From an uncultured Chlorobiota bacterium (GTDB lineage Bacteria; Bacteroidota; Bacteroidia; Bacteroidales; JAADGE01), in assembly GCA_947311255.1 (NCBI GenBank), contig CAMZKL010000022.1, positions 80,225 to 144,224 of the forward strand: a stretch of DNA of 64,000 nucleotides, read 5' to 3'. Of the stretch, positions 1-64,000 are shown piece by piece. Each line of letters begins with the position of its first letter. The first letter of the stretch is position 1. The notes beneath the pieces were generated by a model. The model saw nothing but the letters and a program-made list of their open reading frames with translations. It searched no databases and was not told where the DNA came from. Position numbers and translations under genes: made by a program.

Positions 1-222
1 TAATGATGGAACTGTTTTTACATCAAATTTAGAATGAATGTCTTTTACTTTATTAACATCTGCAACAAAAACAGTATGCCTATTTTCAAGATTTTCTGTT
101 TTTTTTATACTTTTAAAAGCACATTCACTATTTTCGGATGTCTTTTTATAAATAAACAACCAATAATTTTCCAAAGTGGACTTTTTTTCTTTAAAATCAG
201 AATATGAATTTACAGTAATCAT
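1..222 (-). CDS. thioredoxin-fold protein, partial (3' end cut by window edge)
   Basis: Not in the ORF track because there is no stop in the window. ATG at 222 (rc of cat 220-222) opens a frame that runs to base 1: MITVNSYSDFKEKK...VFVADVNKVKDIHSKFDVKTVPSL. The DV...KF.V.TVPSL stretch resembles the thioredoxin core. The usual WCGPC site is degenerate (SECAF). Confidence 0.4.
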   Translation of the reverse strand, partial: MITVNSYSDFKEKKSTLENYWLFIYKKTSENSECAFKSIKKTENLENRHTVFVADVNKVKDIHSKFDVKTVPSL

Positions 223-362
223 CTAGATTTAATTTAACTTGCAATTATCAACTCTTATGCCACATAAATTTTTATGAAGAAAAGACAGTTTATTTATAAA
301 TATTAACTTTAATATGTCAAAATGTCAAAAAAAACAACTGAACCTGAGAACTTATTTTTAAT

Positions 363-2459
363 CTATTTTAAATACTTATCTAGCCAGCCTTTAAATTCTC
401 TTTGCCAAAGAATTCCATTTTGAGGGCTTAGTACCCAATGATTTTCTTCCGGAAAATAAAGGAACTTTGCAGGAACATTTTTTAATATTGCGGCATTAAA
501 TGCACTCATGCCTTGTGTAGCAGCAATTCTGTAATCTTTTTGTCCGTGAATTACCATAATTGGAGTATCCCAATTTTGAACAAATTTATGTGGCGAATTT
601 GAAAAAGAATTTTGTGCAATTTTATTTGATTTATCCCAAAAAGCACCTCCTAAATCCCAATTTGCAAACCACATTTCTTCGGTTTCCAAATATTGTGCTT
701 CAAGATTAAAAATCCCATCGTGTGCTATAAATGCTTTAAATCTTTTGTTATGATTCCCAGCAAGCCAATAAACAGAAAATCCTCCATAACTTGCTCCTAT
801 TGCTCCCAGTTTTTCTTCATTAATAAATGGTTCTTTTTTTAGTTCATCAATTGCAGAAAAATAATCTTTCATATTTTGTCCGCCATAATCTCCACTTATT
901 TGCTCGTTCCACTCTTGCCCAAAACTTGGCAAACCTCTTCTGTTGGGGGCAACAACAACATATCCGTTTGCTACCATTTGTTGAAAGTTCCAACGATATG
1001 AGAAGAACTGACTTACAGCAGATTGCGGACCACCTTGACAATATAATAATGCCGGATATTTTTTATTTGCATCAAAATGAGGCGGATAAATTACCCAAAC
1101 TAACATATTTTTTCCGTCGGTTGTTTTTACCCATCGTTCTTCAACTTTTGCAAGTTCTAATTGGTCAAGTATATTTTTATTTACAAAACTTAATTGTGTT
1201 TCTTCTCCTGACTGGTTTACGGCAAAAATTTCCGTAGGCATTGACATTGATTGTTTTGTTGCAATTAATTTACCCGACAAAACAGCAAGCGAACGATAAT
1301 TATGGTCGCCTTTTGTAACAGCATTTATTTCATTATTTTCAAGATTTAATTTATAAATTTGAAAACGAGCATGATAATCACTTATCGTATAAATATTTTT
1401 ACCATCAGCCGTCCAATTTATTCCGTGAATATTTTGGTCGAAACTTGTAGTATAATCTTTCTTTTCTTTTGTTGAGAAGTCATAAATAAATAGTCTGTTT
1501 TTATCAGACTCGTAGCCATCTCTTTCCATGCTTTCCCATGCAATTTTTTTTCCATTGGGAGAATAAACAGGTGCTTTGTCGTAACCGTTCATTCCTTTTG
1601 TTAAGTTTGAAGTTTCTTTTGTTTCAGTATTATACAAATAAATATCCGAATTGGTTGATAGAGTATATTCTCTGCCTTTTTTCTTCACACAAGTGTATGC
1701 AATTGTTTTGCTGTCGGGGCTCCAAGTAATTTCCTCAAAACCGCCGAAAGGTTTTAAAGGTGAATCAAATTCTTCATTTTTCATAATATCTGTTTCTTCT
1801 TTTACGGAATTTCCGTCAAAATGGGCAACAAAAATATGACTGTAAGAATCTGTCCAAGTATCCCAATGGCGATACATTAAATCTTCTATTATTCTTGCAT
1901 TTGCTTTTGGTAAATCGGGGTATTTATCAACAACATCTTCGATTAAATCAACTTCTTTTGCAAAAAGAATTTTTGTTTCATCAGGAGAAATTTTAAATCC
2001 GGAAATACCTCCTTCAATATCAGAAATTTTATTTCTTTCGGTGCCGTTCGTATTCATTTTCCATATTTGCATTCCGGCATCATCATATGTCATAAAATAA
2101 ATTTTATTTCCGTTTTTGCTCCAAACTGCATTATATTCTCCTCTGGCAGTTTCGGTAATTCTTTTCATATTTCCGCCTTCAACCGGCATTGTATAAAGTT
2201 CTCTATTACCTTTGTTTTCTTCAATATCGTAGTAGGTTATTCCGAAAAGCAAAGTTTTTTCATCTTTAGAAACCTGCACATCTCCTAAACGACCAAATGA
2301 CCAAAGCACTTCGGGAGTCATAATGTCGCTTTCAAGTTTTAAGTCGGGTTTTTCGATAATTTTTTCTTCTTCTGTTTTTGTATTCCCATCAGTTTTTGCT
2401 GTCTTACAAGAAGTTGCAAAAAACATCACAATTAAAAAAATATAGATTATATGTTTCAT
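363..2459 (-). CDS. S9 family (prolyl oligopeptidase-type) serine peptidase with N-terminal beta-propeller; lipoprotein-like signal
   Basis: Nucleophile elbow GASYGGF, C-terminal ENHW, repeated SPDG/SPNGK propeller motifs. Start moved to ATG 2459 (MKHIIYIFLIVMFFATSC) because the longer ORF-track start at 2567 would overlap cysS. Confidence 0.85.
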   Translation of the reverse strand: MKHIIYIFLIVMFFATSCKTAKTDGNTKTEEEKIIEKPDLKLESDIMTPEVLWSFGRLGDVQVSKDEKTLLFGITYYDIEENKGNRELYTMPVEGGNMKRITETARGEYNAVWSKNGNKIYFMTYDDAGMQIWKMNTNGTERNKISDIEGGISGFKISPDETKILFAKEVDLIEDVVDKYPDLPKANARIIEDLMYRHWDTWTDSYSHIFVAHFDGNSVKEETDIMKNEEFDSPLKPFGGFEEITWSPDSKTIAYTCVKKKGREYTLSTNSDIYLYNTETKETSNLTKGMNGYDKAPVYSPNGKKIAWESMERDGYESDKNRLFIYDFSTKEKKDYTTSFDQNIHGINWTADGKNIYTISDYHARFQIYKLNLENNEINAVTKGDHNYRSLAVLSGKLIATKQSMSMPTEIFAVNQSGEETQLSFVNKNILDQLELAKVEERWVKTTDGKNMLVWVIYPPHFDANKKYPALLYCQGGPQSAVSQFFSYRWNFQQMVANGYVVVAPNRRGLPSFGQEWNEQISGDYGGQNMKDYFSAIDELKKEPFINEEKLGAIGASYGGFSVYWLAGNHNKRFKAFIAHDGIFNLEAQYLETEEMWFANWDLGGAFWDKSNKIAQNSFSNSPHKFVQNWDTPIMVIHGQKDYRIAATQGMSAFNAAILKNVPAKFLYFPEENHWVLSPQNGILWQREFKGWLDKYLK

Positions 2460-2475
2460 TTTTAAAAATTTAGTT

Positions 2476-3945
2476 TTATTGTATTTTCCACTCAGCACCC
2501 TCTCTTGTATCTTTAACAATAATGCCGAGTTCTTTAAGTTCATCTCTAATTTTATCGGAAGTTGCAAAATCTTTATTCTTTTTTGCCTCTGTTCTTAAAT
2601 TTAATAAAAGATTCATAACATCTTTTAGTTTTTCATCTTCTGAGGAAGATTTTTCTTCGTTTTCCAGACCAAGAATTTCAAAAACAATGTCGTTATAAAG
2701 TTTTTGCAAGAAAGATAAATCTTCTTTGTTTATTGTTTCTTTTCCGGCATTTATTGAATTTATAATTTTAACTCCATCAAATAGATGTGCAATTAAAATT
2801 GGAGTATTCATATCGTCATCCAAAGCTTTAAATATTTTTTCTTTAATATCTTGTACATTAACAGAACTTAAAGAACTAATTTTTAAATTGCTTAAAGTTT
2901 TAACAGCATCCATAAGTCTTTTATAGCCTTTTTCAGATGCTTGTAATGCTTTATTTGAAAAATCTAGAGTGCTTCTGTAATGTGCTTGTAAAATAAAAAA
3001 TCTAACAATCATAGGACCGTATGCTTGTTCCAAAAGTTTATGTTTTCCGGAAAACATTTCATCTAGCATAATAAAATTGTTGAGTGATTTACTCATTTTT
3101 TGTCCGTCAATAGTAATTAGGTTATTATGCATCCAATATTTTACTGCATCTTCTCCTTTTGCAGCTTTTGATTGTGCAATTTCGCACTCATGATGAGGGA
3201 ATTGCAAATCAAGACCTCCTCCGTGAATGTCAAATTTATCCCCCAAATATTTTGTACTCATAACAGAACATTCCAAATGCCATCCTGGAAATCCATCGCT
3301 CCATTTTGAAGGCCAACGCATAATATGCTCAGGTTCTGCCTTTTTCCAAAGTGCAAAATCGAATGAGTTTTTTTTATCGCTTTGCCCTGCTAGTATTCTT
3401 GTATTATTTTGCAAATCTTCCAAAACTCTGCCCGAAAGTTTTCCGTAATTATTTGTTTCTGAATATTTTGCGACATCAAAATAAACCGAACCGTTAACTT
3501 CATAGGCAAAACCGTTTTTTAAAATTTCTTCAACCATTTCTGCCTGTTCTATAATATGGGCAGATGCATGTGGCTCAATACTCGGAGGTAATGTGTTAAG
3601 TTGCTCCATGTTTTTATGGTAGCTGTTCGTATATTTTTGAACAATCTCCATCGGCTCAACTTGGTCTAGCTTTGCTTTTTTTGCAATTTTATCTTCCCCT
3701 GCATCTGCATCGTTTACAAGATGCCCTACATCTGTAATGTTTCTAACATAGCGAACTTTATATCCGACATATTTCAAATATCTGAAAAGCACATCAAAGG
3801 TAATTGCCGGGCGAGCATGTCCCAAATGAGAATCGCCGTAAACCGTAGGTCCGCAGACGTACATTCCCACAAAAGGAGGATTTAACGGTTCGAATAACTC
3901 TTTTTTTCTTGTAAGGGTGTTGTATATTGTTAAATTATTTTTCAT
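2476..3945 (-). CDS. cysS: cysteine--tRNA ligase
   Basis: Class I signature HLGHAR (HIGH-type) and KMSKS both present; length 489 aa is typical. Confidence 0.95.
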
Positions 3946-4053
3946 AATCTTACTTTTTTATTCTTACATTACATTGCTAAATTGTTTAATTGATAATTTA
4001 TTTTATCAGCCAATCAACAGGTTGTCAACTCTGCTAGTCACATCATCTACTAA

Positions 4054-4404
4054 TCATTTTGTCATTGTAATACTAACTTTTTTAATTTTTCCGCCCATTG
4101 GGGGATTCATTTTCGACAGCTTTATGCTTACCGATTTCATATTATCAAGATTTTCATATAATGCATGTAAAATTCGACCTGCAATATTTTCTAATAGATT
4201 AGATTTTTTTTGCATTTCTGATTTTATAATTTTATAAGCCGTTTGATAATTTACTGCATCTTCGATTTTATCACTTTCCGCAGCCTTTCGGCAATCGGTT
4301 TCAATTTTCAAATCAACCAAAAAACGATTGCCTACAATTTGTTCCTCTTTGTAATGCCCGTGATAGGCATAAAATTCCATTCCTTCAATCTCAATAAATC
4401 CCAT
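4054..4404 (-). CDS. folB: dihydroneopterin aldolase
   Basis: 116 aa. N-terminus IEIEGMEFYAYHGHYKEEQIVGNRFLVDL is characteristic of FolB. Confidence 0.85.
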   Translation of the reverse strand: MGFIEIEGMEFYAYHGHYKEEQIVGNRFLVDLKIETDCRKAAESDKIEDAVNYQTAYKIIKSEMQKKSNLLENIAGRILHALYENLDNMKSVSIKLSKMNPPMGGKIKKVSITMTK

Positions 4405-4468
4405 TTCTGAGTTTTTAAAATTTATAATTTACAAATGTATTAAATAATAATATGAAAATATTTAGAAT

Positions 4469-5641
4469 CTAAAAAAGATTCAATTGCTTTTTAGCATTAT
4501 TGAAGAATATTTCTAATTTTTTAGCAGCTTCTATAAGTGTTTCGTCAGTTTTAGCAAAACAAAATCTAATAGTTTTTGTATTTGACTCATCATGATAAAA
4601 AGAAGACATTGGAATTCCTGCAATTCCAAATTTCTTAATAAGCCGTTCAGCTAATTGAAAATCGTTTTCATCTGTATAATTAGAGAAATTTACTGTTTGA
4701 AAATATGTACCTCCAACGGGTTTCACTTCAAATCCAATATTTGTCAATAATTCATTAAACAAATCTCTTTTTTTTTGATAAAAACTTGAAAGTTTTAAAT
4801 ACTCAACTTCTTTGTCTAGATATTCTGCTATTGCATATTGAATAGGTGTATTTGCGGCAAATACAGTAAATTGATGTACTTTTCTTATTTCTGATGTAAT
4901 TTTTTCAGGAGCAATAAAATAACCGAGTTTCCAGCCGGTTGCATGATACATTTTTCCAAAAGAATAAACAATAATACTTCTTTCTGCAAGTTCAGGATAT
5001 TTAGAAATACTATTATGTTGTTTTTTATCAAAAATTATATGCTCATATACCTCATCACTAAGAATTAAGATATTGGTTCCTGTAACAACTTTTTTTAATT
5101 TATTAATATCTTCCTCAGAAAAAACTTTTCCGGAAGGATTATGAGGAGAATTAATAATTATTAGTCTTGTTTTTGAATTAATAGTCTTATTTACTGCTTC
5201 CCAATCAATTGAATAATTGGGATGTTTGAGTTTAATATATATTGGTCTTCCTCCGTTATATTTAACAACTGGTGCATAACTATCATAAGCGGGCTCAAAA
5301 ATTATAACCTCATCACCTTCTCTAATAATTGTAGAAATTGCAGAATGTAGTGCTTGTGTTCCTCCTGCAGTAATAGTTATTTCTGTTTCAGGATTGTATT
5401 TTCTTCCGTATAATTTTTCAGTTTTTTCAGACAACTTTTCTCTTAAAGGTAATATTCCTTGCATAGGGGCGTATTGATTATGCCCATTTTGCATTGCTTT
5501 ATAGACAAGAGAAGCCAATTCTTTTGATATTTCAAAATTTGGAAAGCCTTGAGACAAGTTAATTGCATTATGTTCTTTCGCCATTGCAGACATTACAGCA
5601 AAAACAGAAGTTTTAATATTTGGAATCTTAGGTTTTATCAT
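4469..5641 (-). CDS. class I/II PLP-dependent aminotransferase (methionine aminotransferase/YbdL-like)
   Basis: LSQGFPNF, NSPHNPSG and SFGKMYHATGWKLGY (PLP lysine) motifs. Start moved to ATG 5641 because the ORF-track TTG at 5662 lies inside a consensus -7 box (rc TACTTTTG, 5660-5667). Confidence 0.85.
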   Translation of the reverse strand: MIKPKIPNIKTSVFAVMSAMAKEHNAINLSQGFPNFEISKELASLVYKAMQNGHNQYAPMQGILPLREKLSEKTEKLYGRKYNPETEITITAGGTQALHSAISTIIREGDEVIIFEPAYDSYAPVVKYNGGRPIYIKLKHPNYSIDWEAVNKTINSKTRLIIINSPHNPSGKVFSEEDINKLKKVVTGTNILILSDEVYEHIIFDKKQHNSISKYPELAERSIIVYSFGKMYHATGWKLGYFIAPEKITSEIRKVHQFTVFAANTPIQYAIAEYLDKEVEYLKLSSFYQKKRDLFNELLTNIGFEVKPVGGTYFQTVNFSNYTDENDFQLAERLIKKFGIAGIPMSSFYHDESNTKTIRFCFAKTDETLIEAAKKLEIFFNNAKKQLNLF

Positions 5642-5659
5642 TTTGAAAAAATTGAGGGA

Positions 5660-5667
5660 CAAAAGTA
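5660..5667 (-). promoter_or_regulatory. Bacteroidota-type -7 box TACTTTTG for the aminotransferase gene
   Basis: Exact TAnnTTTG match on the minus strand, about 19 nt upstream of ATG 5641. Confidence 0.45.
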
Positions 5668-5912
5668 AAAAAATATCTCTCTCCTAAAATATTTTTTTGA
5701 TAAAATTAAAGATTAAAATCCTTAAACACAGATTAGGGCAATTCCAGGGCAAACTAATACTCTTATTTTTTAATATAATTTAAGGGGACTTCTAAAAATT
5801 TAGTAATCTTAACTATAATTTTTACAGCCTAAATAATTAGAAATACACATTTTTATCTATGTTTTTTTACAAATAAATTTATTATTGAGTTAAATATAAA
5901 AAGCTCAGATAC

Positions 5913-6085
5913 ATGAAACACCCACAACAAAGATTTTGACACCCAAGGGCATGACTATAATTCAGCACAATGATTATGTGCAAAAGAAAGCAAGTATTCC
6001 TATGTGCAGAGCAAAATAAATATTAATAAACAATAAAAACCCAAACAACTTACTCAATATCAGTTAATTATAAAAATTTAGACAC
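5913..6085 (+). promoter_or_regulatory. conserved leader cassette, copy B (orphan)
   Basis: Aligns by eye with rc(19055-19225) and rc(20637-20800). The 95-nt core 5913-6007 matches copy A at 77 of 95 positions. The AACTTAyTCAATATCArTTA box and the TAGA..ATG end are also shared. It ends at an ATG (6086) that opens only a 43-codon ORF. Confidence 0.7.
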
Positions 6086-6122
6086 ATGAAAAAGACTTCT
6101 GTCAAGAATTTTTTAACCAAAT

Positions 6123-6761
6123 TCATTCTTTCAAAAAAGGATTTGTTAATTTTTCTTTACCTATTGATGTTTCTATTCCATGTCCTGGATATACAACTGT
6201 TTCATCATCCAATTTAAAAAGTTTAGTTTTAATTTGAGATATTAAAGTATCATAATTTCCTCCAGGCAAATCTGTTCTTCCAATACTTCCGTTAAATAAA
6301 ACATCACCAACAATTGCAATTTTTACCTTTCTGTTAAAAAAGACCAAACTTCCGGCAGAATGACCGGGTATATGCAAAATCTCCAATTCTGAGAAACCAA
6401 ATTTTACAGTTTCACCTTCTTTTAAAAACTTTCTAATTGGGTAAGGTTCTTCCATATGAACACCATATATATTAGAAGCATTTAGAGCATTTGTATTATT
6501 GTACTCTTCTTCTTTATGAGCTTCCATTTCTAAATTAAAAGTATCAGAAACAAATTTACTTCCAAAAACATGATCAAGATGACAATGAGTATTTAATAAC
6601 CTTACGGGTTTTAAGTTATTCTCTTTTATAAATTTTAATAAATATTCCTGTTCTTGCTTATTATTACAGGCAGAATCAACTATTACACATTCATTAGACT
6701 TATCTGTAACAATATAAGTATTTACTTCAAAAGGGCTAAAAACTAAGCGGTGTATCTGCAT
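6123..6761 (-). CDS. MBL-fold metallo-hydrolase (glyoxalase II-like)
   Basis: HCHLDH (HxHxDH) zinc motif, later PGHS and TDLPGG motifs; 212 aa. Confidence 0.85.
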   Translation of the reverse strand: MQIHRLVFSPFEVNTYIVTDKSNECVIVDSACNNKQEQEYLLKFIKENNLKPVRLLNTHCHLDHVFGSKFVSDTFNLEMEAHKEEEYNNTNALNASNIYGVHMEEPYPIRKFLKEGETVKFGFSELEILHIPGHSAGSLVFFNRKVKIAIVGDVLFNGSIGRTDLPGGNYDTLISQIKTKLFKLDDETVVYPGHGIETSIGKEKLTNPFLKE

Positions 6762-7031
6762 TTATATATTTTTTTACTGTAATAGTATTAAAAAACGATT
6801 AATTATTAAAATATTTTTAAATCCATTAGATTCCTTATCCGTTAAAATTTGTTAAAAGAAACAAAACAAGACTTAGTGTATAGCATTGGAATACTGAATA
6901 TTACACTTATATATTAAGTAAAAGACTTATTTTTAAAATAGCAGAAAATCATTAATAATTTTTTTTTTCATCAAGATTTAATTTTCTTTGCAACTCACAA
7001 TCAAAATATTTATTAATTAAAATTTATTATT

Positions 7032-7268
7032 ATGTCAGACATTGCCTCAAGAGTAAAAGCAATTATTATCGACAAATTAGGAGTAGAAGAAAGTGAAGTA
7101 ACAACAGAAGCAAGTTTCACTGATGATTTAGGTGCAGATTCTTTAGATACTGTTGAGTTAATCATGGAATTTGAAAAAGAATTCAATATTGCAATTCCGG
7201 ATGACAAAGCAGAAACAATTGCTACGGTAGGTGACGCTGTAAGTTACATCGAAGAGAATTCAAAATAA
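7032..7268 (+). CDS. acpP: acyl carrier protein
   Basis: 78 aa with the [17 protein letters not shown] phosphopantetheine-attachment motif. Confidence 0.96.
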
Positions 7269-7340
7269 ATTTTTTCTGAGGGTTATATTATAAAAATATA
7301 ATCCTCATTCTCTTTTTTTAATTAAAAAAGACAAACAAAT

Positions 7341-8591
7341 ATGGAATTAAAACGAGTTGTTGTAACTGGTTTGGGAACAATTAATGCTCTCGGACATAAT
7401 CTCAAAGAAACTTGGGACAATATGCTTGATGGAGTTAGTGGTGCAGGACCAATTACTCATTTTGATGCAAGTAAATTTAAAACACAATTTGCTTGTGAGG
7501 TTAAAAATTACGACCCCCTTAAATATTTTAAAAAACCTGTTGCACGAAAAATGGATAAATTCACGCAATTTGCCATAATTGCTGCTGATGAAGCAGTAGC
7601 TGATGCAGGTTTTAATTTAGATAAAATTAATTTAGATAGATCTGGTGTTATTTGGGCATCTGGAATTGGGGGATTACAAACTTTTAGAGATGAAATTGTA
7701 GATTACACTCAAAATGATTTTACCCCAAGATTTAACCCATTTTTTATTCCTAAAATGATAGCAGATATTGCTGCTGGACATATTTCAATAAAATATCAGT
7801 TTAGAGGTCCTAATTATGCAACAGTTTCTGCTTGTGCATCTTCATCGCATGCACTAATTGATGCATATAATCTTATTAGATTAGGCAAAGCAGATATTTT
7901 TATTGCAGGAGGCTCTGAACATGCTGTTACAGAAGCTGGTGTAGGAGGTTTTAATTCTATGAGAGCACTTTCAACTAGAAATGATGATCCAAAAACAGCA
8001 TCAAGACCTTTTGATGCAGGCAGAGATGGATTTGTAATTGGAGATGGTGGAGCTGCTTTAATTCTTGAAGAATACGAACACGCAAAAAAACGTGGTGCTA
8101 AAATATATGCAGAATTTGCAGGTGGAGGTATGACAGCTGATGCACACCATATTACAGCTCCTCATCCAGAAGGCAGAGGTGCAACAATGGTAATGAAAGT
8201 TGCAATTGAAGATGCCGAATTAAAGCCTGAAGATATTGATTATGTTAACCTACATGGTACTTCAACCGGCTTAGGAGATATTGCAGAAACAAAGGCTGTT
8301 GTTAATGTTTTTGGAGAACATGCCTATAAATTAAGTATAAGTTCAACAAAGTCTATGACAGGACATTTACTTGGGGCAACAGGAGCAATGGAAGCTCTTG
8401 CTTCAATTATGGCAATAAAAACAGGAAATATTCCTCCAACAATTAATCATTTTGAATTAGAACCTTTAATTGATTCAAAACTTGATTTTACTTTTAATAA
8501 GCCTAAAAAAAGAAATGTAAGAGCAGCATTAAGCAATACTTTTGGTTTTGGAGGCCATAATGCTTCTTTAATTTTTAAAAAATTTGAATAA
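7341..8591 (+). CDS. fabF: beta-ketoacyl-ACP synthase II
   Basis: 416 aa. Active-site ACASS Cys, HGTST and GHLLGA(T/A)G motifs; sits downstream of acpP. Confidence 0.95.
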   Translation: MELKRVVVTGLGTINALGHNLKETWDNMLDGVSGAGPITHFDASKFKTQFACEVKNYDPLKYFKKPVARKMDKFTQFAIIAADEAVADAGFNLDKINLDRSGVIWASGIGGLQTFRDEIVDYTQNDFTPRFNPFFIPKMIADIAAGHISIKYQFRGPNYATVSACASSSHALIDAYNLIRLGKADIFIAGGSEHAVTEAGVGGFNSMRALSTRNDDPKTASRPFDAGRDGFVIGDGGAALILEEYEHAKKRGAKIYAEFAGGGMTADAHHITAPHPEGRGATMVMKVAIEDAELKPEDIDYVNLHGTSTGLGDIAETKAVVNVFGEHAYKLSISSTKSMTGHLLGATGAMEALASIMAIKTGNIPPTINHFELEPLIDSKLDFTFNKPKKRNVRAALSNTFGFGGHNASLIFKKFE

Positions 8592-8600
8592 GAGAATATT

Positions 8601-9329
8601 TTGACTCGTTTTTCAAAAAAAAATCCTTGTATTAATGCAAAATATAAAAGATTTTTAAAAAATCTCTTAGGGTTTAAACCTAAAGATATAAATCTTTATA
8701 TTCTTGCTTTTACTCATAAATCTTCTGATTTAAATGATTGTCTTGAAGATTCTTCTTTAAACAATGAGCGATTAGAATACCTAGGCGATGCCATTTTAGA
8801 TGCTGTTATCAGTGATTTGCTTTACAAAAGATTCCCAACAGCAGATGAGGGTTTCTTAACTCAAATGAGAACAAAAATTGTTAACGGTAAAAAATTAGCT
8901 GAACTTTCTCATAAATTAAACATTAATAAATTAATGTTAGTAAAATCTGAAAAGAATCTTTCAGAACGTATTTATGAAGACGCTTTTGAAGCACTTATTG
9001 GTGCAATATATATAGATAGGGGTTTTAAATATGCAAAACGCTTTGTTTTTCAAAAAATTATGGTTGAACATATCGATTTAAACAAACTAAAATATATAGA
9101 CACTAATTTTAAAAGTAAAATAATTGAATGGTCTCAGAAACATAAAATAAATATTGATTTTTGCACTAATGCAGTTTCTGAAAACTCAAAAGAATTTCTT
9201 TGCGAATTAAAAATATCAGATAAAGTTATCGGAAAAGGAAAAGCATTTTCTAAAAAAACAGCAGAGCAATTTGCTTCAAAAGATGGTTTAGAAAAGATTA
9301 AAAATGGTTTTTTTAATCTAGTCATTTAA
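8601..9329 (+). CDS. rnc: ribonuclease III
   Basis: NERLEYLGDAILD signature and a C-terminal dsRBD-like region. Apparent TTG start. Confidence 0.9.
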   Translation: MTRFSKKNPCINAKYKRFLKNLLGFKPKDINLYILAFTHKSSDLNDCLEDSSLNNERLEYLGDAILDAVISDLLYKRFPTADEGFLTQMRTKIVNGKKLAELSHKLNINKLMLVKSEKNLSERIYEDAFEALIGAIYIDRGFKYAKRFVFQKIMVEHIDLNKLKYIDTNFKSKIIEWSQKHKINIDFCTNAVSENSKEFLCELKISDKVIGKGKAFSKKTAEQFASKDGLEKIKNGFFNLVI

Positions 9330-9331
9330 TT

Positions 9332-9934
9332 TTGCTAAAGTATCATCTGAATATTAAGCTCATTGAAGCCGGCTGCGACGAAGCCGGAAGAGGTTGTCTT
9401 GCGGGGCCGGTTTTTGCTGCCGCAGTTATTTTTCCTAAAAACTATAAAAATAATCTTTTAGACGATTCTAAAAAACTTTCAAAAAAAAACAGATATTTTT
9501 TAAGAAAGCAAATTATTAATGACAGTATTTCTTGGGCAGTTGCCAGTGTTGACAATCTTGAAATTGATAAAATTAATATTTTGAATGCATCAATAAAAGC
9601 AATGCAACTTGCTCTTGACAAATTAGATATAAAACCTGAACATATTCTTATTGATGGTAACAGATTTAAACCTTATAAAAGTATTCCACATACTTGTATT
9701 ATAAAAGGTGATGAAAAATATATGTCAATTGCAGCAGCATCAATACTTGCTAAAACATTTCGTGATGACTACATGATTGATCTACATAAAAAATTCCCCG
9801 AATACGATTGGAATAAAAACAAAGGGTATCCTACAAAAAAACATCGCGAAGGGATTATTAAATGCGGTATAACAAAATATCACAGAAAAACTTTTCGTCT
9901 TCTTGACAAACAAATCAAAATAAAATTTGATTAA
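9332..9934 (+). CDS. rnhB: ribonuclease HII
   Basis: AGCDEAGRGCLAGPV catalytic motif; 200 aa. Apparent TTG start 2 nt after the rnc stop. Confidence 0.92.
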   Translation: MLKYHLNIKLIEAGCDEAGRGCLAGPVFAAAVIFPKNYKNNLLDDSKKLSKKNRYFLRKQIINDSISWAVASVDNLEIDKINILNASIKAMQLALDKLDIKPEHILIDGNRFKPYKSIPHTCIIKGDEKYMSIAAASILAKTFRDDYMIDLHKKFPEYDWNKNKGYPTKKHREGIIKCGITKYHRKTFRLLDKQIKIKFD

Positions 9935-9995
9935 TTGATAAGTATTCTTGTAAAATAGCTAAATTTGTCTTTTAAATAATTAAAAATATGATCCT

Positions 9996-10460
9996 ATGAA
10001 AATATTATCAATAATAACTTTACTTTCGATATCTTCAATAATGTGCTTCAATAAATTTGAAATAATTGATGCAACTTCTAAAAAATGGACAGGTGGAATT
10101 CCCCAAGCAGGATACGGCACAAACTATGACATTACTATTGTTCCAAAAGTAAATTCTGACAAGTTAGTATTTGACAGAATTTGGATTGGAGAGAAGTATT
10201 TTGGTGTTTCAACATTTCAAAAAGGGAAAGATATTAGAAATAATATCTTTAGTAAAGGAGATACAATTTCAATTTTAGTAACAGATAGAATTGCAAGAAA
10301 ACCTCTTCCGTATGTAGAAAAAGGAAAATGCCTTGTTGAAAAACATGAACTTCCTTATAAATATGAAGGAGAAGCACTTTTATCATACACATATAAAGGG
10401 AAAAGAAAATATATTGAAATTTCAAAATTTACAAAATTAAAAGAAGATTTTTATCCTTAG
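9996..10460 (+). CDS. hypothetical secreted protein
   Basis: 154 aa with an N-terminal signal-like segment MKILSIITLLSISSIMC. Preceded by an exact TAAATTTG -7 box near 9960. No family recognised. Confidence 0.55.
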   Translation: MKILSIITLLSISSIMCFNKFEIIDATSKKWTGGIPQAGYGTNYDITIVPKVNSDKLVFDRIWIGEKYFGVSTFQKGKDIRNNIFSKGDTISILVTDRIARKPLPYVEKGKCLVEKHELPYKYEGEALLSYTYKGKRKYIEISKFTKLKEDFYP

Positions 10461-10525
10461 TTGAAATTCTAAGATGAATATAGGAGATTGTTAAAATAAT
10501 GAGAGAATAGTTTAAAAAAAGAAAA

Positions 10526-12043
10526 ATGAGCAAAAAAGCATTACTTATGATACTCGATGGTTGGGGTATTGGAAATAAAACAAAATCAGATATTATAAGT
10601 CAAGGAAGCACACCCTACATTGACAGTTTGAAAAACAAATACCCTAATTCTAAGTTACTTACAGACGGAGAAAATGTAGGTTTACCGAAAGGGCAAATGG
10701 GCAACTCCGAAGTAGGACACCTAAATATTGGTGCTGGAAGAGTGGTTTTTCAAGATTTAGTAAAAATAAACAAAGCCGTTGAAGACAATTCAATTTCTAA
10801 TAATCCTGTTTTAACAAAAGCATTTCAATATGCAAAAGAAAATAATAAGGCTGTTCATTTTCTGGGATTAATTTCTGATGGAGGAGTACATTCTTCGCAA
10901 AAACATCTTTATAAACTATGTGATATAACAAAAGATTACGGATTGAAAGATGTATTTATCCATGCAATTACTGACGGAAGAGATACTGACCCACATAGTG
11001 GGAAAGGATATTTACAGGAACTTATAAATCACTTAAACACTTCTAATGGGCAAATTGCAAGTCTTATAGGAAGATATTATACAATGGACAGGGATAAACG
11101 ATGGGACAGAATTAAAAAAGGCTATGATCTAATGACTGCCGGTATTGGAAAAAACTCTACAAATATAATTAATGCTATTTCAAAATCTTATGAAGAGGGT
11201 TTTACGGATGAATTTATAAATCCGGTAGTTTTTGTTGATGAAAATAAAAACCCTATTGGAATAATTAAAGACGAAGATGTAGTAGTTTGTTTTAATTTTA
11301 GAACTGATAGGTTAAGACAAATAACAACTGTTTTAACACAAAAAAGTATGCCGGAATATAATATGAATACTTTTGATTTGCATTATCTTACAATGACAAG
11401 ATATGATAAAAATTTTAAAAACGTTAATATAATTTTCAATAAAGAAAATGTAAAAAACACAATAGGCGAATTATTGGCAAAATCCGGTAAGAAACAATTA
11501 AGAATTGCCGAAACTGAAAAATTTGCTCATGTAACATTTTTTTTCTCGGGAGGGCAAGATGCTGAATTTCAGGGAGAAAAAAGAATACTAGTTCCTTCGC
11601 CAAAAGTAGCAACTTATGATTTGCAACCCGAAATGAGTGCATACTTAGTTGCCGAAAAACTTGTTGCCGAACTAAAAAAACAAGAACATGATTTCATTTG
11701 CTTGAATTTTGCAAACGGAGATATGGTTGGACATACAGGAATTGTTAAAGCAATATTAAAAGCTGTTAAAGCTGTTGACGAAAATGTTAAAAATGTTGTA
11801 GAAACTGCCAAAGAAAACGGTTATTCTGTTATGATTATTGCTGACCATGGAAATGCCGACTATGCAGTTAATGATGATGGTTCTCCAAATACTGCACATT
11901 CGTTAAATCCGGTGCCATGTATTTTGGTTGATGAAGATTATTCAGAAATAAAGAACGGTATTCTTGCAGATGTTGCTCCTACCCTTCTAAAAATTATGGG
12001 AATGGAAATTCCAAAGGAAATGACGGGAAAAATTTTAATTTAA
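10526..12043 (+). CDS. gpmI: 2,3-bisphosphoglycerate-independent phosphoglycerate mutase
   Basis: 505 aa. [22 protein letters not shown] and ADHGNAD motifs are typical of iPGM. Confidence 0.95.
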
Positions 12044-12044
12044 A

Positions 12045-12629
12045 ATGAATTTCCTTGCACACATATACCTATCCGGCGACAATGACGATATTAAATTTGG
12101 AAATTTTATAGGAGATTGGGTTAAAGGAAATAAGTGGAACAGATATACCAAGGATATTAGAAAAGGTATTCTTTTACATAGAGAAATTGACAGTTACACA
12201 GATAAACATTCTGTTGTAAGAAAAAGTGTCCATCGTCTGCAACCTGCATACGGAAAATATGCCGGAGTAGCAGTAGATATTTTATACGATCATTTTCTTG
12301 CAAAAAACTGGAAGAATTATTGCGAAGAAGATTTAAAAAGCTATGTAATTGATTTTCATTACCTTGTTCTTGAAAGATTGGGCAAAATTCCTAAAAAAGG
12401 AAGACGTTTTGCATTTCCTTTTATGCGAAAGAAGCGACTTATTTGTTATGCAAATTTATCTTGTTTTGAAGAAGTCCTTGAAAAAATGGCAATTTATACT
12501 TCAATGCCGGATAAAGTTAATGAAGCAATGGCAATAGTTAGTAGAGAATACAATTTATTTTTCGAAGATTTTAAAGAATTTTTTCCTGACTTGCAGGCAT
12601 TTTCAAAAACTTTTTTGGATAAAGATTAA
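12045..12629 (+). CDS. acpH: ACP phosphodiesterase family protein
   Basis: N-terminus MNFLAHIYLSGDNDDIKFGNFIGDWVKG is characteristic of AcpH. Starts 1 nt after the gpmI stop. Confidence 0.8.
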   Translation: MNFLAHIYLSGDNDDIKFGNFIGDWVKGNKWNRYTKDIRKGILLHREIDSYTDKHSVVRKSVHRLQPAYGKYAGVAVDILYDHFLAKNWKNYCEEDLKSYVIDFHYLVLERLGKIPKKGRRFAFPFMRKKRLICYANLSCFEEVLEKMAIYTSMPDKVNEAMAIVSREYNLFFEDFKEFFPDLQAFSKTFLDKD

Positions 12630-12697
12630 TTGTTTCAATTTTAAACCGATGTCTAGTCATAAAGACTCTGGTAGAATTTTGTATCACAATTAGGTCA

Positions 12698-13351
12698 TCA
12701 AACTTGTTTAACTGCTCTAACCATATGTCTTTTTCCGGCAGGTCCTTTTAGCCTTTTAACTTCAAATCCGGCATTTCTTAATGCTTCCTTAACAATTCCT
12801 TTTGCTGAATATGTTACAAGAATACCATCTTTTTTTGTTGCTTCATATAGTTTTAAAAATACCTTGGTTGTCCAAAGTTTTGGTTGTTTGTTTGGTGCAA
12901 AAGCGTCAAAATAAATTAAATCGTATTCTTTTGTAGCTTGAAAATTAATTAAATCAATCTTTTGTTTTTGTAAAATAAAATTTCCTGAGATATTTATTTC
13001 TTCTTCCCAATTTGAATTATGAATTTTTAAAAAAGTATCAGAATTAAAAATTGTTTCTTTTTGTAACTGTTCAATAATTTCATTTTTTAGAGGATATTTT
13101 TCAATACCTTTGTAAAACACATTCTTATTACTATTTTTAATTTCATTATATGTTAAAATAACATTTAATCCTGTTCCTAAACCTATTTCCAAAATATTGA
13201 TATTATTTTTTGAAATTTGATTTAAGCCGGCATTAATAAAAACGTGCATTGATTCCTGCAAAGCTCCATTTATTGAATGATAGTGTTCATCAATTTCTTC
13301 CAAATAAAGTGTTGGAGATTTATCTGCTGTATGTATAATTTTTGGTCTCAA
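12698..13351 (-). CDS. mnmD: tRNA (5-methylaminomethyl-2-thiouridine) methyltransferase, MnmC methyltransferase-domain-only type
   Basis: SAM motif ILEIGLGTGLN and IYFDAFAPNKQPKLWT, as in the MnmC methyltransferase domain; 217 aa. Confidence 0.75.
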   Translation of the reverse strand: MRPKIIHTADKSPTLYLEEIDEHYHSINGALQESMHVFINAGLNQISKNNINILEIGLGTGLNVILTYNEIKNSNKNVFYKGIEKYPLKNEIIEQLQKETIFNSDTFLKIHNSNWEEEINISGNFILQKQKIDLINFQATKEYDLIYFDAFAPNKQPKLWTTKVFLKLYEATKKDGILVTYSAKGIVKEALRNAGFEVKRLKGPAGKRHMVRAVKQV

Positions 13352-13354
13352 GTT

Positions 13355-14584
13355 CTATAAAAACTCTAAATTAAAAGCATGTCTGTCTAATGTTTCATCT
13401 ATAATTTGTACATTATTTGAACTACTTACAGTTCCAATTATTGGTTTATTATTAGAAATTCTCTTTGCGCTAAAAATAACATTATTTTCTGTATCAACTG
13501 CCATTGCATAAATTTCAAATTCATTGTTATTAAAAAGTGCTTCATAATTAAAATCAAAATCAAATTTGAAAATATTTTTTTCAGTTGCAAGATAAAAATG
13601 GTCTGCTGATTTTTTAACATCAAAAGCATTTTCGTATTCTGGAAAATAAATCGCTGCATTATCTGTATTTTGCAGAGTTTCAGAAAACAAAATTGCACCT
13701 TTTGATAGTTTATTTATAAACAATACTCTATTATTTAATTTTACTTTTAGATAAAATGCAGAGGATAAAGAGAATCCACCATAAAAATCAATTCCTTCAA
13801 TAATATTAGTAATTGTATAAGATGAGTTATTAGTGTCTATTTTATCTATATAGTTATTTGTATTTGTACCTGTTCTATATATGTAAAATGAATTATCATT
13901 TCCTAACCAAAAGTATTTAATATTACCTGAAATTTCTGTATCAAGCGGAATTATATCTCCGGTAGGCTTTTTCAAATAAAAATTATTGGAAGTTGAAGAA
14001 TACAATATAAAACCATCATTATTTATGCTATATTCATTAACATCATCATTATTGTATGTTGAAACTTCTTCACTCTGTGAGTAAGTTTGAGTAATTTTAT
14101 AAATTTTTGAATAATCTAAAAAATAAAAATTATTATTGTATGTTTGGATGCTTGATATAGAATTTGAAATATTTTCAGAAATATCAAAAATTTTCCCTGT
14201 TGATTTCTCAATAACACTCAAACCTGCATTTGCACGAATTTTTCCTTCATTATCCCATAACTTTGAGTTATAATTGTCAATTAATAAAAACTTATTTGCA
14301 TTAATATATTTATATACAAATAGAAAAGCTTCTCTTGGGTTTTCATAAATAGTAGTCCCGTCAGTATTTATTAAATCTATTCTTTTAATTTCATTTGAAT
14401 TAAGAATTTTATAAAAGTTTCCTTTTGTGGTAAAAGTTTCATTGGTATAAAAAACAGCCTTTGCATCGGTTAAATCTGCTCTTGGGCTAAAAACTTTTTT
14501 TTCGGGTATTGGTTTGCTTGGCTTTTTGCAGTTTATTGTAACAATAGTAAATAAAGATAATATTAGAATGCTAACTTGTTTCAT
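13355..14584 (-). CDS. hypothetical lipoprotein (repeat-rich, possibly beta-propeller-like)
   Basis: Signal plus lipobox-like LFTIVTINC. Asn/Tyr-rich repetitive body. No family recognised. Confidence 0.6.
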   Translation of the reverse strand: MKQVSILILSLFTIVTINCKKPSKPIPEKKVFSPRADLTDAKAVFYTNETFTTKGNFYKILNSNEIKRIDLINTDGTTIYENPREAFLFVYKYINANKFLLIDNYNSKLWDNEGKIRANAGLSVIEKSTGKIFDISENISNSISSIQTYNNNFYFLDYSKIYKITQTYSQSEEVSTYNNDDVNEYSINNDGFILYSSTSNNFYLKKPTGDIIPLDTEISGNIKYFWLGNDNSFYIYRTGTNTNNYIDKIDTNNSSYTITNIIEGIDFYGGFSLSSAFYLKVKLNNRVLFINKLSKGAILFSETLQNTDNAAIYFPEYENAFDVKKSADHFYLATEKNIFKFDFDFNYEALFNNNEFEIYAMAVDTENNVIFSAKRISNNKPIIGTVSSSNNVQIIDETLDRHAFNLEFL

Positions 14585-14644
14585 AATTTTTATTTTAAAT
14601 AAAGTTTATTATTTTATATATATTAGAAATTTATAAAAAAACTA

Positions 14645-17119
14645 TTACATAGGATCAACATCTGGTAAAACTTGAACAGATTTGAATTTTTTATTCATTT
14701 TAAGGTTATCAATTGCATCTATGATTAAATCTTTTGCTTTTTTTTGCGAAACTTTCTTTTCTAATTTTATAAGAATTGTTTTTATATGCCAAGTTTTTAT
14801 CCATGAAATTACAGGAAACTCAGGACCTAAAACTCTACTTCCAAAAATAGATTTTAAATGCTTTGCTAAATATTCTGATGCTTCATTAACAAGCTCTTTC
14901 TTTTTGTGCTTTATTTTTATTTCAATTAGTCTGTTATAAGGAGGATATTTATATTGTTTCCTAATTCTTAATTGACTTTCAAACATTGCAATATAGTCGT
15001 TTTCAATAACATTCTTAATTATAAGATGTTTCTTGTCTGATGTTTGTATTATTACTTTTCCTTGTTTATTTTTTCTTCCTGCTCGTCCACTTACTTGTGC
15101 CATTAATTGATAACTTCGTTCAAATGCTCTGAAATCGGGAAAATTAAGCATACTGTCGGCATTCATAATTCCTACTAGTGCAACATTATCAAAATCTAAA
15201 CCTTTTGAAACCATTTGAGTTCCAATCAAAACATTTGTTTTTCCGGTTTCAAATTCATATATTATTTTTTGATATTTTTTTCGGCTTCCCGTACTGTCTG
15301 TATCCATTCTGGAAACTTTTACTTCTGGGAACAATTCTTTTATTTCATCTTCTATTTTTTGTGTTCCAAAACCCCTGGTAACCATAGCGTTACTTTCACA
15401 GGCTTTACATTTGCGTGAAGCTCTTTCGGAGAAACCGCAATAATGACAAACCAACTGATTATTATATTTATGATATGTAAGACTTACATCGCAGTTTTCA
15501 CAACGAGGAATATATCCACAAATTTGGCATTCTGTAAAAGGAGAAAAACCTCTTCGGTTCTGGAAAAGGATTATTTGTTCTTTATTTTCAAGTGTCTTTT
15601 TTATTGCATCTAACAATTCAGGTGCAAATAAAGACCGCATTTGCTTTTTTCTTTTTGCTTCTTTCGTATCTGCGATTTCAATTTTGGGCAAACTAATATC
15701 TTTGTATCTATGAGCTAGTTCAACTAATGCGAATTTGCCTATTTTTGCATTAAAATAACTTTCTATTGCTGGGGTTGCAGTTCCCAAAAGAACTTTTGCT
15801 TTATGAAGTTGTGCCAAAACAATTGAAGAATCTCTTGCATTATATCTTGGAGCAGGATTATATTGTTTGTATGTATTTTCGTGTTCTTCATCAACAATAA
15901 TTAAACCCAAATTATTAAAAGGCAGGAATATTGATGACCTAACTCCAAGAATTATTTGATATTCTCCCTTTTGCAAATTATTCCATACTTCTACCCTTTC
16001 ATTATCATTAAATTTTGAATGGTAAACTCCTAATTTATTACCGAATATTTTTTCCAGACGAATAGTTATTTGCCCTGTTAATGCAATTTCTGGAAGAAGA
16101 TATAAAACTTGTTTCCCTTGTTTTAATTGATCTTCTATTAGTTTTATATAAATTTCGGTTTTCCCGGAAGATGTTATACCATGAAACAAAACAACATTTT
16201 TTTCTTTAAATTTTTCTGTAATTTCAGTAAGAGATTTTTGTTGGTATTTATTTAAATTTTTATTTTCAAAGTCTTCATACTTTGTATGAATTAGTCTGCT
16301 AACTTCTTTTTGTTCAATTTTGAGCAAACCTTTGTCCAATAATGCTTTAAGGTTTGCAGGCTTGGCTTCTGTATGTTTCAACAAATCTTTTTTTAGGAAA
16401 TATTCAGCAGGTTTCAATCCTTCAAATTTATCACTTCCATATTTAGTTAAATAGATAAAAGCCATCAATAATTCTGTTTGTTTTTTTGCTTTTTGAAGTG
16501 TATTTAAAACTTTTGCAAGTTCCTTTTCATTTTTTAAATTATCAGATAAACTTATATAATCTTCAAATTTAGGTTTATATTTTTTCTTTAAATATTCTTC
16601 TGCTGTAACGATTTCTTTTTCAATTAGTTTTTTTATAATAGGAAGTGAATTAAAATCAGTTTCTTTTTCAATTTTACTAATTGCTAAAAAATTTTCATTT
16701 GTTAATAATCCTATTACGAGTTCTTCTTTTTCGGAAATATCTGAATAATTTGCATTGATATTTAGCGTAATATTCGTTTCACTTTCTAATTTAAGACCTG
16801 CAGGAAGTGCTGCTTTATATACCTCTCCTAATGTTGTCATATAATATTCTGCAATCCAATCCCAAAATTTGAATTGAAAATCATTTATTATAGGATATGC
16901 ATCTAAAATAGAATTGATTTCTTTTGTTTGATATTCAGGTTTTTGTGAATGTATTTCTTTAATAATACCGGTATATATTTTTTTATTCCCAAACTGAACA
17001 ATTGCACGTTTTCCTGCTTTGCAATCATGTAATAAGTTATTAGGCACTTCATAAGTAAACAATTTTGGAAGGGGAACAGGTATAATTATGTTTGCGTATG
17101 TTTTTTGTGCTTTTTGCAT
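14645..17119 (-). CDS. priA: primosomal protein N' (replication restart helicase)
   Basis: 824 aa. Walker A GITSSGKT, DEEH box (IIVDEEHE) and a Cys-rich zinc region (CQICG...CENCD...CHYCG...CKAC). Confidence 0.93.
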   Translation of the reverse strand: MQKAQKTYANIIIPVPLPKLFTYEVPNNLLHDCKAGKRAIVQFGNKKIYTGIIKEIHSQKPEYQTKEINSILDAYPIINDFQFKFWDWIAEYYMTTLGEVYKAALPAGLKLESETNITLNINANYSDISEKEELVIGLLTNENFLAISKIEKETDFNSLPIIKKLIEKEIVTAEEYLKKKYKPKFEDYISLSDNLKNEKELAKVLNTLQKAKKQTELLMAFIYLTKYGSDKFEGLKPAEYFLKKDLLKHTEAKPANLKALLDKGLLKIEQKEVSRLIHTKYEDFENKNLNKYQQKSLTEITEKFKEKNVVLFHGITSSGKTEIYIKLIEDQLKQGKQVLYLLPEIALTGQITIRLEKIFGNKLGVYHSKFNDNERVEVWNNLQKGEYQIILGVRSSIFLPFNNLGLIIVDEEHENTYKQYNPAPRYNARDSSIVLAQLHKAKVLLGTATPAIESYFNAKIGKFALVELAHRYKDISLPKIEIADTKEAKRKKQMRSLFAPELLDAIKKTLENKEQIILFQNRRGFSPFTECQICGYIPRCENCDVSLTYHKYNNQLVCHYCGFSERASRKCKACESNAMVTRGFGTQKIEDEIKELFPEVKVSRMDTDSTGSRKKYQKIIYEFETGKTNVLIGTQMVSKGLDFDNVALVGIMNADSMLNFPDFRAFERSYQLMAQVSGRAGRKNKQGKVIIQTSDKKHLIIKNVIENDYIAMFESQLRIRKQYKYPPYNRLIEIKIKHKKKELVNEASEYLAKHLKSIFGSRVLGPEFPVISWIKTWHIKTILIKLEKKVSQKKAKDLIIDAIDNLKMNKKFKSVQVLPDVDPM

Positions 17120-17179
17120 TATAGATTTAAAAAATATTTTTATGTAAATTTAAAAGAATATTTAATTTTGAAGAAAAAA

Positions 17180-17284
17180 ATGTCAGATTTACACTTATTG
17201 CAAATTATTGGTATTATTGTTTTATCTCATATAATATTAGGTTTTGCATATATTATTTATAAAATTTATAGGAAAAAAGACTAA
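17180..17284 (+). CDS. candidate small membrane protein (34 aa)
   Basis: Below the ORF-track cutoff. MSDLHLLQIIGIIVLSHIILGFAYIIYKIYRKKD has one hydrophobic helix and a basic tail. An exact -7 box TAATTTTG sits at 17163-17170, 10 nt upstream of the ATG. There is no homology evidence. Confidence 0.3.
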   Translation: MSDLHLLQIIGIIVLSHIILGFAYIIYKIYRKKD

Positions 17285-17503
17285 AATTAGCTATTTTGGT
17301 CTATACTCATCTTTTTTGGGTGTTATATGCAAAACAACAAAAAACATTAACTACCAGTTTACAGCCAAATAATAAAGTATAACAAGATTAATCTTCTAGT
17401 ATCTAAGCCCTTTAAACTGAACTTTTTAGTTTTAAGAGAGCTCAAATGTTAAAATTTCTTAAATTTATTTAACAATTCTTAATCTTTTGTAAAATATTTT
17501 ATT

Positions 17504-17511
17504 TATTTTTG
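17504..17511 (+). promoter_or_regulatory. -7 box TATTTTTG for the deacetylase gene
   Basis: Exact TAnnTTTG match 26 nt upstream of the start at 17537. Confidence 0.4.
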
Positions 17512-17536
17512 CGTTTGAAAGAAAAACTTATGCTTT

Positions 17537-18253
17537 TTGGAAACTTTATTAAGACCTAAATATAGAAAATTTTCAGACCTGTTAATTCACCCACCTCAAG
17601 TTGTTAAAAACTTATTTGGAAGTATTACTTGGAAAGTAAACACAGATAAAAAAATTATATATTTAACTTTTGACGATGGTCCTATTCCAATTATTACAGA
17701 AAGAATTTTAGATATTTTAAATATCTTTAATGCAAAGGCTACTTTTTTTTGTGTTGGGGAAAATGTTAAAAAATATCCTTCTATTTATAAAGAAATTTTA
17801 TCGGAAGGTCATGTAACGGGCAATCATACATATTCTCATCTTCAAGGTTTAAAAACAAGCACAAAAGATTATCTATATAACATTAAAAAAGCTGCGGAAT
17901 ATATTGAATCAGATTTATTTAGACCACCGCATGGTAGAATGAGAAATTCACAACAGAATGAAATTATTAAAAATTATAATATAGTTCTTTGGGATGTTTT
18001 ATCATTAGATTATAATAAAAATATTTCTGAACAAAACTGCTTAGAAAATGTTAAACATTTTACTAGACCAGGTTCTGTTATAGTTTTTCATGATAATATT
18101 AAGGCTAAGAACAATATGTTTTATGCTTTAACCCAAACATTACTTTTATATAGTGAGGCGGGTTATAAGTTTGAAACTCTTAATTCCGAAATAATAAAAA
18201 AAGTTGTTAAGCCTGAAAAACGTGTTCCTGTTTTTAGCAGTTTCTTCTTTTAA
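17537..18253 (+). CDS. polysaccharide deacetylase (NodB homology) family protein
   Basis: LTFDDGP motif, HTYSH and later FHD motifs. Apparent TTG start. Confidence 0.85.
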   Translation: METLLRPKYRKFSDLLIHPPQVVKNLFGSITWKVNTDKKIIYLTFDDGPIPIITERILDILNIFNAKATFFCVGENVKKYPSIYKEILSEGHVTGNHTYSHLQGLKTSTKDYLYNIKKAAEYIESDLFRPPHGRMRNSQQNEIIKNYNIVLWDVLSLDYNKNISEQNCLENVKHFTRPGSVIVFHDNIKAKNNMFYALTQTLLLYSEAGYKFETLNSEIIKKVVKPEKRVPVFSSFFF

Positions 18254-18274
18254 CAGCTTATTCTAATTTATTTT

Positions 18275-19054
18275 CTAACGATTAAAAGGTTTTCCTAATG
18301 TGTTTTTAAGATTTTTGTATTTATTTAAATCACATTTTATTGTACTGAAACCAATTTTTACACGAATTTTAACAGGAATAAAATTCCCATCATCAGAAAA
18401 CCAAACTTGCATATCTTTTTCTTTTTTAAAAGGACTTTCTTGATCTAAAACAGGAACGAACCTCATACATCTAATTTTTCCGAACTTTGTTCTGACTTTT
18501 TCAGTTTCTTTGTATTTTACTTTAATTGTATAAAGCTTTTCATCAAAGAAAGTAGTAAGATTTATTATATCATTCTTTTTAAATTCTTTTTTAAAAATAC
18601 TCCTTCTTGCATAGTAAAAAGCAGAAAGAATATCTAATGTGCCAGCAGGTACTTTATGTTCGCCAGATTTTAGACTTATTACTTTGTTGTTATCTCTGTC
18701 AAAAATTATTTCATTATATCTTTTATATGAATTTTCATTAATATCTCTAATTGCTTGCAAGGGCATACCTGTTGATATATCAATATAACTTTCGTATCTG
18801 TCTCTAACATTAGCAACACTACCAACTAATCCAGATGTTTTAGCAAGTGCTTTCACATGAAAGTACCAATCATATCCTACTTGTTCTAAGTCTATCTTCA
18901 TTTCTGCATATCCTCCGCTAATAATTCCGTATTTGACTTTAAATTTAAGATATTCTCCTGAATTAAATGCTGTGTTTATTATCGGTATAGAATCATTCTG
19001 AGAAAATGATGATATTGAAAAAAGGATAAATGATAATATTATTAGTTTTTTCAT
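18275..19054 (-). CDS. DUF3108-like secreted protein
   Basis: Signal peptide MKKLIILSFILFSISSFSQ. GEYLKFKVKYGIISGGYAEMKI and overall length recall DUF3108. This assignment is from memory only. Confidence 0.6.
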   Translation of the reverse strand: MKKLIILSFILFSISSFSQNDSIPIINTAFNSGEYLKFKVKYGIISGGYAEMKIDLEQVGYDWYFHVKALAKTSGLVGSVANVRDRYESYIDISTGMPLQAIRDINENSYKRYNEIIFDRDNNKVISLKSGEHKVPAGTLDILSAFYYARRSIFKKEFKKNDIINLTTFFDEKLYTIKVKYKETEKVRTKFGKIRCMRFVPVLDQESPFKKEKDMQVWFSDDGNFIPVKIRVKIGFSTIKCDLNKYKNLKNTLGKPFNR

Positions 19055-19225
19055 GCTTCTAGGATTGTATGATTAATTGATATTGAATAAGTTGTATAAA
19101 AATTTATATTTAAAATAGTTACGCTGTTCAGCACATAGGAACACTTTCTTTTTTCTGCAAGTAATCATTGTGCTAAAAAATAGTCATCTCCTTGGGTATC
19201 AAATTTTTTGACGTTGATGTTTCAT
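19055..19225 (-). promoter_or_regulatory. conserved leader cassette, copy A (upstream of the DUF3108-like gene)
   Basis: See copy B. The core 19131-19225 (minus strand) begins ATGAAACAT and ends TTCCTATGTGC. The homology runs on to the start codon at 19054. Confidence 0.7.
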
Positions 19226-19295
19226 TTGTCTAAAAATCTTAAAAATTTGAAAATGTAAAATTAAAAGTTAATTTGTATTTAATAAATATGAACAA

Positions 19296-19366
19296 ATAAA
19301 TTGCATTATTTTTAGTCCATCTCTTTGAGTATCAAAAATATTTGTTATTGGTAATTGGCATTTCAT
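19296..19366 (-). repeat. degenerate half copy of the leader cassette (A2)
   Basis: Minus strand reads ATGAAATGCC...TTTTTGATACTCAAAGAGATGGACTA. This parallels ATGAAACATC...AATTTGATACCCAAGGAGATGACTA of copy A, with a longer spacer. Confidence 0.4.
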
Positions 19367-19420
19367 TTTTAATCGTTGTATAACTAAAACTATTCTTATT
19401 ACAAAAATATTAATTAAAAT

Positions 19421-19450
19421 AAAAAAAGCGGGAAAACCCGCTTTTTTTTT
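19421..19450 (-). terminator. rho-independent terminator (bidirectional shape) after the OmpA-family gene
   Basis: AGCGGG-AAAA-CCCGCT hairpin flanked by an A-run on one side and a T-run on the other, 14 nt downstream of the stop at 19464. Confidence 0.75.
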
Positions 19451-19463
19451 GTTAATGTATATA

Positions 19464-20636
19464 TTAAAACTTAACAATTTTAATTTCTACTCTTCTGTTG
19501 AATCCTTCTTCTTCTTCTGTTTCTGGTATAGGGTATATTTCATTCTTACTTCCCATTCCCTCAATTCCAATTCTTGATGTGGAAATTTTATTATCTACTA
19601 AATACTTTCTTATAACTTCTGCCCTGTTAGTTGATAATTCAAAATCAACATCGGTACTTGGGAATAATCCATTTGTATGACCTTGTAGGATAATTTCTGC
19701 TTTATCATTAAACTTCATAAACATCAATAGTTTCTTTTTAACATATTCTGATTCAGAAGTAATTATTATATCATTAGGTTTGAAATAGATAACTCCAAGA
19801 GTTTCGTTATTATATCCTTTTTTTACTTTATCTAATTTAAAATGTACTTGTTTATTATCTAGCTTATTTGCTTCTGAAGTTGAGAAAAGCTTAAAATCAG
19901 GGAAATAGTTTTCAGAATATGCACTTAATTCATACTTCGGAAAGGTATTAGATTGATTATTTATAAGAATATCAATTTCATAATATCCTTTTTTTTCAGT
20001 CTGAGAAGTAACATATGCATTATTATTTCTTAGGTTTCGCCATTTTATTTCTGCTTTAACTGGTTTATCATTCTTAGCATTTACAACCCTGCCACTTAAC
20101 TTGCTGGTTTTAAGTTGCTTAAATATAATAGTGTGTCCTTTGCCATCTTTGTAAAGATTATTCAGAGCTAAGTAAAAAACATCTCCTTCATTTGTCATTA
20201 CTCCTTTTTCATAGTCTTTATTATTGCCATTATATGATAATCCGGTGGTTCCTTTAATATTTTCTTGAGGACTAAAATTAGATCTTATCGGTGTTATTCT
20301 GTTATTTTTATAATCTTCACAAAAGTTTGGACTTCCTTTATAAAGAATAAAATCATAATTGTCTTTTGGGTTTTGAGGAACTATATCAAAAAGTAAAATG
20401 CCATCATTTTGAATAGTAAATTTATACCATGTTGGATGTTTTGCTAGGTCAAAACTATTACTATTTTCAGATTTCATTTCAATTGGTGCAGTTGTAGGTC
20501 CAAAAATTGTAAATCTTGTTATATCATATGCTTGTTCACATGTACTTGTATTTGAAATATCTACATATGTTTGAGAAGTACTTGAAATAGAAAGTACTAA
20601 AAAGAGTAATAGCGAAATAAAAGATATTTTTTTCAT
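19464..20636 (-). CDS. OmpA-family protein with N-terminal secreted domains
   Basis: Signal peptide, a CarboxypepD_reg-like segment (LSGRVVNAKNDKPVKAEI), and a C-terminal OmpA-like peptidoglycan-binding domain ending NRRVEIKIVKF. Confidence 0.8.
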   Translation of the reverse strand: MKKISFISLLLFLVLSISSTSQTYVDISNTSTCEQAYDITRFTIFGPTTAPIEMKSENSNSFDLAKHPTWYKFTIQNDGILLFDIVPQNPKDNYDFILYKGSPNFCEDYKNNRITPIRSNFSPQENIKGTTGLSYNGNNKDYEKGVMTNEGDVFYLALNNLYKDGKGHTIIFKQLKTSKLSGRVVNAKNDKPVKAEIKWRNLRNNNAYVTSQTEKKGYYEIDILINNQSNTFPKYELSAYSENYFPDFKLFSTSEANKLDNKQVHFKLDKVKKGYNNETLGVIYFKPNDIIITSESEYVKKKLLMFMKFNDKAEIILQGHTNGLFPSTDVDFELSTNRAEVIRKYLVDNKISTSRIGIEGMGSKNEIYPIPETEEEEGFNRRVEIKIVKF

Positions 20637-20800
20637 ATTTCTAGATTTGTCTAAATAATTGATGTTAAATAAGTTATTTGTGTATTTATATTAATTTTGT
20701 TATTCGGCAAATAGGAATACTTGTTATGTTCTGCAAGAAATCAATGTGCTAGATTATAGTTCTGCCATTGGGAATCAAAATTTCTTTTATAGTGTTTCAT
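20637..20800 (-). promoter_or_regulatory. conserved leader cassette, copy C (upstream of the OmpA-family gene)
   Basis: Core 20707-20800 (minus strand) begins ATGAAACAC and ends TTCCTATTTGC. The flank down to ATG 20636 also aligns with copy A (TTCTAG.ATTTGT..TAATTGAT.TT.AATAAGTT). Confidence 0.7.
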
Positions 20801-20832
20801 AAGCATATTTTTTAGTTTTGTTAGAACTATGT

Positions 20833-21819
20833 TTAACTATTTTTCAGATACACTTTTGCAGTTTTAACAATTGAATTGTCAAAAGTTCTTACCCTTAACA
20901 AATATATTCCTGCTGCTACCCCTGACACGTTTATTATTATGTTATTAGTTAAATAAACATTTTTTAAAATAGATTTTCCTGAAATATCAACAAGTTCACA
21001 GATTAAAGGTGTTCTTTGATCTTCATCAAAAAATATTTTTATAGTATTATTGTCAACAATGGGCTTTAATACTTTTTCTTTTTCTTCTGGTTTTATGTTA
21101 TTTTTGCTAATCCTAAAATTTATTCTTTGGCTTTCAGAATTGTCTTTAACATTAACTTCATATTCATGTGTTTTCACACCTGTAATTTCAGGATGAATGT
21201 AATATTTTCCTTCCGAAAGATATTCAAAATTATAAGTTCCGTCAATTTCATTTGCTATTCTAAAATCCATTGGAACTTTATCTTTGTTAAGCAATAGTAT
21301 AGGAACAGGAATGTTTACAGTACTACTATAGCCTTGATTGAAAAATAATTTGCCTGAAATTGAACAATGCCCGTAAAATGGTTCGCTATAAGAGTATAGG
21401 CTTATATTTATATTTTCTATATTCTTATTGAAAACATTCTCACTTGCTTCTTCCCAAAGATAGGCTCCTCCAGAATATGTAGGTAAGTATTTTGGATAAT
21501 ATAAAAAATCGAAATCTAATTCCGGTATTACATATAATGAGTATTTTCCAAATTCTAAATCTTTGAACTTAAAATTTCCATCTTCCACAATACAACTAAT
21601 TTCCGAAGAGTATGACTTTTTAGAATTTGATATTAAATAAACTTTTCCATTTTGTAATAACTTTTCTCCATAAAATACATTTCCTGAAAAAGTATTATAA
21701 TTTTCGTTATTTTGCACATTTGTTTCATTAGCAACAATATGAGAATACATTTGCCCATAGCTTAATATTTCCGAAAATACTAGAGTTATTAGTACTATTA
21801 TTTTGAACAAAGTTTGCAT
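20833..21819 (-). CDS. T9SS type A sorting domain-containing protein
   Basis: Signal peptide. The C-terminal ~75 aa (ICELVDISGKSILKN...AAGIYLLRVRT...KVYLKNS) fits the Por/T9SS type A CTD pattern. Confidence 0.75.
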   Translation of the reverse strand: MQTLFKIIVLITLVFSEILSYGQMYSHIVANETNVQNNENYNTFSGNVFYGEKLLQNGKVYLISNSKKSYSSEISCIVEDGNFKFKDLEFGKYSLYVIPELDFDFLYYPKYLPTYSGGAYLWEEASENVFNKNIENINISLYSYSEPFYGHCSISGKLFFNQGYSSTVNIPVPILLLNKDKVPMDFRIANEIDGTYNFEYLSEGKYYIHPEITGVKTHEYEVNVKDNSESQRINFRISKNNIKPEEKEKVLKPIVDNNTIKIFFDEDQRTPLICELVDISGKSILKNVYLTNNIIINVSGVAAGIYLLRVRTFDNSIVKTAKVYLKNS

Positions 21820-21846
21820 ATTTTAAAATATTGAGTATTTTACAGC

Positions 21847-23001
21847 TTAATTATTAAAATATAATTTATATCTTATTCCAAAGTTTAATCCAAAAGTATT
21901 AAATTGTGAAGTTATTGGATAATCTTTAAAAATAGAATGGATATTTCTTCTGAAATAAGCTGATGTAAAAAAATCAAATCTTGTAGATAAAAAATAGTTA
22001 AATTTAACACCTCCGTATAGTGATATATTTACACCAGCAAATCTTGATTCTTTTTTTAAAGATTCACTTTGATTAATATTAGCCAAAGATACAATTTTTC
22101 CTTTAGAATTTACAAAAAAACTTGTAATAATTCCAAATTGAGGTGAAAAAGTAAAATTAGGATGATAAAAATTATAGCTTAAGACAATAGGTATTTCAAT
22201 ATATGAATATGTATTTAATGATTTATCATTAAATTTATAAAAAGTTGTATCTATTTTATGAACAAGGTTTGAGTCTAATTTTGAAACATAGTTTGTATCA
22301 TAATATGTATAGTAAACAATTTCTGGAAGAGCATCAATATCTTGAATAAGAACTGTATCAATTCTCATTTCAGTTGTTGTAAAATATCTATATGTTAAAA
22401 TTGTATCAGTTTTATAGTCTGTTGCCAAAAAATTAAAATTTTCTCTGAATTTTGTATAGTATAATCCTGAGCTATAAGTAATTCTTGGTTTATGAAAATT
22501 TATGCCTAAACCAAAAGACCCACTTAAATCTTCTTGTACAGACTTTTTATTATTTAATGATATTTCTTTGTAAATATAATTAGATTTAAAGCTGTGAGAA
22601 AAATACATTGGAGAAAAAGACAGGTCAAATGAAAACATATATTTACCTATTGGAAGAGGGTTTTTATTTTTAACAGATAAAAAATTAAACTTAGTGTCTT
22701 TTAATGCCAACTTTTCAATTTTCAACTTTTTAATAAAGATTTTCTTGGAATCTTTTATTTTTTTTGATAAAAATACAGTATCATAAACAAATGTTGTATC
22801 ATAATAATAAACTGTATCATAAACATAAATAGTATCTTCTGTTTTAGGCGGTTTGTTATAAAACTTTTGTGTTTCTTTGGGTTTAAAACTACTAATAAAA
22901 ATAAAACCTGATACCAAAAACAAAAATACCGATACATTTACAGCAATATATCGGCAGTTATTTTTTTCCTTTTTAATTTTTTGTTTTAAGAAAGACAACA
23001 T
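21847..23001 (-). CDS. membrane-anchored putative outer-membrane beta-barrel protein with (V/I)YDT repeats
   Basis: N-terminal TM segment, then DTIYVYDTVYYYDTTFVYDTVF. The C-terminal half has alternating aromatic/polar strands and ends in ...GIRYKLYFNN. No named family. Confidence 0.5.
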   Translation of the reverse strand: MLSFLKQKIKKEKNNCRYIAVNVSVFLFLVSGFIFISSFKPKETQKFYNKPPKTEDTIYVYDTVYYYDTTFVYDTVFLSKKIKDSKKIFIKKLKIEKLALKDTKFNFLSVKNKNPLPIGKYMFSFDLSFSPMYFSHSFKSNYIYKEISLNNKKSVQEDLSGSFGLGINFHKPRITYSSGLYYTKFRENFNFLATDYKTDTILTYRYFTTTEMRIDTVLIQDIDALPEIVYYTYYDTNYVSKLDSNLVHKIDTTFYKFNDKSLNTYSYIEIPIVLSYNFYHPNFTFSPQFGIITSFFVNSKGKIVSLANINQSESLKKESRFAGVNISLYGGVKFNYFLSTRFDFFTSAYFRRNIHSIFKDYPITSQFNTFGLNFGIRYKLYFNN

Positions 23002-23043
23002 CTTCTTAATTTTTTCGTAATTATTTCTTATAGCAACGTTGTT

Positions 23044-23535
23044 TTAATCTGAAATAGTATCCATAATAATTTCTTTTTTGATTTTAACTTCTTTGCGAAC
23101 AGGAACTTTAATTTTAATAATCACATCTTTATTTTCAGATTTTTTAATTGAACTTGTGCTATCCTTCAAAGATTTATTATTGGAAACATTTTCATTTTCA
23201 ATTAATTTGTCTTTAATTTCTTTAACACCTTTGTTCTGAGTACCTGTTTTAGTTTCTATTTGTTCTATTTTGTTTGTTGGTTTTATTATATCTTTTTCAG
23301 TCTCTGAGTTATTATATAATATTATTCCTGTTGCTAAAACAGACAAACTTATTACAGTTATTGCAGCGTTTTTAACAGTAACTATATTTCTGGCAGAAGA
23401 CAACAAACTACTGCTTGGACGTAAGTTTCCAGAAAACTTTGAGCTAAAAACAGTCCATTGTACTTCGGGATTTTTTTTAAAATTACTTAGCTTATCTTCC
23501 ACCAGTTTATCAATATATTCAATATCTTTTTCCAT
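23044..23535 (-). CDS. putative anti-sigma factor (single-pass membrane protein)
   Basis: 163 aa with one TM (AAITVISLSVLATGIILY). Lies 5 nt downstream of the ECF sigma gene. The call rests on position only. Confidence 0.4.
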   Translation of the reverse strand: MEKDIEYIDKLVEDKLSNFKKNPEVQWTVFSSKFSGNLRPSSSLLSSARNIVTVKNAAITVISLSVLATGIILYNNSETEKDIIKPTNKIEQIETKTGTQNKGVKEIKDKLIENENVSNNKSLKDSTSSIKKSENKDVIIKIKVPVRKEVKIKKEIIMDTISD

Positions 23536-23540
23536 TTAAT

Positions 23541-24134
23541 CTATTTCTTTGTTTTAAGTTTTGTTAATGCTATTTTATATAGTATTTTTTCTAATTTTTT
23601 TCTTGCTCTCATTAATTGAGATTTTGAAGTCCCAATACTTATTTTTAATTCTTTTGCAATTTCTTTATGTTTAAATCCGTCAATAACATATAAATTAAAA
23701 ACAGTTCTAAATCCACTTGGCAAATTTGAAACTGCTTCTAAAATATCATCTTGTGATAGGTTTGCATTTTCAATAATTGACTTTGGGTTTTTAAGGTCTA
23801 AATATTTATTTTCTTCTTCATTGTCATAAAATGATTTTATATTTTCTATTTCATCCGATACAATTTCTTTTTTGTTTGTTCTTAACTGCATCAATGCAGT
23901 ATTAATTGTAATTCTTTTTATCCAACCCTCAAAAGAACCTTTTCCTTTATACTGTTTTATTTTAGTAAAAATAGTTAAAAATGAATCTTGAAGTACGTCT
24001 TCAGCTTTCACTTTATTTTTCATAAATCTTAAACATATACCAAATAGAACAGAAGAATATTTATTAAAAATATATTCCTGAGCCTTTTCGTCTCCTTTTT
24101 TACACTGTCTTATTATCTTATTGCTGACAGACAT
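23541..24134 (-). CDS. ECF-type RNA polymerase sigma-70 family factor
   Basis: Region 2 (DVLQDSFLTIFTKIKQYKGKGSFEGWIKRITINTA) and region 4 HTH (FKHKEIAKELKISIGTSKSQLMRARKKL). Start moved to ATG 24134 (MSVSNKII). Confidence 0.88.
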   Translation of the reverse strand: MSVSNKIIRQCKKGDEKAQEYIFNKYSSVLFGICLRFMKNKVKAEDVLQDSFLTIFTKIKQYKGKGSFEGWIKRITINTALMQLRTNKKEIVSDEIENIKSFYDNEEENKYLDLKNPKSIIENANLSQDDILEAVSNLPSGFRTVFNLYVIDGFKHKEIAKELKISIGTSKSQLMRARKKLEKILYKIALTKLKTKK

Positions 24135-24181
24135 TGGTTGTATTTTATAGATGCAACACAAAATAAGGGTTGCAATTTTTA

Positions 24182-24766
24182 TTAAATAATTTTATGAAAA
24201 GTTAAAAATATAACTTTAAAGTATGTTTTAAGATGATAATTGTTAATAAATTTCATATTCAATTCTATCTTTTTTTTCATTATCTCTTCAACATAAATCT
24301 TTTCTGGGTTTTCTGCTTTTGCTAAAATTTCATTTTCATTTACAAATTCTATTGAAGCATAATCAGTTATCCCCGGTTTTATTGAAAAAACTTTTTTTTG
24401 GTCTTCTGTATATAAATCTACAAACTTTTTAACCTCAGGTCTTGGACCTACCATACTCATGTGTCCAATTAAAACATTAAAAAGTTGCAAACTTTCATCA
24501 ATTTTATACTTTCGTAGATAATATCCAATTTTTGTTATTCTATTATCTTTTTCGCCTACTGTTAACAAACCTTTTTTGTCAGAATCCTGTTTCATTGTTC
24601 TGAATTTTAACAAATTAAACTCAACACCATTCTTTCCTACCCTTTTTTGCTTATAAAAAATTCCGCCTTTACTATCGAATATAATTAAGCAAGAAATTAT
24701 TAAAAAAAACGGGGATAAAAAAATAATTCCGATAATTGATAACAAAAAATCAAAAAATCTAATCAT
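24182..24766 (-). CDS. polyprenyl-phosphate sugar-phosphate transferase (bacterial sugar transferase family, WbaP/WcaJ C-terminal type)
   Basis: 194 aa with one TM. KFRTM, MSMVGPRPE and PGITDYASI motifs. Confidence 0.88.
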   Translation of the reverse strand: MIRFFDFLLSIIGIIFLSPFFLIISCLIIFDSKGGIFYKQKRVGKNGVEFNLLKFRTMKQDSDKKGLLTVGEKDNRITKIGYYLRKYKIDESLQLFNVLIGHMSMVGPRPEVKKFVDLYTEDQKKVFSIKPGITDYASIEFVNENEILAKAENPEKIYVEEIMKKKIELNMKFINNYHLKTYFKVIFLTFHKII

Positions 24767-24777
24767 TTTGCGAAAAT

Positions 24778-24812
24778 AAAAAAACTTCTCATTTTATTTA
24801 TGAAAAGTTTTC
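24778..24812 (-). terminator. probable terminator after groEL
   Basis: Minus strand has AAACTTTTCAT / ATGAGAAGTTT arms (one mismatch) followed by a T-run, about 20 nt after the stop. Confidence 0.5.
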
Positions 24813-24833
24813 TTATTTATTTTAGTTTATGTA

Positions 24834-26492
<1,659 letters not shown>

Positions 26493-26672
26493 TTATTAAA
26501 TTTTTTTAATTTTCAGTTTTGAATTTTACATATTTTATGCCAAAGGGTATTTGATATTAGTTGGGCGTTTTTGTATGACGAATATTCAGTTAAAAATAGA
26601 TTGCTTAGAATTGATTAGGATTTAGTTTGTCATATTTGTGACATTTCGGCATAAATAAAATAATCTTATAAA

Positions 26673-27557
26673 TTAAATTCTACACTTTGTAGTTTTAATG
26701 AACTTTATTATATTTTCTAATTTCTTTAAATTTATAATATCTGTTGAATCTCTCGGTTCGCCGTCAATATGATATTTTGTAAAAGAAGTTTTTATTGTTA
26801 AATCGTTTTTTAGTTTCATGTATGTAATATATTTAGAACTTTTCAGTTTCCCTGTCATCATTCTAATAAGAAAAAAAGGATAGATAAAAACGGGAAAAGG
26901 TTTTATTAAAACTAAATCGTAAAATCCATTGTTTGGTTTTGCAAAAGGAGCTATGTATGCATTATTGCCAAATTGTTTGGTATTTGCAACAATTATCATA
27001 TTAAATTTTCCACTTATTGTTTTGTCTGCGAAATTCAATTCTGCCACAATCGGTTTATATTGAAATATTGATTTTGTAATTGACCTAATGTAATTTCTTA
27101 AACCCCTTTTCTTTCTTCTTGCAAAATCGTGAGCAACATAGCTGTCAAATCCTAATCCGAATAAGTTTATAAATTTCTCTCCATTTGCTTGCAAAACATC
27201 AATTTCAATAATTTCATCTTTTACGATATCATCAATAAGTGATTTTATATTTTTTTTAAAGCCTAATTCCCTCGCAAAACCGTTTCCTGAGCCTGTCGGA
27301 ATTATTGCAAGTTTATTTTCGGGATAGTTGTAAAATATATCAACTGCACTATTTACAGTTCCGTCACCTCCAACAATCACAAATACTTTATATTTTTTAT
27401 TATTTTCTGAAACAAAGTTTTTAAAATCTTTTTCAGATTTAGTTATGAAGTAAGACAATTCATTCTCAAACTTTTTTATTTGTTTTAAGATAGAAGATAT
27501 TTTCTTTTTCCCGGAATTTGGATTGATAATAAATATTATGTCCTTAAGGCTTGTCAT
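26673..27557 (-). CDS. diacylglycerol/lipid kinase family protein (YegS/BmrU-like)
   Basis: IINPNSGKKK and GGDGTVN motifs of the DAGK catalytic domain. Start set at ATG 27557 (MTSLKDIIFIINP). Confidence 0.8.
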   Translation of the reverse strand: MTSLKDIIFIINPNSGKKKISSILKQIKKFENELSYFITKSEKDFKNFVSENNKKYKVFVIVGGDGTVNSAVDIFYNYPENKLAIIPTGSGNGFARELGFKKNIKSLIDDIVKDEIIEIDVLQANGEKFINLFGLGFDSYVAHDFARRKKRGLRNYIRSITKSIFQYKPIVAELNFADKTISGKFNMIIVANTKQFGNNAYIAPFAKPNNGFYDLVLIKPFPVFIYPFFLIRMMTGKLKSSKYITYMKLKNDLTIKTSFTKYHIDGEPRDSTDIINLKKLENIIKFIKTTKCRI

Positions 27558-27915
27558 ATTACATATTTTACCATATAATGGCATATAAAACTGATTGCAA
27601 ATATATATTTTTACAAATTAAAATTGTTGTATTATTAAATTATTGCATTGTTACATTATTATATTTATTATTTGTTTAGGTTAAAACTCAGCAAACTGTT
27701 AGCAATTTAACTAACATTATTATGCTTGTATGAGAAAGTTTAATAAAATTCAAGGTTTACAGATTTAAAATACTTATTAATAGAAAAAGAAAAAACTTAT
27801 AAATAATATGGATAAAATACATCTTAATAAGAATACATCTTATTAATAAATCTGCATATAAAAATACCTTGTTATCAAACATCCTTATTTTTTTTGTATA
27901 ATGAATGAAAAAAAT

Positions 27916-27923
27916 TACTTTTG
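27916..27923 (+). promoter_or_regulatory. -7 box TACTTTTG for sucD
   Basis: Exact TAnnTTTG match 37 nt upstream of ATG 27960. Confidence 0.45.
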
Positions 27924-27959
27924 GCATTCGATTTAAAACAAATATTAAACTATCTATAA

Positions 27960-28829
27960 ATGAGCGTATTAGTAAATAAAGATTCAAAAGTTATAGTTCA
28001 GGGCTTTACTGGAAGTGAAGGAACATTTCATGCAACTCAAATGATTGAGTATGGAACAAATGTAGTAGGTGGAGTTACTCCTGGCAAAGGCGGACAATTC
28101 AGATTAGACAAACCAATTTTTAATACTGTTGAAGATGCAGTTAAAGAAACGGGTGCCAATGTTTCAATTATTTTTGTTCCTCCGGCATTTGCAGCTGATG
28201 CAATTATGGAAGCTGCCAATGCAGGAATTAAAGTTATTGTTGCAATAACTGAAGGTATTCCTACCTCCGACATGGTAAAAGTAAAGGAATATTTATCGGA
28301 TAAAGATAGTACTTTAATTGGACCTAATTGCCCGGGAGTTATCACTGCAGATGAAGCAAAAGTTGGAATTATGCCAGGGTTTATTTTTAAGAAAGGCTCT
28401 GTAGGAATTGTTTCGAAATCAGGAACTTTGACTTATGAAGCTGTTGACCAAATTACAAAAGTTGGATTAGGGCAAACAACTGCAATTGGTATTGGAGGAG
28501 ACCCAATTATTGGAACGTCAACACTTGATGCAATAAAACTTTTTGAAGCAGATCCTGAAACAAAAGGAATAGTTATGATTGGTGAAATAGGCGGAAATAT
28601 GGAAGCAGAAGCTGCCGAATGGATTAAAGCTAACGGAACAAAACCAGTTGTTGGATTTATTGCAGGTGAAACTGCACCAAAAGGAAAAAGAATGGGGCAT
28701 GCAGGTGCAATAATTGGAGGAAAAGCAGATACTGCCCAAGCTAAAAAACAAATTTTAAAAGAATGTGGAGTTCATGTTGTTGATTCTCCGGCAGACTTAG
28801 GAACAAAAATGGCTGAACTTTTAAAATAA
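27960..28829 (+). CDS. sucD: succinate--CoA ligase subunit alpha
   Basis: 289 aa. [21 protein letters not shown] and the phosphohistidine loop MGHAGAII. Confidence 0.95.
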
Positions 28830-28850
28830 AAATTTATATAATATTTTTTA

Positions 28851-28883
28851 AAAGACGCTCATATTGGGGCGTCTTTTTTTTTT
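28851..28883 (+). terminator. rho-independent terminator after sucD
   Basis: AGACGC ... GCGTCT hairpin (28853-28874) followed by about 10 T residues. Confidence 0.8.
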
Positions 28884-29169
28884 GAACCTTCTTCCCAAAA
28901 TATGAATATAATATCATAAAATGTCTAGGTTGAGAGTATTGTAAATATCTGAAAATATCACAATCCTGTTAATTAAATAACTAATCCTCACTGACTCTTA
29001 AATATAAATACTTTAAATCTGACAGTTAAATCCTTATACAGTAAAAAAAAACAAATAGCTGGCATACGACTTCTCTAAATAAGTATAAACTAGGTAATCT
29101 TTATTAATATAGTTGCATCCTGAATTGCAGATTTAAGCAAATAAAAAACTTTTTAGAGTGAGCTAAATA

Positions 29170-30855
29170 TCATTCCTCTATCTCAGAAATTTTTAACAAA
29201 CTTTCCTTAATTTCATTCCTTTCCGGAACCGTAGATATTTCTTTTGTAAGAGCAATTTCATAATAATGCTTTGCATCTTTATATCTTTCTTTTGAAAAAT
29301 AGTAATCTCCTACAATCTGAAAAGTGTGAAAGTATTCCGAGTTTGAATTTATAAAAAACTTTATTTCATCATCAGAAACTGTATTATTTTTTTCTTTTGA
29401 GGCTTTCTTTATGGTTTCTTTATTTTTCTTGAAATATTTAAAATTTTCATATTCAATAGTATATAAAAAAGTATCAGCTGGAATTATAAATTCTTTTTCA
29501 TAAATTTCATTATCATCTGTCATAGCAGGAAAATTTGCAAAAACACTATCTAAATTATAACAAACATATTTACCAAGTTGATATGGATTTGTTGAAACCC
29601 AAAATTTCAATTTATCTGGTTTAAAAATTATTGAATGATGAGAAATTAATTGACAAATACTTTTTTCATTTCCAAACCCCACATTTTTATCATTTAAACC
29701 TTTTTTATTTCTAAGAATTTTGGCAACTTTTTTATAATTTATTGTATCGTATTTGGCAATTAATTCCTGCATTCTTTCATATCGATACATTGACGAACTC
29801 TCCCTAATATTCTCAAGATTTAAGTCCGTATTTTTAAATTCTTCAGATTGAAAATGGTTAGGACCTATAATAACATCTGTATTTGGATTAAAAAGTTGGC
29901 AATCATCCGGTGTAATTTCAATTATTGCAGTTGCATCATCTTTTGCAGAACCAATCATAATAGCTTCGGCAACAAATGCTTTACGTTTTTTTGCAATTTT
30001 AAAAGCCTCATCAATATTCGAAGAATATTGCAATATTTCTCTTGCAATAAGAGAAATTGGATCAGCCGAAGAAGTAGGCATTTCTGATTTTGCAGCGTTT
30101 AAAGTTACAGTTAACCCTTTCATATTCATTCCCGAAGTTACTCCATGAAATCCTCCCCAGGTTATCATTACAAACTTATACCCTTCGCTAGGATTATAAA
30201 AAGATACAATTTTATCTTCGGCAAATTTATCTCCTACATAAAAGTCGAAATTTCTGCCTAAAAGCAAATGTCCGTCTTTGGTTTTGCTATGGTTTACTGA
30301 AAAGGATGTACAACCAACTTTTGTTATGTTTTGCATGGCATGACCAATGTCGTGTGCACCATGATAATTTAAAATTCGCTGATAATTTTCGCCTATAAAT
30401 TCATATTCTTTTGACGCAGAAAAAGATTCGCCATAAATTTCTTTCAGATATTCATTTGGAATATATTCGTCCATATTACGGTTAAACCAAGCAGTTAAAT
30501 ATTTTAAATAATTTAAAAACGTTTGAGACGGAATCATTTTTCTGATTTCTTCTACAAAAGCATCTTCTTGTTTTTTGCTCAGTTCTTTTGTAAGTTTTCC
30601 ATGAAAAACGCCTCTTTCGTAGGGTTTTCCTTCAATATAAAGTTCGTATAAACCACTTTCGCTTTTTCGAAGTCTGTTGTTCTTTATTCCATAAAAATTT
30701 TTGCCTAATGTCTCTCTTTCAATTTTTTTAAAAGAAACATCTGTTACTTCCGGTGGAGACATTTTTACAGCTATAAAAAAGTAAATTACAAATAATACCA
30801 CAAGAACTATCAGTGATAATAAAAAGTATTTTAATAATTTAAATATTTTCTTCAT
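29170..30855 (-). CDS. C45-family (Ntn hydrolase, acyl-CoA:6-APA acyltransferase-like) protein with N-terminal TM anchor and C-terminal TPR-like tail
   Basis: VGCTSFSV...DGHLLLGRNFDF fits the nucleophile-Cys region of C45/choloylglycine-type Ntn hydrolases. Start set at ATG 30855 (MKKIFKLLKYF). Confidence 0.65.
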   Translation of the reverse strand: MKKIFKLLKYFLLSLIVLVVLFVIYFFIAVKMSPPEVTDVSFKKIERETLGKNFYGIKNNRLRKSESGLYELYIEGKPYERGVFHGKLTKELSKKQEDAFVEEIRKMIPSQTFLNYLKYLTAWFNRNMDEYIPNEYLKEIYGESFSASKEYEFIGENYQRILNYHGAHDIGHAMQNITKVGCTSFSVNHSKTKDGHLLLGRNFDFYVGDKFAEDKIVSFYNPSEGYKFVMITWGGFHGVTSGMNMKGLTVTLNAAKSEMPTSSADPISLIAREILQYSSNIDEAFKIAKKRKAFVAEAIMIGSAKDDATAIIEITPDDCQLFNPNTDVIIGPNHFQSEEFKNTDLNLENIRESSSMYRYERMQELIAKYDTINYKKVAKILRNKKGLNDKNVGFGNEKSICQLISHHSIIFKPDKLKFWVSTNPYQLGKYVCYNLDSVFANFPAMTDDNEIYEKEFIIPADTFLYTIEYENFKYFKKNKETIKKASKEKNNTVSDDEIKFFINSNSEYFHTFQIVGDYYFSKERYKDAKHYYEIALTKEISTVPERNEIKESLLKISEIEE

Positions 30856-31076
30856 TATTTTATTTTTTAATATATTCACTATAAATAAGATAGCCATACT
30901 TAAAAAAGGTTTCACAAAAAGCACTATAGAAATACAAAGTTTCGCAAAGAAAACTTAATTAAATATTATTATTTAAAAATCTAATTTTATATACATCAAT
31001 TTATCACCATTTTTTTTCAATCTCATTCATTCAAAATTAGGAAACTTCCAAAAAAAAATATTAATTTGCACTTGAA

Positions 31077-32255
31077 ATGAAAGCCGAAAATTACCATAAA
31101 ATATTTGAAGAAAAAAAATGTTGTGTGTTAATCCCAACTTATAATAATGCACTTGTTTTAGGAAAAGTCATTAAAAATGTTTTGAAATACACTAAAAATG
31201 TGATTGTAGTTAATGATGGCTCAACGGATAATACTCTTAATGTTTTAAATAAATTTTCTGAAATTAAAGTAAAAACCTATAAAAAAAACAAAGGGAAAGG
31301 CTTTGCTCTTAGAACAGGTTTTAAATTTGCCGAAAAACTTGGCTATGAATATGCAATTTCAATTGATTCCGACGGGCAACATTACGCTTCAGATTTGCCA
31401 CAATTCCTCCTTAAACTTAACAAAAACAAAAATGCAATAATCATTGGAGCTAGGAATATGGATGGACAAGACCAAAAACAAGGTAGTAGTTTTGCAAATA
31501 AATTTTCTAATTTTTGGTTCAGAATTGAAACGGCTATTAAACATCCCGACACACAATCCGGTTATCGCCTCTATCCTTTAAAAAAAGTTAATAAACTAAG
31601 ATACTATTCAAATAAATATGAATTTGAGATTGAAGTTATTGTTCGCAATTCTTGGCAAGGTGTTGATATTAAAGCTGTTCCAATAGAAGTTTTTTACCCG
31701 GAAGAATCCGAAAGAATTACACACTTCAGACCATTTAAAGATTTTTTCAGAATTAGTGTTTTAAATACAATTTTAGTAGTTTGTGCTATAATATTTGGTC
31801 TTCCGGCAAGATTGTTTCACAACATAAGAAAGAAAGGATTTAAACGTATTTTAAAAGAAGACATTCTTCAAACCAAAGACAGCAATATTAAAATTGCAAT
31901 AGCAATAGGCTTTGGTTTTTTCATGGGAATTATTCCTATTTGGGGTTGGCAAGTAATTGTGTCTCTGGCACTTTCACAATATTTTAAACTTAACAAAGCA
32001 ATTGTAGTTCTTGCAGCAAACATAAGTATTCCGCCAATGATTCCTTTTATTTTATTCGGAAGTTTTTATACAGGGGCATTAGTTTTAAATAAAAATATTG
32101 ATTTACTTCATTTTACATCTGAGATAAATCTTAAAACTGTTTCTCAGGACTTATTTCAGTATATAATAGGTGCTTTTGTGTTAGCAATAACTACTGGATT
32201 TTTAACTTTTTTAATTTCTTTCTTTTTATTAAAGGTTTTTCGAAAAGAAAAATAA
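31077..32255 (+). CDS. family 2 glycosyltransferase (polyprenyl-phosphate glycosyltransferase-like) fused to a DUF2062-like membrane domain
   Basis: CCVLIPTYNN, VNDGSTDNT, KNKGKGFALRTGF and SIDSDGQH (DPM1/GtrB/ArnC-like). The C-terminal ~130 aa has 3-4 TM helices (IAIAIGFGFFMGIIPIWGWQ). Confidence 0.8.
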   Translation: MKAENYHKIFEEKKCCVLIPTYNNALVLGKVIKNVLKYTKNVIVVNDGSTDNTLNVLNKFSEIKVKTYKKNKGKGFALRTGFKFAEKLGYEYAISIDSDGQHYASDLPQFLLKLNKNKNAIIIGARNMDGQDQKQGSSFANKFSNFWFRIETAIKHPDTQSGYRLYPLKKVNKLRYYSNKYEFEIEVIVRNSWQGVDIKAVPIEVFYPEESERITHFRPFKDFFRISVLNTILVVCAIIFGLPARLFHNIRKKGFKRILKEDILQTKDSNIKIAIAIGFGFFMGIIPIWGWQVIVSLALSQYFKLNKAIVVLAANISIPPMIPFILFGSFYTGALVLNKNIDLLHFTSEINLKTVSQDLFQYIIGAFVLAITTGFLTFLISFFLLKVFRKEK

Positions 32256-32328
32256 TTTTCTTAACTTTTTTATATTTTTCAAGTTTTTATATCTATATTT
32301 GGTAGATTAAACTAAACAGAATAAATCT

Positions 32329-32697
32329 ATGTATATTAAAGATACAAAAGGGAGTCCGTCTATTTACATTTCAATAGAAGAATGTAAATTTGAAATAAAA
32401 GGCTCGTCATATTCAGAATCTGTTGACAAATTATTTGATGATATAATTAATTTGGTTGAGAAAGAAATCCCAAATCTTTCTTGTGAATTGGATTGTATTT
32501 TTAAACTTTATGTTATAAGTAGTATAACTCAAAAGAAAATTCTATACTTAGTTTCAAGGCTAAATAACTTTTTTAAATCTGGCAAGAAAATAAAAATTTC
32601 ATGGTATGTCTATGATGATGAAGACAATCTCGAATTTGCAGAAGAATTAATTGATATTTTTAATATTCCAATAAAAATTTTTGATGAAGCGGAATAG
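32329..32697 (+). CDS. divergent DUF1987/SiaC-like protein
   Basis: 122 aa. Collinear with the two clearer paralogs in this window: ...FEIKGSSYSES...LF.DI...V; KISWYVYDDEDNLEFAEE vs INWHYEEDDEDMLEAGED. The YFNTSSSK region is replaced by LYVISSITQKK. Confidence 0.6.
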   Translation: MYIKDTKGSPSIYISIEECKFEIKGSSYSESVDKLFDDIINLVEKEIPNLSCELDCIFKLYVISSITQKKILYLVSRLNNFFKSGKKIKISWYVYDDEDNLEFAEELIDIFNIPIKIFDEAE

Positions 32698-32752
32698 TTT
32701 CTAAAAAGATATAGACAGAAAAAATTAAGTTATAAAAATAATATTTTCAAAA

Positions 32753-35065
32753 TTGAAAAAAATAAAATCATTATTTAAAATTAATATTAACAATGAGATT
32801 AAAAGAAAAAAATTTTTAGTTTTTCTTTTCTCTTTTACTGCATTAATTCCACTTACAATGTTTGGAGTGGGAGGACTAATGTCAGGAAAGATAGTATATA
32901 GTATATACATTTTCATATTCTGGATAATTACATTTTCTAATATTATCTTTCTTTATTTTTCAAATAAAGTTAATATCTCTGCACATATTATTATTATATT
33001 AATGTTTATTTTTTCTATAATAATATTTACTTTTCTGGGTGTAGGTGTTGCTGATTTATTTTGGTTTTATATTTTTTCAACTTTAGCAATATCACTAACA
33101 AATTATAAAAGAGGTGCTATTTACTCTTTGTTTTTTTTACTAACATCAATATCAATCTACCTTTTTTTTCCTGAACTTCTAACAAATAGTTATACTCCAA
33201 GTTTAATATTAAGATTTGTTGTTTCTTATATAATTTTAAATATCCTGATTATAACCATTGAATATTCAAGGGAGAAAACTCAAAAAAACTTAAAAAAAAC
33301 TTTATATGACTTAAAGAAAACTAACGATGAGCTTACAATATCTGACAATGAACAAAAATTAATAAATGATGAATTGTTTTTAGTGAACAAAAAATTAAAA
33401 GAAAATGAAAAACGTTTAAATTTAGCTCAAAAAGCTGGAAAAATTGGAACTTGGGAATGGAATGTTAAAACCGGCGATGTTATTTGGACTGATATAACAT
33501 ATGAAATTTTTGGGAAAGAAAATACAGGAAAAAAACTAAAATATGAAGAGTTTTTAAACTATATTTATCAAAAAGACACAGATAGAATCCTAAAAGAATT
33601 AGATTTAGCAATTAAAAAGAATACCAAAATTCACAAAACAGAATATCGTATTATAAAAGGCAATAAAATCCACTACATAGATGCAACTTATGAAATAAGA
33701 AAAGACAAAAAAGGTAATCTTATCCAAATGGTTGGTGTTCTTCAAGATATAACTGAAATAAAAAATACGGAAAAAGAAATAAAACATAAAAACAAACAAC
33801 TTTCTGCAAAAACAGAAGAGCTAAAACAAAACAATGAAGTACTTTTAAATGCACATGAAAAAATTGCAAGCCAATATAAATTATTAAAAGAAACGATTAA
33901 AAAATATGATTTGTTAGCAAACTCCATGAGTGACTTTATATGGATGCTGTCTTTTGATATTGAACCATTATATATAAGCCCTTCTTGTAAAAAATTCTTG
34001 GGCTATAGTATTGAAGAAATTAAAACATTCGGTCTAGCAAAAATTCACACAAAAGAATCTCAACTCAAAATTAACAAATTAATTGAAAACACAGTAGAAT
34101 TGAGAAACAATCCGGATGCCGCAAAAGGAATAACAACTGAAATTGAATATATACATAAAGATGGACATATAATTATTGCGGAAGTTATGGCTTATCTTAT
34201 TTATGATAAAAACAACAAAGCTATTTCAATAGGAGGAATTTCAAGAGACATTACACAAAGAAGGCAAACAGAATTGGAATTGGCAGAAAGCAATAAAAAA
34301 ATTACTTCTGCACATAAAGACATATTAGACAATCTTAGATATGCAAAAAAAATACAAGATGCACTTTTATCGAAAACAGAATTGATAGACAAACTTTTTA
34401 ATAACTATTTTCTAATATTTCAACAAAAATTCTCGGTTGGAGGAGATTTTTACTATGTAAATAAAGTAAAAGAGCAAATAATATTTGCGGTTGGTGATTG
34501 CACAGGACATGGAATTTCGGGAGGCTTCCTTAGTATGATTGCTATTACCTATCTTCATGAAATTGCAAGAACAGGAAGTGGAGAAAACACAGGAAAAGCA
34601 TTAGATTTAATACGCCAACGCTTTAAAAAAACAAACAAAACATTTGGAAGCAATAATCCTGATGGCTTTAATATTTCTCTTTGCAATGTAGATTCTAAAA
34701 CAAATATTATGAGATATTCGGGGGCTTATCATCCTTTAATAATAATTCGTAATAACGAGTTAATTGAATATAAAGCAAATAGAAACCCAATAGGTTTTCA
34801 TTATAATGAAACTAATTTTAAAACCATAGAAATTCAGCTTCAAAAAAATGATAAGATATATCTTTTCTCTGACGGATATTACGACCAAATAAACCCCGAA
34901 GGGAAGAAAATAGGTAAAAAACAATTTAAAAACATTATTACAGAAAATAGTTCATTATCTTTTAAAGATCAAGAGATAATATTCAGAGAATATTTTAATA
35001 ACTGGCAACAGGAACAAGAACAAATTGATGATGTTACTTTTTTAGGAATAAATTGGGAAACATAA
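32753..35065 (+). CDS. membrane sensor PP2C (SpoIIE-type) Ser/Thr phosphatase with coiled coil and two PAS domains (SiaA-like role)
   Basis: About 6 N-terminal TM helices, a coiled coil, two PAS-like blocks (GTWEWNV..., ...SRDITQRRQTE), and a C-terminal PP2C (GGDFYY, GDCTGHGISGGFLSMI, FSDGYYDQ, DDVTFLGI). Apparent TTG start. Confidence 0.85.
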   Translation: MKKIKSLFKININNEIKRKKFLVFLFSFTALIPLTMFGVGGLMSGKIVYSIYIFIFWIITFSNIIFLYFSNKVNISAHIIIILMFIFSIIIFTFLGVGVADLFWFYIFSTLAISLTNYKRGAIYSLFFLLTSISIYLFFPELLTNSYTPSLILRFVVSYIILNILIITIEYSREKTQKNLKKTLYDLKKTNDELTISDNEQKLINDELFLVNKKLKENEKRLNLAQKAGKIGTWEWNVKTGDVIWTDITYEIFGKENTGKKLKYEEFLNYIYQKDTDRILKELDLAIKKNTKIHKTEYRIIKGNKIHYIDATYEIRKDKKGNLIQMVGVLQDITEIKNTEKEIKHKNKQLSAKTEELKQNNEVLLNAHEKIASQYKLLKETIKKYDLLANSMSDFIWMLSFDIEPLYISPSCKKFLGYSIEEIKTFGLAKIHTKESQLKINKLIENTVELRNNPDAAKGITTEIEYIHKDGHIIIAEVMAYLIYDKNNKAISIGGISRDITQRRQTELELAESNKKITSAHKDILDNLRYAKKIQDALLSKTELIDKLFNNYFLIFQQKFSVGGDFYYVNKVKEQIIFAVGDCTGHGISGGFLSMIAITYLHEIARTGSGENTGKALDLIRQRFKKTNKTFGSNNPDGFNISLCNVDSKTNIMRYSGAYHPLIIIRNNELIEYKANRNPIGFHYNETNFKTIEIQLQKNDKIYLFSDGYYDQINPEGKKIGKKQFKNIITENSSLSFKDQEIIFREYFNNWQQEQEQIDDVTFLGINWET

Positions 35066-35076
35066 AAAAAATTATC

Positions 35077-35943
35077 ATGAAAGATATTTTAAATAAAAAC
35101 AAAATAAAAAAAGAGGCTCAACAATTAGATATTGAACAAATTATTCGAAATCAAAAGAATAAAACTGTTAGAAATCTTCCAAAGTTTATAATTTGGTTTT
35201 TAAAAAAATCTTTTCATCAAACAGAAATAAATATTATCCTTAAAAAAAACAAAAATTTATACGGAGCTAATTTTGTAAATGGAGTTCTAAGACATTTAAA
35301 TGTAAAAATTAAAGCATTTAATGAAGACCTTATTCCTGAAAAAGGAAATTTTATTTTTGCAAGCAATCATTCTATGGGAGGAATTGACTTTGGAGTTGTG
35401 TATTCTAAAATTCAAGAAAAATTTAAGAATGTAAAATTAATTGCCAATGAAATGTTTTTGCATGTAGAAAATGCAAAAGAAATTTTCTTGCCTGTTAGTG
35501 TTATTGAGAAAAACGAAAAGCATAAAAAAGATGCAATTGTAGAACATCTTGAAAAAGAAGATTCTCACATCCTTATTTTTCCAGCAGGTAAAGTTGCCAG
35601 AATGGTAAAAAACAAATTAGACGATGGATTTTGGCATAGAAGTTTTATTAGGAATGCAATTGAACACAAAAGAGATATTATTCCGATATTTGTTGGTGGC
35701 AGAAATTCCAAAAAATTTTACAGATTAGCAAAAATAAGAACTTTTTTAGGCATTAAGGCTAATTTAGAATTCTTTTTGCTACCGGGTGAAGTTTTTAAGC
35801 AACGCAATGCAACAATCCCAATTGTTTACGGAAAACCTATTCCACATTCAACTTTTGATGATTCTAAAACCCATTTAGAATGGGCAGCAGAAGTAAAAAA
35901 AGCAGTCTATGATTTAGAAAAAAAATATTTGGGAAATAATTAA
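35077..35943 (+). CDS. lysophospholipid acyltransferase (PlsC-like) family protein
   Basis: FIFASNHSMGGIDF and ILIFPAGKVARM motifs. ATG 35077 is preferred over the overlapping TTG at 35053. Confidence 0.7.
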   Translation: MKDILNKNKIKKEAQQLDIEQIIRNQKNKTVRNLPKFIIWFLKKSFHQTEINIILKKNKNLYGANFVNGVLRHLNVKIKAFNEDLIPEKGNFIFASNHSMGGIDFGVVYSKIQEKFKNVKLIANEMFLHVENAKEIFLPVSVIEKNEKHKKDAIVEHLEKEDSHILIFPAGKVARMVKNKLDDGFWHRSFIRNAIEHKRDIIPIFVGGRNSKKFYRLAKIRTFLGIKANLEFFLLPGEVFKQRNATIPIVYGKPIPHSTFDDSKTHLEWAAEVKKAVYDLEKKYLGNN

Positions 35944-35974
35944 TCTATTGTACTTTTAGCTTTACACCTTCAAC

Positions 35975-37612
35975 TTATGGACTTCTTTTCCAAAAAACAT
36001 AACCGTTTTTTTCGTACAATTTTTTAAATTTCGGATAATATTCTGCAAAATCTTCATCTTTATTATTTCTACAAGTAACATAAACAGTCTTGTTTATTTT
36101 TCCATTTAAAAGTAATTCTTCATCTTTAATATCAGTTTTCTTTGGCTGTTTACTCTTAGTGTAGAAATGCTGAGCATAGGATTTCATTCCATATGTTATA
36201 AAATATGCATCTTCATTTTGATGCTTTTCATAAAACTCAATAGCAGATTTTTGAGATATTTTCTCAACTTCCGGGACTATAATTAAAATTGCTAAATTTG
36301 TAAAAATAGCAACAATAGAAAAGATTAAAATAACCTTAATAAAATATCTATTTTTGAAATAAACTAATAAAAAAATAATTCCTAAAATTAAGAACACTCC
36401 TAACAAAAACTCAAATCCTGTCCATGAAGTTGTTGCCTGCAAATTGCCATTAGTAAACTCATCATTAATAATTTCGGATGATATTATTTTTAAATGATTT
36501 TGACCAATATATTGTATAATTGCAACAGCAAACCCAAAAACAGTTGCAACAAAAATTAATATTGCAGAAATAATCTTAGACTGTTTAAAATCTTTTATTT
36601 CTGTTTTATATATAGAATATGCTGCTAAAAAAGTTAAGGGAAAATATGCAAGAGAAGAATAATGAACAATTTTTGTTTTCACAATACTGAATAAAATTAA
36701 AACTACCCAAAATAAAATCATCATAGTTTTTTTAAAAACTTTCTGTTTAACTTGTTTTGATTTGTCATTAAAAAACGATTTTAAGGCAAAAATTGATGCC
36801 GGAAAAACCCCAAAAAATAATATTACAAAATGGTATGCAGGAAAACCACCATGACCTGCATCTTTGGTTTCAAAAAGGCGTATTTGATAAATAATAAAAT
36901 CATAAAGTATAGTATAATTTCCACTTAAAATCTGAAGAATAAACCAAAAACCTCCAATAAAAATAAAAATTAATGAAAATATTAAAATATCCACAAATTT
37001 CAAACGAACTTTAAACCGTTTTGAAATAAGAAACACAAATTCTGTCAGCAAAAAAATAAGAAGTGCAACTGGTCCTTTTGTTAAAGTTGCAAGACCAATA
37101 AAAACGGCAGACAAAACAACAAACTTTCTTTTTGCTATATCATCTGAGAGGTATTTCATAAAGAAATATATCCCAAGAAAAATAAATAAATTGAACCAAG
37201 GGTCGATAATCCCCGATTTGAAATAAAAATGAGGAAGTACAGAGCCAACATATGCAAAAACCCAAATAATTCCAAACTTATCATCAAAATACTTTTTTCC
37301 AATATTAAAAATAAGCAATAAAGTAATTATTCCGGCTAAAGCATTCGGAAAACGTGCTGCAAATTCATTTACTCCAAAAAATTTCATTGAAACTACTTGC
37401 ATCCAAATAAAAAGAGGAGGTTTTTCCCAAAAAAACTCATAATTAATTTGAACATTCAGATAATCTCCGCTTACAATCATTTCTCTTGCAGATTCTGCAA
37501 AATTTATTTCGTCCCAATCAAAAAGATGTACATTCCCTAAAAATGGAATAAAGAACAATGAGGCAATTAAGACAATAAGTATATATATATATTTAGAAGA
37601 TATTTTTGGCAT
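35975..37612 (-). CDS. ArnT/PMT-like family 39 glycosyltransferase (polyprenyl-phosphate-sugar dependent)
   Basis: 545 aa with about 12 TM helices. The first-loop motif DWDEINFAESAREM is typical of ArnT-like GT-C enzymes. Confidence 0.8.
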   Translation of the reverse strand: MPKISSKYIYILIVLIASLFFIPFLGNVHLFDWDEINFAESAREMIVSGDYLNVQINYEFFWEKPPLFIWMQVVSMKFFGVNEFAARFPNALAGIITLLLIFNIGKKYFDDKFGIIWVFAYVGSVLPHFYFKSGIIDPWFNLFIFLGIYFFMKYLSDDIAKRKFVVLSAVFIGLATLTKGPVALLIFLLTEFVFLISKRFKVRLKFVDILIFSLIFIFIGGFWFILQILSGNYTILYDFIIYQIRLFETKDAGHGGFPAYHFVILFFGVFPASIFALKSFFNDKSKQVKQKVFKKTMMILFWVVLILFSIVKTKIVHYSSLAYFPLTFLAAYSIYKTEIKDFKQSKIISAILIFVATVFGFAVAIIQYIGQNHLKIISSEIINDEFTNGNLQATTSWTGFEFLLGVFLILGIIFLLVYFKNRYFIKVILIFSIVAIFTNLAILIIVPEVEKISQKSAIEFYEKHQNEDAYFITYGMKSYAQHFYTKSKQPKKTDIKDEELLLNGKINKTVYVTCRNNKDEDFAEYYPKFKKLYEKNGYVFWKRSP

Positions 37613-37614
37613 TT

Positions 37615-38283
37615 CTATACATTCAAATAATTCATAAACTCTTCATATCTTTCTTCAAGGAGCTCGTCAAGCTCAGTACTACCGGAATTTGAATAACTAA
37701 TTTTATAATTATACCTTTCAAATGTTTGCTCAATTGCAGAAAAATCATTCAAATTAATTTTTATTGTAACATCAAGTTTTGTAGAGTCTTTATAAGTTGC
37801 AGTATATAAATTTAAAATTTTAGCATTATTACCTTCAATTATTTGAGAAATTTGAGAAAGAGAATAATCTTGAATACTCATTTCAAGAACAAAAACAGTA
37901 CCTGTATTTTCCGAAGAAGTAATTCTTCCGATATAGTTAATAATATCATGTATGCAAACTGCACCAATATATTTTTCTTTTCTGTTTAAAACAGGAACAA
38001 CGGACACATTTAGTTTAGAAAAAATTTTTATAATATCAAAAGCGTGCTGATTTTCATATACAAATGGTCTAATCAAAACTTTTTTATAAGTTTCAAATGA
38101 TTTCTCCATTAAATCAAAATCAAAAATTTCGTTTTCCGATAGAAGTCCAAAATACTCATTTCCATTGTTAATCAAAGGTATATGAGAAACTTTAAAGATA
38201 TCCATTTTTGAAATTGCTTGTTTGCCTATTTCATTAATGTATATTGAAGGAAATATATCAGATATTAATTCTTTTGCTTGCAT
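37615..38283 (-). CDS. CBS domain pair protein with C-terminal ACT-like region
   Basis: Two CBS-like repeats (VSHIPLINNGNEYFGLLSENEI; VSVVPVLNRKEKYIGAVCIHDI). Its stop lies 2 nt before the GT39 start. Confidence 0.7.
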   Translation of the reverse strand: MQAKELISDIFPSIYINEIGKQAISKMDIFKVSHIPLINNGNEYFGLLSENEIFDFDLMEKSFETYKKVLIRPFVYENQHAFDIIKIFSKLNVSVVPVLNRKEKYIGAVCIHDIINYIGRITSSENTGTVFVLEMSIQDYSLSQISQIIEGNNAKILNLYTATYKDSTKLDVTIKINLNDFSAIEQTFERYNYKISYSNSGSTELDELLEERYEEFMNYLNV

Positions 38284-38534
38284 TTTTTAAATATTTGAAA
38301 ACTGTAAAATACATAAAAGTTAAGTCTAAAAAGTTTAAAAACTCGAAAAATAAATTTGTCAGGCTTTATTAATTGACTATAAATCAGCAATTAAACATTT
38401 TAGCATTTTGAATATGCCACCCTAACAGGACTTTTTAGACCAAGATTATATGATTTTACCATAGTAAATAGTAAATTAGTTTTGTTTGTTATAAAATTCA
38501 TGTAAGTACTTTTATATTTAATTCAAAAAAATAG

Positions 38535-38542
38535 TACTTTTG
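38535..38542 (+). promoter_or_regulatory. -7 box TACTTTTG for pdxJ
   Basis: Exact TAnnTTTG match 53 nt upstream of ATG 38595. Confidence 0.45.
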
Positions 38543-38594
38543 CATTCTATATAAACATCAAAATTATTATTAAATTATTTCAGAACAAAACAAA

Positions 38595-39308
38595 ATGACA
38601 CGATTAAGTGTAAATATTAATAAAATTGCAACAATTAGAAATGCAAGAGGAGGCAATAATCCTGATTTAATAAAAGTTGCAATAGATTGCGAAAAGTTTG
38701 GAGCACAAGGAATTACAGTGCATCCAAGACCAGATGAAAGACACATAAGATATGATGATGTATATAAATTAAAAGAAGTTGTAGAAACTGAATTTAATAT
38801 TGAAGGTTACCCAAATAAACGATTTATTGACTTGGTTTTAGAAATTAAGCCAGAGCAAGTTACTTTGGTTCCTGATTCTCCGGATGTTTTAACTTCAAAT
38901 GCAGGTTGGGACACCATTAATAACAAGAGTTTTTTAAAAGATATTATTTCTGAATTTAAAAATGCCGGTATAAGAACATCAATTTTTATTGAAACTGATA
39001 TTTCCTTAATTGAAAATGCAAAAGATATTGGAACAGATAGAATTGAATTATATACTGAACCCTATGCTGAAAATTTCTTTAAGAACAAAGAAAATGCCAT
39101 TTTACCTTTTTCAAAAGCAGCAAAAAGAGCTTCTGAAATAGGTTTAGAAATAAATGCAGGACATGATTTAGACCTTGACAACCTAAAATATTTCAATAAA
39201 AATATTCAAAGTTTAAAAGAAGTTTCAATTGGTCATGCTCTTATTTCTGATGCATTATATTTTGGTTTGCATAACACAATACAAATGTACCTTAATCAGT
39301 TAAAATAA
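38595..39308 (+). CDS. pdxJ: pyridoxine 5'-phosphate synthase
   Basis: [29 protein letters not shown] and NAGHDL motifs; 237 aa. Confidence 0.95.
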
Positions 39309-39387
39309 TGATTTAACATATAATCTCTAAAAGAAATCAGTATAATAATATTTAAATTTACATAAAAAAAACCAAAAAAACATAAAG

Positions 39388-40266
39388 ATGAACACAATTT
39401 CAAAAGTAACATTATTCATAGTAATTCTTGAGGCAATAGTAATTGGCTGGTTGGTATGGGATAAATTTCAACAGGAAGAAATTATTAAAGAAACAAGCAC
39501 AGAACTAGTTCAGGTAAAAAGTGAAAAAGCTCTTATCGAAGAGGATCTTGAAGCAATGCAAATTCAATACGATGGATTAAAAACTAACAATAAAGAATTA
39601 AACCAAAAGTTAGAAATTGAAAAAGAGAAAATTAGTGAAGCATTAAGACAGCTAAGGGGAGTTAAACAAACAAATTATGCAAAAATAAAACAACTTAAAG
39701 ATGAAACTGAAACTTTAAAATCTATAATGAAAGATTTTGTTAAACAAATTGACAAATTAAACGTTGAGAACAAAAAATTACATTCCGAAAATATCGAAAT
39801 AAAACAAAATTATGATAGTGTAATTGCAAAAACAGATTCATTAAACATTGTAAAAGATAGCCTATCTAATCAAATTAAAATTGCAAAAGTTTTAAAAGCA
39901 GAAAACATTTCTATTTTAATTATGAACAAAAGAGATAAGAAAACCAGCAAAGCTAAAAAGCTAAAGAAAATTAAAGTCTGTTTTACAATAGACGATAATG
40001 TACTAGCAAAAAAAGGAACAAGATACGCATATATTAGAATTGCAGCACCTGATGGTATAATATTAATGAGTGATGAATCTGGAATGTTTAAATATAAAAA
40101 TAAAGAAATTGCTTACTCATCAAAAAGAGAATTAACATACGAAGGTAGCAAAACAAATGTTTGCGTTTTCTGGACAGCAAATGCTGAACAATCAGAAGGA
40201 AGATATGATGTGGATATTTTCATGGATGGAAACCCAATTGGAGAAAAACAATTTATTTTGAAATAA
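39388..40266 (+). CDS. hypothetical membrane-anchored coiled-coil protein
   Basis: One N-terminal TM helix, about 150 aa of heptad-like coiled coil, and a ~110 aa C-terminal globular domain. No family recognised. Confidence 0.55.
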   Translation: MNTISKVTLFIVILEAIVIGWLVWDKFQQEEIIKETSTELVQVKSEKALIEEDLEAMQIQYDGLKTNNKELNQKLEIEKEKISEALRQLRGVKQTNYAKIKQLKDETETLKSIMKDFVKQIDKLNVENKKLHSENIEIKQNYDSVIAKTDSLNIVKDSLSNQIKIAKVLKAENISILIMNKRDKKTSKAKKLKKIKVCFTIDDNVLAKKGTRYAYIRIAAPDGIILMSDESGMFKYKNKEIAYSSKRELTYEGSKTNVCVFWTANAEQSEGRYDVDIFMDGNPIGEKQFILK

Positions 40267-40294
40267 AAAATATTAAATAATTATTTTTTTTTTA

Positions 40295-40302
40295 TATATT
40301 TG
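40295..40302 (+). promoter_or_regulatory. -7 box TATATTTG upstream of the SiaB-like gene
   Basis: Exact TAnnTTTG match 29 nt upstream of ATG 40331. Confidence 0.4.
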
Positions 40303-40330
40303 AACAATCTTTTAAAACACACCTTCTTTT

Positions 40331-40882
40331 ATGGCTTTTGAACTTGAAAAGTGGTATAACAAAAACAAAAACGAAAATACACTATTGTCATATATGGGAA
40401 AAATTTCTGAGAAAGAAGTCAACCAAATATTAGACAATATTGATGATGTTTTGTCAAAAAAGGAAGAAAAAAGAAAGGTAATTAAAAAAATATATAATGT
40501 TGCTATTGAGACTTTGCAAAATTTATATCATCATGCAGACATCTCAACTGACAAGCATATTAATACAGAAATACCAAAAAATAATATCGCTTTTCTTTTA
40601 GAACATTTAAAAGATGAAAAATATCTAATTATTACAGGAAATTTTATTAGAAAAACAAATACAAGATTATTAAAAGAACGAATTGACCAATTAAATTTTT
40701 TGTCCAAAGAAGAAGTTAAATCGCTCTACCGTTTAATTTTAAATAACGAAGAATTTTCTAACAAAGGAGGAGGAGGACTTGGAATAATTGATTTAATTAA
40801 GCGAACAGGCAATAACATAGGCTATGATTTTTATTATTTTAATAAAGATTACATTTTTTTTAGCTTAAGAATTGCAATTTAA
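40331..40882 (+). CDS. SiaB-family (HATPase-like, anti-sigma-kinase-like) protein kinase
   Basis: 183 aa. LSYMGKIS..., KKIYNVAIETLQNLYHH and the G-rich lid NKGGGGLGIIDLIKRTGN followed by FFSLRIAI match what I recall of SiaB-family kinases. Sits immediately upstream of a DUF1987 gene. Confidence 0.75.
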   Translation: MAFELEKWYNKNKNENTLLSYMGKISEKEVNQILDNIDDVLSKKEEKRKVIKKIYNVAIETLQNLYHHADISTDKHINTEIPKNNIAFLLEHLKDEKYLIITGNFIRKTNTRLLKERIDQLNFLSKEEVKSLYRLILNNEEFSNKGGGGLGIIDLIKRTGNNIGYDFYYFNKDYIFFSLRIAI

Positions 40883-40930
40883 GATTAACATTATTAAATT
40901 TGTAAAATAAGAAAAACAATATACACAACT

Positions 40931-41311
40931 ATGGAGTCTATAAAAATTGAGAAAACACGTAAAACACCTGATGTTATTTTTAATGCAGAAACAGGAGTTA
41001 TTCAAATTGAAGGAAAATCAATACCGGAGAATTCAATAGAATTTTACAAACCTTTGGTTGATTGGCTTGATGAATACGGAAAAAATCCAAAAGAAAAAAC
41101 AGAAGTAAATATTAAACTTGAATATTTTAATACAAGTTCTTCTAAATGTATTCTTGATGTTTTCAAAAAACTAGAAACAATTCACAAAGAGAATGAAAAC
41201 GTTATAATAAATTGGCATTATGAAGAAGATGATGAAGATATGCTTGAGGCGGGAGAAGATTATCAATCCATTTTGAAAATACCTTTCAATATGATTGAAA
41301 TGGAAGAATAA
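40931..41311 (+). CDS. DUF1987/SiaC-family regulatory phosphoprotein
   Basis: TPDVIFNAETGVIQIEGKSIPENSIEFYKPLVDWLDEY, LEYFNTSSSKCILDVFKKLE and INWHYEEDDEDMLEAGEDY are the canonical DUF1987 pattern. Confidence 0.85.
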   Translation: MESIKIEKTRKTPDVIFNAETGVIQIEGKSIPENSIEFYKPLVDWLDEYGKNPKEKTEVNIKLEYFNTSSSKCILDVFKKLETIHKENENVIINWHYEEDDEDMLEAGEDYQSILKIPFNMIEMEE

Positions 41312-41338
41312 GAACATACTTCAATTATAGACAAAATT

Positions 41339-41381
41339 TAAAAGGGAAAAATATGTTTTAAATGACATCTTTTTCCTTTTT
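41339..41381. terminator. bidirectional terminator-like hairpin between the siaC-like gene and rodA
   Basis: AAAAGGGAAAAA ... TTTTTCCTTTT imperfect inverted repeat between convergent genes. Confidence 0.4.
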
Positions 41382-42795
41382 ATGTATATAGGGTATTATG
41401 CTGAGAGTCAAGTCTTAAAAAAATAAAAAGAAACATTGAAAAGGCAAACAATGAAGAACCTCCATAACTAAAAAACGGCAAAGGAATGCCAATAACAGGA
41501 AACAGCCCAATAGTCATTGCAATATTCACTGAATAATGAAAAAACAATACACCTGCAAGAGAATATCCAAAAACCCTGCTATACACTGATCTTTGCCTTT
41601 CGGCAAGAAACAAAATACGGAATAATAAAACAGTAAAAACAATTATTACAAATGCTGTTCCTACAAAACCCCACTCTTCTCCAACTGTGCAAAAAATAAA
41701 ATCTGTATCTTGTTCCGGAACAAAATCATATTTAGTTTGAGTTCCTTTCAAATACCCTTTTCCGGACAAACCTCCAGACCCAATTGCTATTTTAGATTGA
41801 TGAACATTATATCCAATATCTGTTAAATCTTTTTCTAAACCAAACAAAACATTTATTCTTGCTCTATGATGACTTTTTAAAATATTTTCAAAAATATATC
41901 CTGTAGAATATAAAGATCCTATATAAAACAATAGCAAAACAGGAACAATTAATGATTTTAAAATCATTTCTTTAAAAGATTTTACGACAACAATTAAAGA
42001 AACAATAAAAACTGAAACTGCAATAATAATATGTACTTTTATATTTGCTCTAAAAAAAATAATTATTGCTAATCCAATTAGTATCATTATAACAAGAAGA
42101 ATAGCTCCAATAACTGCCTCCCTAATATTTCCTGTTATATATCTGTATGTTACTAGTCCTATAACAATTAGAAAAATAAAAATTAATACAATATTCAAAA
42201 AGAAAAAAGATACAAAAACTAATATTCCAATTAGAATTATTGGAAACCAATAAAAAGATAGCCCTTGTCTGTACAAAACAAAAATAAAAGATGAAAAAAC
42301 CATTGCAGAACCAAGATCACCTTGAAGTAGAATCAAAAAAGCCGGAAAAAAAACTATTCCCAAAACAGAAACAAAACTTTTTAAATCAGACGTAAAATTA
42401 AAATTTTCTTTTCCAAGAAATCGCGACAATGCAAGTGCGGTTGCTAATTTTGCAAACTCAGCCGGTTGAAGTTTAAAACTTCCAATTTCAAACCAAGATC
42501 TAGAACCTCCGGTTTTATCGCCTAAAAACAAAACTGCAATGAGTGCAAGTAAAACAAATCCATAAGCAAAATAAGAAGAAGAAAAAATAATATTTACATC
42601 CACAAACAACAAAATTAGAAGAATAACAAAAGTCATCCCAATCATTATCATTTGTTTACCATATCTAGAACCAAATTCAAAAGATGAGCCATCATAAGCC
42701 GAAGAATAGATATTTATCCAACCCAAAACAACAAGTAACAGATAAATTCCTACACTTATTAAATCAATTTTATTTTTTGATATTTTGTCTGACAT
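41380..42795 (-). CDS. rodA: rod shape-determining SEDS protein RodA
   Basis: FtsW/RodA/SpoVE family, multi-TM. Motifs QPAEFAKL, PEQDTDFIF and PFFSYGGSS. Sits downstream of mrdA. Confidence 0.88.
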   Translation of the reverse strand: MSDKISKNKIDLISVGIYLLLVVLGWINIYSSAYDGSSFEFGSRYGKQMIMIGMTFVILLILLFVDVNIIFSSSYFAYGFVLLALIAVLFLGDKTGGSRSWFEIGSFKLQPAEFAKLATALALSRFLGKENFNFTSDLKSFVSVLGIVFFPAFLILLQGDLGSAMVFSSFIFVLYRQGLSFYWFPIILIGILVFVSFFFLNIVLIFIFLIVIGLVTYRYITGNIREAVIGAILLVIMILIGLAIIIFFRANIKVHIIIAVSVFIVSLIVVVKSFKEMILKSLIVPVLLLFYIGSLYSTGYIFENILKSHHRARINVLFGLEKDLTDIGYNVHQSKIAIGSGGLSGKGYLKGTQTKYDFVPEQDTDFIFCTVGEEWGFVGTAFVIIVFTVLLFRILFLAERQRSVYSRVFGYSLAGVLFFHYSVNIAMTIGLFPVIGIPLPFFSYGGSSLFAFSMFLFIFLRLDSQHNTLYT

Positions 42796-42818
42796 ATTTT
42801 AAGTTAACAAATTTTCTT

Positions 42819-44609
42819 TTATTTCTTATTAATAAAATCTGCTTCAATTATTCTCTTTTCTTGCCAAGTTTTAGTTATTTTATTTGTTAAATACTTCTCA
42901 ATCATAAGCCCTGCAATTGGAGCTGCCCAGGAAGAACCATATCCTGCATTTTCAACATAAACAGAAATAGCAATTTTAGGATTCTTTTTAGGAGCAAAAG
43001 CAACAAAAATTGAATGATCAATTCCATGTGGATTTTGCGCAGTTCCGGTTTTCCCGCAAATATCTAATCCTGGCAAATATGCAGAAAATCCTGTTCCTGC
43101 AGATACTACAAGTTCAGCAGCATCAATAACTGGTTCAAAATATTCAGCTTGTACTTTTGTCAAATGTTTTTCTGTAAATTTTTTTGCTATTGTATCTCCT
43201 ACAATTTTTTTAATTACATGAGGAGTAATATAATATCCTCTGTTTGCTATTGCAGAAATCATATTTGCAGATTGAAGCGGTGTAAATCCAAGTTCACCCT
43301 GCCCTATTGCCAAAGAAATAATTGTGTTGTAATTCCAATGTCTTTTTCCATAATATCTATCAAAATATGTAGAAGAATACAAAATACCTTTTTTCTCAAA
43401 ATTTAAGTCTGTATTAAGACTAATACCAAGACCAAACGATTGTACATATTTTTTCCATTCTTCATACGCACTTGCATAATCAGGAAATTTCTTATTAGAA
43501 ATAATTCTTTTAAAAACATGACAATAGTATGCATTACTTGAAAACTGAATTGATTTTTGAAATGTAACAAGTCCACTTATATGGTCTCCAACAACATGAG
43601 TTCCAGCATCATACCCGTCTGTAATAAAAACTGTTCTATTGTTTATTACTTTTTCTTCTAAACCAATTAGAGCATTAACTAATTTAAATGTTGAACCCGG
43701 TGGATACATAGAACGCAATGCCCTGTCAAACAATGGCTTACCTTTTTGTTTTTCAACTCTTCTGTAATTTTCAGATAATTTTTTTCCGACAAATAAATCA
43801 GGACTGTATGTAGGGCTTGAAACCATTGCTAATATCTCACCGGTTGCTGGCTCAATTACAACAATACTCCCTATTTTATTTTGCATTAATAATTCTCCAT
43901 ATTTTTGTAATTCCACATCAATTGTTGAAATTAAATCTTTTCCTGCAACTGCTTCTTTGTCGTATTTTCCATTTTTATATATCCCTTGAATACTTCCATG
44001 AACATTAACAACAAATATCTTTTCTCCTTTTTTTCCTCTCAAATGTGTTTCATACTTTTTTTCTATGCCACTTTTTCCAATAAAATCGCCAGGTTTATAA
44101 TAATCATCTCTTTTTAGATCTTCACCACTAACTTCTGCCGAATATCCAAGAAGTTGTGCGGCTGTTAATTCATTATAATCTCTTAAAGTTCTTTTTTCAA
44201 TATAAAAATCTGGGAACTTAAAAAGTTGTTCTTGAATATAGGCATATTCAATATCTTCAATTTGTTTTTTAATTGTGATTGGCTTATATGAATGTCTTTT
44301 TCTTCTAATCTTTTTAATTAAATCTTCCTTAGAGATATTAATTAATTTACAAAACTCAGCTGTATCAAACTCAGAAAGACTTCTTGGAACAACTTTCAAA
44401 TCATAATATGCTTTATTACTCACTAAAACTTTTCCATTTCTGTCAAAAATTTTTCCTCGTACGGGATATTTAGTAATATGCCTAAGAGCATTATTTTCGG
44501 CAGAAAGTTTATAAGACGTATCAATAACCTGCAAAAAAAAGAGTTTTACAATAAAAATAATTGCACTTATTGTAAATATTGAGCTTACTATAAAGATCTT
44601 TGTTTTCAA
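42819..44609 (-). CDS. mrdA: penicillin-binding protein 2 (elongasome transpeptidase)
   Basis: 596 aa. PGSTFK active-site motif, later SSN-type and KTGTA motifs. N-terminal TM helix. Confidence 0.92.
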   Translation of the reverse strand: MKTKIFIVSSIFTISAIIFIVKLFFLQVIDTSYKLSAENNALRHITKYPVRGKIFDRNGKVLVSNKAYYDLKVVPRSLSEFDTAEFCKLINISKEDLIKKIRRKRHSYKPITIKKQIEDIEYAYIQEQLFKFPDFYIEKRTLRDYNELTAAQLLGYSAEVSGEDLKRDDYYKPGDFIGKSGIEKKYETHLRGKKGEKIFVVNVHGSIQGIYKNGKYDKEAVAGKDLISTIDVELQKYGELLMQNKIGSIVVIEPATGEILAMVSSPTYSPDLFVGKKLSENYRRVEKQKGKPLFDRALRSMYPPGSTFKLVNALIGLEEKVINNRTVFITDGYDAGTHVVGDHISGLVTFQKSIQFSSNAYYCHVFKRIISNKKFPDYASAYEEWKKYVQSFGLGISLNTDLNFEKKGILYSSTYFDRYYGKRHWNYNTIISLAIGQGELGFTPLQSANMISAIANRGYYITPHVIKKIVGDTIAKKFTEKHLTKVQAEYFEPVIDAAELVVSAGTGFSAYLPGLDICGKTGTAQNPHGIDHSIFVAFAPKKNPKIAISVYVENAGYGSSWAAPIAGLMIEKYLTNKITKTWQEKRIIEADFINKK

Positions 44610-45122
44610 TTATTTTTGAAATATTAAATATTGGCTTAAAATTATTAAAACTACTGAAAGAACACTTGTTAAAAAAATTTTTGCTAATAATATTGAGAAA
44701 TTTGCAAAACTAAATTCTAAAACTAAGAAATACACAAAATTATGGATTAGAACAGAAATAAGTGTAAATTTCAGAAACCATAAAAAACCGTACCAAGAAA
44801 TTCTAGGCAAACTTTCCAGTGAATATCCATCTCTACCACTTAAAACTTTCAATAATAAAGGTCTTACAAAAGCAACAAAAACAGTTGCTGAGGCATGAAC
44901 TCCCCCAGTGTCTTCAAACATATCAACAAAAAGTCCTAAAAAAAATGCAGATAATAAAAGAGACCATTTGGGAGTATCAAAAGGAAGTAATAATATAAAA
45001 ATAATATAAAAATAGGGAGTTACTCCCAGTTCAGTAAAATGGATATTATTTAGCAAAAGCACTTGTAAAAAAAATACAAAAGCAAAAATTCCTATATTTT
45101 TAGAAAGGACATTTAAAGTCAA
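44610..45122 (-). CDS. mreD: rod shape-determining protein MreD
   Basis: 170 aa, 5 TM. LQVLLLNNI...PYFYIIFILLLP...GLFVDMFEDTGGVHASATVFVAFVRP matches Bacteroidota MreD. TTG start. The stop abuts the mrdA start. Confidence 0.8.
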   Translation of the reverse strand: MTLNVLSKNIGIFAFVFFLQVLLLNNIHFTELGVTPYFYIIFILLLPFDTPKWSLLLSAFFLGLFVDMFEDTGGVHASATVFVAFVRPLLLKVLSGRDGYSLESLPRISWYGFLWFLKFTLISVLIHNFVYFLVLEFSFANFSILLAKIFLTSVLSVVLIILSQYLIFQK

Positions 45123-45189
45123 AACAAAATATTAAAAAGGTTTATCAGATTGCCAAATATAAAATTATTGATTGAAGATTAAACACTAA

Positions 45190-46314
45190 TTAATCATATT
45201 TTTTTATAATGTTATAAACAGTATCTCTTTCGGCAGGAATTCTTCTTACTTTTTTTATAAGATGCACCAAATCTTGTGTTGACATCTTCGGGTTTTTGTC
45301 TTCTGCTCCTGCCATAGAATAAATTTTTGTACTGTCATCAATAGTTCCATCAACATCATCAACACCATATGATAGAGATAGTTGAGTAATATTTCTTCCT
45401 AACATTGGCCAGTATGCTTTAATGTGAGGAAAATTATCAAGAAAAATACGAGATACTGCAAAATTCTTTAAATCTTCTATTGAGGAAACTTCTCCAACAT
45501 GAGAAAGACTATTATTTTCTTTTCTGAATTTTAGAGGAATAAAAGTATTAAAGCCTCCTGTTTTATCTTGTAAATCTCTTAATTTTGAAAGATGATGAAT
45601 TCTGTGAGAATACTTTTCAATATGACCATATAAAATCGTAGCATTAGAGGGAAGTCCAACTTTATGTGCAGCTTCATGAATCTTAAGCCACATTTCTGAA
45701 CTAGCTTTTTCATCGCAAAGTTCTTTTCTTATATCAATATGAAAAATTTCTGCTCCCCCACCCGGAATAGAATCTAAACCATATTCTTTTAATTTTTTTA
45801 AGCCTTCAACTAATGGCATTTTTGCTTTTTTAATCATAAACTCAAGCTCAACTGCCGTAAATGCTTTTATCTGAATTTCGGGTATAATACTTTTAATCTT
45901 TTGCATCATTTCACCATAATAATGCAAATCTCTGTTAGGATGAACTCCTCCAACAATATGAACTTCTGTAACATCCTTATTTTTATATGATTTAACAGTT
46001 TCCAGTATATCTTCAATATTAAACTCCCATGCTCCTTCTTGATTTATTTTCCTAACATAAGAGCAGAATTTGCAGCTATAAATACAAATATTTGTTGGTT
46101 CAATATGAAAATTCTTATTAAAATATGTAATATCTCCGTGTGCTTTTTCTCTCAAATAGTTGGATAATACTCCAAGAAATGAAAGTTCTGCATTTTCATA
46201 TAAAAAAAGTCCTTCCTCTTCTGAAATCCTTTCATTATTTTTAACTTTTCTTGCAATTTTCAACAATTCATTACTCAAATTGCTATTTTTTATAAATATA
46301 TCAATTTTATTCAT
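45190..46314 (-). CDS. MqnC/MqnE/CofH-family radical SAM enzyme (futalosine-route menaquinone biosynthesis type)
   Basis: CIYSCKFCSY radical-SAM cluster motif in the family-typical context HIEPTNIC...; 374 aa. The exact subfamily could not be resolved by eye. Confidence 0.7.
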   Translation of the reverse strand: MNKIDIFIKNSNLSNELLKIARKVKNNERISEEEGLFLYENAELSFLGVLSNYLREKAHGDITYFNKNFHIEPTNICIYSCKFCSYVRKINQEGAWEFNIEDILETVKSYKNKDVTEVHIVGGVHPNRDLHYYGEMMQKIKSIIPEIQIKAFTAVELEFMIKKAKMPLVEGLKKLKEYGLDSIPGGGAEIFHIDIRKELCDEKASSEMWLKIHEAAHKVGLPSNATILYGHIEKYSHRIHHLSKLRDLQDKTGGFNTFIPLKFRKENNSLSHVGEVSSIEDLKNFAVSRIFLDNFPHIKAYWPMLGRNITQLSLSYGVDDVDGTIDDSTKIYSMAGAEDKNPKMSTQDLVHLIKKVRRIPAERDTVYNIIKKYD

Positions 46315-46334
46315 CTTTTTTTTATAATGCTAAA

Positions 46335-46364
46335 CAAAAAACCCTCGATTGACAAAATCGAGGG
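46335..46364 (-). terminator. rho-independent terminator after rpmH
   Basis: CCCTCGATT-GACAA-AATCGAGGG hairpin (46342-46364) with a T-run on the minus strand (A-run 46335-46341 on plus). Confidence 0.75.
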
Positions 46365-46404
46365 TGTATAATATTAGTATTTTACTTTCTAAATTAAAAT
46401 AAAA

Positions 46405-46563
46405 TTATGATTTATAACGCAATTCATCTGAAACTGATAATTTAGATCTCCCTTTTCTGCGTCTTCTTTTCAAAATATTTCTCCCACTAACGGTTGCCAT
46501 TCTTTCTCTGAATCCTAATTTATTCTTTCTTTTTCTTTTTGAAGGTTGAAACGTTCTTTTCAT
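46405..46563 (-). CDS. rpmH: 50S ribosomal protein L34
   Basis: Below the ORF-track cutoff. The minus strand encodes [52 protein letters not shown]. An exact -7 box TAACTTTG (rc of 46628-46635) lies upstream. Confidence 0.9.
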
Positions 46564-46781
46564 CTTTCTTTATTTTTAATATCCTTTAAGGATTTTTTTG
46601 TTTTTATTCTTATTATTTTTCGGATTGCAAAGTTATTATTTTTTTATTCTTTACAAAAAAATATATCATTTTAAATAAATAAATAACTTTTAAAATTATA
46701 TGCTCAATAGTTATATTGAAAAAAATCTTTATAACAAACTGTTAATGAGCATTTTATAATATTCAAATGTAACATCAGCAA

Positions 46782-47459
46782 TTATCTTCTTCTCAGAAAA
46801 ATCATCACATAATAAAGTAATGTAGTTAAAGCACCTAGTGCTGCAACAACATAGGTTCTAGCTGCCCATTTAAGTGCATCTTCTGCCCCATCATGTTCCT
46901 GTGGAGTTAGCATTCTTTCATTTTCCAGCCATGCCAAAGCTCTTTTGCTTGCATCATATTCAACTGGTAGTGTAACAAAAGTAAACACTACTGATACAGC
47001 AAAGAATGCAATTCCAAGCAATAATAATTGAGGAAAAACATTAATTGCAAGAATTCCTCCCATGATTATAAATTGTGCCAATCTTCCTGTTACATTAACA
47101 GTAGGAACCATTTTTGAACGAAACTGCAACCAAGAATATGCAGTTGCGTGTTGTATTGCGTGCCCGCACTCATGTGCTGCAACAGCTGCTGCAGAAGCAT
47201 TTCTTTGATGAAAAACAACTTCACTTAAATTTACAGTTTTATTTTTAGGATTGTAATGGTCTGTTAATTTCCCTCGTACAGAAATAACTTGAACATCTGT
47301 TATTCCATGGTCAGCTAACATTTTTTCTGCAATTTCTTTTCCCGACAATCCATTTTGTAATGCAATTTGTGAGTATTTTTTAAATTTACTTTTCAGTTTT
47401 CTTTGAACAAGCCCTCCAAGTAAAGCTATGGCACCGAAGATGATATATCCGAACATCAT
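46782..47459 (-). CDS. membrane zinc metallopeptidase (YugP-like)
   Basis: HECGHAIQH (HExxH) motif and flanking TM helices; 225 aa. Confidence 0.85.
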   Translation of the reverse strand: MMFGYIIFGAIALLGGLVQRKLKSKFKKYSQIALQNGLSGKEIAEKMLADHGITDVQVISVRGKLTDHYNPKNKTVNLSEVVFHQRNASAAAVAAHECGHAIQHATAYSWLQFRSKMVPTVNVTGRLAQFIIMGGILAINVFPQLLLLGIAFFAVSVVFTFVTLPVEYDASKRALAWLENERMLTPQEHDGAEDALKWAARTYVVAALGALTTLLYYVMIFLRRR

Positions 47460-47584
47460 AATAAAATGTGTTTAAAATTTTGTTAAAGATATATATTTTT
47501 GCTAAAATTTCTAATAAAATATAGGAAATTGCAATTTTGTTTTAATAAAAAGACCCACAAATTGCAGGTCTTTATAATTTAAAA

Positions 47585-48130
47585 TTACGAAACTTTTTCA
47601 ACTTTTTCTAATCCAACCTTAATTGCTTCTTCATTAAGTGGTATTAAGTGATGATGTCTTTCAGGCAATGATTTTTTCAGACCTTTGAGTACATTCTCCA
47701 TTTTAACAACAGGATTAATTTTTAAATAAGCTCCTAAAACAATCATATTAAAAGTTTTAGAACTTTTCATTCTTGATGCTTCTAATGCTCCTTCAATTTT
47801 ATATATTCTTATATCTTTTCTTGTTGGAGGATGGAGAATTCCATTTGGATCATATAATAAAATCCCTCCGGGTTTAACAGTTTCTTCAAATTTATTCATT
47901 GAAGGCTGATTTAAAACTATTGCTGTGTCAAAATTTCTTAATACCGGAGAACTTATTTTCTCATCGCTTAATATTACGGTGACATTTGCAGTTCCTCCCC
48001 TCATTTCGGGTCCGTAAGATGGCATCCAACTTACTTCTTGATCTTGCATAATTCCTGAATAGGCAAGTATTTTACCCATTGAAAGAACACCTTGCCCTCC
48101 AAAACCTGCTATAATTATTTCTTCTGTCAT
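47585..48130 (-). CDS. 2-oxoacid:ferredoxin oxidoreductase subunit gamma
   Basis: 181 aa. IIIAGFGGQGVLSMGKILA start is typical of gamma subunits. Last gene of the operon. Confidence 0.88.
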   Translation of the reverse strand: MTEEIIIAGFGGQGVLSMGKILAYSGIMQDQEVSWMPSYGPEMRGGTANVTVILSDEKISSPVLRNFDTAIVLNQPSMNKFEETVKPGGILLYDPNGILHPPTRKDIRIYKIEGALEASRMKSSKTFNMIVLGAYLKINPVVKMENVLKGLKKSLPERHHHLIPLNEEAIKVGLEKVEKVS

Positions 48131-48172
48131 TTTTTTTAAATTTGAGATTTGTAATTCTGATTTGAAGTATTA

Positions 48173-48943
48173 CTATCCTTTAATATCTCCAAGCGGAAAT
48201 ACAGGAAGCATATTTTCTTCTAACCATTCATTAGATTTAACAGGAGTCATTTTCCAACCCGAGTTACAATTTGAAACTATTTCTATAATTGAAGTTCCTT
48301 TTTTATCTCGTTGGTTTTCAAATGCTTTTTTAATTGCTTTTTTAGTTTTTCTAACTAAACCAGGTTTATGAACCGCATGACGAGTTGCATAGCAAACTCC
48401 TGGCAACATTGCTAACATTTCTGTTATTTTTATAGGATGACCAGTCATTCCCAAATCTCTACCATAAGGAGAAGTTGATGAAACCATCCCTTCAAGAGTT
48501 GTTGGTGCCATTTGCCCACCTGTCATTCCGTAAATACCGTTATTTACGAAAATTATTACAATATTTTCTCCTCTGTTGCATGCGTGAATTGTTTCATTTG
48601 TTCCAATTGCAGCTAAATCGCCATCGCCTTGGTAAGTAAAAACATATTTTTCAGGATATAATCTTTTTATTCCTGTTGCTACGGCAGGAGCTCTTCCATG
48701 TGCAGCTTGTTGCATATCAATATTCATAAAATCATATGCTAAAACTGAACATCCAACAGGAGCAATTCCAATGGCTTGGTCGCCTACTCCCATTTCTTCA
48801 AGAACTTCCATAGTAATTCTGTGTGCTACACCATGTCCACAGCCAGGGCAATAAGATAAGTGTGCATCGGTCATTAACTTTGTTTTCTCAAAAACTAATG
48901 TTCCTTTTTTTATTATTTCTTCGGGTGTTATATTTTCTGACAT
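48173..48943 (-). CDS. 2-oxoacid:ferredoxin oxidoreductase subunit beta (TPP-binding)
   Basis: CPGCGHG, GDGD...GTNE and NNGIYGMTGGQ TPP motifs. Confidence 0.92.
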   Translation of the reverse strand: MSENITPEEIIKKGTLVFEKTKLMTDAHLSYCPGCGHGVAHRITMEVLEEMGVGDQAIGIAPVGCSVLAYDFMNIDMQQAAHGRAPAVATGIKRLYPEKYVFTYQGDGDLAAIGTNETIHACNRGENIVIIFVNNGIYGMTGGQMAPTTLEGMVSSTSPYGRDLGMTGHPIKITEMLAMLPGVCYATRHAVHKPGLVRKTKKAIKKAFENQRDKKGTSIIEIVSNCNSGWKMTPVKSNEWLEENMLPVFPLGDIKG

Positions 48944-48950
48944 AATTTTT

Positions 48951-49048
48951 ATTGTTAAATTGTTGCACTGTTAAATTGTTGCATTGTTAAAATTATTGTA
49001 TTGTTAAAATTACAAAAACATTAAAAAATGTAACAATATTCAACAATG
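48951..49048. repeat. tandem ~17-nt ATTGTTGCAyTGTTAAA array with an inverted right half, between the alpha and beta subunit genes
   Basis: Units attgttaa / attgttgcactgttaa / attgttgcattgttaaa / attattgtattgttaaa, then attacaaaaacattaaaaa and atgtaacaatattcaacaatg, which carry the reverse complement AACAAT. Confidence 0.6.
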
Positions 49049-50128
49049 TTATTTAATAAAATTTTTCTCTAATGCTTCAAGTACTTCATCAGGAGAATGT
49101 ATCATTCCTCCAAACCGTCCATAATGCTCAACAGGAACTTTTCCGTTAACGGCTAATCTTACATCATCAACCATTTGTCCTGCACTTAATTCAACTGACA
49201 AAACACCTTTTACTTTATCAGCGGCTTTATTGATTTCATCTGATGGAAAAGGCCAAAGTGTAATAGGTCTTATTAAACCGATGTTTATTCCTTTTTCTTT
49301 GCCTAACTGAATTGTTTTTTGGCAAATTCTTGCACTCGAACCATATGCAACCAATAGATAATCAGCATTTTCACAATTAAATTTTTCAAGTCTTACTTCT
49401 TTCTTTTCAATTTCTCTGTATTTTGCTTGTAATTTATGATTGTGTTTTTCTTGTCTTTCAGATTTTAATTCTAAAGACGTTATAATTGTTCGTTCTTCCG
49501 GTTTATGACCAATTGTTGCCCAAGAGCCGTATTTTTCTCTAATTTCTTCGTTTGACAATCTTGCTTTTTGAGGTTTAAGTTGAACCTTTTCCATCATTTG
49601 TCCAATTAATCCGTCTGAAAGTAACATTACAGGTGTTCTGTATTTGAATGCCATTTTAAAACCGTCTTCTACAAAATCAGCCATTTCTTGAACTGATGCC
49701 GGAGCAAGTACAATTAATTTATAATCTCCATGTCCGCCACCTTTTACAGTTTGAAAATAATCTGCTTGCGAAGGCTGTATAGTTCCTAATCCTGGGCCAC
49801 CTCTTACAACATTTAGCATTACACATGGCAATTCTGAACCTGCCATATATGATATTCCTTCTTGTTTAAGACTAATACCAGGGCTTGATGATGAAGTTAC
49901 TGCTTTTTTTCCAGCACCAGCTGCACCATAAACCATATGTATTGCACCAATTTCGCTTTCTGCTTGAAGCACAACCATTCCTGTTCTTTTATATGGTTCT
50001 TCAAGCATTAGATATTCAATAACTTCTGATTGAGGAGTAATAGGATAACCAAAATAAGCATCAACTCCCTCTCTTATAACTGCTTCGGCAAATGCTTCAT
50101 TGCCTTTCATTAATTTTATTTCTTCCAT
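49049..50128 (-). CDS. 2-oxoacid:ferredoxin oxidoreductase subunit alpha
   Basis: MKGNEAFAEA...GYPITPQSE start is typical of alpha subunits. Start moved to ATG 50128 (MEEIKLMKGNEA), which removes the overlap with the delta gene. Confidence 0.9.
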   Translation of the reverse strand: MEEIKLMKGNEAFAEAVIREGVDAYFGYPITPQSEVIEYLMLEEPYKRTGMVVLQAESEIGAIHMVYGAAGAGKKAVTSSSSPGISLKQEGISYMAGSELPCVMLNVVRGGPGLGTIQPSQADYFQTVKGGGHGDYKLIVLAPASVQEMADFVEDGFKMAFKYRTPVMLLSDGLIGQMMEKVQLKPQKARLSNEEIREKYGSWATIGHKPEERTIITSLELKSERQEKHNHKLQAKYREIEKKEVRLEKFNCENADYLLVAYGSSARICQKTIQLGKEKGINIGLIRPITLWPFPSDEINKAADKVKGVLSVELSAGQMVDDVRLAVNGKVPVEHYGRFGGMIHSPDEVLEALEKNFIK

Positions 50129-50145
50129 TCTCTGTTTAAATTTAG

Positions 50146-50385
50146 TTAAACTGTTTCTTTTTGAGGTTTGTATCTGTACACTGTTATGCACATATCCGGA
50201 CAAACCAATGAACAACTCATGCAAGCAATACATGCTCCATGATTTTCAGGAAATGCAGGATTAAATCCTTTTCCATTTACTAATTTGTTTAAGGCAATAA
50301 CATCTGTAGGACAAGCAACAACGCAAAGATTACATCCCTTGCAACGTTCTGTATCAACTACTATTGCTCCTTTAATTTTTGCCAT
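50146..50385 (-). CDS. 4Fe-4S dicluster ferredoxin-type delta subunit
   Basis: 79 aa with two Cys clusters, CKGCNLCVVACP and CIACMSCSLVCP. Confidence 0.85.
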   Translation of the reverse strand: MAKIKGAIVVDTERCKGCNLCVVACPTDVIALNKLVNGKGFNPAFPENHGACIACMSCSLVCPDMCITVYRYKPQKETV

Positions 50386-50449
50386 AATTTATATTTTTTT
50401 TAACATTTTTAAATAAGATATTCCTTTTACTTTATGTTTTAAAAGTTTT

Positions 50450-50457
50450 CAAAAGTA
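50450..50457 (-). promoter_or_regulatory. -7 box TACTTTTG for the oxidoreductase operon
   Basis: Exact TAnnTTTG match on the minus strand, 65 nt upstream of ATG 50385. Confidence 0.45.
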
Positions 50458-50753
50458 ATAAATTTTAGTTAATTTACCGTAAAAATTATATGTTTTTGTT
50501 TAAAAAAAATCTTTGCCGTCTGTCTAATTTTTAAATTTACCAACAAGGATAAATAATGTTTAACTAAAATATTGAAAATCAACAAATTAAAAATGACTCA
50601 AGTCGTTTTTTTGGCATCTTACTTTAATTAGCACCCGGCTTATGTAGGGACTTATAAATAGCACTATTTATGAGAGTTTTAATCTGTTTTTTATATCTTT
50701 TCGAAGAGCAATAAAAATACGATATTTCTATGCTTAATGTCTAAGGATTTAAA

Positions 50754-50796
50754 GCAAACTAATACTTATAATAAAATTATCAAAGTATGAGTTTGC
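50754..50796. other. long perfect-like hairpin / inverted repeat (14-nt arms, 15-nt loop)
   Basis: GCAAACTAATACTT (50754-50767) pairs with AAGTATGAGTTTGC (50783-50796) at 13 of 14 positions. It lies 58 nt upstream of the GNAT-like gene. Confidence 0.6.
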
Positions 50797-50853
50797 CCTG
50801 TGGGTTCGTAACATTTTTTGGTAGTATTCAACAAAATTATTATAATTGTGAGT

Positions 50854-52023
50854 ATGAAAATAAAAGAGGTTTCTGATAATTTTTCAATAAAAGAATTTCA
50901 CAAAGTTCCAAGAATTATATACAAAGATGATTCAAATTGGATTCCTCACATTGAAAGTGATATTGAAAAAAAATTTCATACAGAATTTAACACAAATTTT
51001 GACGGATTAAATGCAAAACGGTGGGTGCTATATGACAACTCCGAGAATTTAATTGGAAGAATTGCTGCATGGATTCATCCTAAATATTTTAAAAAATACA
51101 AACAAGTAACGGGAGGAATTGGATATTTTGAATGCATAAATAATCAGGAAGCAGCAAATATATTGTTTGATACATCAAAGATTTGGTTTCATAAAAACAA
51201 AGTTGAAGCAATGGATGGGCCAATAAATTTTGGTGAACGTGATCAATTTTGGGGTTTGCTAGTAAAAAACTTTACAGCACCAAATACTTATGCAATGAAT
51301 TATAATCCGGAATACTATATTAAACTATTTGAGACATATGGGTTCAAGGTTTTTTACAATCAATTTATGTATCAAAGATTAGTTAACGACCCTATTCCAG
51401 ATGTTTTAGTTAATAAATCGGAAGATTTAAGAAACGACCCTAAATTTGAGTGCAAAAATATTAGAGGGATGAAGTTGAAACAAGTTGCACAGAATTTTAT
51501 TGATGTTTATAATGATGGTTGGGGGCATACAAGAGACAACTTCAAAAAAATGGAACTTTCTTTTGCAGAAAAACTTTTAAATTCTATGAAAACAGTTATT
51601 GACCCTGACATTATATTTTTCGCATATTATGATAACAGACCAATTGGAATGTTTATAAATATTCCTGAATTAAATCAGATTTTTAAATATGTTAACGGAA
51701 AAATGAACTTAATTGGCAAGTTAATTTTTTTGTGGAAGAAAAAATTTAGTCCTCCAAACACAATGTACGGGTTGGTTTTTGGTGTTGCTCATGATTTTCA
51801 TGGAAAGGGGGTTGAAGGTGCAATGATAAAATTAGCAGGAGAAATGCTTGTTCCGATGGACAAATATAGAGATACAATTTTAACTTGGATTGGTGATTTT
51901 AATCCGAAAATGATGAAAGTTTGTGAAAATTTAGGAACAAATTTATACAGACAATTTTCTACTTACAGATATTTGTTTGATAGAGAAAAAACTTTTGAAC
52001 GAGCAAGTCTCAAGGAGTCGTAG
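50854..52023 (+). CDS. uncharacterised ~390-aa GNAT-like N-acetyltransferase family protein
   Basis: MKIKEV...FHKVPRIIYKDDSNWIPHI...IGRIAAWI...GYFECI...MDGPINFGERD resembles a Bacteroidota GNAT-like family from memory. ATG 50854 preferred over 50818. Confidence 0.5.
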   Translation: MKIKEVSDNFSIKEFHKVPRIIYKDDSNWIPHIESDIEKKFHTEFNTNFDGLNAKRWVLYDNSENLIGRIAAWIHPKYFKKYKQVTGGIGYFECINNQEAANILFDTSKIWFHKNKVEAMDGPINFGERDQFWGLLVKNFTAPNTYAMNYNPEYYIKLFETYGFKVFYNQFMYQRLVNDPIPDVLVNKSEDLRNDPKFECKNIRGMKLKQVAQNFIDVYNDGWGHTRDNFKKMELSFAEKLLNSMKTVIDPDIIFFAYYDNRPIGMFINIPELNQIFKYVNGKMNLIGKLIFLWKKKFSPPNTMYGLVFGVAHDFHGKGVEGAMIKLAGEMLVPMDKYRDTILTWIGDFNPKMMKVCENLGTNLYRQFSTYRYLFDREKTFERASLKES

Positions 52024-52076
52024 GAACTAGAATTTTGCTAACTCTTAAAGCATTAGTAAATCTAAATATTAAAAAT

Positions 52077-53216
52077 ATGATAATCTTAATACTTTTTTAT
52101 TTACTCTTTCCAGCATTTATTTTATTTATTACACATAAGTTTTCGGCAATGAATAAAATTGGAGCAGTTTTAATTGCTTACTTTTTTGGACTTGTTATTG
52201 GTAATAGTGGGATTATGCCTGAGGGGGTAAAAGAAGTTCAAGAAAAGTTTTCTGAAATATCTGTTTTACTTGCAATTCCTCTTTTATTATTTTCAACAAA
52301 TGTGAGGCAATGGTTAAAAATTGCTGGAAAAACAATGTTGTCAGGATTATTAGTTGCAATTGCTGTTATAATAACTGTTGTTTCCGGGTTTTATATTTTC
52401 ATGGGAGATGTTGCAGATGGATGGCAAGTTGCAGGTTTACTTACAGGAGTATATACAGGAGGAACACCAAATATGGCAGCAATAAAAACAGCTTTAAATG
52501 TAGATTCTGACCTTTTTATAATTACTCACACATATGATATGCTGGTTTGTACAGTTTTTATAATTTTAGCATTATCTGTTTTTAAAAAATTTGGCTTACT
52601 ATTTCTGCCAAAATTCAAATCTAATTTTAAGACAGATAATATAAAACAGGATAAAATAATTGCTGAATTAGAATCTTTTGATAATATTTTAACTAAGAAA
52701 AACACACCTAATATACTGAAAGGAATTGGACTTTCAATTCTCATTGTTGCAACAGGCGGAGGAATAAGTATGTTAGTTCCAAAAGATTTTTCAACTGTTG
52801 TTGCTATTTTAACAATTACAAGTTTGGGAATATTACTTGCATTAGTTCCAAAAATAAATAAAATCCCTAAAACTTTTCATATTGGTATATATTTTATTCT
52901 TATTTTTAGTTTAGTTGTTGCTTCAATGGGAGATTTAACAACTATAAGCAATATTTCTCCTAAGATATTTTTATATGTTATATATGTAGTTTTTGGAATT
53001 ACATTTTTAACTTTTTTATTTTCTGCAATATTCAAAATTGATGTTGACACAACTATTATAACAATGACTTCTTTAATATTTTCGCCACCTTTTGTTCCTG
53101 TTGTTGCTGCAAAGTTAAAAAACAAGGAAATAATAATTTCTGGGCTCACTATTGGAATTATTGGTTATGCTTTGGGAAATTATTTGGGAATTATGATTGC
53201 TTATGCCTTAAAATAA
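52077..53216 (+). CDS. multi-pass membrane protein (DUF819/YjcL-like, tentative)
   Basis: About 10-11 TM helices. The GVYTGGTPNMAAI motif recalls DUF819. ATG 52077 preferred over TTG 52035. Confidence 0.45.
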   Translation: MIILILFYLLFPAFILFITHKFSAMNKIGAVLIAYFFGLVIGNSGIMPEGVKEVQEKFSEISVLLAIPLLLFSTNVRQWLKIAGKTMLSGLLVAIAVIITVVSGFYIFMGDVADGWQVAGLLTGVYTGGTPNMAAIKTALNVDSDLFIITHTYDMLVCTVFIILALSVFKKFGLLFLPKFKSNFKTDNIKQDKIIAELESFDNILTKKNTPNILKGIGLSILIVATGGGISMLVPKDFSTVVAILTITSLGILLALVPKINKIPKTFHIGIYFILIFSLVVASMGDLTTISNISPKIFLYVIYVVFGITFLTFLFSAIFKIDVDTTIITMTSLIFSPPFVPVVAAKLKNKEIIISGLTIGIIGYALGNYLGIMIAYALK

Positions 53217-53217
53217 G

Positions 53218-54738
53218 TTAATAAACAAGTGAAACATATCCTTTTTTTGATATTTTTTTTCCTTTTGAATTTGTATAATTTATAAAATAAAGATAAGAAG
53301 CTCTTGGTGCAAGTTTTCCACTGCGTAGCTTTCCGTTCCATCCATAATTAGGATTATTTGTTTTAAAAATAACATTTCCGAAGTTTCCGTATATTGTTAG
53401 CTCATAGTTGGAAATAAAAGCAATTTTTGGTTTAAAAGTTCTATTTTCTTCAATTCTACTATTTGGGTTGAAGGCATTTGCCAAAAAAATTGTTTCATCA
53501 TATATTACACAATCTGTATTTGACAGGTTTTTTAAGTTTTCGTTTTCAGAAACTAAATAATAACAAAATACTCCTTCGGTAGTTTTTTCGAACTGATTTT
53601 CATATTCATTTTGAATATTGTCCGAATAAGATAATCCATATATTGAATTAATTATAGAACAATTTGCTTTATCTTTTTCACATCTTACAATTAAATATTC
53701 AGTATTTAGATTTCCTTGCCATTCGAGATTATTTATTTTTTGATTTCCAACTTCTTTTTTAACATCCAAAACAATATTGCTAACAATATTAGATTTTATT
53801 ATTTCATCTCCACAATAATCAATGGCTGATAAATAGTAATAGTTTCTTTTTTTGTTATAATCATCTGTAAAAGTTGCTGAAATTAAATTATCTTTATTAT
53901 TAATACCAGCTATTGAATCATAAACTTCATTAATATCAGACGATTTATATAGGATGTATCTTTTTGTATCTGAATCAGCATCAACACTATACCAAAGATT
54001 AATTTTGTTGTTAACTATTAGTGAGTCAGTTTTTAAAAAACTTGGTCTATCAATATCTTGCGTATAAACAGTCTGAATATTTGAAACAGATTCTGTTCCG
54101 GAATTTTTTATTGCTTTTATATAGTATTTATAATTTTTATTATAATCAACATTTAAATGAGTAAATGTTGTGTCATTGTAATTAGTGTTTCCTATTTTAA
54201 TGTATCCTGAAATAAAATCATAAGCAAATATTTCGTAAGAACTAAAGTTTCCCTCCCATGCTGAGTAATTATTCCAAATAAGCCTGTTTGCTTTTTTGCA
54301 AAAATCATATTGGGCTTCTAAAAAAATTGTTTCATGAATTTCACTAATAGAGCTTTTAAGTGTGTCGTTTCCTGTTATTTTGAATGCTCTAATAATATAC
54401 TTTTCCTTCCTAATATTGGGCATTGCTTCACAAACAAACGAGTTATCTTCATATATTGTTTGGCTTGAATTATCAATTATTTTTATATTATGCCAATTTG
54501 AGCTATAACCGGGACAAGAATATATTTTTCTTTTAATTATATATCCTGAAATTAAGGCAGTATTATTTACAGACCATTTTATAACAGGTTTTCCTGTTAA
54601 ATGGTTCACTGTTACATATTCAACATAAGGAACTTCAACAATCTGCGAATTTGCAGTTAATATACTAGCAGATAAGATAAATAATATAAGGGCTTTTTTT
54701 TTCAGTTTGTTTAGTTTAAGTACTTTTCTAATAAACAA
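53218..54738 (-). CDS. T9SS type B sorting domain (gliding-motility-associated C-terminal domain) protein
   Basis: Signal peptide and Fn3/Ig-like repeats. The C-terminus FLANAFNPNS...YELTIYGNFGNVIF...WNGKL...YLYFINY...GYVSLVY fits the type B CTD. Confidence 0.8.
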   Translation of the reverse strand: MFIRKVLKLNKLKKKALILFILSASILTANSQIVEVPYVEYVTVNHLTGKPVIKWSVNNTALISGYIIKRKIYSCPGYSSNWHNIKIIDNSSQTIYEDNSFVCEAMPNIRKEKYIIRAFKITGNDTLKSSISEIHETIFLEAQYDFCKKANRLIWNNYSAWEGNFSSYEIFAYDFISGYIKIGNTNYNDTTFTHLNVDYNKNYKYYIKAIKNSGTESVSNIQTVYTQDIDRPSFLKTDSLIVNNKINLWYSVDADSDTKRYILYKSSDINEVYDSIAGINNKDNLISATFTDDYNKKRNYYYLSAIDYCGDEIIKSNIVSNIVLDVKKEVGNQKINNLEWQGNLNTEYLIVRCEKDKANCSIINSIYGLSYSDNIQNEYENQFEKTTEGVFCYYLVSENENLKNLSNTDCVIYDETIFLANAFNPNSRIEENRTFKPKIAFISNYELTIYGNFGNVIFKTNNPNYGWNGKLRSGKLAPRASYLYFINYTNSKGKKISKKGYVSLVY

Positions 54739-54775
54739 AAAGAAAGCTGTTTTTATTTTATAAGAACAAAAAAAA

Positions 54776-55207
54776 TTATAATAATGAATCTATCAAATCG
54801 TCTGAATCATCAAGTTCTTCCTCTTCATCCTCTTCATATGGAACCAATTCAAAATTAACTTCCAACATACTCTCAAAATCTTCTCCTGTTTCTTCTAAAT
54901 CTTCATCGTCTTCGGGATAAAACCATCTAATTAACACCTCATTACCATCTTCATATATTTCTTCTAGCCTCATCATAATCATCATTAATATTTTAGATGA
55001 AACTGTATTAAAATAAGTTAATTTAAAATCAAAAACAGTTTTTTCTAATGGGTTTTGTGAATATTCATCGAGCCACTCAAAAACAGGGTTATAAAATTCA
55101 ATAGCATCCTCAGGACAAGTTTTTCCAAATATTTCAAACTTTCCAGATTCTTTGTCAAGTATAATACCTGGCAAATATCCTTGTTCTTCATAGGTTAAGA
55201 TGTTCAT
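54776..55207 (-). CDS. DUF1987/SiaC-family protein with acidic C-terminal tail
   Basis: LPGIILDKESGKFEIFGKTCPEDAIEFYNPVFEWLDEY, LTYFNTVSSK and IRWFYPEDDEDLEETGEDF. It has an extra tail, PYEEDEEEELDDSDDLIDSLL. Confidence 0.85.
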   Translation of the reverse strand: MNILTYEEQGYLPGIILDKESGKFEIFGKTCPEDAIEFYNPVFEWLDEYSQNPLEKTVFDFKLTYFNTVSSKILMMIMMRLEEIYEDGNEVLIRWFYPEDDEDLEETGEDFESMLEVNFELVPYEEDEEEELDDSDDLIDSLL

Positions 55208-55335
55208 ATCAGATATTTAATTAATTTTCACAATTAACAAAGGTGCTTATAACTTGTTATGGAATAACAAAATTAAAAATTAAATTAAACTTTGCAAATA
55301 TGATTATTATTTTATTTATAAAGTGTTTTTAACTA

Positions 55336-57621
55336 TCATCTATATCTATTTGAAGGATTTTGTGAATCTACAACTGCAATTGCAACCATATTAACTATTT
55401 CAGTAACTGATGAGCCAAGCTGAACAATATGGATAGGTCTTTTTGTTCCACACAAAATAGGTCCGAGAACATCGGTTTCTCCAATTTCTTGCATCATCTT
55501 GTAAGCTATATTTCCTGCTGCCAAATTTGGAAATATTAAAGTATTTACATCTTTTCCTTTTATTTTTGAGAAAGGAAAATATTCGTCTCTTAATTTTGTA
55601 TTTAATGCAAAATTTGCTTGCATCTCACCGTCAACCATAATTTCAGGATGTTCTTTATGTAAAACTTTAACAGCTTTTTTAACAATTGTAGGGCTTGGAG
55701 TTTTTGAAGACCCAAAATTTGAATAGGAAAGCATTGCAACAACCGGTTCTTCGCCCAACCATTTTATTGTTCTTGTAACAGTAAGAGTTGTATCTATAAG
55801 CACCTTACAATCTGGATCTTCATTTACAGTAGTATCTGCAAAAAACAATGATTTTTGTTTTGTTTTCACAACATACATTCCTGCTATATGGTCAATTTCA
55901 TCAGAACATTTTATTACTTCTAAAATTGGAGAAAGAGCTTCTGAATATTTAGTATCGTAACCTGTAATAAACGCATCAGCTTCTCCATGCTCAACCATCA
56001 TTGAACCAAAATAGTTTCTATTAAACATTTTTAAATTTGCATCTCTCAACCTAACTCCTTCTCTATTTATTTTTTCATAAAAGAATTTTGCATATTTCTG
56101 TCTTCTGTTTTTTTCTTCGGGCGAATATGGGTCAATAATTACGGCACTTTCAAGCAAATCATTCAGTTTATACTCTGAAATAACATTTAATATTTTTTCT
56201 TTTTGACCAAGTAAAATAGGCTCTGCAAAACCTTCGTGCATTGCAACTTCGGCTGCCCTAAGAACATTGTAGTTTTCAGCATCTGCAAATATTACTTTTT
56301 TAGGATTTAGTTTTGCTTGAACAAAAATACGTCTGATTAATTTATTTCCTGAGCCAATTCTTTCAAGAAGTTCTTCTTGGTATTTTTCAAAGTCTTCAAT
56401 AGGTCGTTTTGCAACACCTGAATCCATTGCAGCTTTTGCTACTGCAATTGAAACCCTTGTTATTAACCTAGGGTCTAGTGGTTTAGGAATAAAATAATCT
56501 CTGCCAAAAACAAGATGTTTTGTATTATAAGCATTACTTACTTCTTCCGGAACATCTTCTCTTGCTAAACCAGCAATTGCGTGAACAGCAGCAATCTTCA
56601 TTTTTTCATTTATAGCTGTTGCTCTTACATCTAGTGCTCCTCTGAAAATAAAGGGAAATCCAAGAACATTATTAACCTGATTTGGGTAATCTGATCGACC
56701 TGTTGCTATTAAAACATCTTCTCTGGCATCTTTTGCATCTTCATAAGTAATTTCAGGATCTGGGTTTGCCATAGCAAATACAATTGGATTTTCAGCCATT
56801 GATTTAATCATATCCTTGTTTACTATTCCTTTTACAGAAAGTCCTAAAAACAAGTCTGCTCCATTAATTGCTTGTTCTAGAGTTTTTATTTTTCTGCTTG
56901 TTACAAAATCTTTTTTATATTTATTTATATCTTTTCTTTCTTTATTAATAACACCTTTGCTGTCGCACATAACAACATTTTTTTTCTCAACCCCCAAAGA
57001 CATTATTAATCTTGTGCAAGCCATTGCAGATGCCCCTGCTCCACTAACAACCATTTTAATATCTTTTAGCTTCTTTTTTGCAAATGTTACTGCATTTACG
57101 ACTCCTGCTGCTGAAATAATTGCTGTTCCATGCTGGTCATCGTGCATTACGGGAATATCAAGTTCTTCTTTTAATCTTCTTTCAATTTCAAAGCATTCAG
57201 GAGATTTAATATCTTCAAGATTAATTCCTCCAAATGTGGGAGACATAATTTTTACGGTTTCAACAAACTTATCTATATCTGTTGTATCTAACTCAATATC
57301 AAACACATCAATATCGGAAAAGATTTTAAAAAGCAAACCTTTTCCTTCCATTACAGGTTTCCCTGCAACTGCTCCGAGATTTCCGAGACCTAAAACAGCT
57401 GTACCGTTTGAAATAACTGCGACAAGATTTCCTTTTGCCGTATATTTGTATGCATCTTCCGGATTTTTTTCAATTTCTAAACATGGGTCTGCAACTCCGG
57501 GAGAGTATGCAAGTGCTAAATCTCTTTGGGTCGAATGTGGTGTTGTTGGAACTACTTCAATTTTTCCGGGTCTTTTATCGGAATGGTATTTTAATGCGTC
57601 TTCTTTTGTAATTTTTGCCAT
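55336..57621 (-). CDS. maeB: NADP-dependent malic enzyme (malic enzyme + phosphotransacetylase-like domain)
   Basis: 761 aa. N-terminal malic enzyme motifs (LALAYSPGVA, VISNGTAVLGLGN, FGGINLEDI, GAGASA) and a C-terminal PTA-like domain. Confidence 0.95.
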   Translation of the reverse strand: MAKITKEDALKYHSDKRPGKIEVVPTTPHSTQRDLALAYSPGVADPCLEIEKNPEDAYKYTAKGNLVAVISNGTAVLGLGNLGAVAGKPVMEGKGLLFKIFSDIDVFDIELDTTDIDKFVETVKIMSPTFGGINLEDIKSPECFEIERRLKEELDIPVMHDDQHGTAIISAAGVVNAVTFAKKKLKDIKMVVSGAGASAMACTRLIMSLGVEKKNVVMCDSKGVINKERKDINKYKKDFVTSRKIKTLEQAINGADLFLGLSVKGIVNKDMIKSMAENPIVFAMANPDPEITYEDAKDAREDVLIATGRSDYPNQVNNVLGFPFIFRGALDVRATAINEKMKIAAVHAIAGLAREDVPEEVSNAYNTKHLVFGRDYFIPKPLDPRLITRVSIAVAKAAMDSGVAKRPIEDFEKYQEELLERIGSGNKLIRRIFVQAKLNPKKVIFADAENYNVLRAAEVAMHEGFAEPILLGQKEKILNVISEYKLNDLLESAVIIDPYSPEEKNRRQKYAKFFYEKINREGVRLRDANLKMFNRNYFGSMMVEHGEADAFITGYDTKYSEALSPILEVIKCSDEIDHIAGMYVVKTKQKSLFFADTTVNEDPDCKVLIDTTLTVTRTIKWLGEEPVVAMLSYSNFGSSKTPSPTIVKKAVKVLHKEHPEIMVDGEMQANFALNTKLRDEYFPFSKIKGKDVNTLIFPNLAAGNIAYKMMQEIGETDVLGPILCGTKRPIHIVQLGSSVTEIVNMVAIAVVDSQNPSNRYR

Positions 57622-57642
57622 AGCTTAATTATTTAAAAAAAA

Positions 57643-57650
57643 CAAAGATA
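57643..57650 (-). promoter_or_regulatory. -7 box TATCTTTG for maeB
   Basis: Exact TAnnTTTG match on the minus strand, 22 nt upstream of ATG 57621. Confidence 0.45.
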
Positions 57651-57784
57651 AGACATTTAGAAATCATATTTAGTTTTTTGTATATGTTTGTTGGCAGTTT
57701 TTTTTAACAAAAAAAATACATTCAATAAATATTATATTAAAATATTGACTTTTTTAACGGATTCAATTTTATTATCAATAAATC

Positions 57785-59668
57785 CTACATAAGATGTGTA
57801 TGAATAACTTTTCCTGTTTGCCAACGCTCTCCATTCTGATATTGAATAAAATATATACCTGCTGGAAATTTTGATAAACTAATATTGAATTTTTTCTTGT
57901 TTTTAATATCAAATTTTTGCAAAATTTTGCCGGAAATATCCGCCAGAAACATCTCTTTCATATCTCCGGTTATTTCAATATTTAAAATGTCAGAAGTTGG
58001 GTTAGGATAGTATTTAACTTTCCCTATTTCTGGTTTTATAATAATATTAATTTTCTTAGTTGTATCAATTTCTGTGGAATCTTGAATTACAATATTATCA
58101 GCAATAAATGAAGTGTCTTGAATTTCTTCTTCATTATAAACTATTTCTTCTTTACAATCAGGAATTGTTAGGTATTGCTTAATTAAACGGATAAAAACAT
58201 CATTTAAAAGTTCCACTTGAAATTCATCTGTTGTAGGTTTTATATGAGCGTTTCCTATTCCACTGTCGTCTGTTAAAAAAACGTATGTTCCGTTTGTGGC
58301 AAGAGCAATTGAACGCATTAAATATTCTGTGCTTTTATTAATACCGCTGGCTGTAACCGGAACTATTCTAATACCTTTCTCAGAGGCTTTTTTTGAGAGT
58401 TCCTGCATATTTTTCACACTTGAAGAATCGTTGTGGGGTGGAGCATCAAGTATTAAAAAAATAACTTTTGCAAGTGCATTATTACTCCAAGAGAGTTCAT
58501 TAATTGCCTCGTTTAAACCAGCATCAACTGCTTCTGGAAAGTCCCCTCCTCCACCAGGTGATTGTTTATTTATAAAATCAATTGTTGTTTTTACATCTTC
58601 CGAAAAATCTGATTTTCTTACTAAATACGCATCAGACTTATCTCTATAAAAAACACTTGCAGAATTTACGGTTAAATCTGTATGTTGTTTTTTAATTTTA
58701 TTTAAAACATCTTGTAATTCAGCCTTTAAATATGAAATTTCGTCTCCCATTGAACCTGTTGCATCAACAACAAAGGCTATATTAGCAATTTCGGGGATGT
58801 TACAATCTGCCGGAATACTCATAAAATTAATACCGTCTTGAAATTTATGAGGTTTTGATAGTTTATAAGATTTCTTATTGTCAATAATGTTTATAAAAAG
58901 GTCTTTTTGCTTATATTTCCCTCCGAAGATATTTGCCCAAAGCTCTGCTTTCCCTGTATTATCTGTTGTTGATGCCCAAATTGTTTCTCCTGATTTTGTT
59001 TTTAGCAATACTTTTGCATTAACAATGGGTTTGTTTGAATAATTTGTAAGTTGTACACAATAACGTTCTTGTGGCTTCATTTTCCATGTTGATTTGTAAG
59101 TTTTTAACTTATTTTCAGAAATATCTTTCCATAGTTCCCATTTCCCAAAATCATTTAATTCTCCGGCAGTTAACATACCACTTTTTATATCTTTGTTTGT
59201 TATTTCTGAATCACTAAGTTCATCTGATGATATTATATCGTATTCTACACTTTCTGTTGCATAACTAATAGGCTTTTTTCCTCTAATTTTTGAATGGCTT
59301 TTCGGGTAACTAGCAATTCCTCTTAAACTTATTTTTTTGCGGGTTCCTATAGATGTAACAACAATTTCATCTAAATCATCTATTGTTGGCTTCATAATTA
59401 CATTTACCGTGTTTCCTTTTATTTGTTTTTCGATTGTTTCCATTCCAATGTATGAGAAAATGAGAAATTTCACATCTTCTGTTATCTCAATTGAATAAGT
59501 TCCATTACTTAATGTTATTGTTCCTATTTTAGTTCCTTTTGCAATTATAGAAACTCCTGGTAGCAAATCTCCTTCGTCATCGGTTACAGTTCCTGTTATT
59601 GTTTTTTGAGAAAAAATAAGTTCTGAGATAAAAATTAGAAAAGTTAAGATAAAAAGTATTCGTTTCAT
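57785..59668 (-). CDS. secreted vWA-domain protein with N-terminal CarboxypepD_reg-like domain and T9SS type A CTD
   Basis: ITGTVTDDEGDLLPGVSIIAKGT (CarboxypepD_reg-like), FVVDATGSMGDE (MIDAS-type vWA), and a C-terminal KYYPNPTSDILNIEI...AGIYFIQY CTD. Confidence 0.8.
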   Translation of the reverse strand: MKRILFILTFLIFISELIFSQKTITGTVTDDEGDLLPGVSIIAKGTKIGTITLSNGTYSIEITEDVKFLIFSYIGMETIEKQIKGNTVNVIMKPTIDDLDEIVVTSIGTRKKISLRGIASYPKSHSKIRGKKPISYATESVEYDIISSDELSDSEITNKDIKSGMLTAGELNDFGKWELWKDISENKLKTYKSTWKMKPQERYCVQLTNYSNKPIVNAKVLLKTKSGETIWASTTDNTGKAELWANIFGGKYKQKDLFINIIDNKKSYKLSKPHKFQDGINFMSIPADCNIPEIANIAFVVDATGSMGDEISYLKAELQDVLNKIKKQHTDLTVNSASVFYRDKSDAYLVRKSDFSEDVKTTIDFINKQSPGGGGDFPEAVDAGLNEAINELSWSNNALAKVIFLILDAPPHNDSSSVKNMQELSKKASEKGIRIVPVTASGINKSTEYLMRSIALATNGTYVFLTDDSGIGNAHIKPTTDEFQVELLNDVFIRLIKQYLTIPDCKEEIVYNEEEIQDTSFIADNIVIQDSTEIDTTKKINIIIKPEIGKVKYYPNPTSDILNIEITGDMKEMFLADISGKILQKFDIKNKKKFNISLSKFPAGIYFIQYQNGERWQTGKVIHTHLM

Positions 59669-59770
59669 AGTTATTGTTTTAAAAGTCTTTTATTTATTAG
59701 ATTAGATTGTTAACAAATTTCCATAAACTTGTTTTTTAGTATGACAATTCTTTTTTGATTATCCCTCAAA

Positions 59771-59803
59771 ATAAAAAAAAAAAGCTGTCTAATTAAGACA
59801 GCT
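59771..59803 (-). terminator. rho-independent terminator after rpoD
   Basis: AGCTGTCT-loop-AGACAGCT hairpin (59783-59802) with a long T-run on the minus strand (A-run 59771-59782 on plus). Confidence 0.8.
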
Positions 59804-59831
59804 TTTTAAAAAAATGCAATATATTTATACT

Positions 59832-60692
59832 TTATCCAAGATATTTTTTCAAAGGATTACTTCTTGAAGTGGTTCTCAACCTTTTTATAGCTTTTTCTCT
59901 AATTTGTCGAACTCTTTCTCTTGTTAAACCGAACTGTTGTCCAATTTCTTCTAATGACATTTCCTCCACACCAATTCCATAAGAAAGTTGTAAAATTTTA
60001 CTTTCTCTTTCATCAAGTGTTGCAAAAACTCTGTGTATTTCTTTTCTTAAGGACTCATGTATTAGAGCTTTATCTGCGATTGGAGAGTCTCCATCAGACA
60101 AAACATCTAAAAGACTGTTGTCTTCACCTTCTTGAAAAGGTGCATCAACAGAAACATGTCTTCCAGAAACTTTCATTGTAGCTTTTACTTTTGCTTTTGA
60201 TATTTCTAAAATTTCAGATAATTCATCAATTGATGGTTTTCTTTGGTTTTTTTGTTCAAATTCAGCAACGGCTTTTCTATATTTACTTAAAGAACTAACT
60301 TGATTTAAAGGTAGTCTAACAATTCTTGATTGTTCATTAATTGCTTGCATGATTGATTGGCGAATCCACCAAACAGCATAAGAAATAAATTTAAAACCTC
60401 TTGTTTCATCAAACTTTTCAGCAGCTTTAATTAAACCTAAGTTTCCTTCATTAATTAAATCGGGCAAACTAAGTCCTTGATTTTGATATTGTTTAGCAAC
60501 TGAAACTACAAAACGTAAATTTGCACTTGCAAGTTTCTCAATTGCTAATTGGTCTCCTTTTTTTATTCTTTGTGCTAATTCAACTTCTTCTTCAACACTA
60601 ATAAGGTCATATCTTCCAATTTCTTGTAAATATTTATCAAGTGATGCACTCTCTCGATTTGTAATCGACTTCGTAATCTTTAACTGTCTCAT
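59832..60692 (-). CDS. rpoD: primary RNA polymerase sigma factor (Bacteroidota short RpoD/SigA type)
   Basis: 286 aa. Region 2 ([30 protein letters not shown]) and region 4 ([25 protein letters not shown]). Confidence 0.93.
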
Positions 60693-60747
60693 ATATTGGA
60701 ATTTACTATTAGAAAAATAAAAAATCTCCCTCTTCTTAAAAGGTGTG

Positions 60748-60755
60748 CAAAAATA
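60748..60755 (-). promoter_or_regulatory. -7 box TATTTTTG for rpoD
   Basis: Exact TAnnTTTG match on the minus strand, about 56 nt upstream of ATG 60692. Confidence 0.45.
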
Positions 60756-60857
60756 AGGCTTTTTATTTTATAAATAACAAAAAATTAAATAATACTTAAT
60801 AATATTTTTAACTAACTATATATCAATAGTTTATATTTAATTATTAATAAAAATACT

Positions 60858-63623
60858 TTAGACAACAATATTAATCATCCTAGCAGGAACTACAATTACT
60901 TTTTTTAGATTAGCACTTTCTAATCTTTTTTTAGTTCTTTCATCAGCAAGTGCGATTTTTTCAATTTCATCTTTTTTCAAATCGGCAGGAACATCAATTG
61001 TAAATTTGGTTTTTCCGTTAAATGCAACAGGGTAAGTAATGGTGTCTTCTTTTAAAAATGCTTCATTAAATTCGGGAAATTTTGCATTTACAACACTACC
61101 CTCATTCCCAGACAATTGCCAAAGTTCTTCTGCGATATGTGGTGCAAATGGTGAAAGTGTAATAATAAAATTATTAAATACATCTTTATTATTGGACTTT
61201 AATTTTGTTAAGTCGTTTGCACATACCATAAATGCAGCTACAGAAGTGTTAAATGAAAAATTTTCGATATCTTCGCCAACTTTTTTAATTAAGGTATGGA
61301 TTACTTTTAGTTCTTCTTTGGTAGCTTCATCATTAGATAAATTTATTTTTCCATCATTATCAAAAAATAATTTCCAAAATTTTTGCAGAAATCTAGAAAC
61401 TCCTTCAATTCCATTCGTATTCCATGGTTTTGATTGTTCAATAGGGCCAAGGAACATTTCATATAATCTTAATGTATCTGCTCCGTATTCTTCAATAATA
61501 ATGTCAGGATTTACAACATTGTATTTTGATTTTGACATCTTTTCAATTGTATTTCCGCAATGGTATTTTCCATCATCTTCTAAAATAAATTCAGCATTAG
61601 CAAATTGGGGAAGCCAATTTTTAAAAGCTTCGATGTCTAAAATATCGTTATTTACAATATTAACATCAACATGAAGTTCTGTTGTATCGTATGCTTTTCT
61701 TAAATTGTATGAAACAAACTTATTTGTATCTTTAATTCTGTAAACAAAGTTAGAACGTCCTTGAATCATTCCTTGGTTAACAAGTTTTCTAAAAGGCTCA
61801 TCTTTAACTAAATATCCTAAGTCAAATAAAAATTTATTCCAAAAACGAGAATAAATTAAATGACCTACTGCGTGTTCTGTTCCTCCAATATATAGGTCAA
61901 CATCTTGCCAATATTCATTTGCTTCTTTTGAAACTAATTCTTTTTCATTTTGAGGATCCATATAACGCAAGTAATATGCAGATGAACCAGCAAACCCAGG
62001 CATTGTACTTAGCTCATAATTGTATTTTCCATCGTATAACCATTTTTTTGCTCTTCCCAAAGGTGGGTTTCCGTCTTCGGTTGGTTTATAGTCATCAATT
62101 TTTGGTAATGTGAGTGGAAGTTCATCTTCATTAAGCATTTTTGCAGTATTATTATCAAAATATACAGGAAAAGGTTCTCCCCAATATCTTTGTCGGCTAA
62201 AAATTGCATCACGCAATCTAAAATTCACTTTTCTGTAACCTAATTTTTGATTTTCAATTTCTTTAATCATTTTCTTAATAGCCTCTTTAACATCAAGTCC
62301 ATTAAGAATATCAGAATTTATTAATTTCCCAGATTTTGCATCATAAGATGCTTCTGAAATATCACCACCTTCAACCACAGGAATAATTTCAATATTAAAT
62401 TGTTTTGCAAAAGCATAATCTCTGCTATCGTGAGCAGGAACTGCCATAATTGCACCTGTTCCATAGCCTCCTAAAACATAGTCTGCAACCCAAACCGGAA
62501 TTTCCTTTTTTGTGAAAGGGTTTACAGCATAAGCACCTGTAAAAACACCTGTAATATTTTCGGCATCAGCCATTCTCTCTCTTTCTGTTCTGTTTTTTGC
62601 TTTTTCAACGTAAGCATCAACATCTTCACTGTTTTTAACTGTTGTAAGAATATCAACAAGCTCACTTTCGGGAGCGAGAACCATAAAAGTTGCACCGTAA
62701 ATTGTATCTGGGCGAGTTGTGAAAACTTGAATTTGTTTTTCAGAATCTTTAATAGGAAAAAGAACTTCTGCCCCCTCTGAACGACCAATCCAATTTTTTT
62801 GTATTTCTTTCAATGAATCTGACCATTCGAGTTTATCTAACCCAGCTAATAACCTTTGAGCATATGCAGAAATACGAAGTTGCCATTGCATCATATCTTT
62901 CTGAATTACAGGATGTCCGCCTCTTTCTGAAACTCCATCTTTTACTTCATCGTTTGCAAGAACAGTTCCTAATTTTGCACACCAATTAACTTTTGTATTT
63001 GATCGATATGCAAGTCTGTAATTCATTAAAACATCTTCTTTTTCATCTTTTTCTAAACCATTCCATACAGCAGCTGAAAATTTTGGAATTTCATTGCATG
63101 CTGCATTAACTTTTAAATTACCATTTTTAGAAAATTCTTCAATTAGTTTTTCAATTGGCTCTGCTTTTTGTGTTTCATTATTAAACCAATGCTTAAACAT
63201 TTTTATAAATGCCCACTGTGTCCATTTGTAGTACTTTGGATCTGAGGTTCTTAGTTCTCTTGTCCAATCGAATGAAAAACCAATTTTTGAAAGTTGTTCT
63301 TTATATCTTTTTAAATTTATTTCGGTAGTAATTGCAGGGTGTTGCCCAGTTTGTACTGCATATTGCTCTGCTGGTAAGCCAAAGGCATCAAAACCCATTG
63401 GGTGGAGAACATTGAAACCTTTAAGGCGTTTGTATCTACTATAAATATCAGAAGCAATATAACCTAGTGGATGCCCAACGTGCAAACCAGCACCTGATGG
63501 GTATGGAAACATATCCAAGACATAGAATTTTGGTTTAGATTTATCTTCTGTAACTTTATAAATATTAGATTTTTTCCAATTTTCTTGGTGTTTTTTTTCT
63601 ATTTCTGAGAATTTATATTCCAT
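60858..63623 (-). CDS. leuS: leucine--tRNA ligase
   Basis: 921 aa. HVGHPLGY (HIGH-type) and KMSKSKYN (KMSKS) motifs, plus the editing-domain insertion. Confidence 0.97.
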
Positions 63624-63725
63624 TTTAGTTATAGTTTCAATATTTTACAAGTTTGCAAAAGTAGTAAAAAACATTTTGATTTATTAATGCTATTAATTTT
63701 TGTTTGAATATATTGAAATCTTTTC

Positions 63726-63733
63726 TAATTTTG
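63726..63733 (+). promoter_or_regulatory. -7 box TAATTTTG for the tRNA gene
   Basis: Exact TAnnTTTG match 14 nt upstream of the mature tRNA 5' end. Confidence 0.5.
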
Positions 63734-63746
63734 CATCCCTGAATCA

Positions 63747-63823
63747 GGCCCCGTAGTTCAATTGGATAGAATGGCAGATTTCGGCTCTGTTGGTTGTGGG
63801 TTCGAGTCCCGCCGGGGTCACCA
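63747..63823 (+). tRNA. tRNA-Arg (anticodon TCG), CCA encoded
   Basis: Hand-folded cloverleaf. Acceptor GGCCCCG/CGGGGTC, D arm GTTC..GAAT, anticodon stem GCAGA/TCTGT with loop TT-TCG-GC, T arm GTGGG-TTCGAGT-CCCGC, discriminator A plus CCA; 77 nt. Confidence 0.88.
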
Positions 63824-63833
63824 AGTAATTTTT

Positions 63834-63875
63834 AAATGCTCTGTTAACTATAAGGTTAAGGAGCATTTTTATTTG
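63834..63875 (+). terminator. terminator hairpin after the tRNA
   Basis: AAATGCTC...GAGCATTT outer stem with inner TTAAC/GTTAA pairing, followed by TTTTATTT. Confidence 0.55.
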
Positions 63876-63952
63876 TGGGTACAAGAGCGAGTTTAAAAAA
63901 ATGAATGTACCATATTTTCAAAAAATATATTTGGATATTAAAAACATAGAAT

Positions 63953-63988
63953 AAAAAAAGCCTCACATTTTTGTAAGGCTTTATTTTT
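63953..63988. terminator. second, bidirectional-looking hairpin at the window edge
   Basis: AAGCCT-12 nt-AGGCTT with an A-run before and a T-run after. The gene it serves is outside the window or absent. Confidence 0.35.
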
Positions 63989-64000
63989 AAAGTGATCCCG

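Follow-up and report, generated by a model that had tools for sequence, protein, structure and literature searches.

Why two unrelated envelope genes should be preceded by the same stretch of non-coding DNA is the question raised by this locus. In the window, meaning the whole 64-kb stretch of DNA that was analyzed, the regions upstream of a DUF3108 gene and an OmpA-family gene had been described in an initial annotation as collinear, and the similarity is indeed found at the positions given. A shared promoter, a regulatory RNA and a portable cassette were among the explanations put forward. The reading favored here, with a probability of roughly 60%, is that this "leader" is a short non-autonomous repeat family with units of 164-173 bp, mobile or at any rate copied to new sites within one species-level lineage of uncultured Bacteroidota and targeting start codons. 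To the host, a unit is most likely neutral baggage consisting of about 165 nt of additional 5' leader per unit together with an upstream open reading frame (ORF) and a hairpin.

Repeat units in the window

Unit A (19055-19225, minus strand) is 171 nt long, starts with ATGAAACAT, and abuts with its 3' end the ATG of the DUF3108 gene at 19052-19054. This gene (18275-19054, minus strand) encodes a protein of 259 amino acids with the signal peptide MKKLIILSFILFSISSFSQ and a Pfam match at E = 4e-40, and is host to two units, D and A. Unit B (20637-20800, minus strand; 164 nt) lies within the first codons of the OmpA-family gene (19464-20636, minus strand), which encodes 390 amino acids including a signal peptide and stands last in an ECF-sigma operon. 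Unit C (5913-6085, plus strand) comprises 173 nt. A third copy had been placed at 5913-6007; the copy is real, but that extent is too short since C runs on to 6085, up to an ATGAAAAAG. In the ORF list, no real gene lies downstream of copy C. Units are 164-173 nt in length with a G+C content of 25-30%.

Within a 95-nt core, A and B share 76 positions, B and C share 73, and A and C share 77, the last figure exactly reproducing the earlier hand count of 77/95. Pairwise identity among A, B and C is 73-80%, and 73-75% over whole units. When an HMM of the copies was run against the window with nhmmer, the copies were recovered at E = 1e-50, 4e-50 and 7e-42 and nothing else in the remainder of the 64 kb was significant. 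A fixed 44-nt degenerate core pattern gave three matches in the window against 0.00 expected. In a repeat search, C/A and C/B were the two longest repeat pairs, and no further substantial repeat was present in the 64 kb beyond the unit copies. The downstream proteins, a DUF3108 protein and an OmpA family member, share only signal peptides, as originally stated. The similarity does not stem from a segmental duplication with coding sequence in it: the copies have no more of an ORF in common than its first 7 nt.

Directly upstream of A, and in tandem with it, is unit D (19226-19366, minus strand; 141 nt), a decayed copy that scores z = 2.9-5.4 against shuffled sequences. A better-preserved version in the TAG sister genome, with boxes CCAAGGGCATGA and TTATTCCTGCATC kept, establishes D as a real copy. 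Its 5' ATGAAA at 19361-19366 occupies the expected place of the original DUF3108 start codon. Further upstream, a TAnnTTTG scan located the native Bacteroidetes-type -7 box of the DUF3108 gene, TATTTTTG, at 19402-19409 (minus strand). The box is 43 nt upstream of D's ATG, and 21-44 nt before the ATG is the usual location of TAnnTTTG in the window; today about 350 nt separate the native box from the start codon in use. The intrinsic terminator of the OmpA-family gene (19421-19448, minus strand), which is kept in relatives, marks how far this upstream region natively extends in the 5' direction.

Filled and empty sites in relatives

The OmpA site is empty on eight retrieved contigs with gene order unchanged. 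The gap before the OmpA gene is 18-34 nt in L006, L007, L008, L009, L013 and L016, where the OmpA protein has 66-85% identity to that of the window, and 32 nt in L017 and L018, at 93-94% nucleotide identity, versus 196 nt in the window. At the DUF3108 site, the corresponding distances are 106-114 nt (L006, L013, L014 and L016) versus 409 nt. The genome that is 93-94% identical to the window is without copies B and C. The block containing C is missing in L010 and L011, two genomes of the same species group that are 95-98% identical to the window over the alignable overlap, with L010 just 82.6% identical on the MBL side of the C site. Judged from these aligned orthologous sites, the comparison shows that the unit has been inserted into an ancestral arrangement of the genes. 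Of the earlier proposition that such similarity must be constrained or recently copied, copying holds, with B and C missing at orthologous sites, and constraint is not supported.

For unit B, filled and empty junctions can be read exactly (a caret marks the junction). L017 and L018 have ATGAAAC^AAATATC, that is, CTTATGAAAC^AAATATC. The window has ATGAAACA, the 164-nt unit and ATGAAAA^AAATATC or, in a longer reading, CTTATGAAACA, the unit and the same right-hand junction. This places the insert after ATGAAAC with an ambiguity of at most 1 nt. The ATGAAACA box first noted as a shared element of the leaders is thus the site of the host gene's original start codon. The old start, ATGAAAC, is at 20794-20800 and the new start codon is at 20634-20636. 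The 3' end of the unit reads ...TAGA(C/A)A(C/T)ATGAAAA and supplies an in-frame start codon in an A-rich initiation context. Since the right end rebuilds the start in frame, the only change to the protein is at residue 3, which in OmpA goes from Q to K (MKQ to MKK).

At the DUF1573 locus of a sister genome (L001), the sequence 5' of the unit is ATGAAAATGAAACA, in agreement with the N-terminus MKMKQIIL of an ortholog, P0245, that is 84% identical, and the unit-bearing gene begins MKKIIL. The junction logic appears to be like that at OmpA, with ATGAAAC^A as the probable target when P0245 is taken as a proxy for the empty site. Returning to OmpA, no other ortholog has the C that stands at position 7 of the TAG gene. 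The "empty" site of the TAG gene could therefore be the footprint of a unit that slippage between the ATGAAA repeats removed, and if so, B is older than it appears.

Copies beyond the window

Among the sequences seen, only about eight loci in total carry a unit, which speaks against the favored reading. Copies named F precede the DUF1573 gene in L001 and L019, and copy E precedes a peptidase C1 gene in L010, its 5' box lying 16 nt after the stop codon of the upstream gene. A short variant is located before the OmpA gene of a 70% relative (L012), and in L008, a 71% relative, a copy cut by the contig end follows the OmpA terminator. The related copies before DUF1573 and peptidase C1 genes in the sister genome bear out the word "portable" in the cassette proposal. 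Copy F is present in both sister genomes, and no absence from either strain was observed. A strict core pattern applied to 185,579 species genomes returned one true match, L001. The same pattern gave four matches in JGI metagenomes, all of them chance occurrences in G+C-rich or coding DNA, and neither BLAST against plasmids and phages nor one viral pattern scan produced a match to the unit.

Tests for a regulatory function

A host cis-regulatory leader would account for several of these features. Under this explanation, translation or mRNA stability in genes for envelope or secreted proteins would be governed by the hairpin and by an upstream ORF of the form MKHxxQxx-stop, and the unit would be retained as useful. 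Every gene-associated copy precedes a signal-peptide protein and is oriented with its gene. Furthermore, an 8-codon upstream ORF is common to A (MKHQRQKI-stop), C, both F copies and the TAG copy of A, and copy F is 95% identical between the sister genomes, versus about 87-89% for intergenic and third-codon sites of another region. Against this explanation, orthologous sites are empty in all the more distant relatives examined, apart from L008 and L012 with their differing variants. The upstream ORF is opened by the old start codon and varies from 5 to 19 codons across copies. A conserved leader peptide MKHxxQxx-stop was accordingly set aside as a candidate: its ATG is the old host start and is ATT in E, the frame is shifted in B, and the ORF has only 5 codons in L008 and L012.

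The units contain a central imperfect hairpin of 52 nt (columns 49-100 of 175) with 17 pairs in the consensus structure, located at 19127-19177 in A (minus strand), 5961-6011 in C (plus strand) and, in degenerate form, 20703-20753 in B (minus strand). The AGCACA...TGTGCT pairing described earlier belongs to this genuine hairpin; it is lost in B and in the TAG copy of F. Relative to shuffled sequences, the hairpin of A has a stability z score of -2.7, that of C -1.9 and that of B +0.1; in five of seven copies the score is between -1.9 and -3.8, a point both for a regulatory leader and for the favored reading. However, RNAalifold found none of the 17 pairs to be compensatory in the seven copies (covariation term +0.8), and copy C has no gene to regulate. 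Whole units fold no better than their shuffles (z from -0.3 to -1.25), and reading of the sequences revealed no conserved stem near either unit end. A small CCC-AA-GGG hairpin is not conserved (CCT in L001, GGCT in L019). Copy E has mutations in the ATG, TTTGA and AGCACAATGATT boxes alike. At gathering score, an Rfam scan of the window yielded one tRNA and nothing else; at E <= 10, the region 18900-21000 gave chance matches only, around the OmpA terminator. Taken together, a cis-regulatory leader is considered improbable.

Less probable still is a portable promoter or operator cassette that recruits new genes and responds, for example, to the ECF sigma factor whose gene is at 23541-24161. In copy C, both TTGACA and TATAAT occur as perfect hexamers, unit B is within the ECF-sigma operon, and boxes ATGACTAWAAYTCA and GTGTTCCTATGTG are kept even in the diverged L012 copy. 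Yet the hexamers are 14 nt apart, whereas the scan accepts 16-18 nt, and the hexamers themselves differ from copy to copy. The operon around B needs no new promoter, and the 5' box is host sequence instead of a -35 element. A sigma-70 promoter scan of the units remained at chance level, and inspection by eye for sigma-70, sigma-54 and ECF promoters disclosed no consistent spacing. The TAnnTTTG -7 box of the Bacteroidetes sigma-A promoter, whose other part is a TTTG -33 box, is absent from A, B and C, although it occurs 21-44 nt before the ATG of many window genes; near the DUF3108 gene, it is found only as the native box and once within decayed D. The unit is thus probably not a promoter. With orthologous sites lacking the unit, no Rfam family, no covariation and no -7 box, the proposals of a shared promoter, a regulatory RNA or a constrained leader are not supported.

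Ends of the unit and its insertion

In the alignment, every copy has A(T/-)GAAAC as its 5' box and ATGAAAA as its 3' end. Every copy is flanked on both sides by ATGAAA, the same hexamer each time, the next base being C on the left but A on the right. This constant difference fits targeting of ATGAAAC^A, where the 5' box would be the target and the 3' box the end of the element. The flanks are direct repeats and not inverted ones. Terminal inverted repeats are lacking, the ends CACC... and ...GACAC being non-complementary, and the repeat search found no inverted repeat pairs inside a unit. An invertible promoter (inverton) was ruled out by the lack of flanking inverted repeats. A REP or BIME element, which is a G+C-rich palindrome of 20-40 nt usually situated after genes, was ruled out for a unit of 164-173 nt with 25-30% G+C at gene starts.

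Copy C departs from this pattern. The insertion at this site, block C (5885-6128, plus strand), spans 244 nt and comprises a 28-nt unit tail, the full unit at 5913-6085 and a 43-nt unit head, making a 1.4-unit tandem array. The flanking pieces agree with the unit at 22/28 and 26/43 positions, values that 0 and 1, respectively, of 2000 shuffles attained. The block is located exactly at the stop codon of an MBL-fold gene (6123-6761, minus strand), whose end changes from ...FLK-stop to ...FLKE-stop. There is no target duplication, the block does not line up with the ATGAAA boundaries, and the site is not ATGAAAC. Block C is not a clean site-specific event. Terminal inverted repeats around the block had been considered from the likeness of GAGTTAAATAT and ATTTTTTAACC, which a unit tail and a unit head explain better.

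Passive copying without dedicated machinery would be another route to the same arrangement. Units could move by ectopic short-homology gene conversion or template switching into genes starting ATGAAACAAAT, and the ATGAAA(C/A)A direct repeats that bound them could permit local expansion and contraction by slippage or unequal exchange. Both recipient starts, that of OmpA and that of DUF1573 as deduced from P0245, are ATGAAACAAATA, which matches the unit 5' box at 8/8 positions and the 3' box plus gene start at 11/12. The tandem arrangements (D-A, the 1.4-unit block C and a perfect 27-nt direct repeat around the unit in L012) point the same way, and for the L012 repeat, duplication or recombination fits better than transposition. 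Between two genomes with 89% identity at third codon positions, copy A retains no more than 75%, which also speaks for a lack of constraint. In its 5' part, the TAG version of A is close to the F/C subfamily, an outcome expected of conversion. The window also encodes no transposase or recombinase gene.

On the other side, a homology of 8-12 nt is too short for the usual RecA-type exchange, which normally needs far more. Several independent insertions have taken place inside a lineage just 6% diverged, and the C site offers no such homology. In addition, the donor of B is unseen because B is only 70-74% identical to every other known copy. Passive copying is for these reasons judged unlikely, albeit less so than either regulatory explanation.

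As observed, the unit lies within the first codons of genes for signal-peptide proteins, in the orientation of the gene. Its left edge abuts the original ATGAAAC of the host, and the old start now opens the upstream ORF. Under the preferred reading of a repeat family that targets start codons, insertion would be specific for the sequence ATGAAAC^A. What the mobility machinery recognizes may be the central hairpin, which has decayed in some resident copies, and the tandem arrays D-A and block C could be produced by repeated insertion or by multimeric intermediates. As the right end restores a working start, the 5' ends of secreted-protein genes could be colonized without inactivation.

A more specific version is proposed tentatively, at less than even odds. 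The unit would be a site-specific mobile element that targets ORF starts at ATGAAAC^A, typical of MKQ and MKH signal-peptide starts, with a right end that restores the start codon. It would perhaps be moved in trans by a single-strand (HUH) transposase or a recombinase recognizing the central hairpin. No transposase or recombinase genes appear in the Pfam tables of the other retrieved contigs, and about 150 kb of retrieved DNA contains no gene for a Y1 (HUH) TnpA.

Significance and comparison with known systems

Short interspersed repeats are common beside bacterial genes. What is unusual here is a repeat that enters the first codons and yet brings its own start codon. If start codons are truly targeted, each insertion would be a natural 5' leader swap with gain of an upstream ORF while the gene is kept. 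In metagenome-assembled genomes, such units would then give rise to annotation errors in the form of wrong starts and spurious "conserved leaders", and they might point to a DNA insertion activity of Bacteroidota that is new and target-specific. In general, leader similarity inside one genome is no sign of regulatory constraint unless the orthologous sites of relatives carry the sequence.

A search of the literature for a comparable element turned up papers on MITEs alone, none of them related. Classical bacterial MITEs, such as Correia/NEMIS of Neisseria and those of P. gingivalis (PMC4596501), are likewise non-coding, 100-300 bp long and dispersed beside genes. Their presence or absence varies among close strains, and they can change the 5' leaders of neighbors. 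In contrast to them, the unit is without terminal inverted repeats and is always flanked by the hexamer ATGAAA instead of a duplicated arbitrary target. Moreover, it strictly follows the orientation of the gene and replaces its start codon.

Integron cassettes with attC sites are also short units with an imperfect palindrome, a repeated core at the borders and tandem arrays, and a circular intermediate is plausible. The unit differs in having no GTTRRRY core, integrase or attI and in being dispersed at gene starts instead of collected into one array. Rickettsia palindromic elements are short repeats that are tolerated over ORFs as the reading frame survives; they are inserted in frame and translated into the protein. 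By comparison, the unit remains untranslated in the protein, displaces the start codon and gives a new one.

The geometry proposed for the unit is known from single-strand HUH transposons of the IS200/IS605 type, which lack terminal inverted repeats and do not duplicate their target. Their non-autonomous derivatives, the palindrome-associated transposable elements, carry subterminal hairpins at both ends, whereas the single hairpin of the unit is central. The apparent target of the unit is also longer (at least 7 nt) and coincides with a start codon, and no TnpA gene was seen. Like the unit, these derivatives are small and lack terminal inverted repeats, and their lack of target-site duplication would fit the junction at OmpA. 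They insert just 3' of a short target that is left outside the element, as is the case at OmpA and presumably at DUF1573, block C excepted. Finally, the unit may share with them a right end that has its own, different cleavage sequence, a dependence on a DNA hairpin and the possibility of seamless loss.

A repeat family upstream of signal-peptide genes

The DNA upstream of a DUF3108 gene (18275-19054, minus strand) and an OmpA-family gene (19464-20636, minus strand) is collinear on the minus strand from an ATGAAACA box to the start codon, and the DUF3108 and OmpA-family proteins behind it each carry a signal peptide. These leaders constitute units A (19055-19225) and B (20637-20800). A third copy, C, lies at 5913-6085 on the plus strand and reaches as far as an ATGAAAAAG; the ORF behind it has only 43 codons and overlaps the end of an MBL-fold gene in antisense. 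Units A, B and C are 171, 164 and 173 nt long and 73-75% identical overall, and over a 95-nt core the identical positions number 76 for A-B, 77 for A-C and 73 for B-C. The shared leader described in the initial annotation is thus confirmed, as is its third copy (5913-6007, 77 of 95 against A), which extends to 6085. An HMM built from the copies recovers them at E = 1e-50 to 7e-42 with no other significant match across the 64-kb window, a fixed 44-nt degenerate core pattern matches three times against 0.00 expected, and C/A and C/B are the longest repeats in a repeat search of the window. Directly upstream of A lies D, a decayed tandem copy (19226-19366, minus strand; z = 2.9-5.4 against shuffles). 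The units form a real repeat family.

Over 185,579 species genomes, the strict core pattern matched in one place, contig L001 of the MAG GCA_947311445.1 ("uncultured Chlorobi bacterium TAG_MAG_00004"; TAG hereafter), upstream of a 136-aa DUF1573 signal-peptide gene; JGI metagenomes gave chance matches only. Contigs of relatives, labeled as Bacteroidales or Chlorobi MAGs, were gathered by protein-guided retrieval. TAG is 93-95% identical to the window over most syntenic DNA and GCA_054023215.1 is 99.66% identical over 21 kb; the lineage features type IX secretion tails and Bacteroidetes-type promoters. Further copies were found before a peptidase C1 gene in TAG (copy E, L010 14239-14410), ahead of DUF1573 in each of the sister genomes (copy F) and at the A site of TAG, which has its own copy. 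A short variant precedes OmpA in L012, from a relative with 70% OmpA protein identity, and in L008 (a 71% relative) the start of a copy follows the OmpA terminator and ends with the contig. Ahead of the L012 variant, about 107 nt (3743-3870) beginning with ATGAAATATC, 9 nt past the upstream stop, are unassigned; like D, they may represent an older unit that has decayed.

Empty sites in related genomes

The operon order of ECF sigma, three genes, a T9SS-tail gene, OmpA, terminator and DUF3108 is kept in L006, L008, L012, L013, L016, L017 and L021. The gap before OmpA is 18-34 nt in eight contigs (L006, L007, L008, L009, L013, L016, L017, L018) versus 196 nt in the window, the gap before DUF3108 is 106-114 nt (L006, L013, L014, L016) versus 409 nt, and the spacer from the MBL to the aminotransferase gene is 178 nt (L010, L011) versus 460 nt. 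The ancestral arrangement therefore had no units, and they were added to it; with these orthologous sites empty in relatives, the idea that the leader was conserved in place is wrong.

Other differences accompany the comparison. Where L010 3347-6502 and 6573-12315 correspond to window 6122-9277 and 1-5745, TAG identity falls from 95.5% to 82.6% on the MBL side, and the change comes exactly at the MBL/aminotransferase spacer, the site of the block containing C. A recombination breakpoint could explain this, as could chimerism of the MAG. In L011, identity is 97.5% to either side of the same spacer. A segment of about 286 nt (28880-29165) between the convergent 3' ends of a succinyl-CoA ligase alpha gene and an AAT-family gene is absent from TAG (L017 gap, 29 nt) and present in the 99.7% twin L021; it lies behind a terminator and has no relationship to the start-codon repeat. 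The genes for ACP phosphodiesterase and phosphoglycerate mutase lie 1 nt apart in the window (12043-12045) and in L021; between them the TAG lineage has an extra gene of 539-552 aa with a type IX secretion tail (L011 3036-4655, L017 18494-20152). The window also holds three SiaC-family phosphoprotein paralogs (32329-32697, 40931-41311 and 54776-55207), one adjoining a PAS-SpoIIE phosphatase (32753-35065) and one a DUF6272 protein (40331-40882), which suggests several partner-switching modules.

Junctions at start codons

L017 and L018 match the window at about 94% identity, close enough to place the B junction to the single base. Their empty site reads AATCTT ATGAAAC followed directly by AAATATCTTTT, and OmpA begins MKQISF. 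In the window, ATGCTT and ATGAAACA are followed by the unit, from CTAT to CTAGAAAT ATGAAAA, and then by AAATATCTTTT; OmpA begins MKKISF. The ATGAAACA box at the 5' edge, counted in the initial annotation as part of the shared leader, is instead the host gene's former start, and the unit's final seven bases restore the OmpA start with the frame unchanged. The DUF1573 locus appears to tell the same story: in L001, ATGAAAATGAAACA precedes the unit and the gene begins MKKIIL, while P0245, an 84%-identical ortholog, begins MKMKQIIL. Every 5' box is ATGAAAC, except in E, where it is ATTAAAC and lies 16 nt past the preceding gene's stop codon; every 3' end is ATGAAAA. Such a constant asymmetry is expected of an element that leaves its target, the 5' box, outside and carries the 3' box as its own end. 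Taken together, these comparisons suggest that, in one uncultured Bacteroidota lineage, a small non-autonomous repeat goes into signal-peptide genes at the start codon and rebuilds that codon.

Residue 3 of OmpA is Q in TAG only and K or R in all other orthologs. Possibly the base C was acquired in the ancestor shared by the window and TAG lineages, making the OmpA gene a target; it is also possible that the "empty" TAG site is a loss footprint, left by slippage between two ATGAAA repeats. Under either polarity, the B insertion is later than the split from L007, whose OmpA protein is 85% identical and whose start reads ATGAAAAAAG. Among gene starts in the window that no unit occupies, the proposed target sequence is present at only one, that of a 409-aa gene without a Pfam match (13355-14584), which starts ATGAAACAAG (MKQVS); the other 14 free ATGAAACA sites all lie within ORFs.

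Promoter, RNA and constraint

The initial annotation had listed a shared promoter/operator and a cis-regulatory RNA among its candidates. A sigma-70 scan was at chance level in both regions; the perfect TTGACA and TATAAT hexamers of C, 14 nt apart, vary between copies. The TAnnTTTG -7 box, carried by many window genes 21-44 nt before the ATG, is in none of units A, B and C; one lies within the decayed copy D. The native DUF3108 box TATTTTTG (19402-19409) lies upstream of D and A, 43 nt before the ATGAAA of D, and B sits within an operon. The simplest inference would be that the units supply no promoter and are transcribed as a longer 5' leader.

Rfam matched no unit at gathering score in a scan of the window, and at E <= 10 a scan of 18900-21000 gave chance hits only; the window's only Rfam match is a tRNA gene (63747-63820, plus strand, 61.8 bits). 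Whole-unit fold stability is at shuffle level (z -0.3 to -1.25). RNAalifold on seven copies predicts a central hairpin of 17 pairs, none with a compensatory change, and its covariation term is positive. Folded by itself, this 52-56 nt hairpin exceeds shuffles in stability in five of the copies, at z -1.9 to -3.8; B (z +0.1) and TAG's copy of F (z -0.3) have lost it. The units are not a known RNA and are not visibly structured as a whole.

Between the window and TAG, codon positions 1, 2 and 3 are 96.6%, 98.3% and 89.3% identical and intergenic DNA 87.4%; copy A is only 75% identical, and the 5' part of its TAG counterpart resembles the F/C subfamily, pointing to replacement or conversion and not to conservation. 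For copy F the sister genomes agree at 95%, no different from its mostly coding surroundings, and in E the ATG, the TTTGA box and the AGCACAATGATT box are all gone. These are not the patterns of a tightly constrained regulatory sequence.

Tandem arrays and mode of copying

Copy C lies within a window-specific block of 244 nt (5885-6128) placed in the MBL gene precisely after the final sense codon and before the stop, which turns the protein's end from FLK* into FLKE*. The first 28 nt resemble the unit tail (22/28, a score reached by 0 of 2000 shuffles) and the last 43 nt the unit head (26/43, 1 of 2000); the block is therefore 1.4 units of a tandem array. It is out of register with the ATGAAA boundaries, has no target duplication and has no gene behind it. 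In the intergenic region of block C, another stretch of about 55 nt (5735-5800) is specific to the window and missing from L010 and L011; it contains TTTTTAGAAGTC, a sequence with a faint resemblance to the unit tail. Block C, the D-A pair and the L012 unit, which lies between copies of a perfect 27-nt direct repeat, together show that arrays form and that in at least some cases the copying was not cleanly site-specific. The main rival to insertion is passive copying by short-homology exchange between ATGAAA(C/A)AAAT sequences, which accounts better for the arrays and for the divergence of A but less well for the repeated precise insertions.

Comparison with known elements

Neither the window ORFs scanned against Pfam nor the precomputed Pfam tables of L010, L017, L019 and L021 show a transposase or recombinase domain, and plasmids, phages and viral contigs have no similarity to the unit. 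The units lack terminal inverted repeats. Closest to them in geometry are IS200/IS605-type single-strand elements, with a fixed left target, a different fixed right end and neither inverted repeats nor duplication. However, those elements have subterminal hairpins at both ends, whereas the unit has one central hairpin, so the family serves as a working analogy and not a classification. Short interspersed bacterial repeats are already known; what is unusual here is the relationship to start codons.
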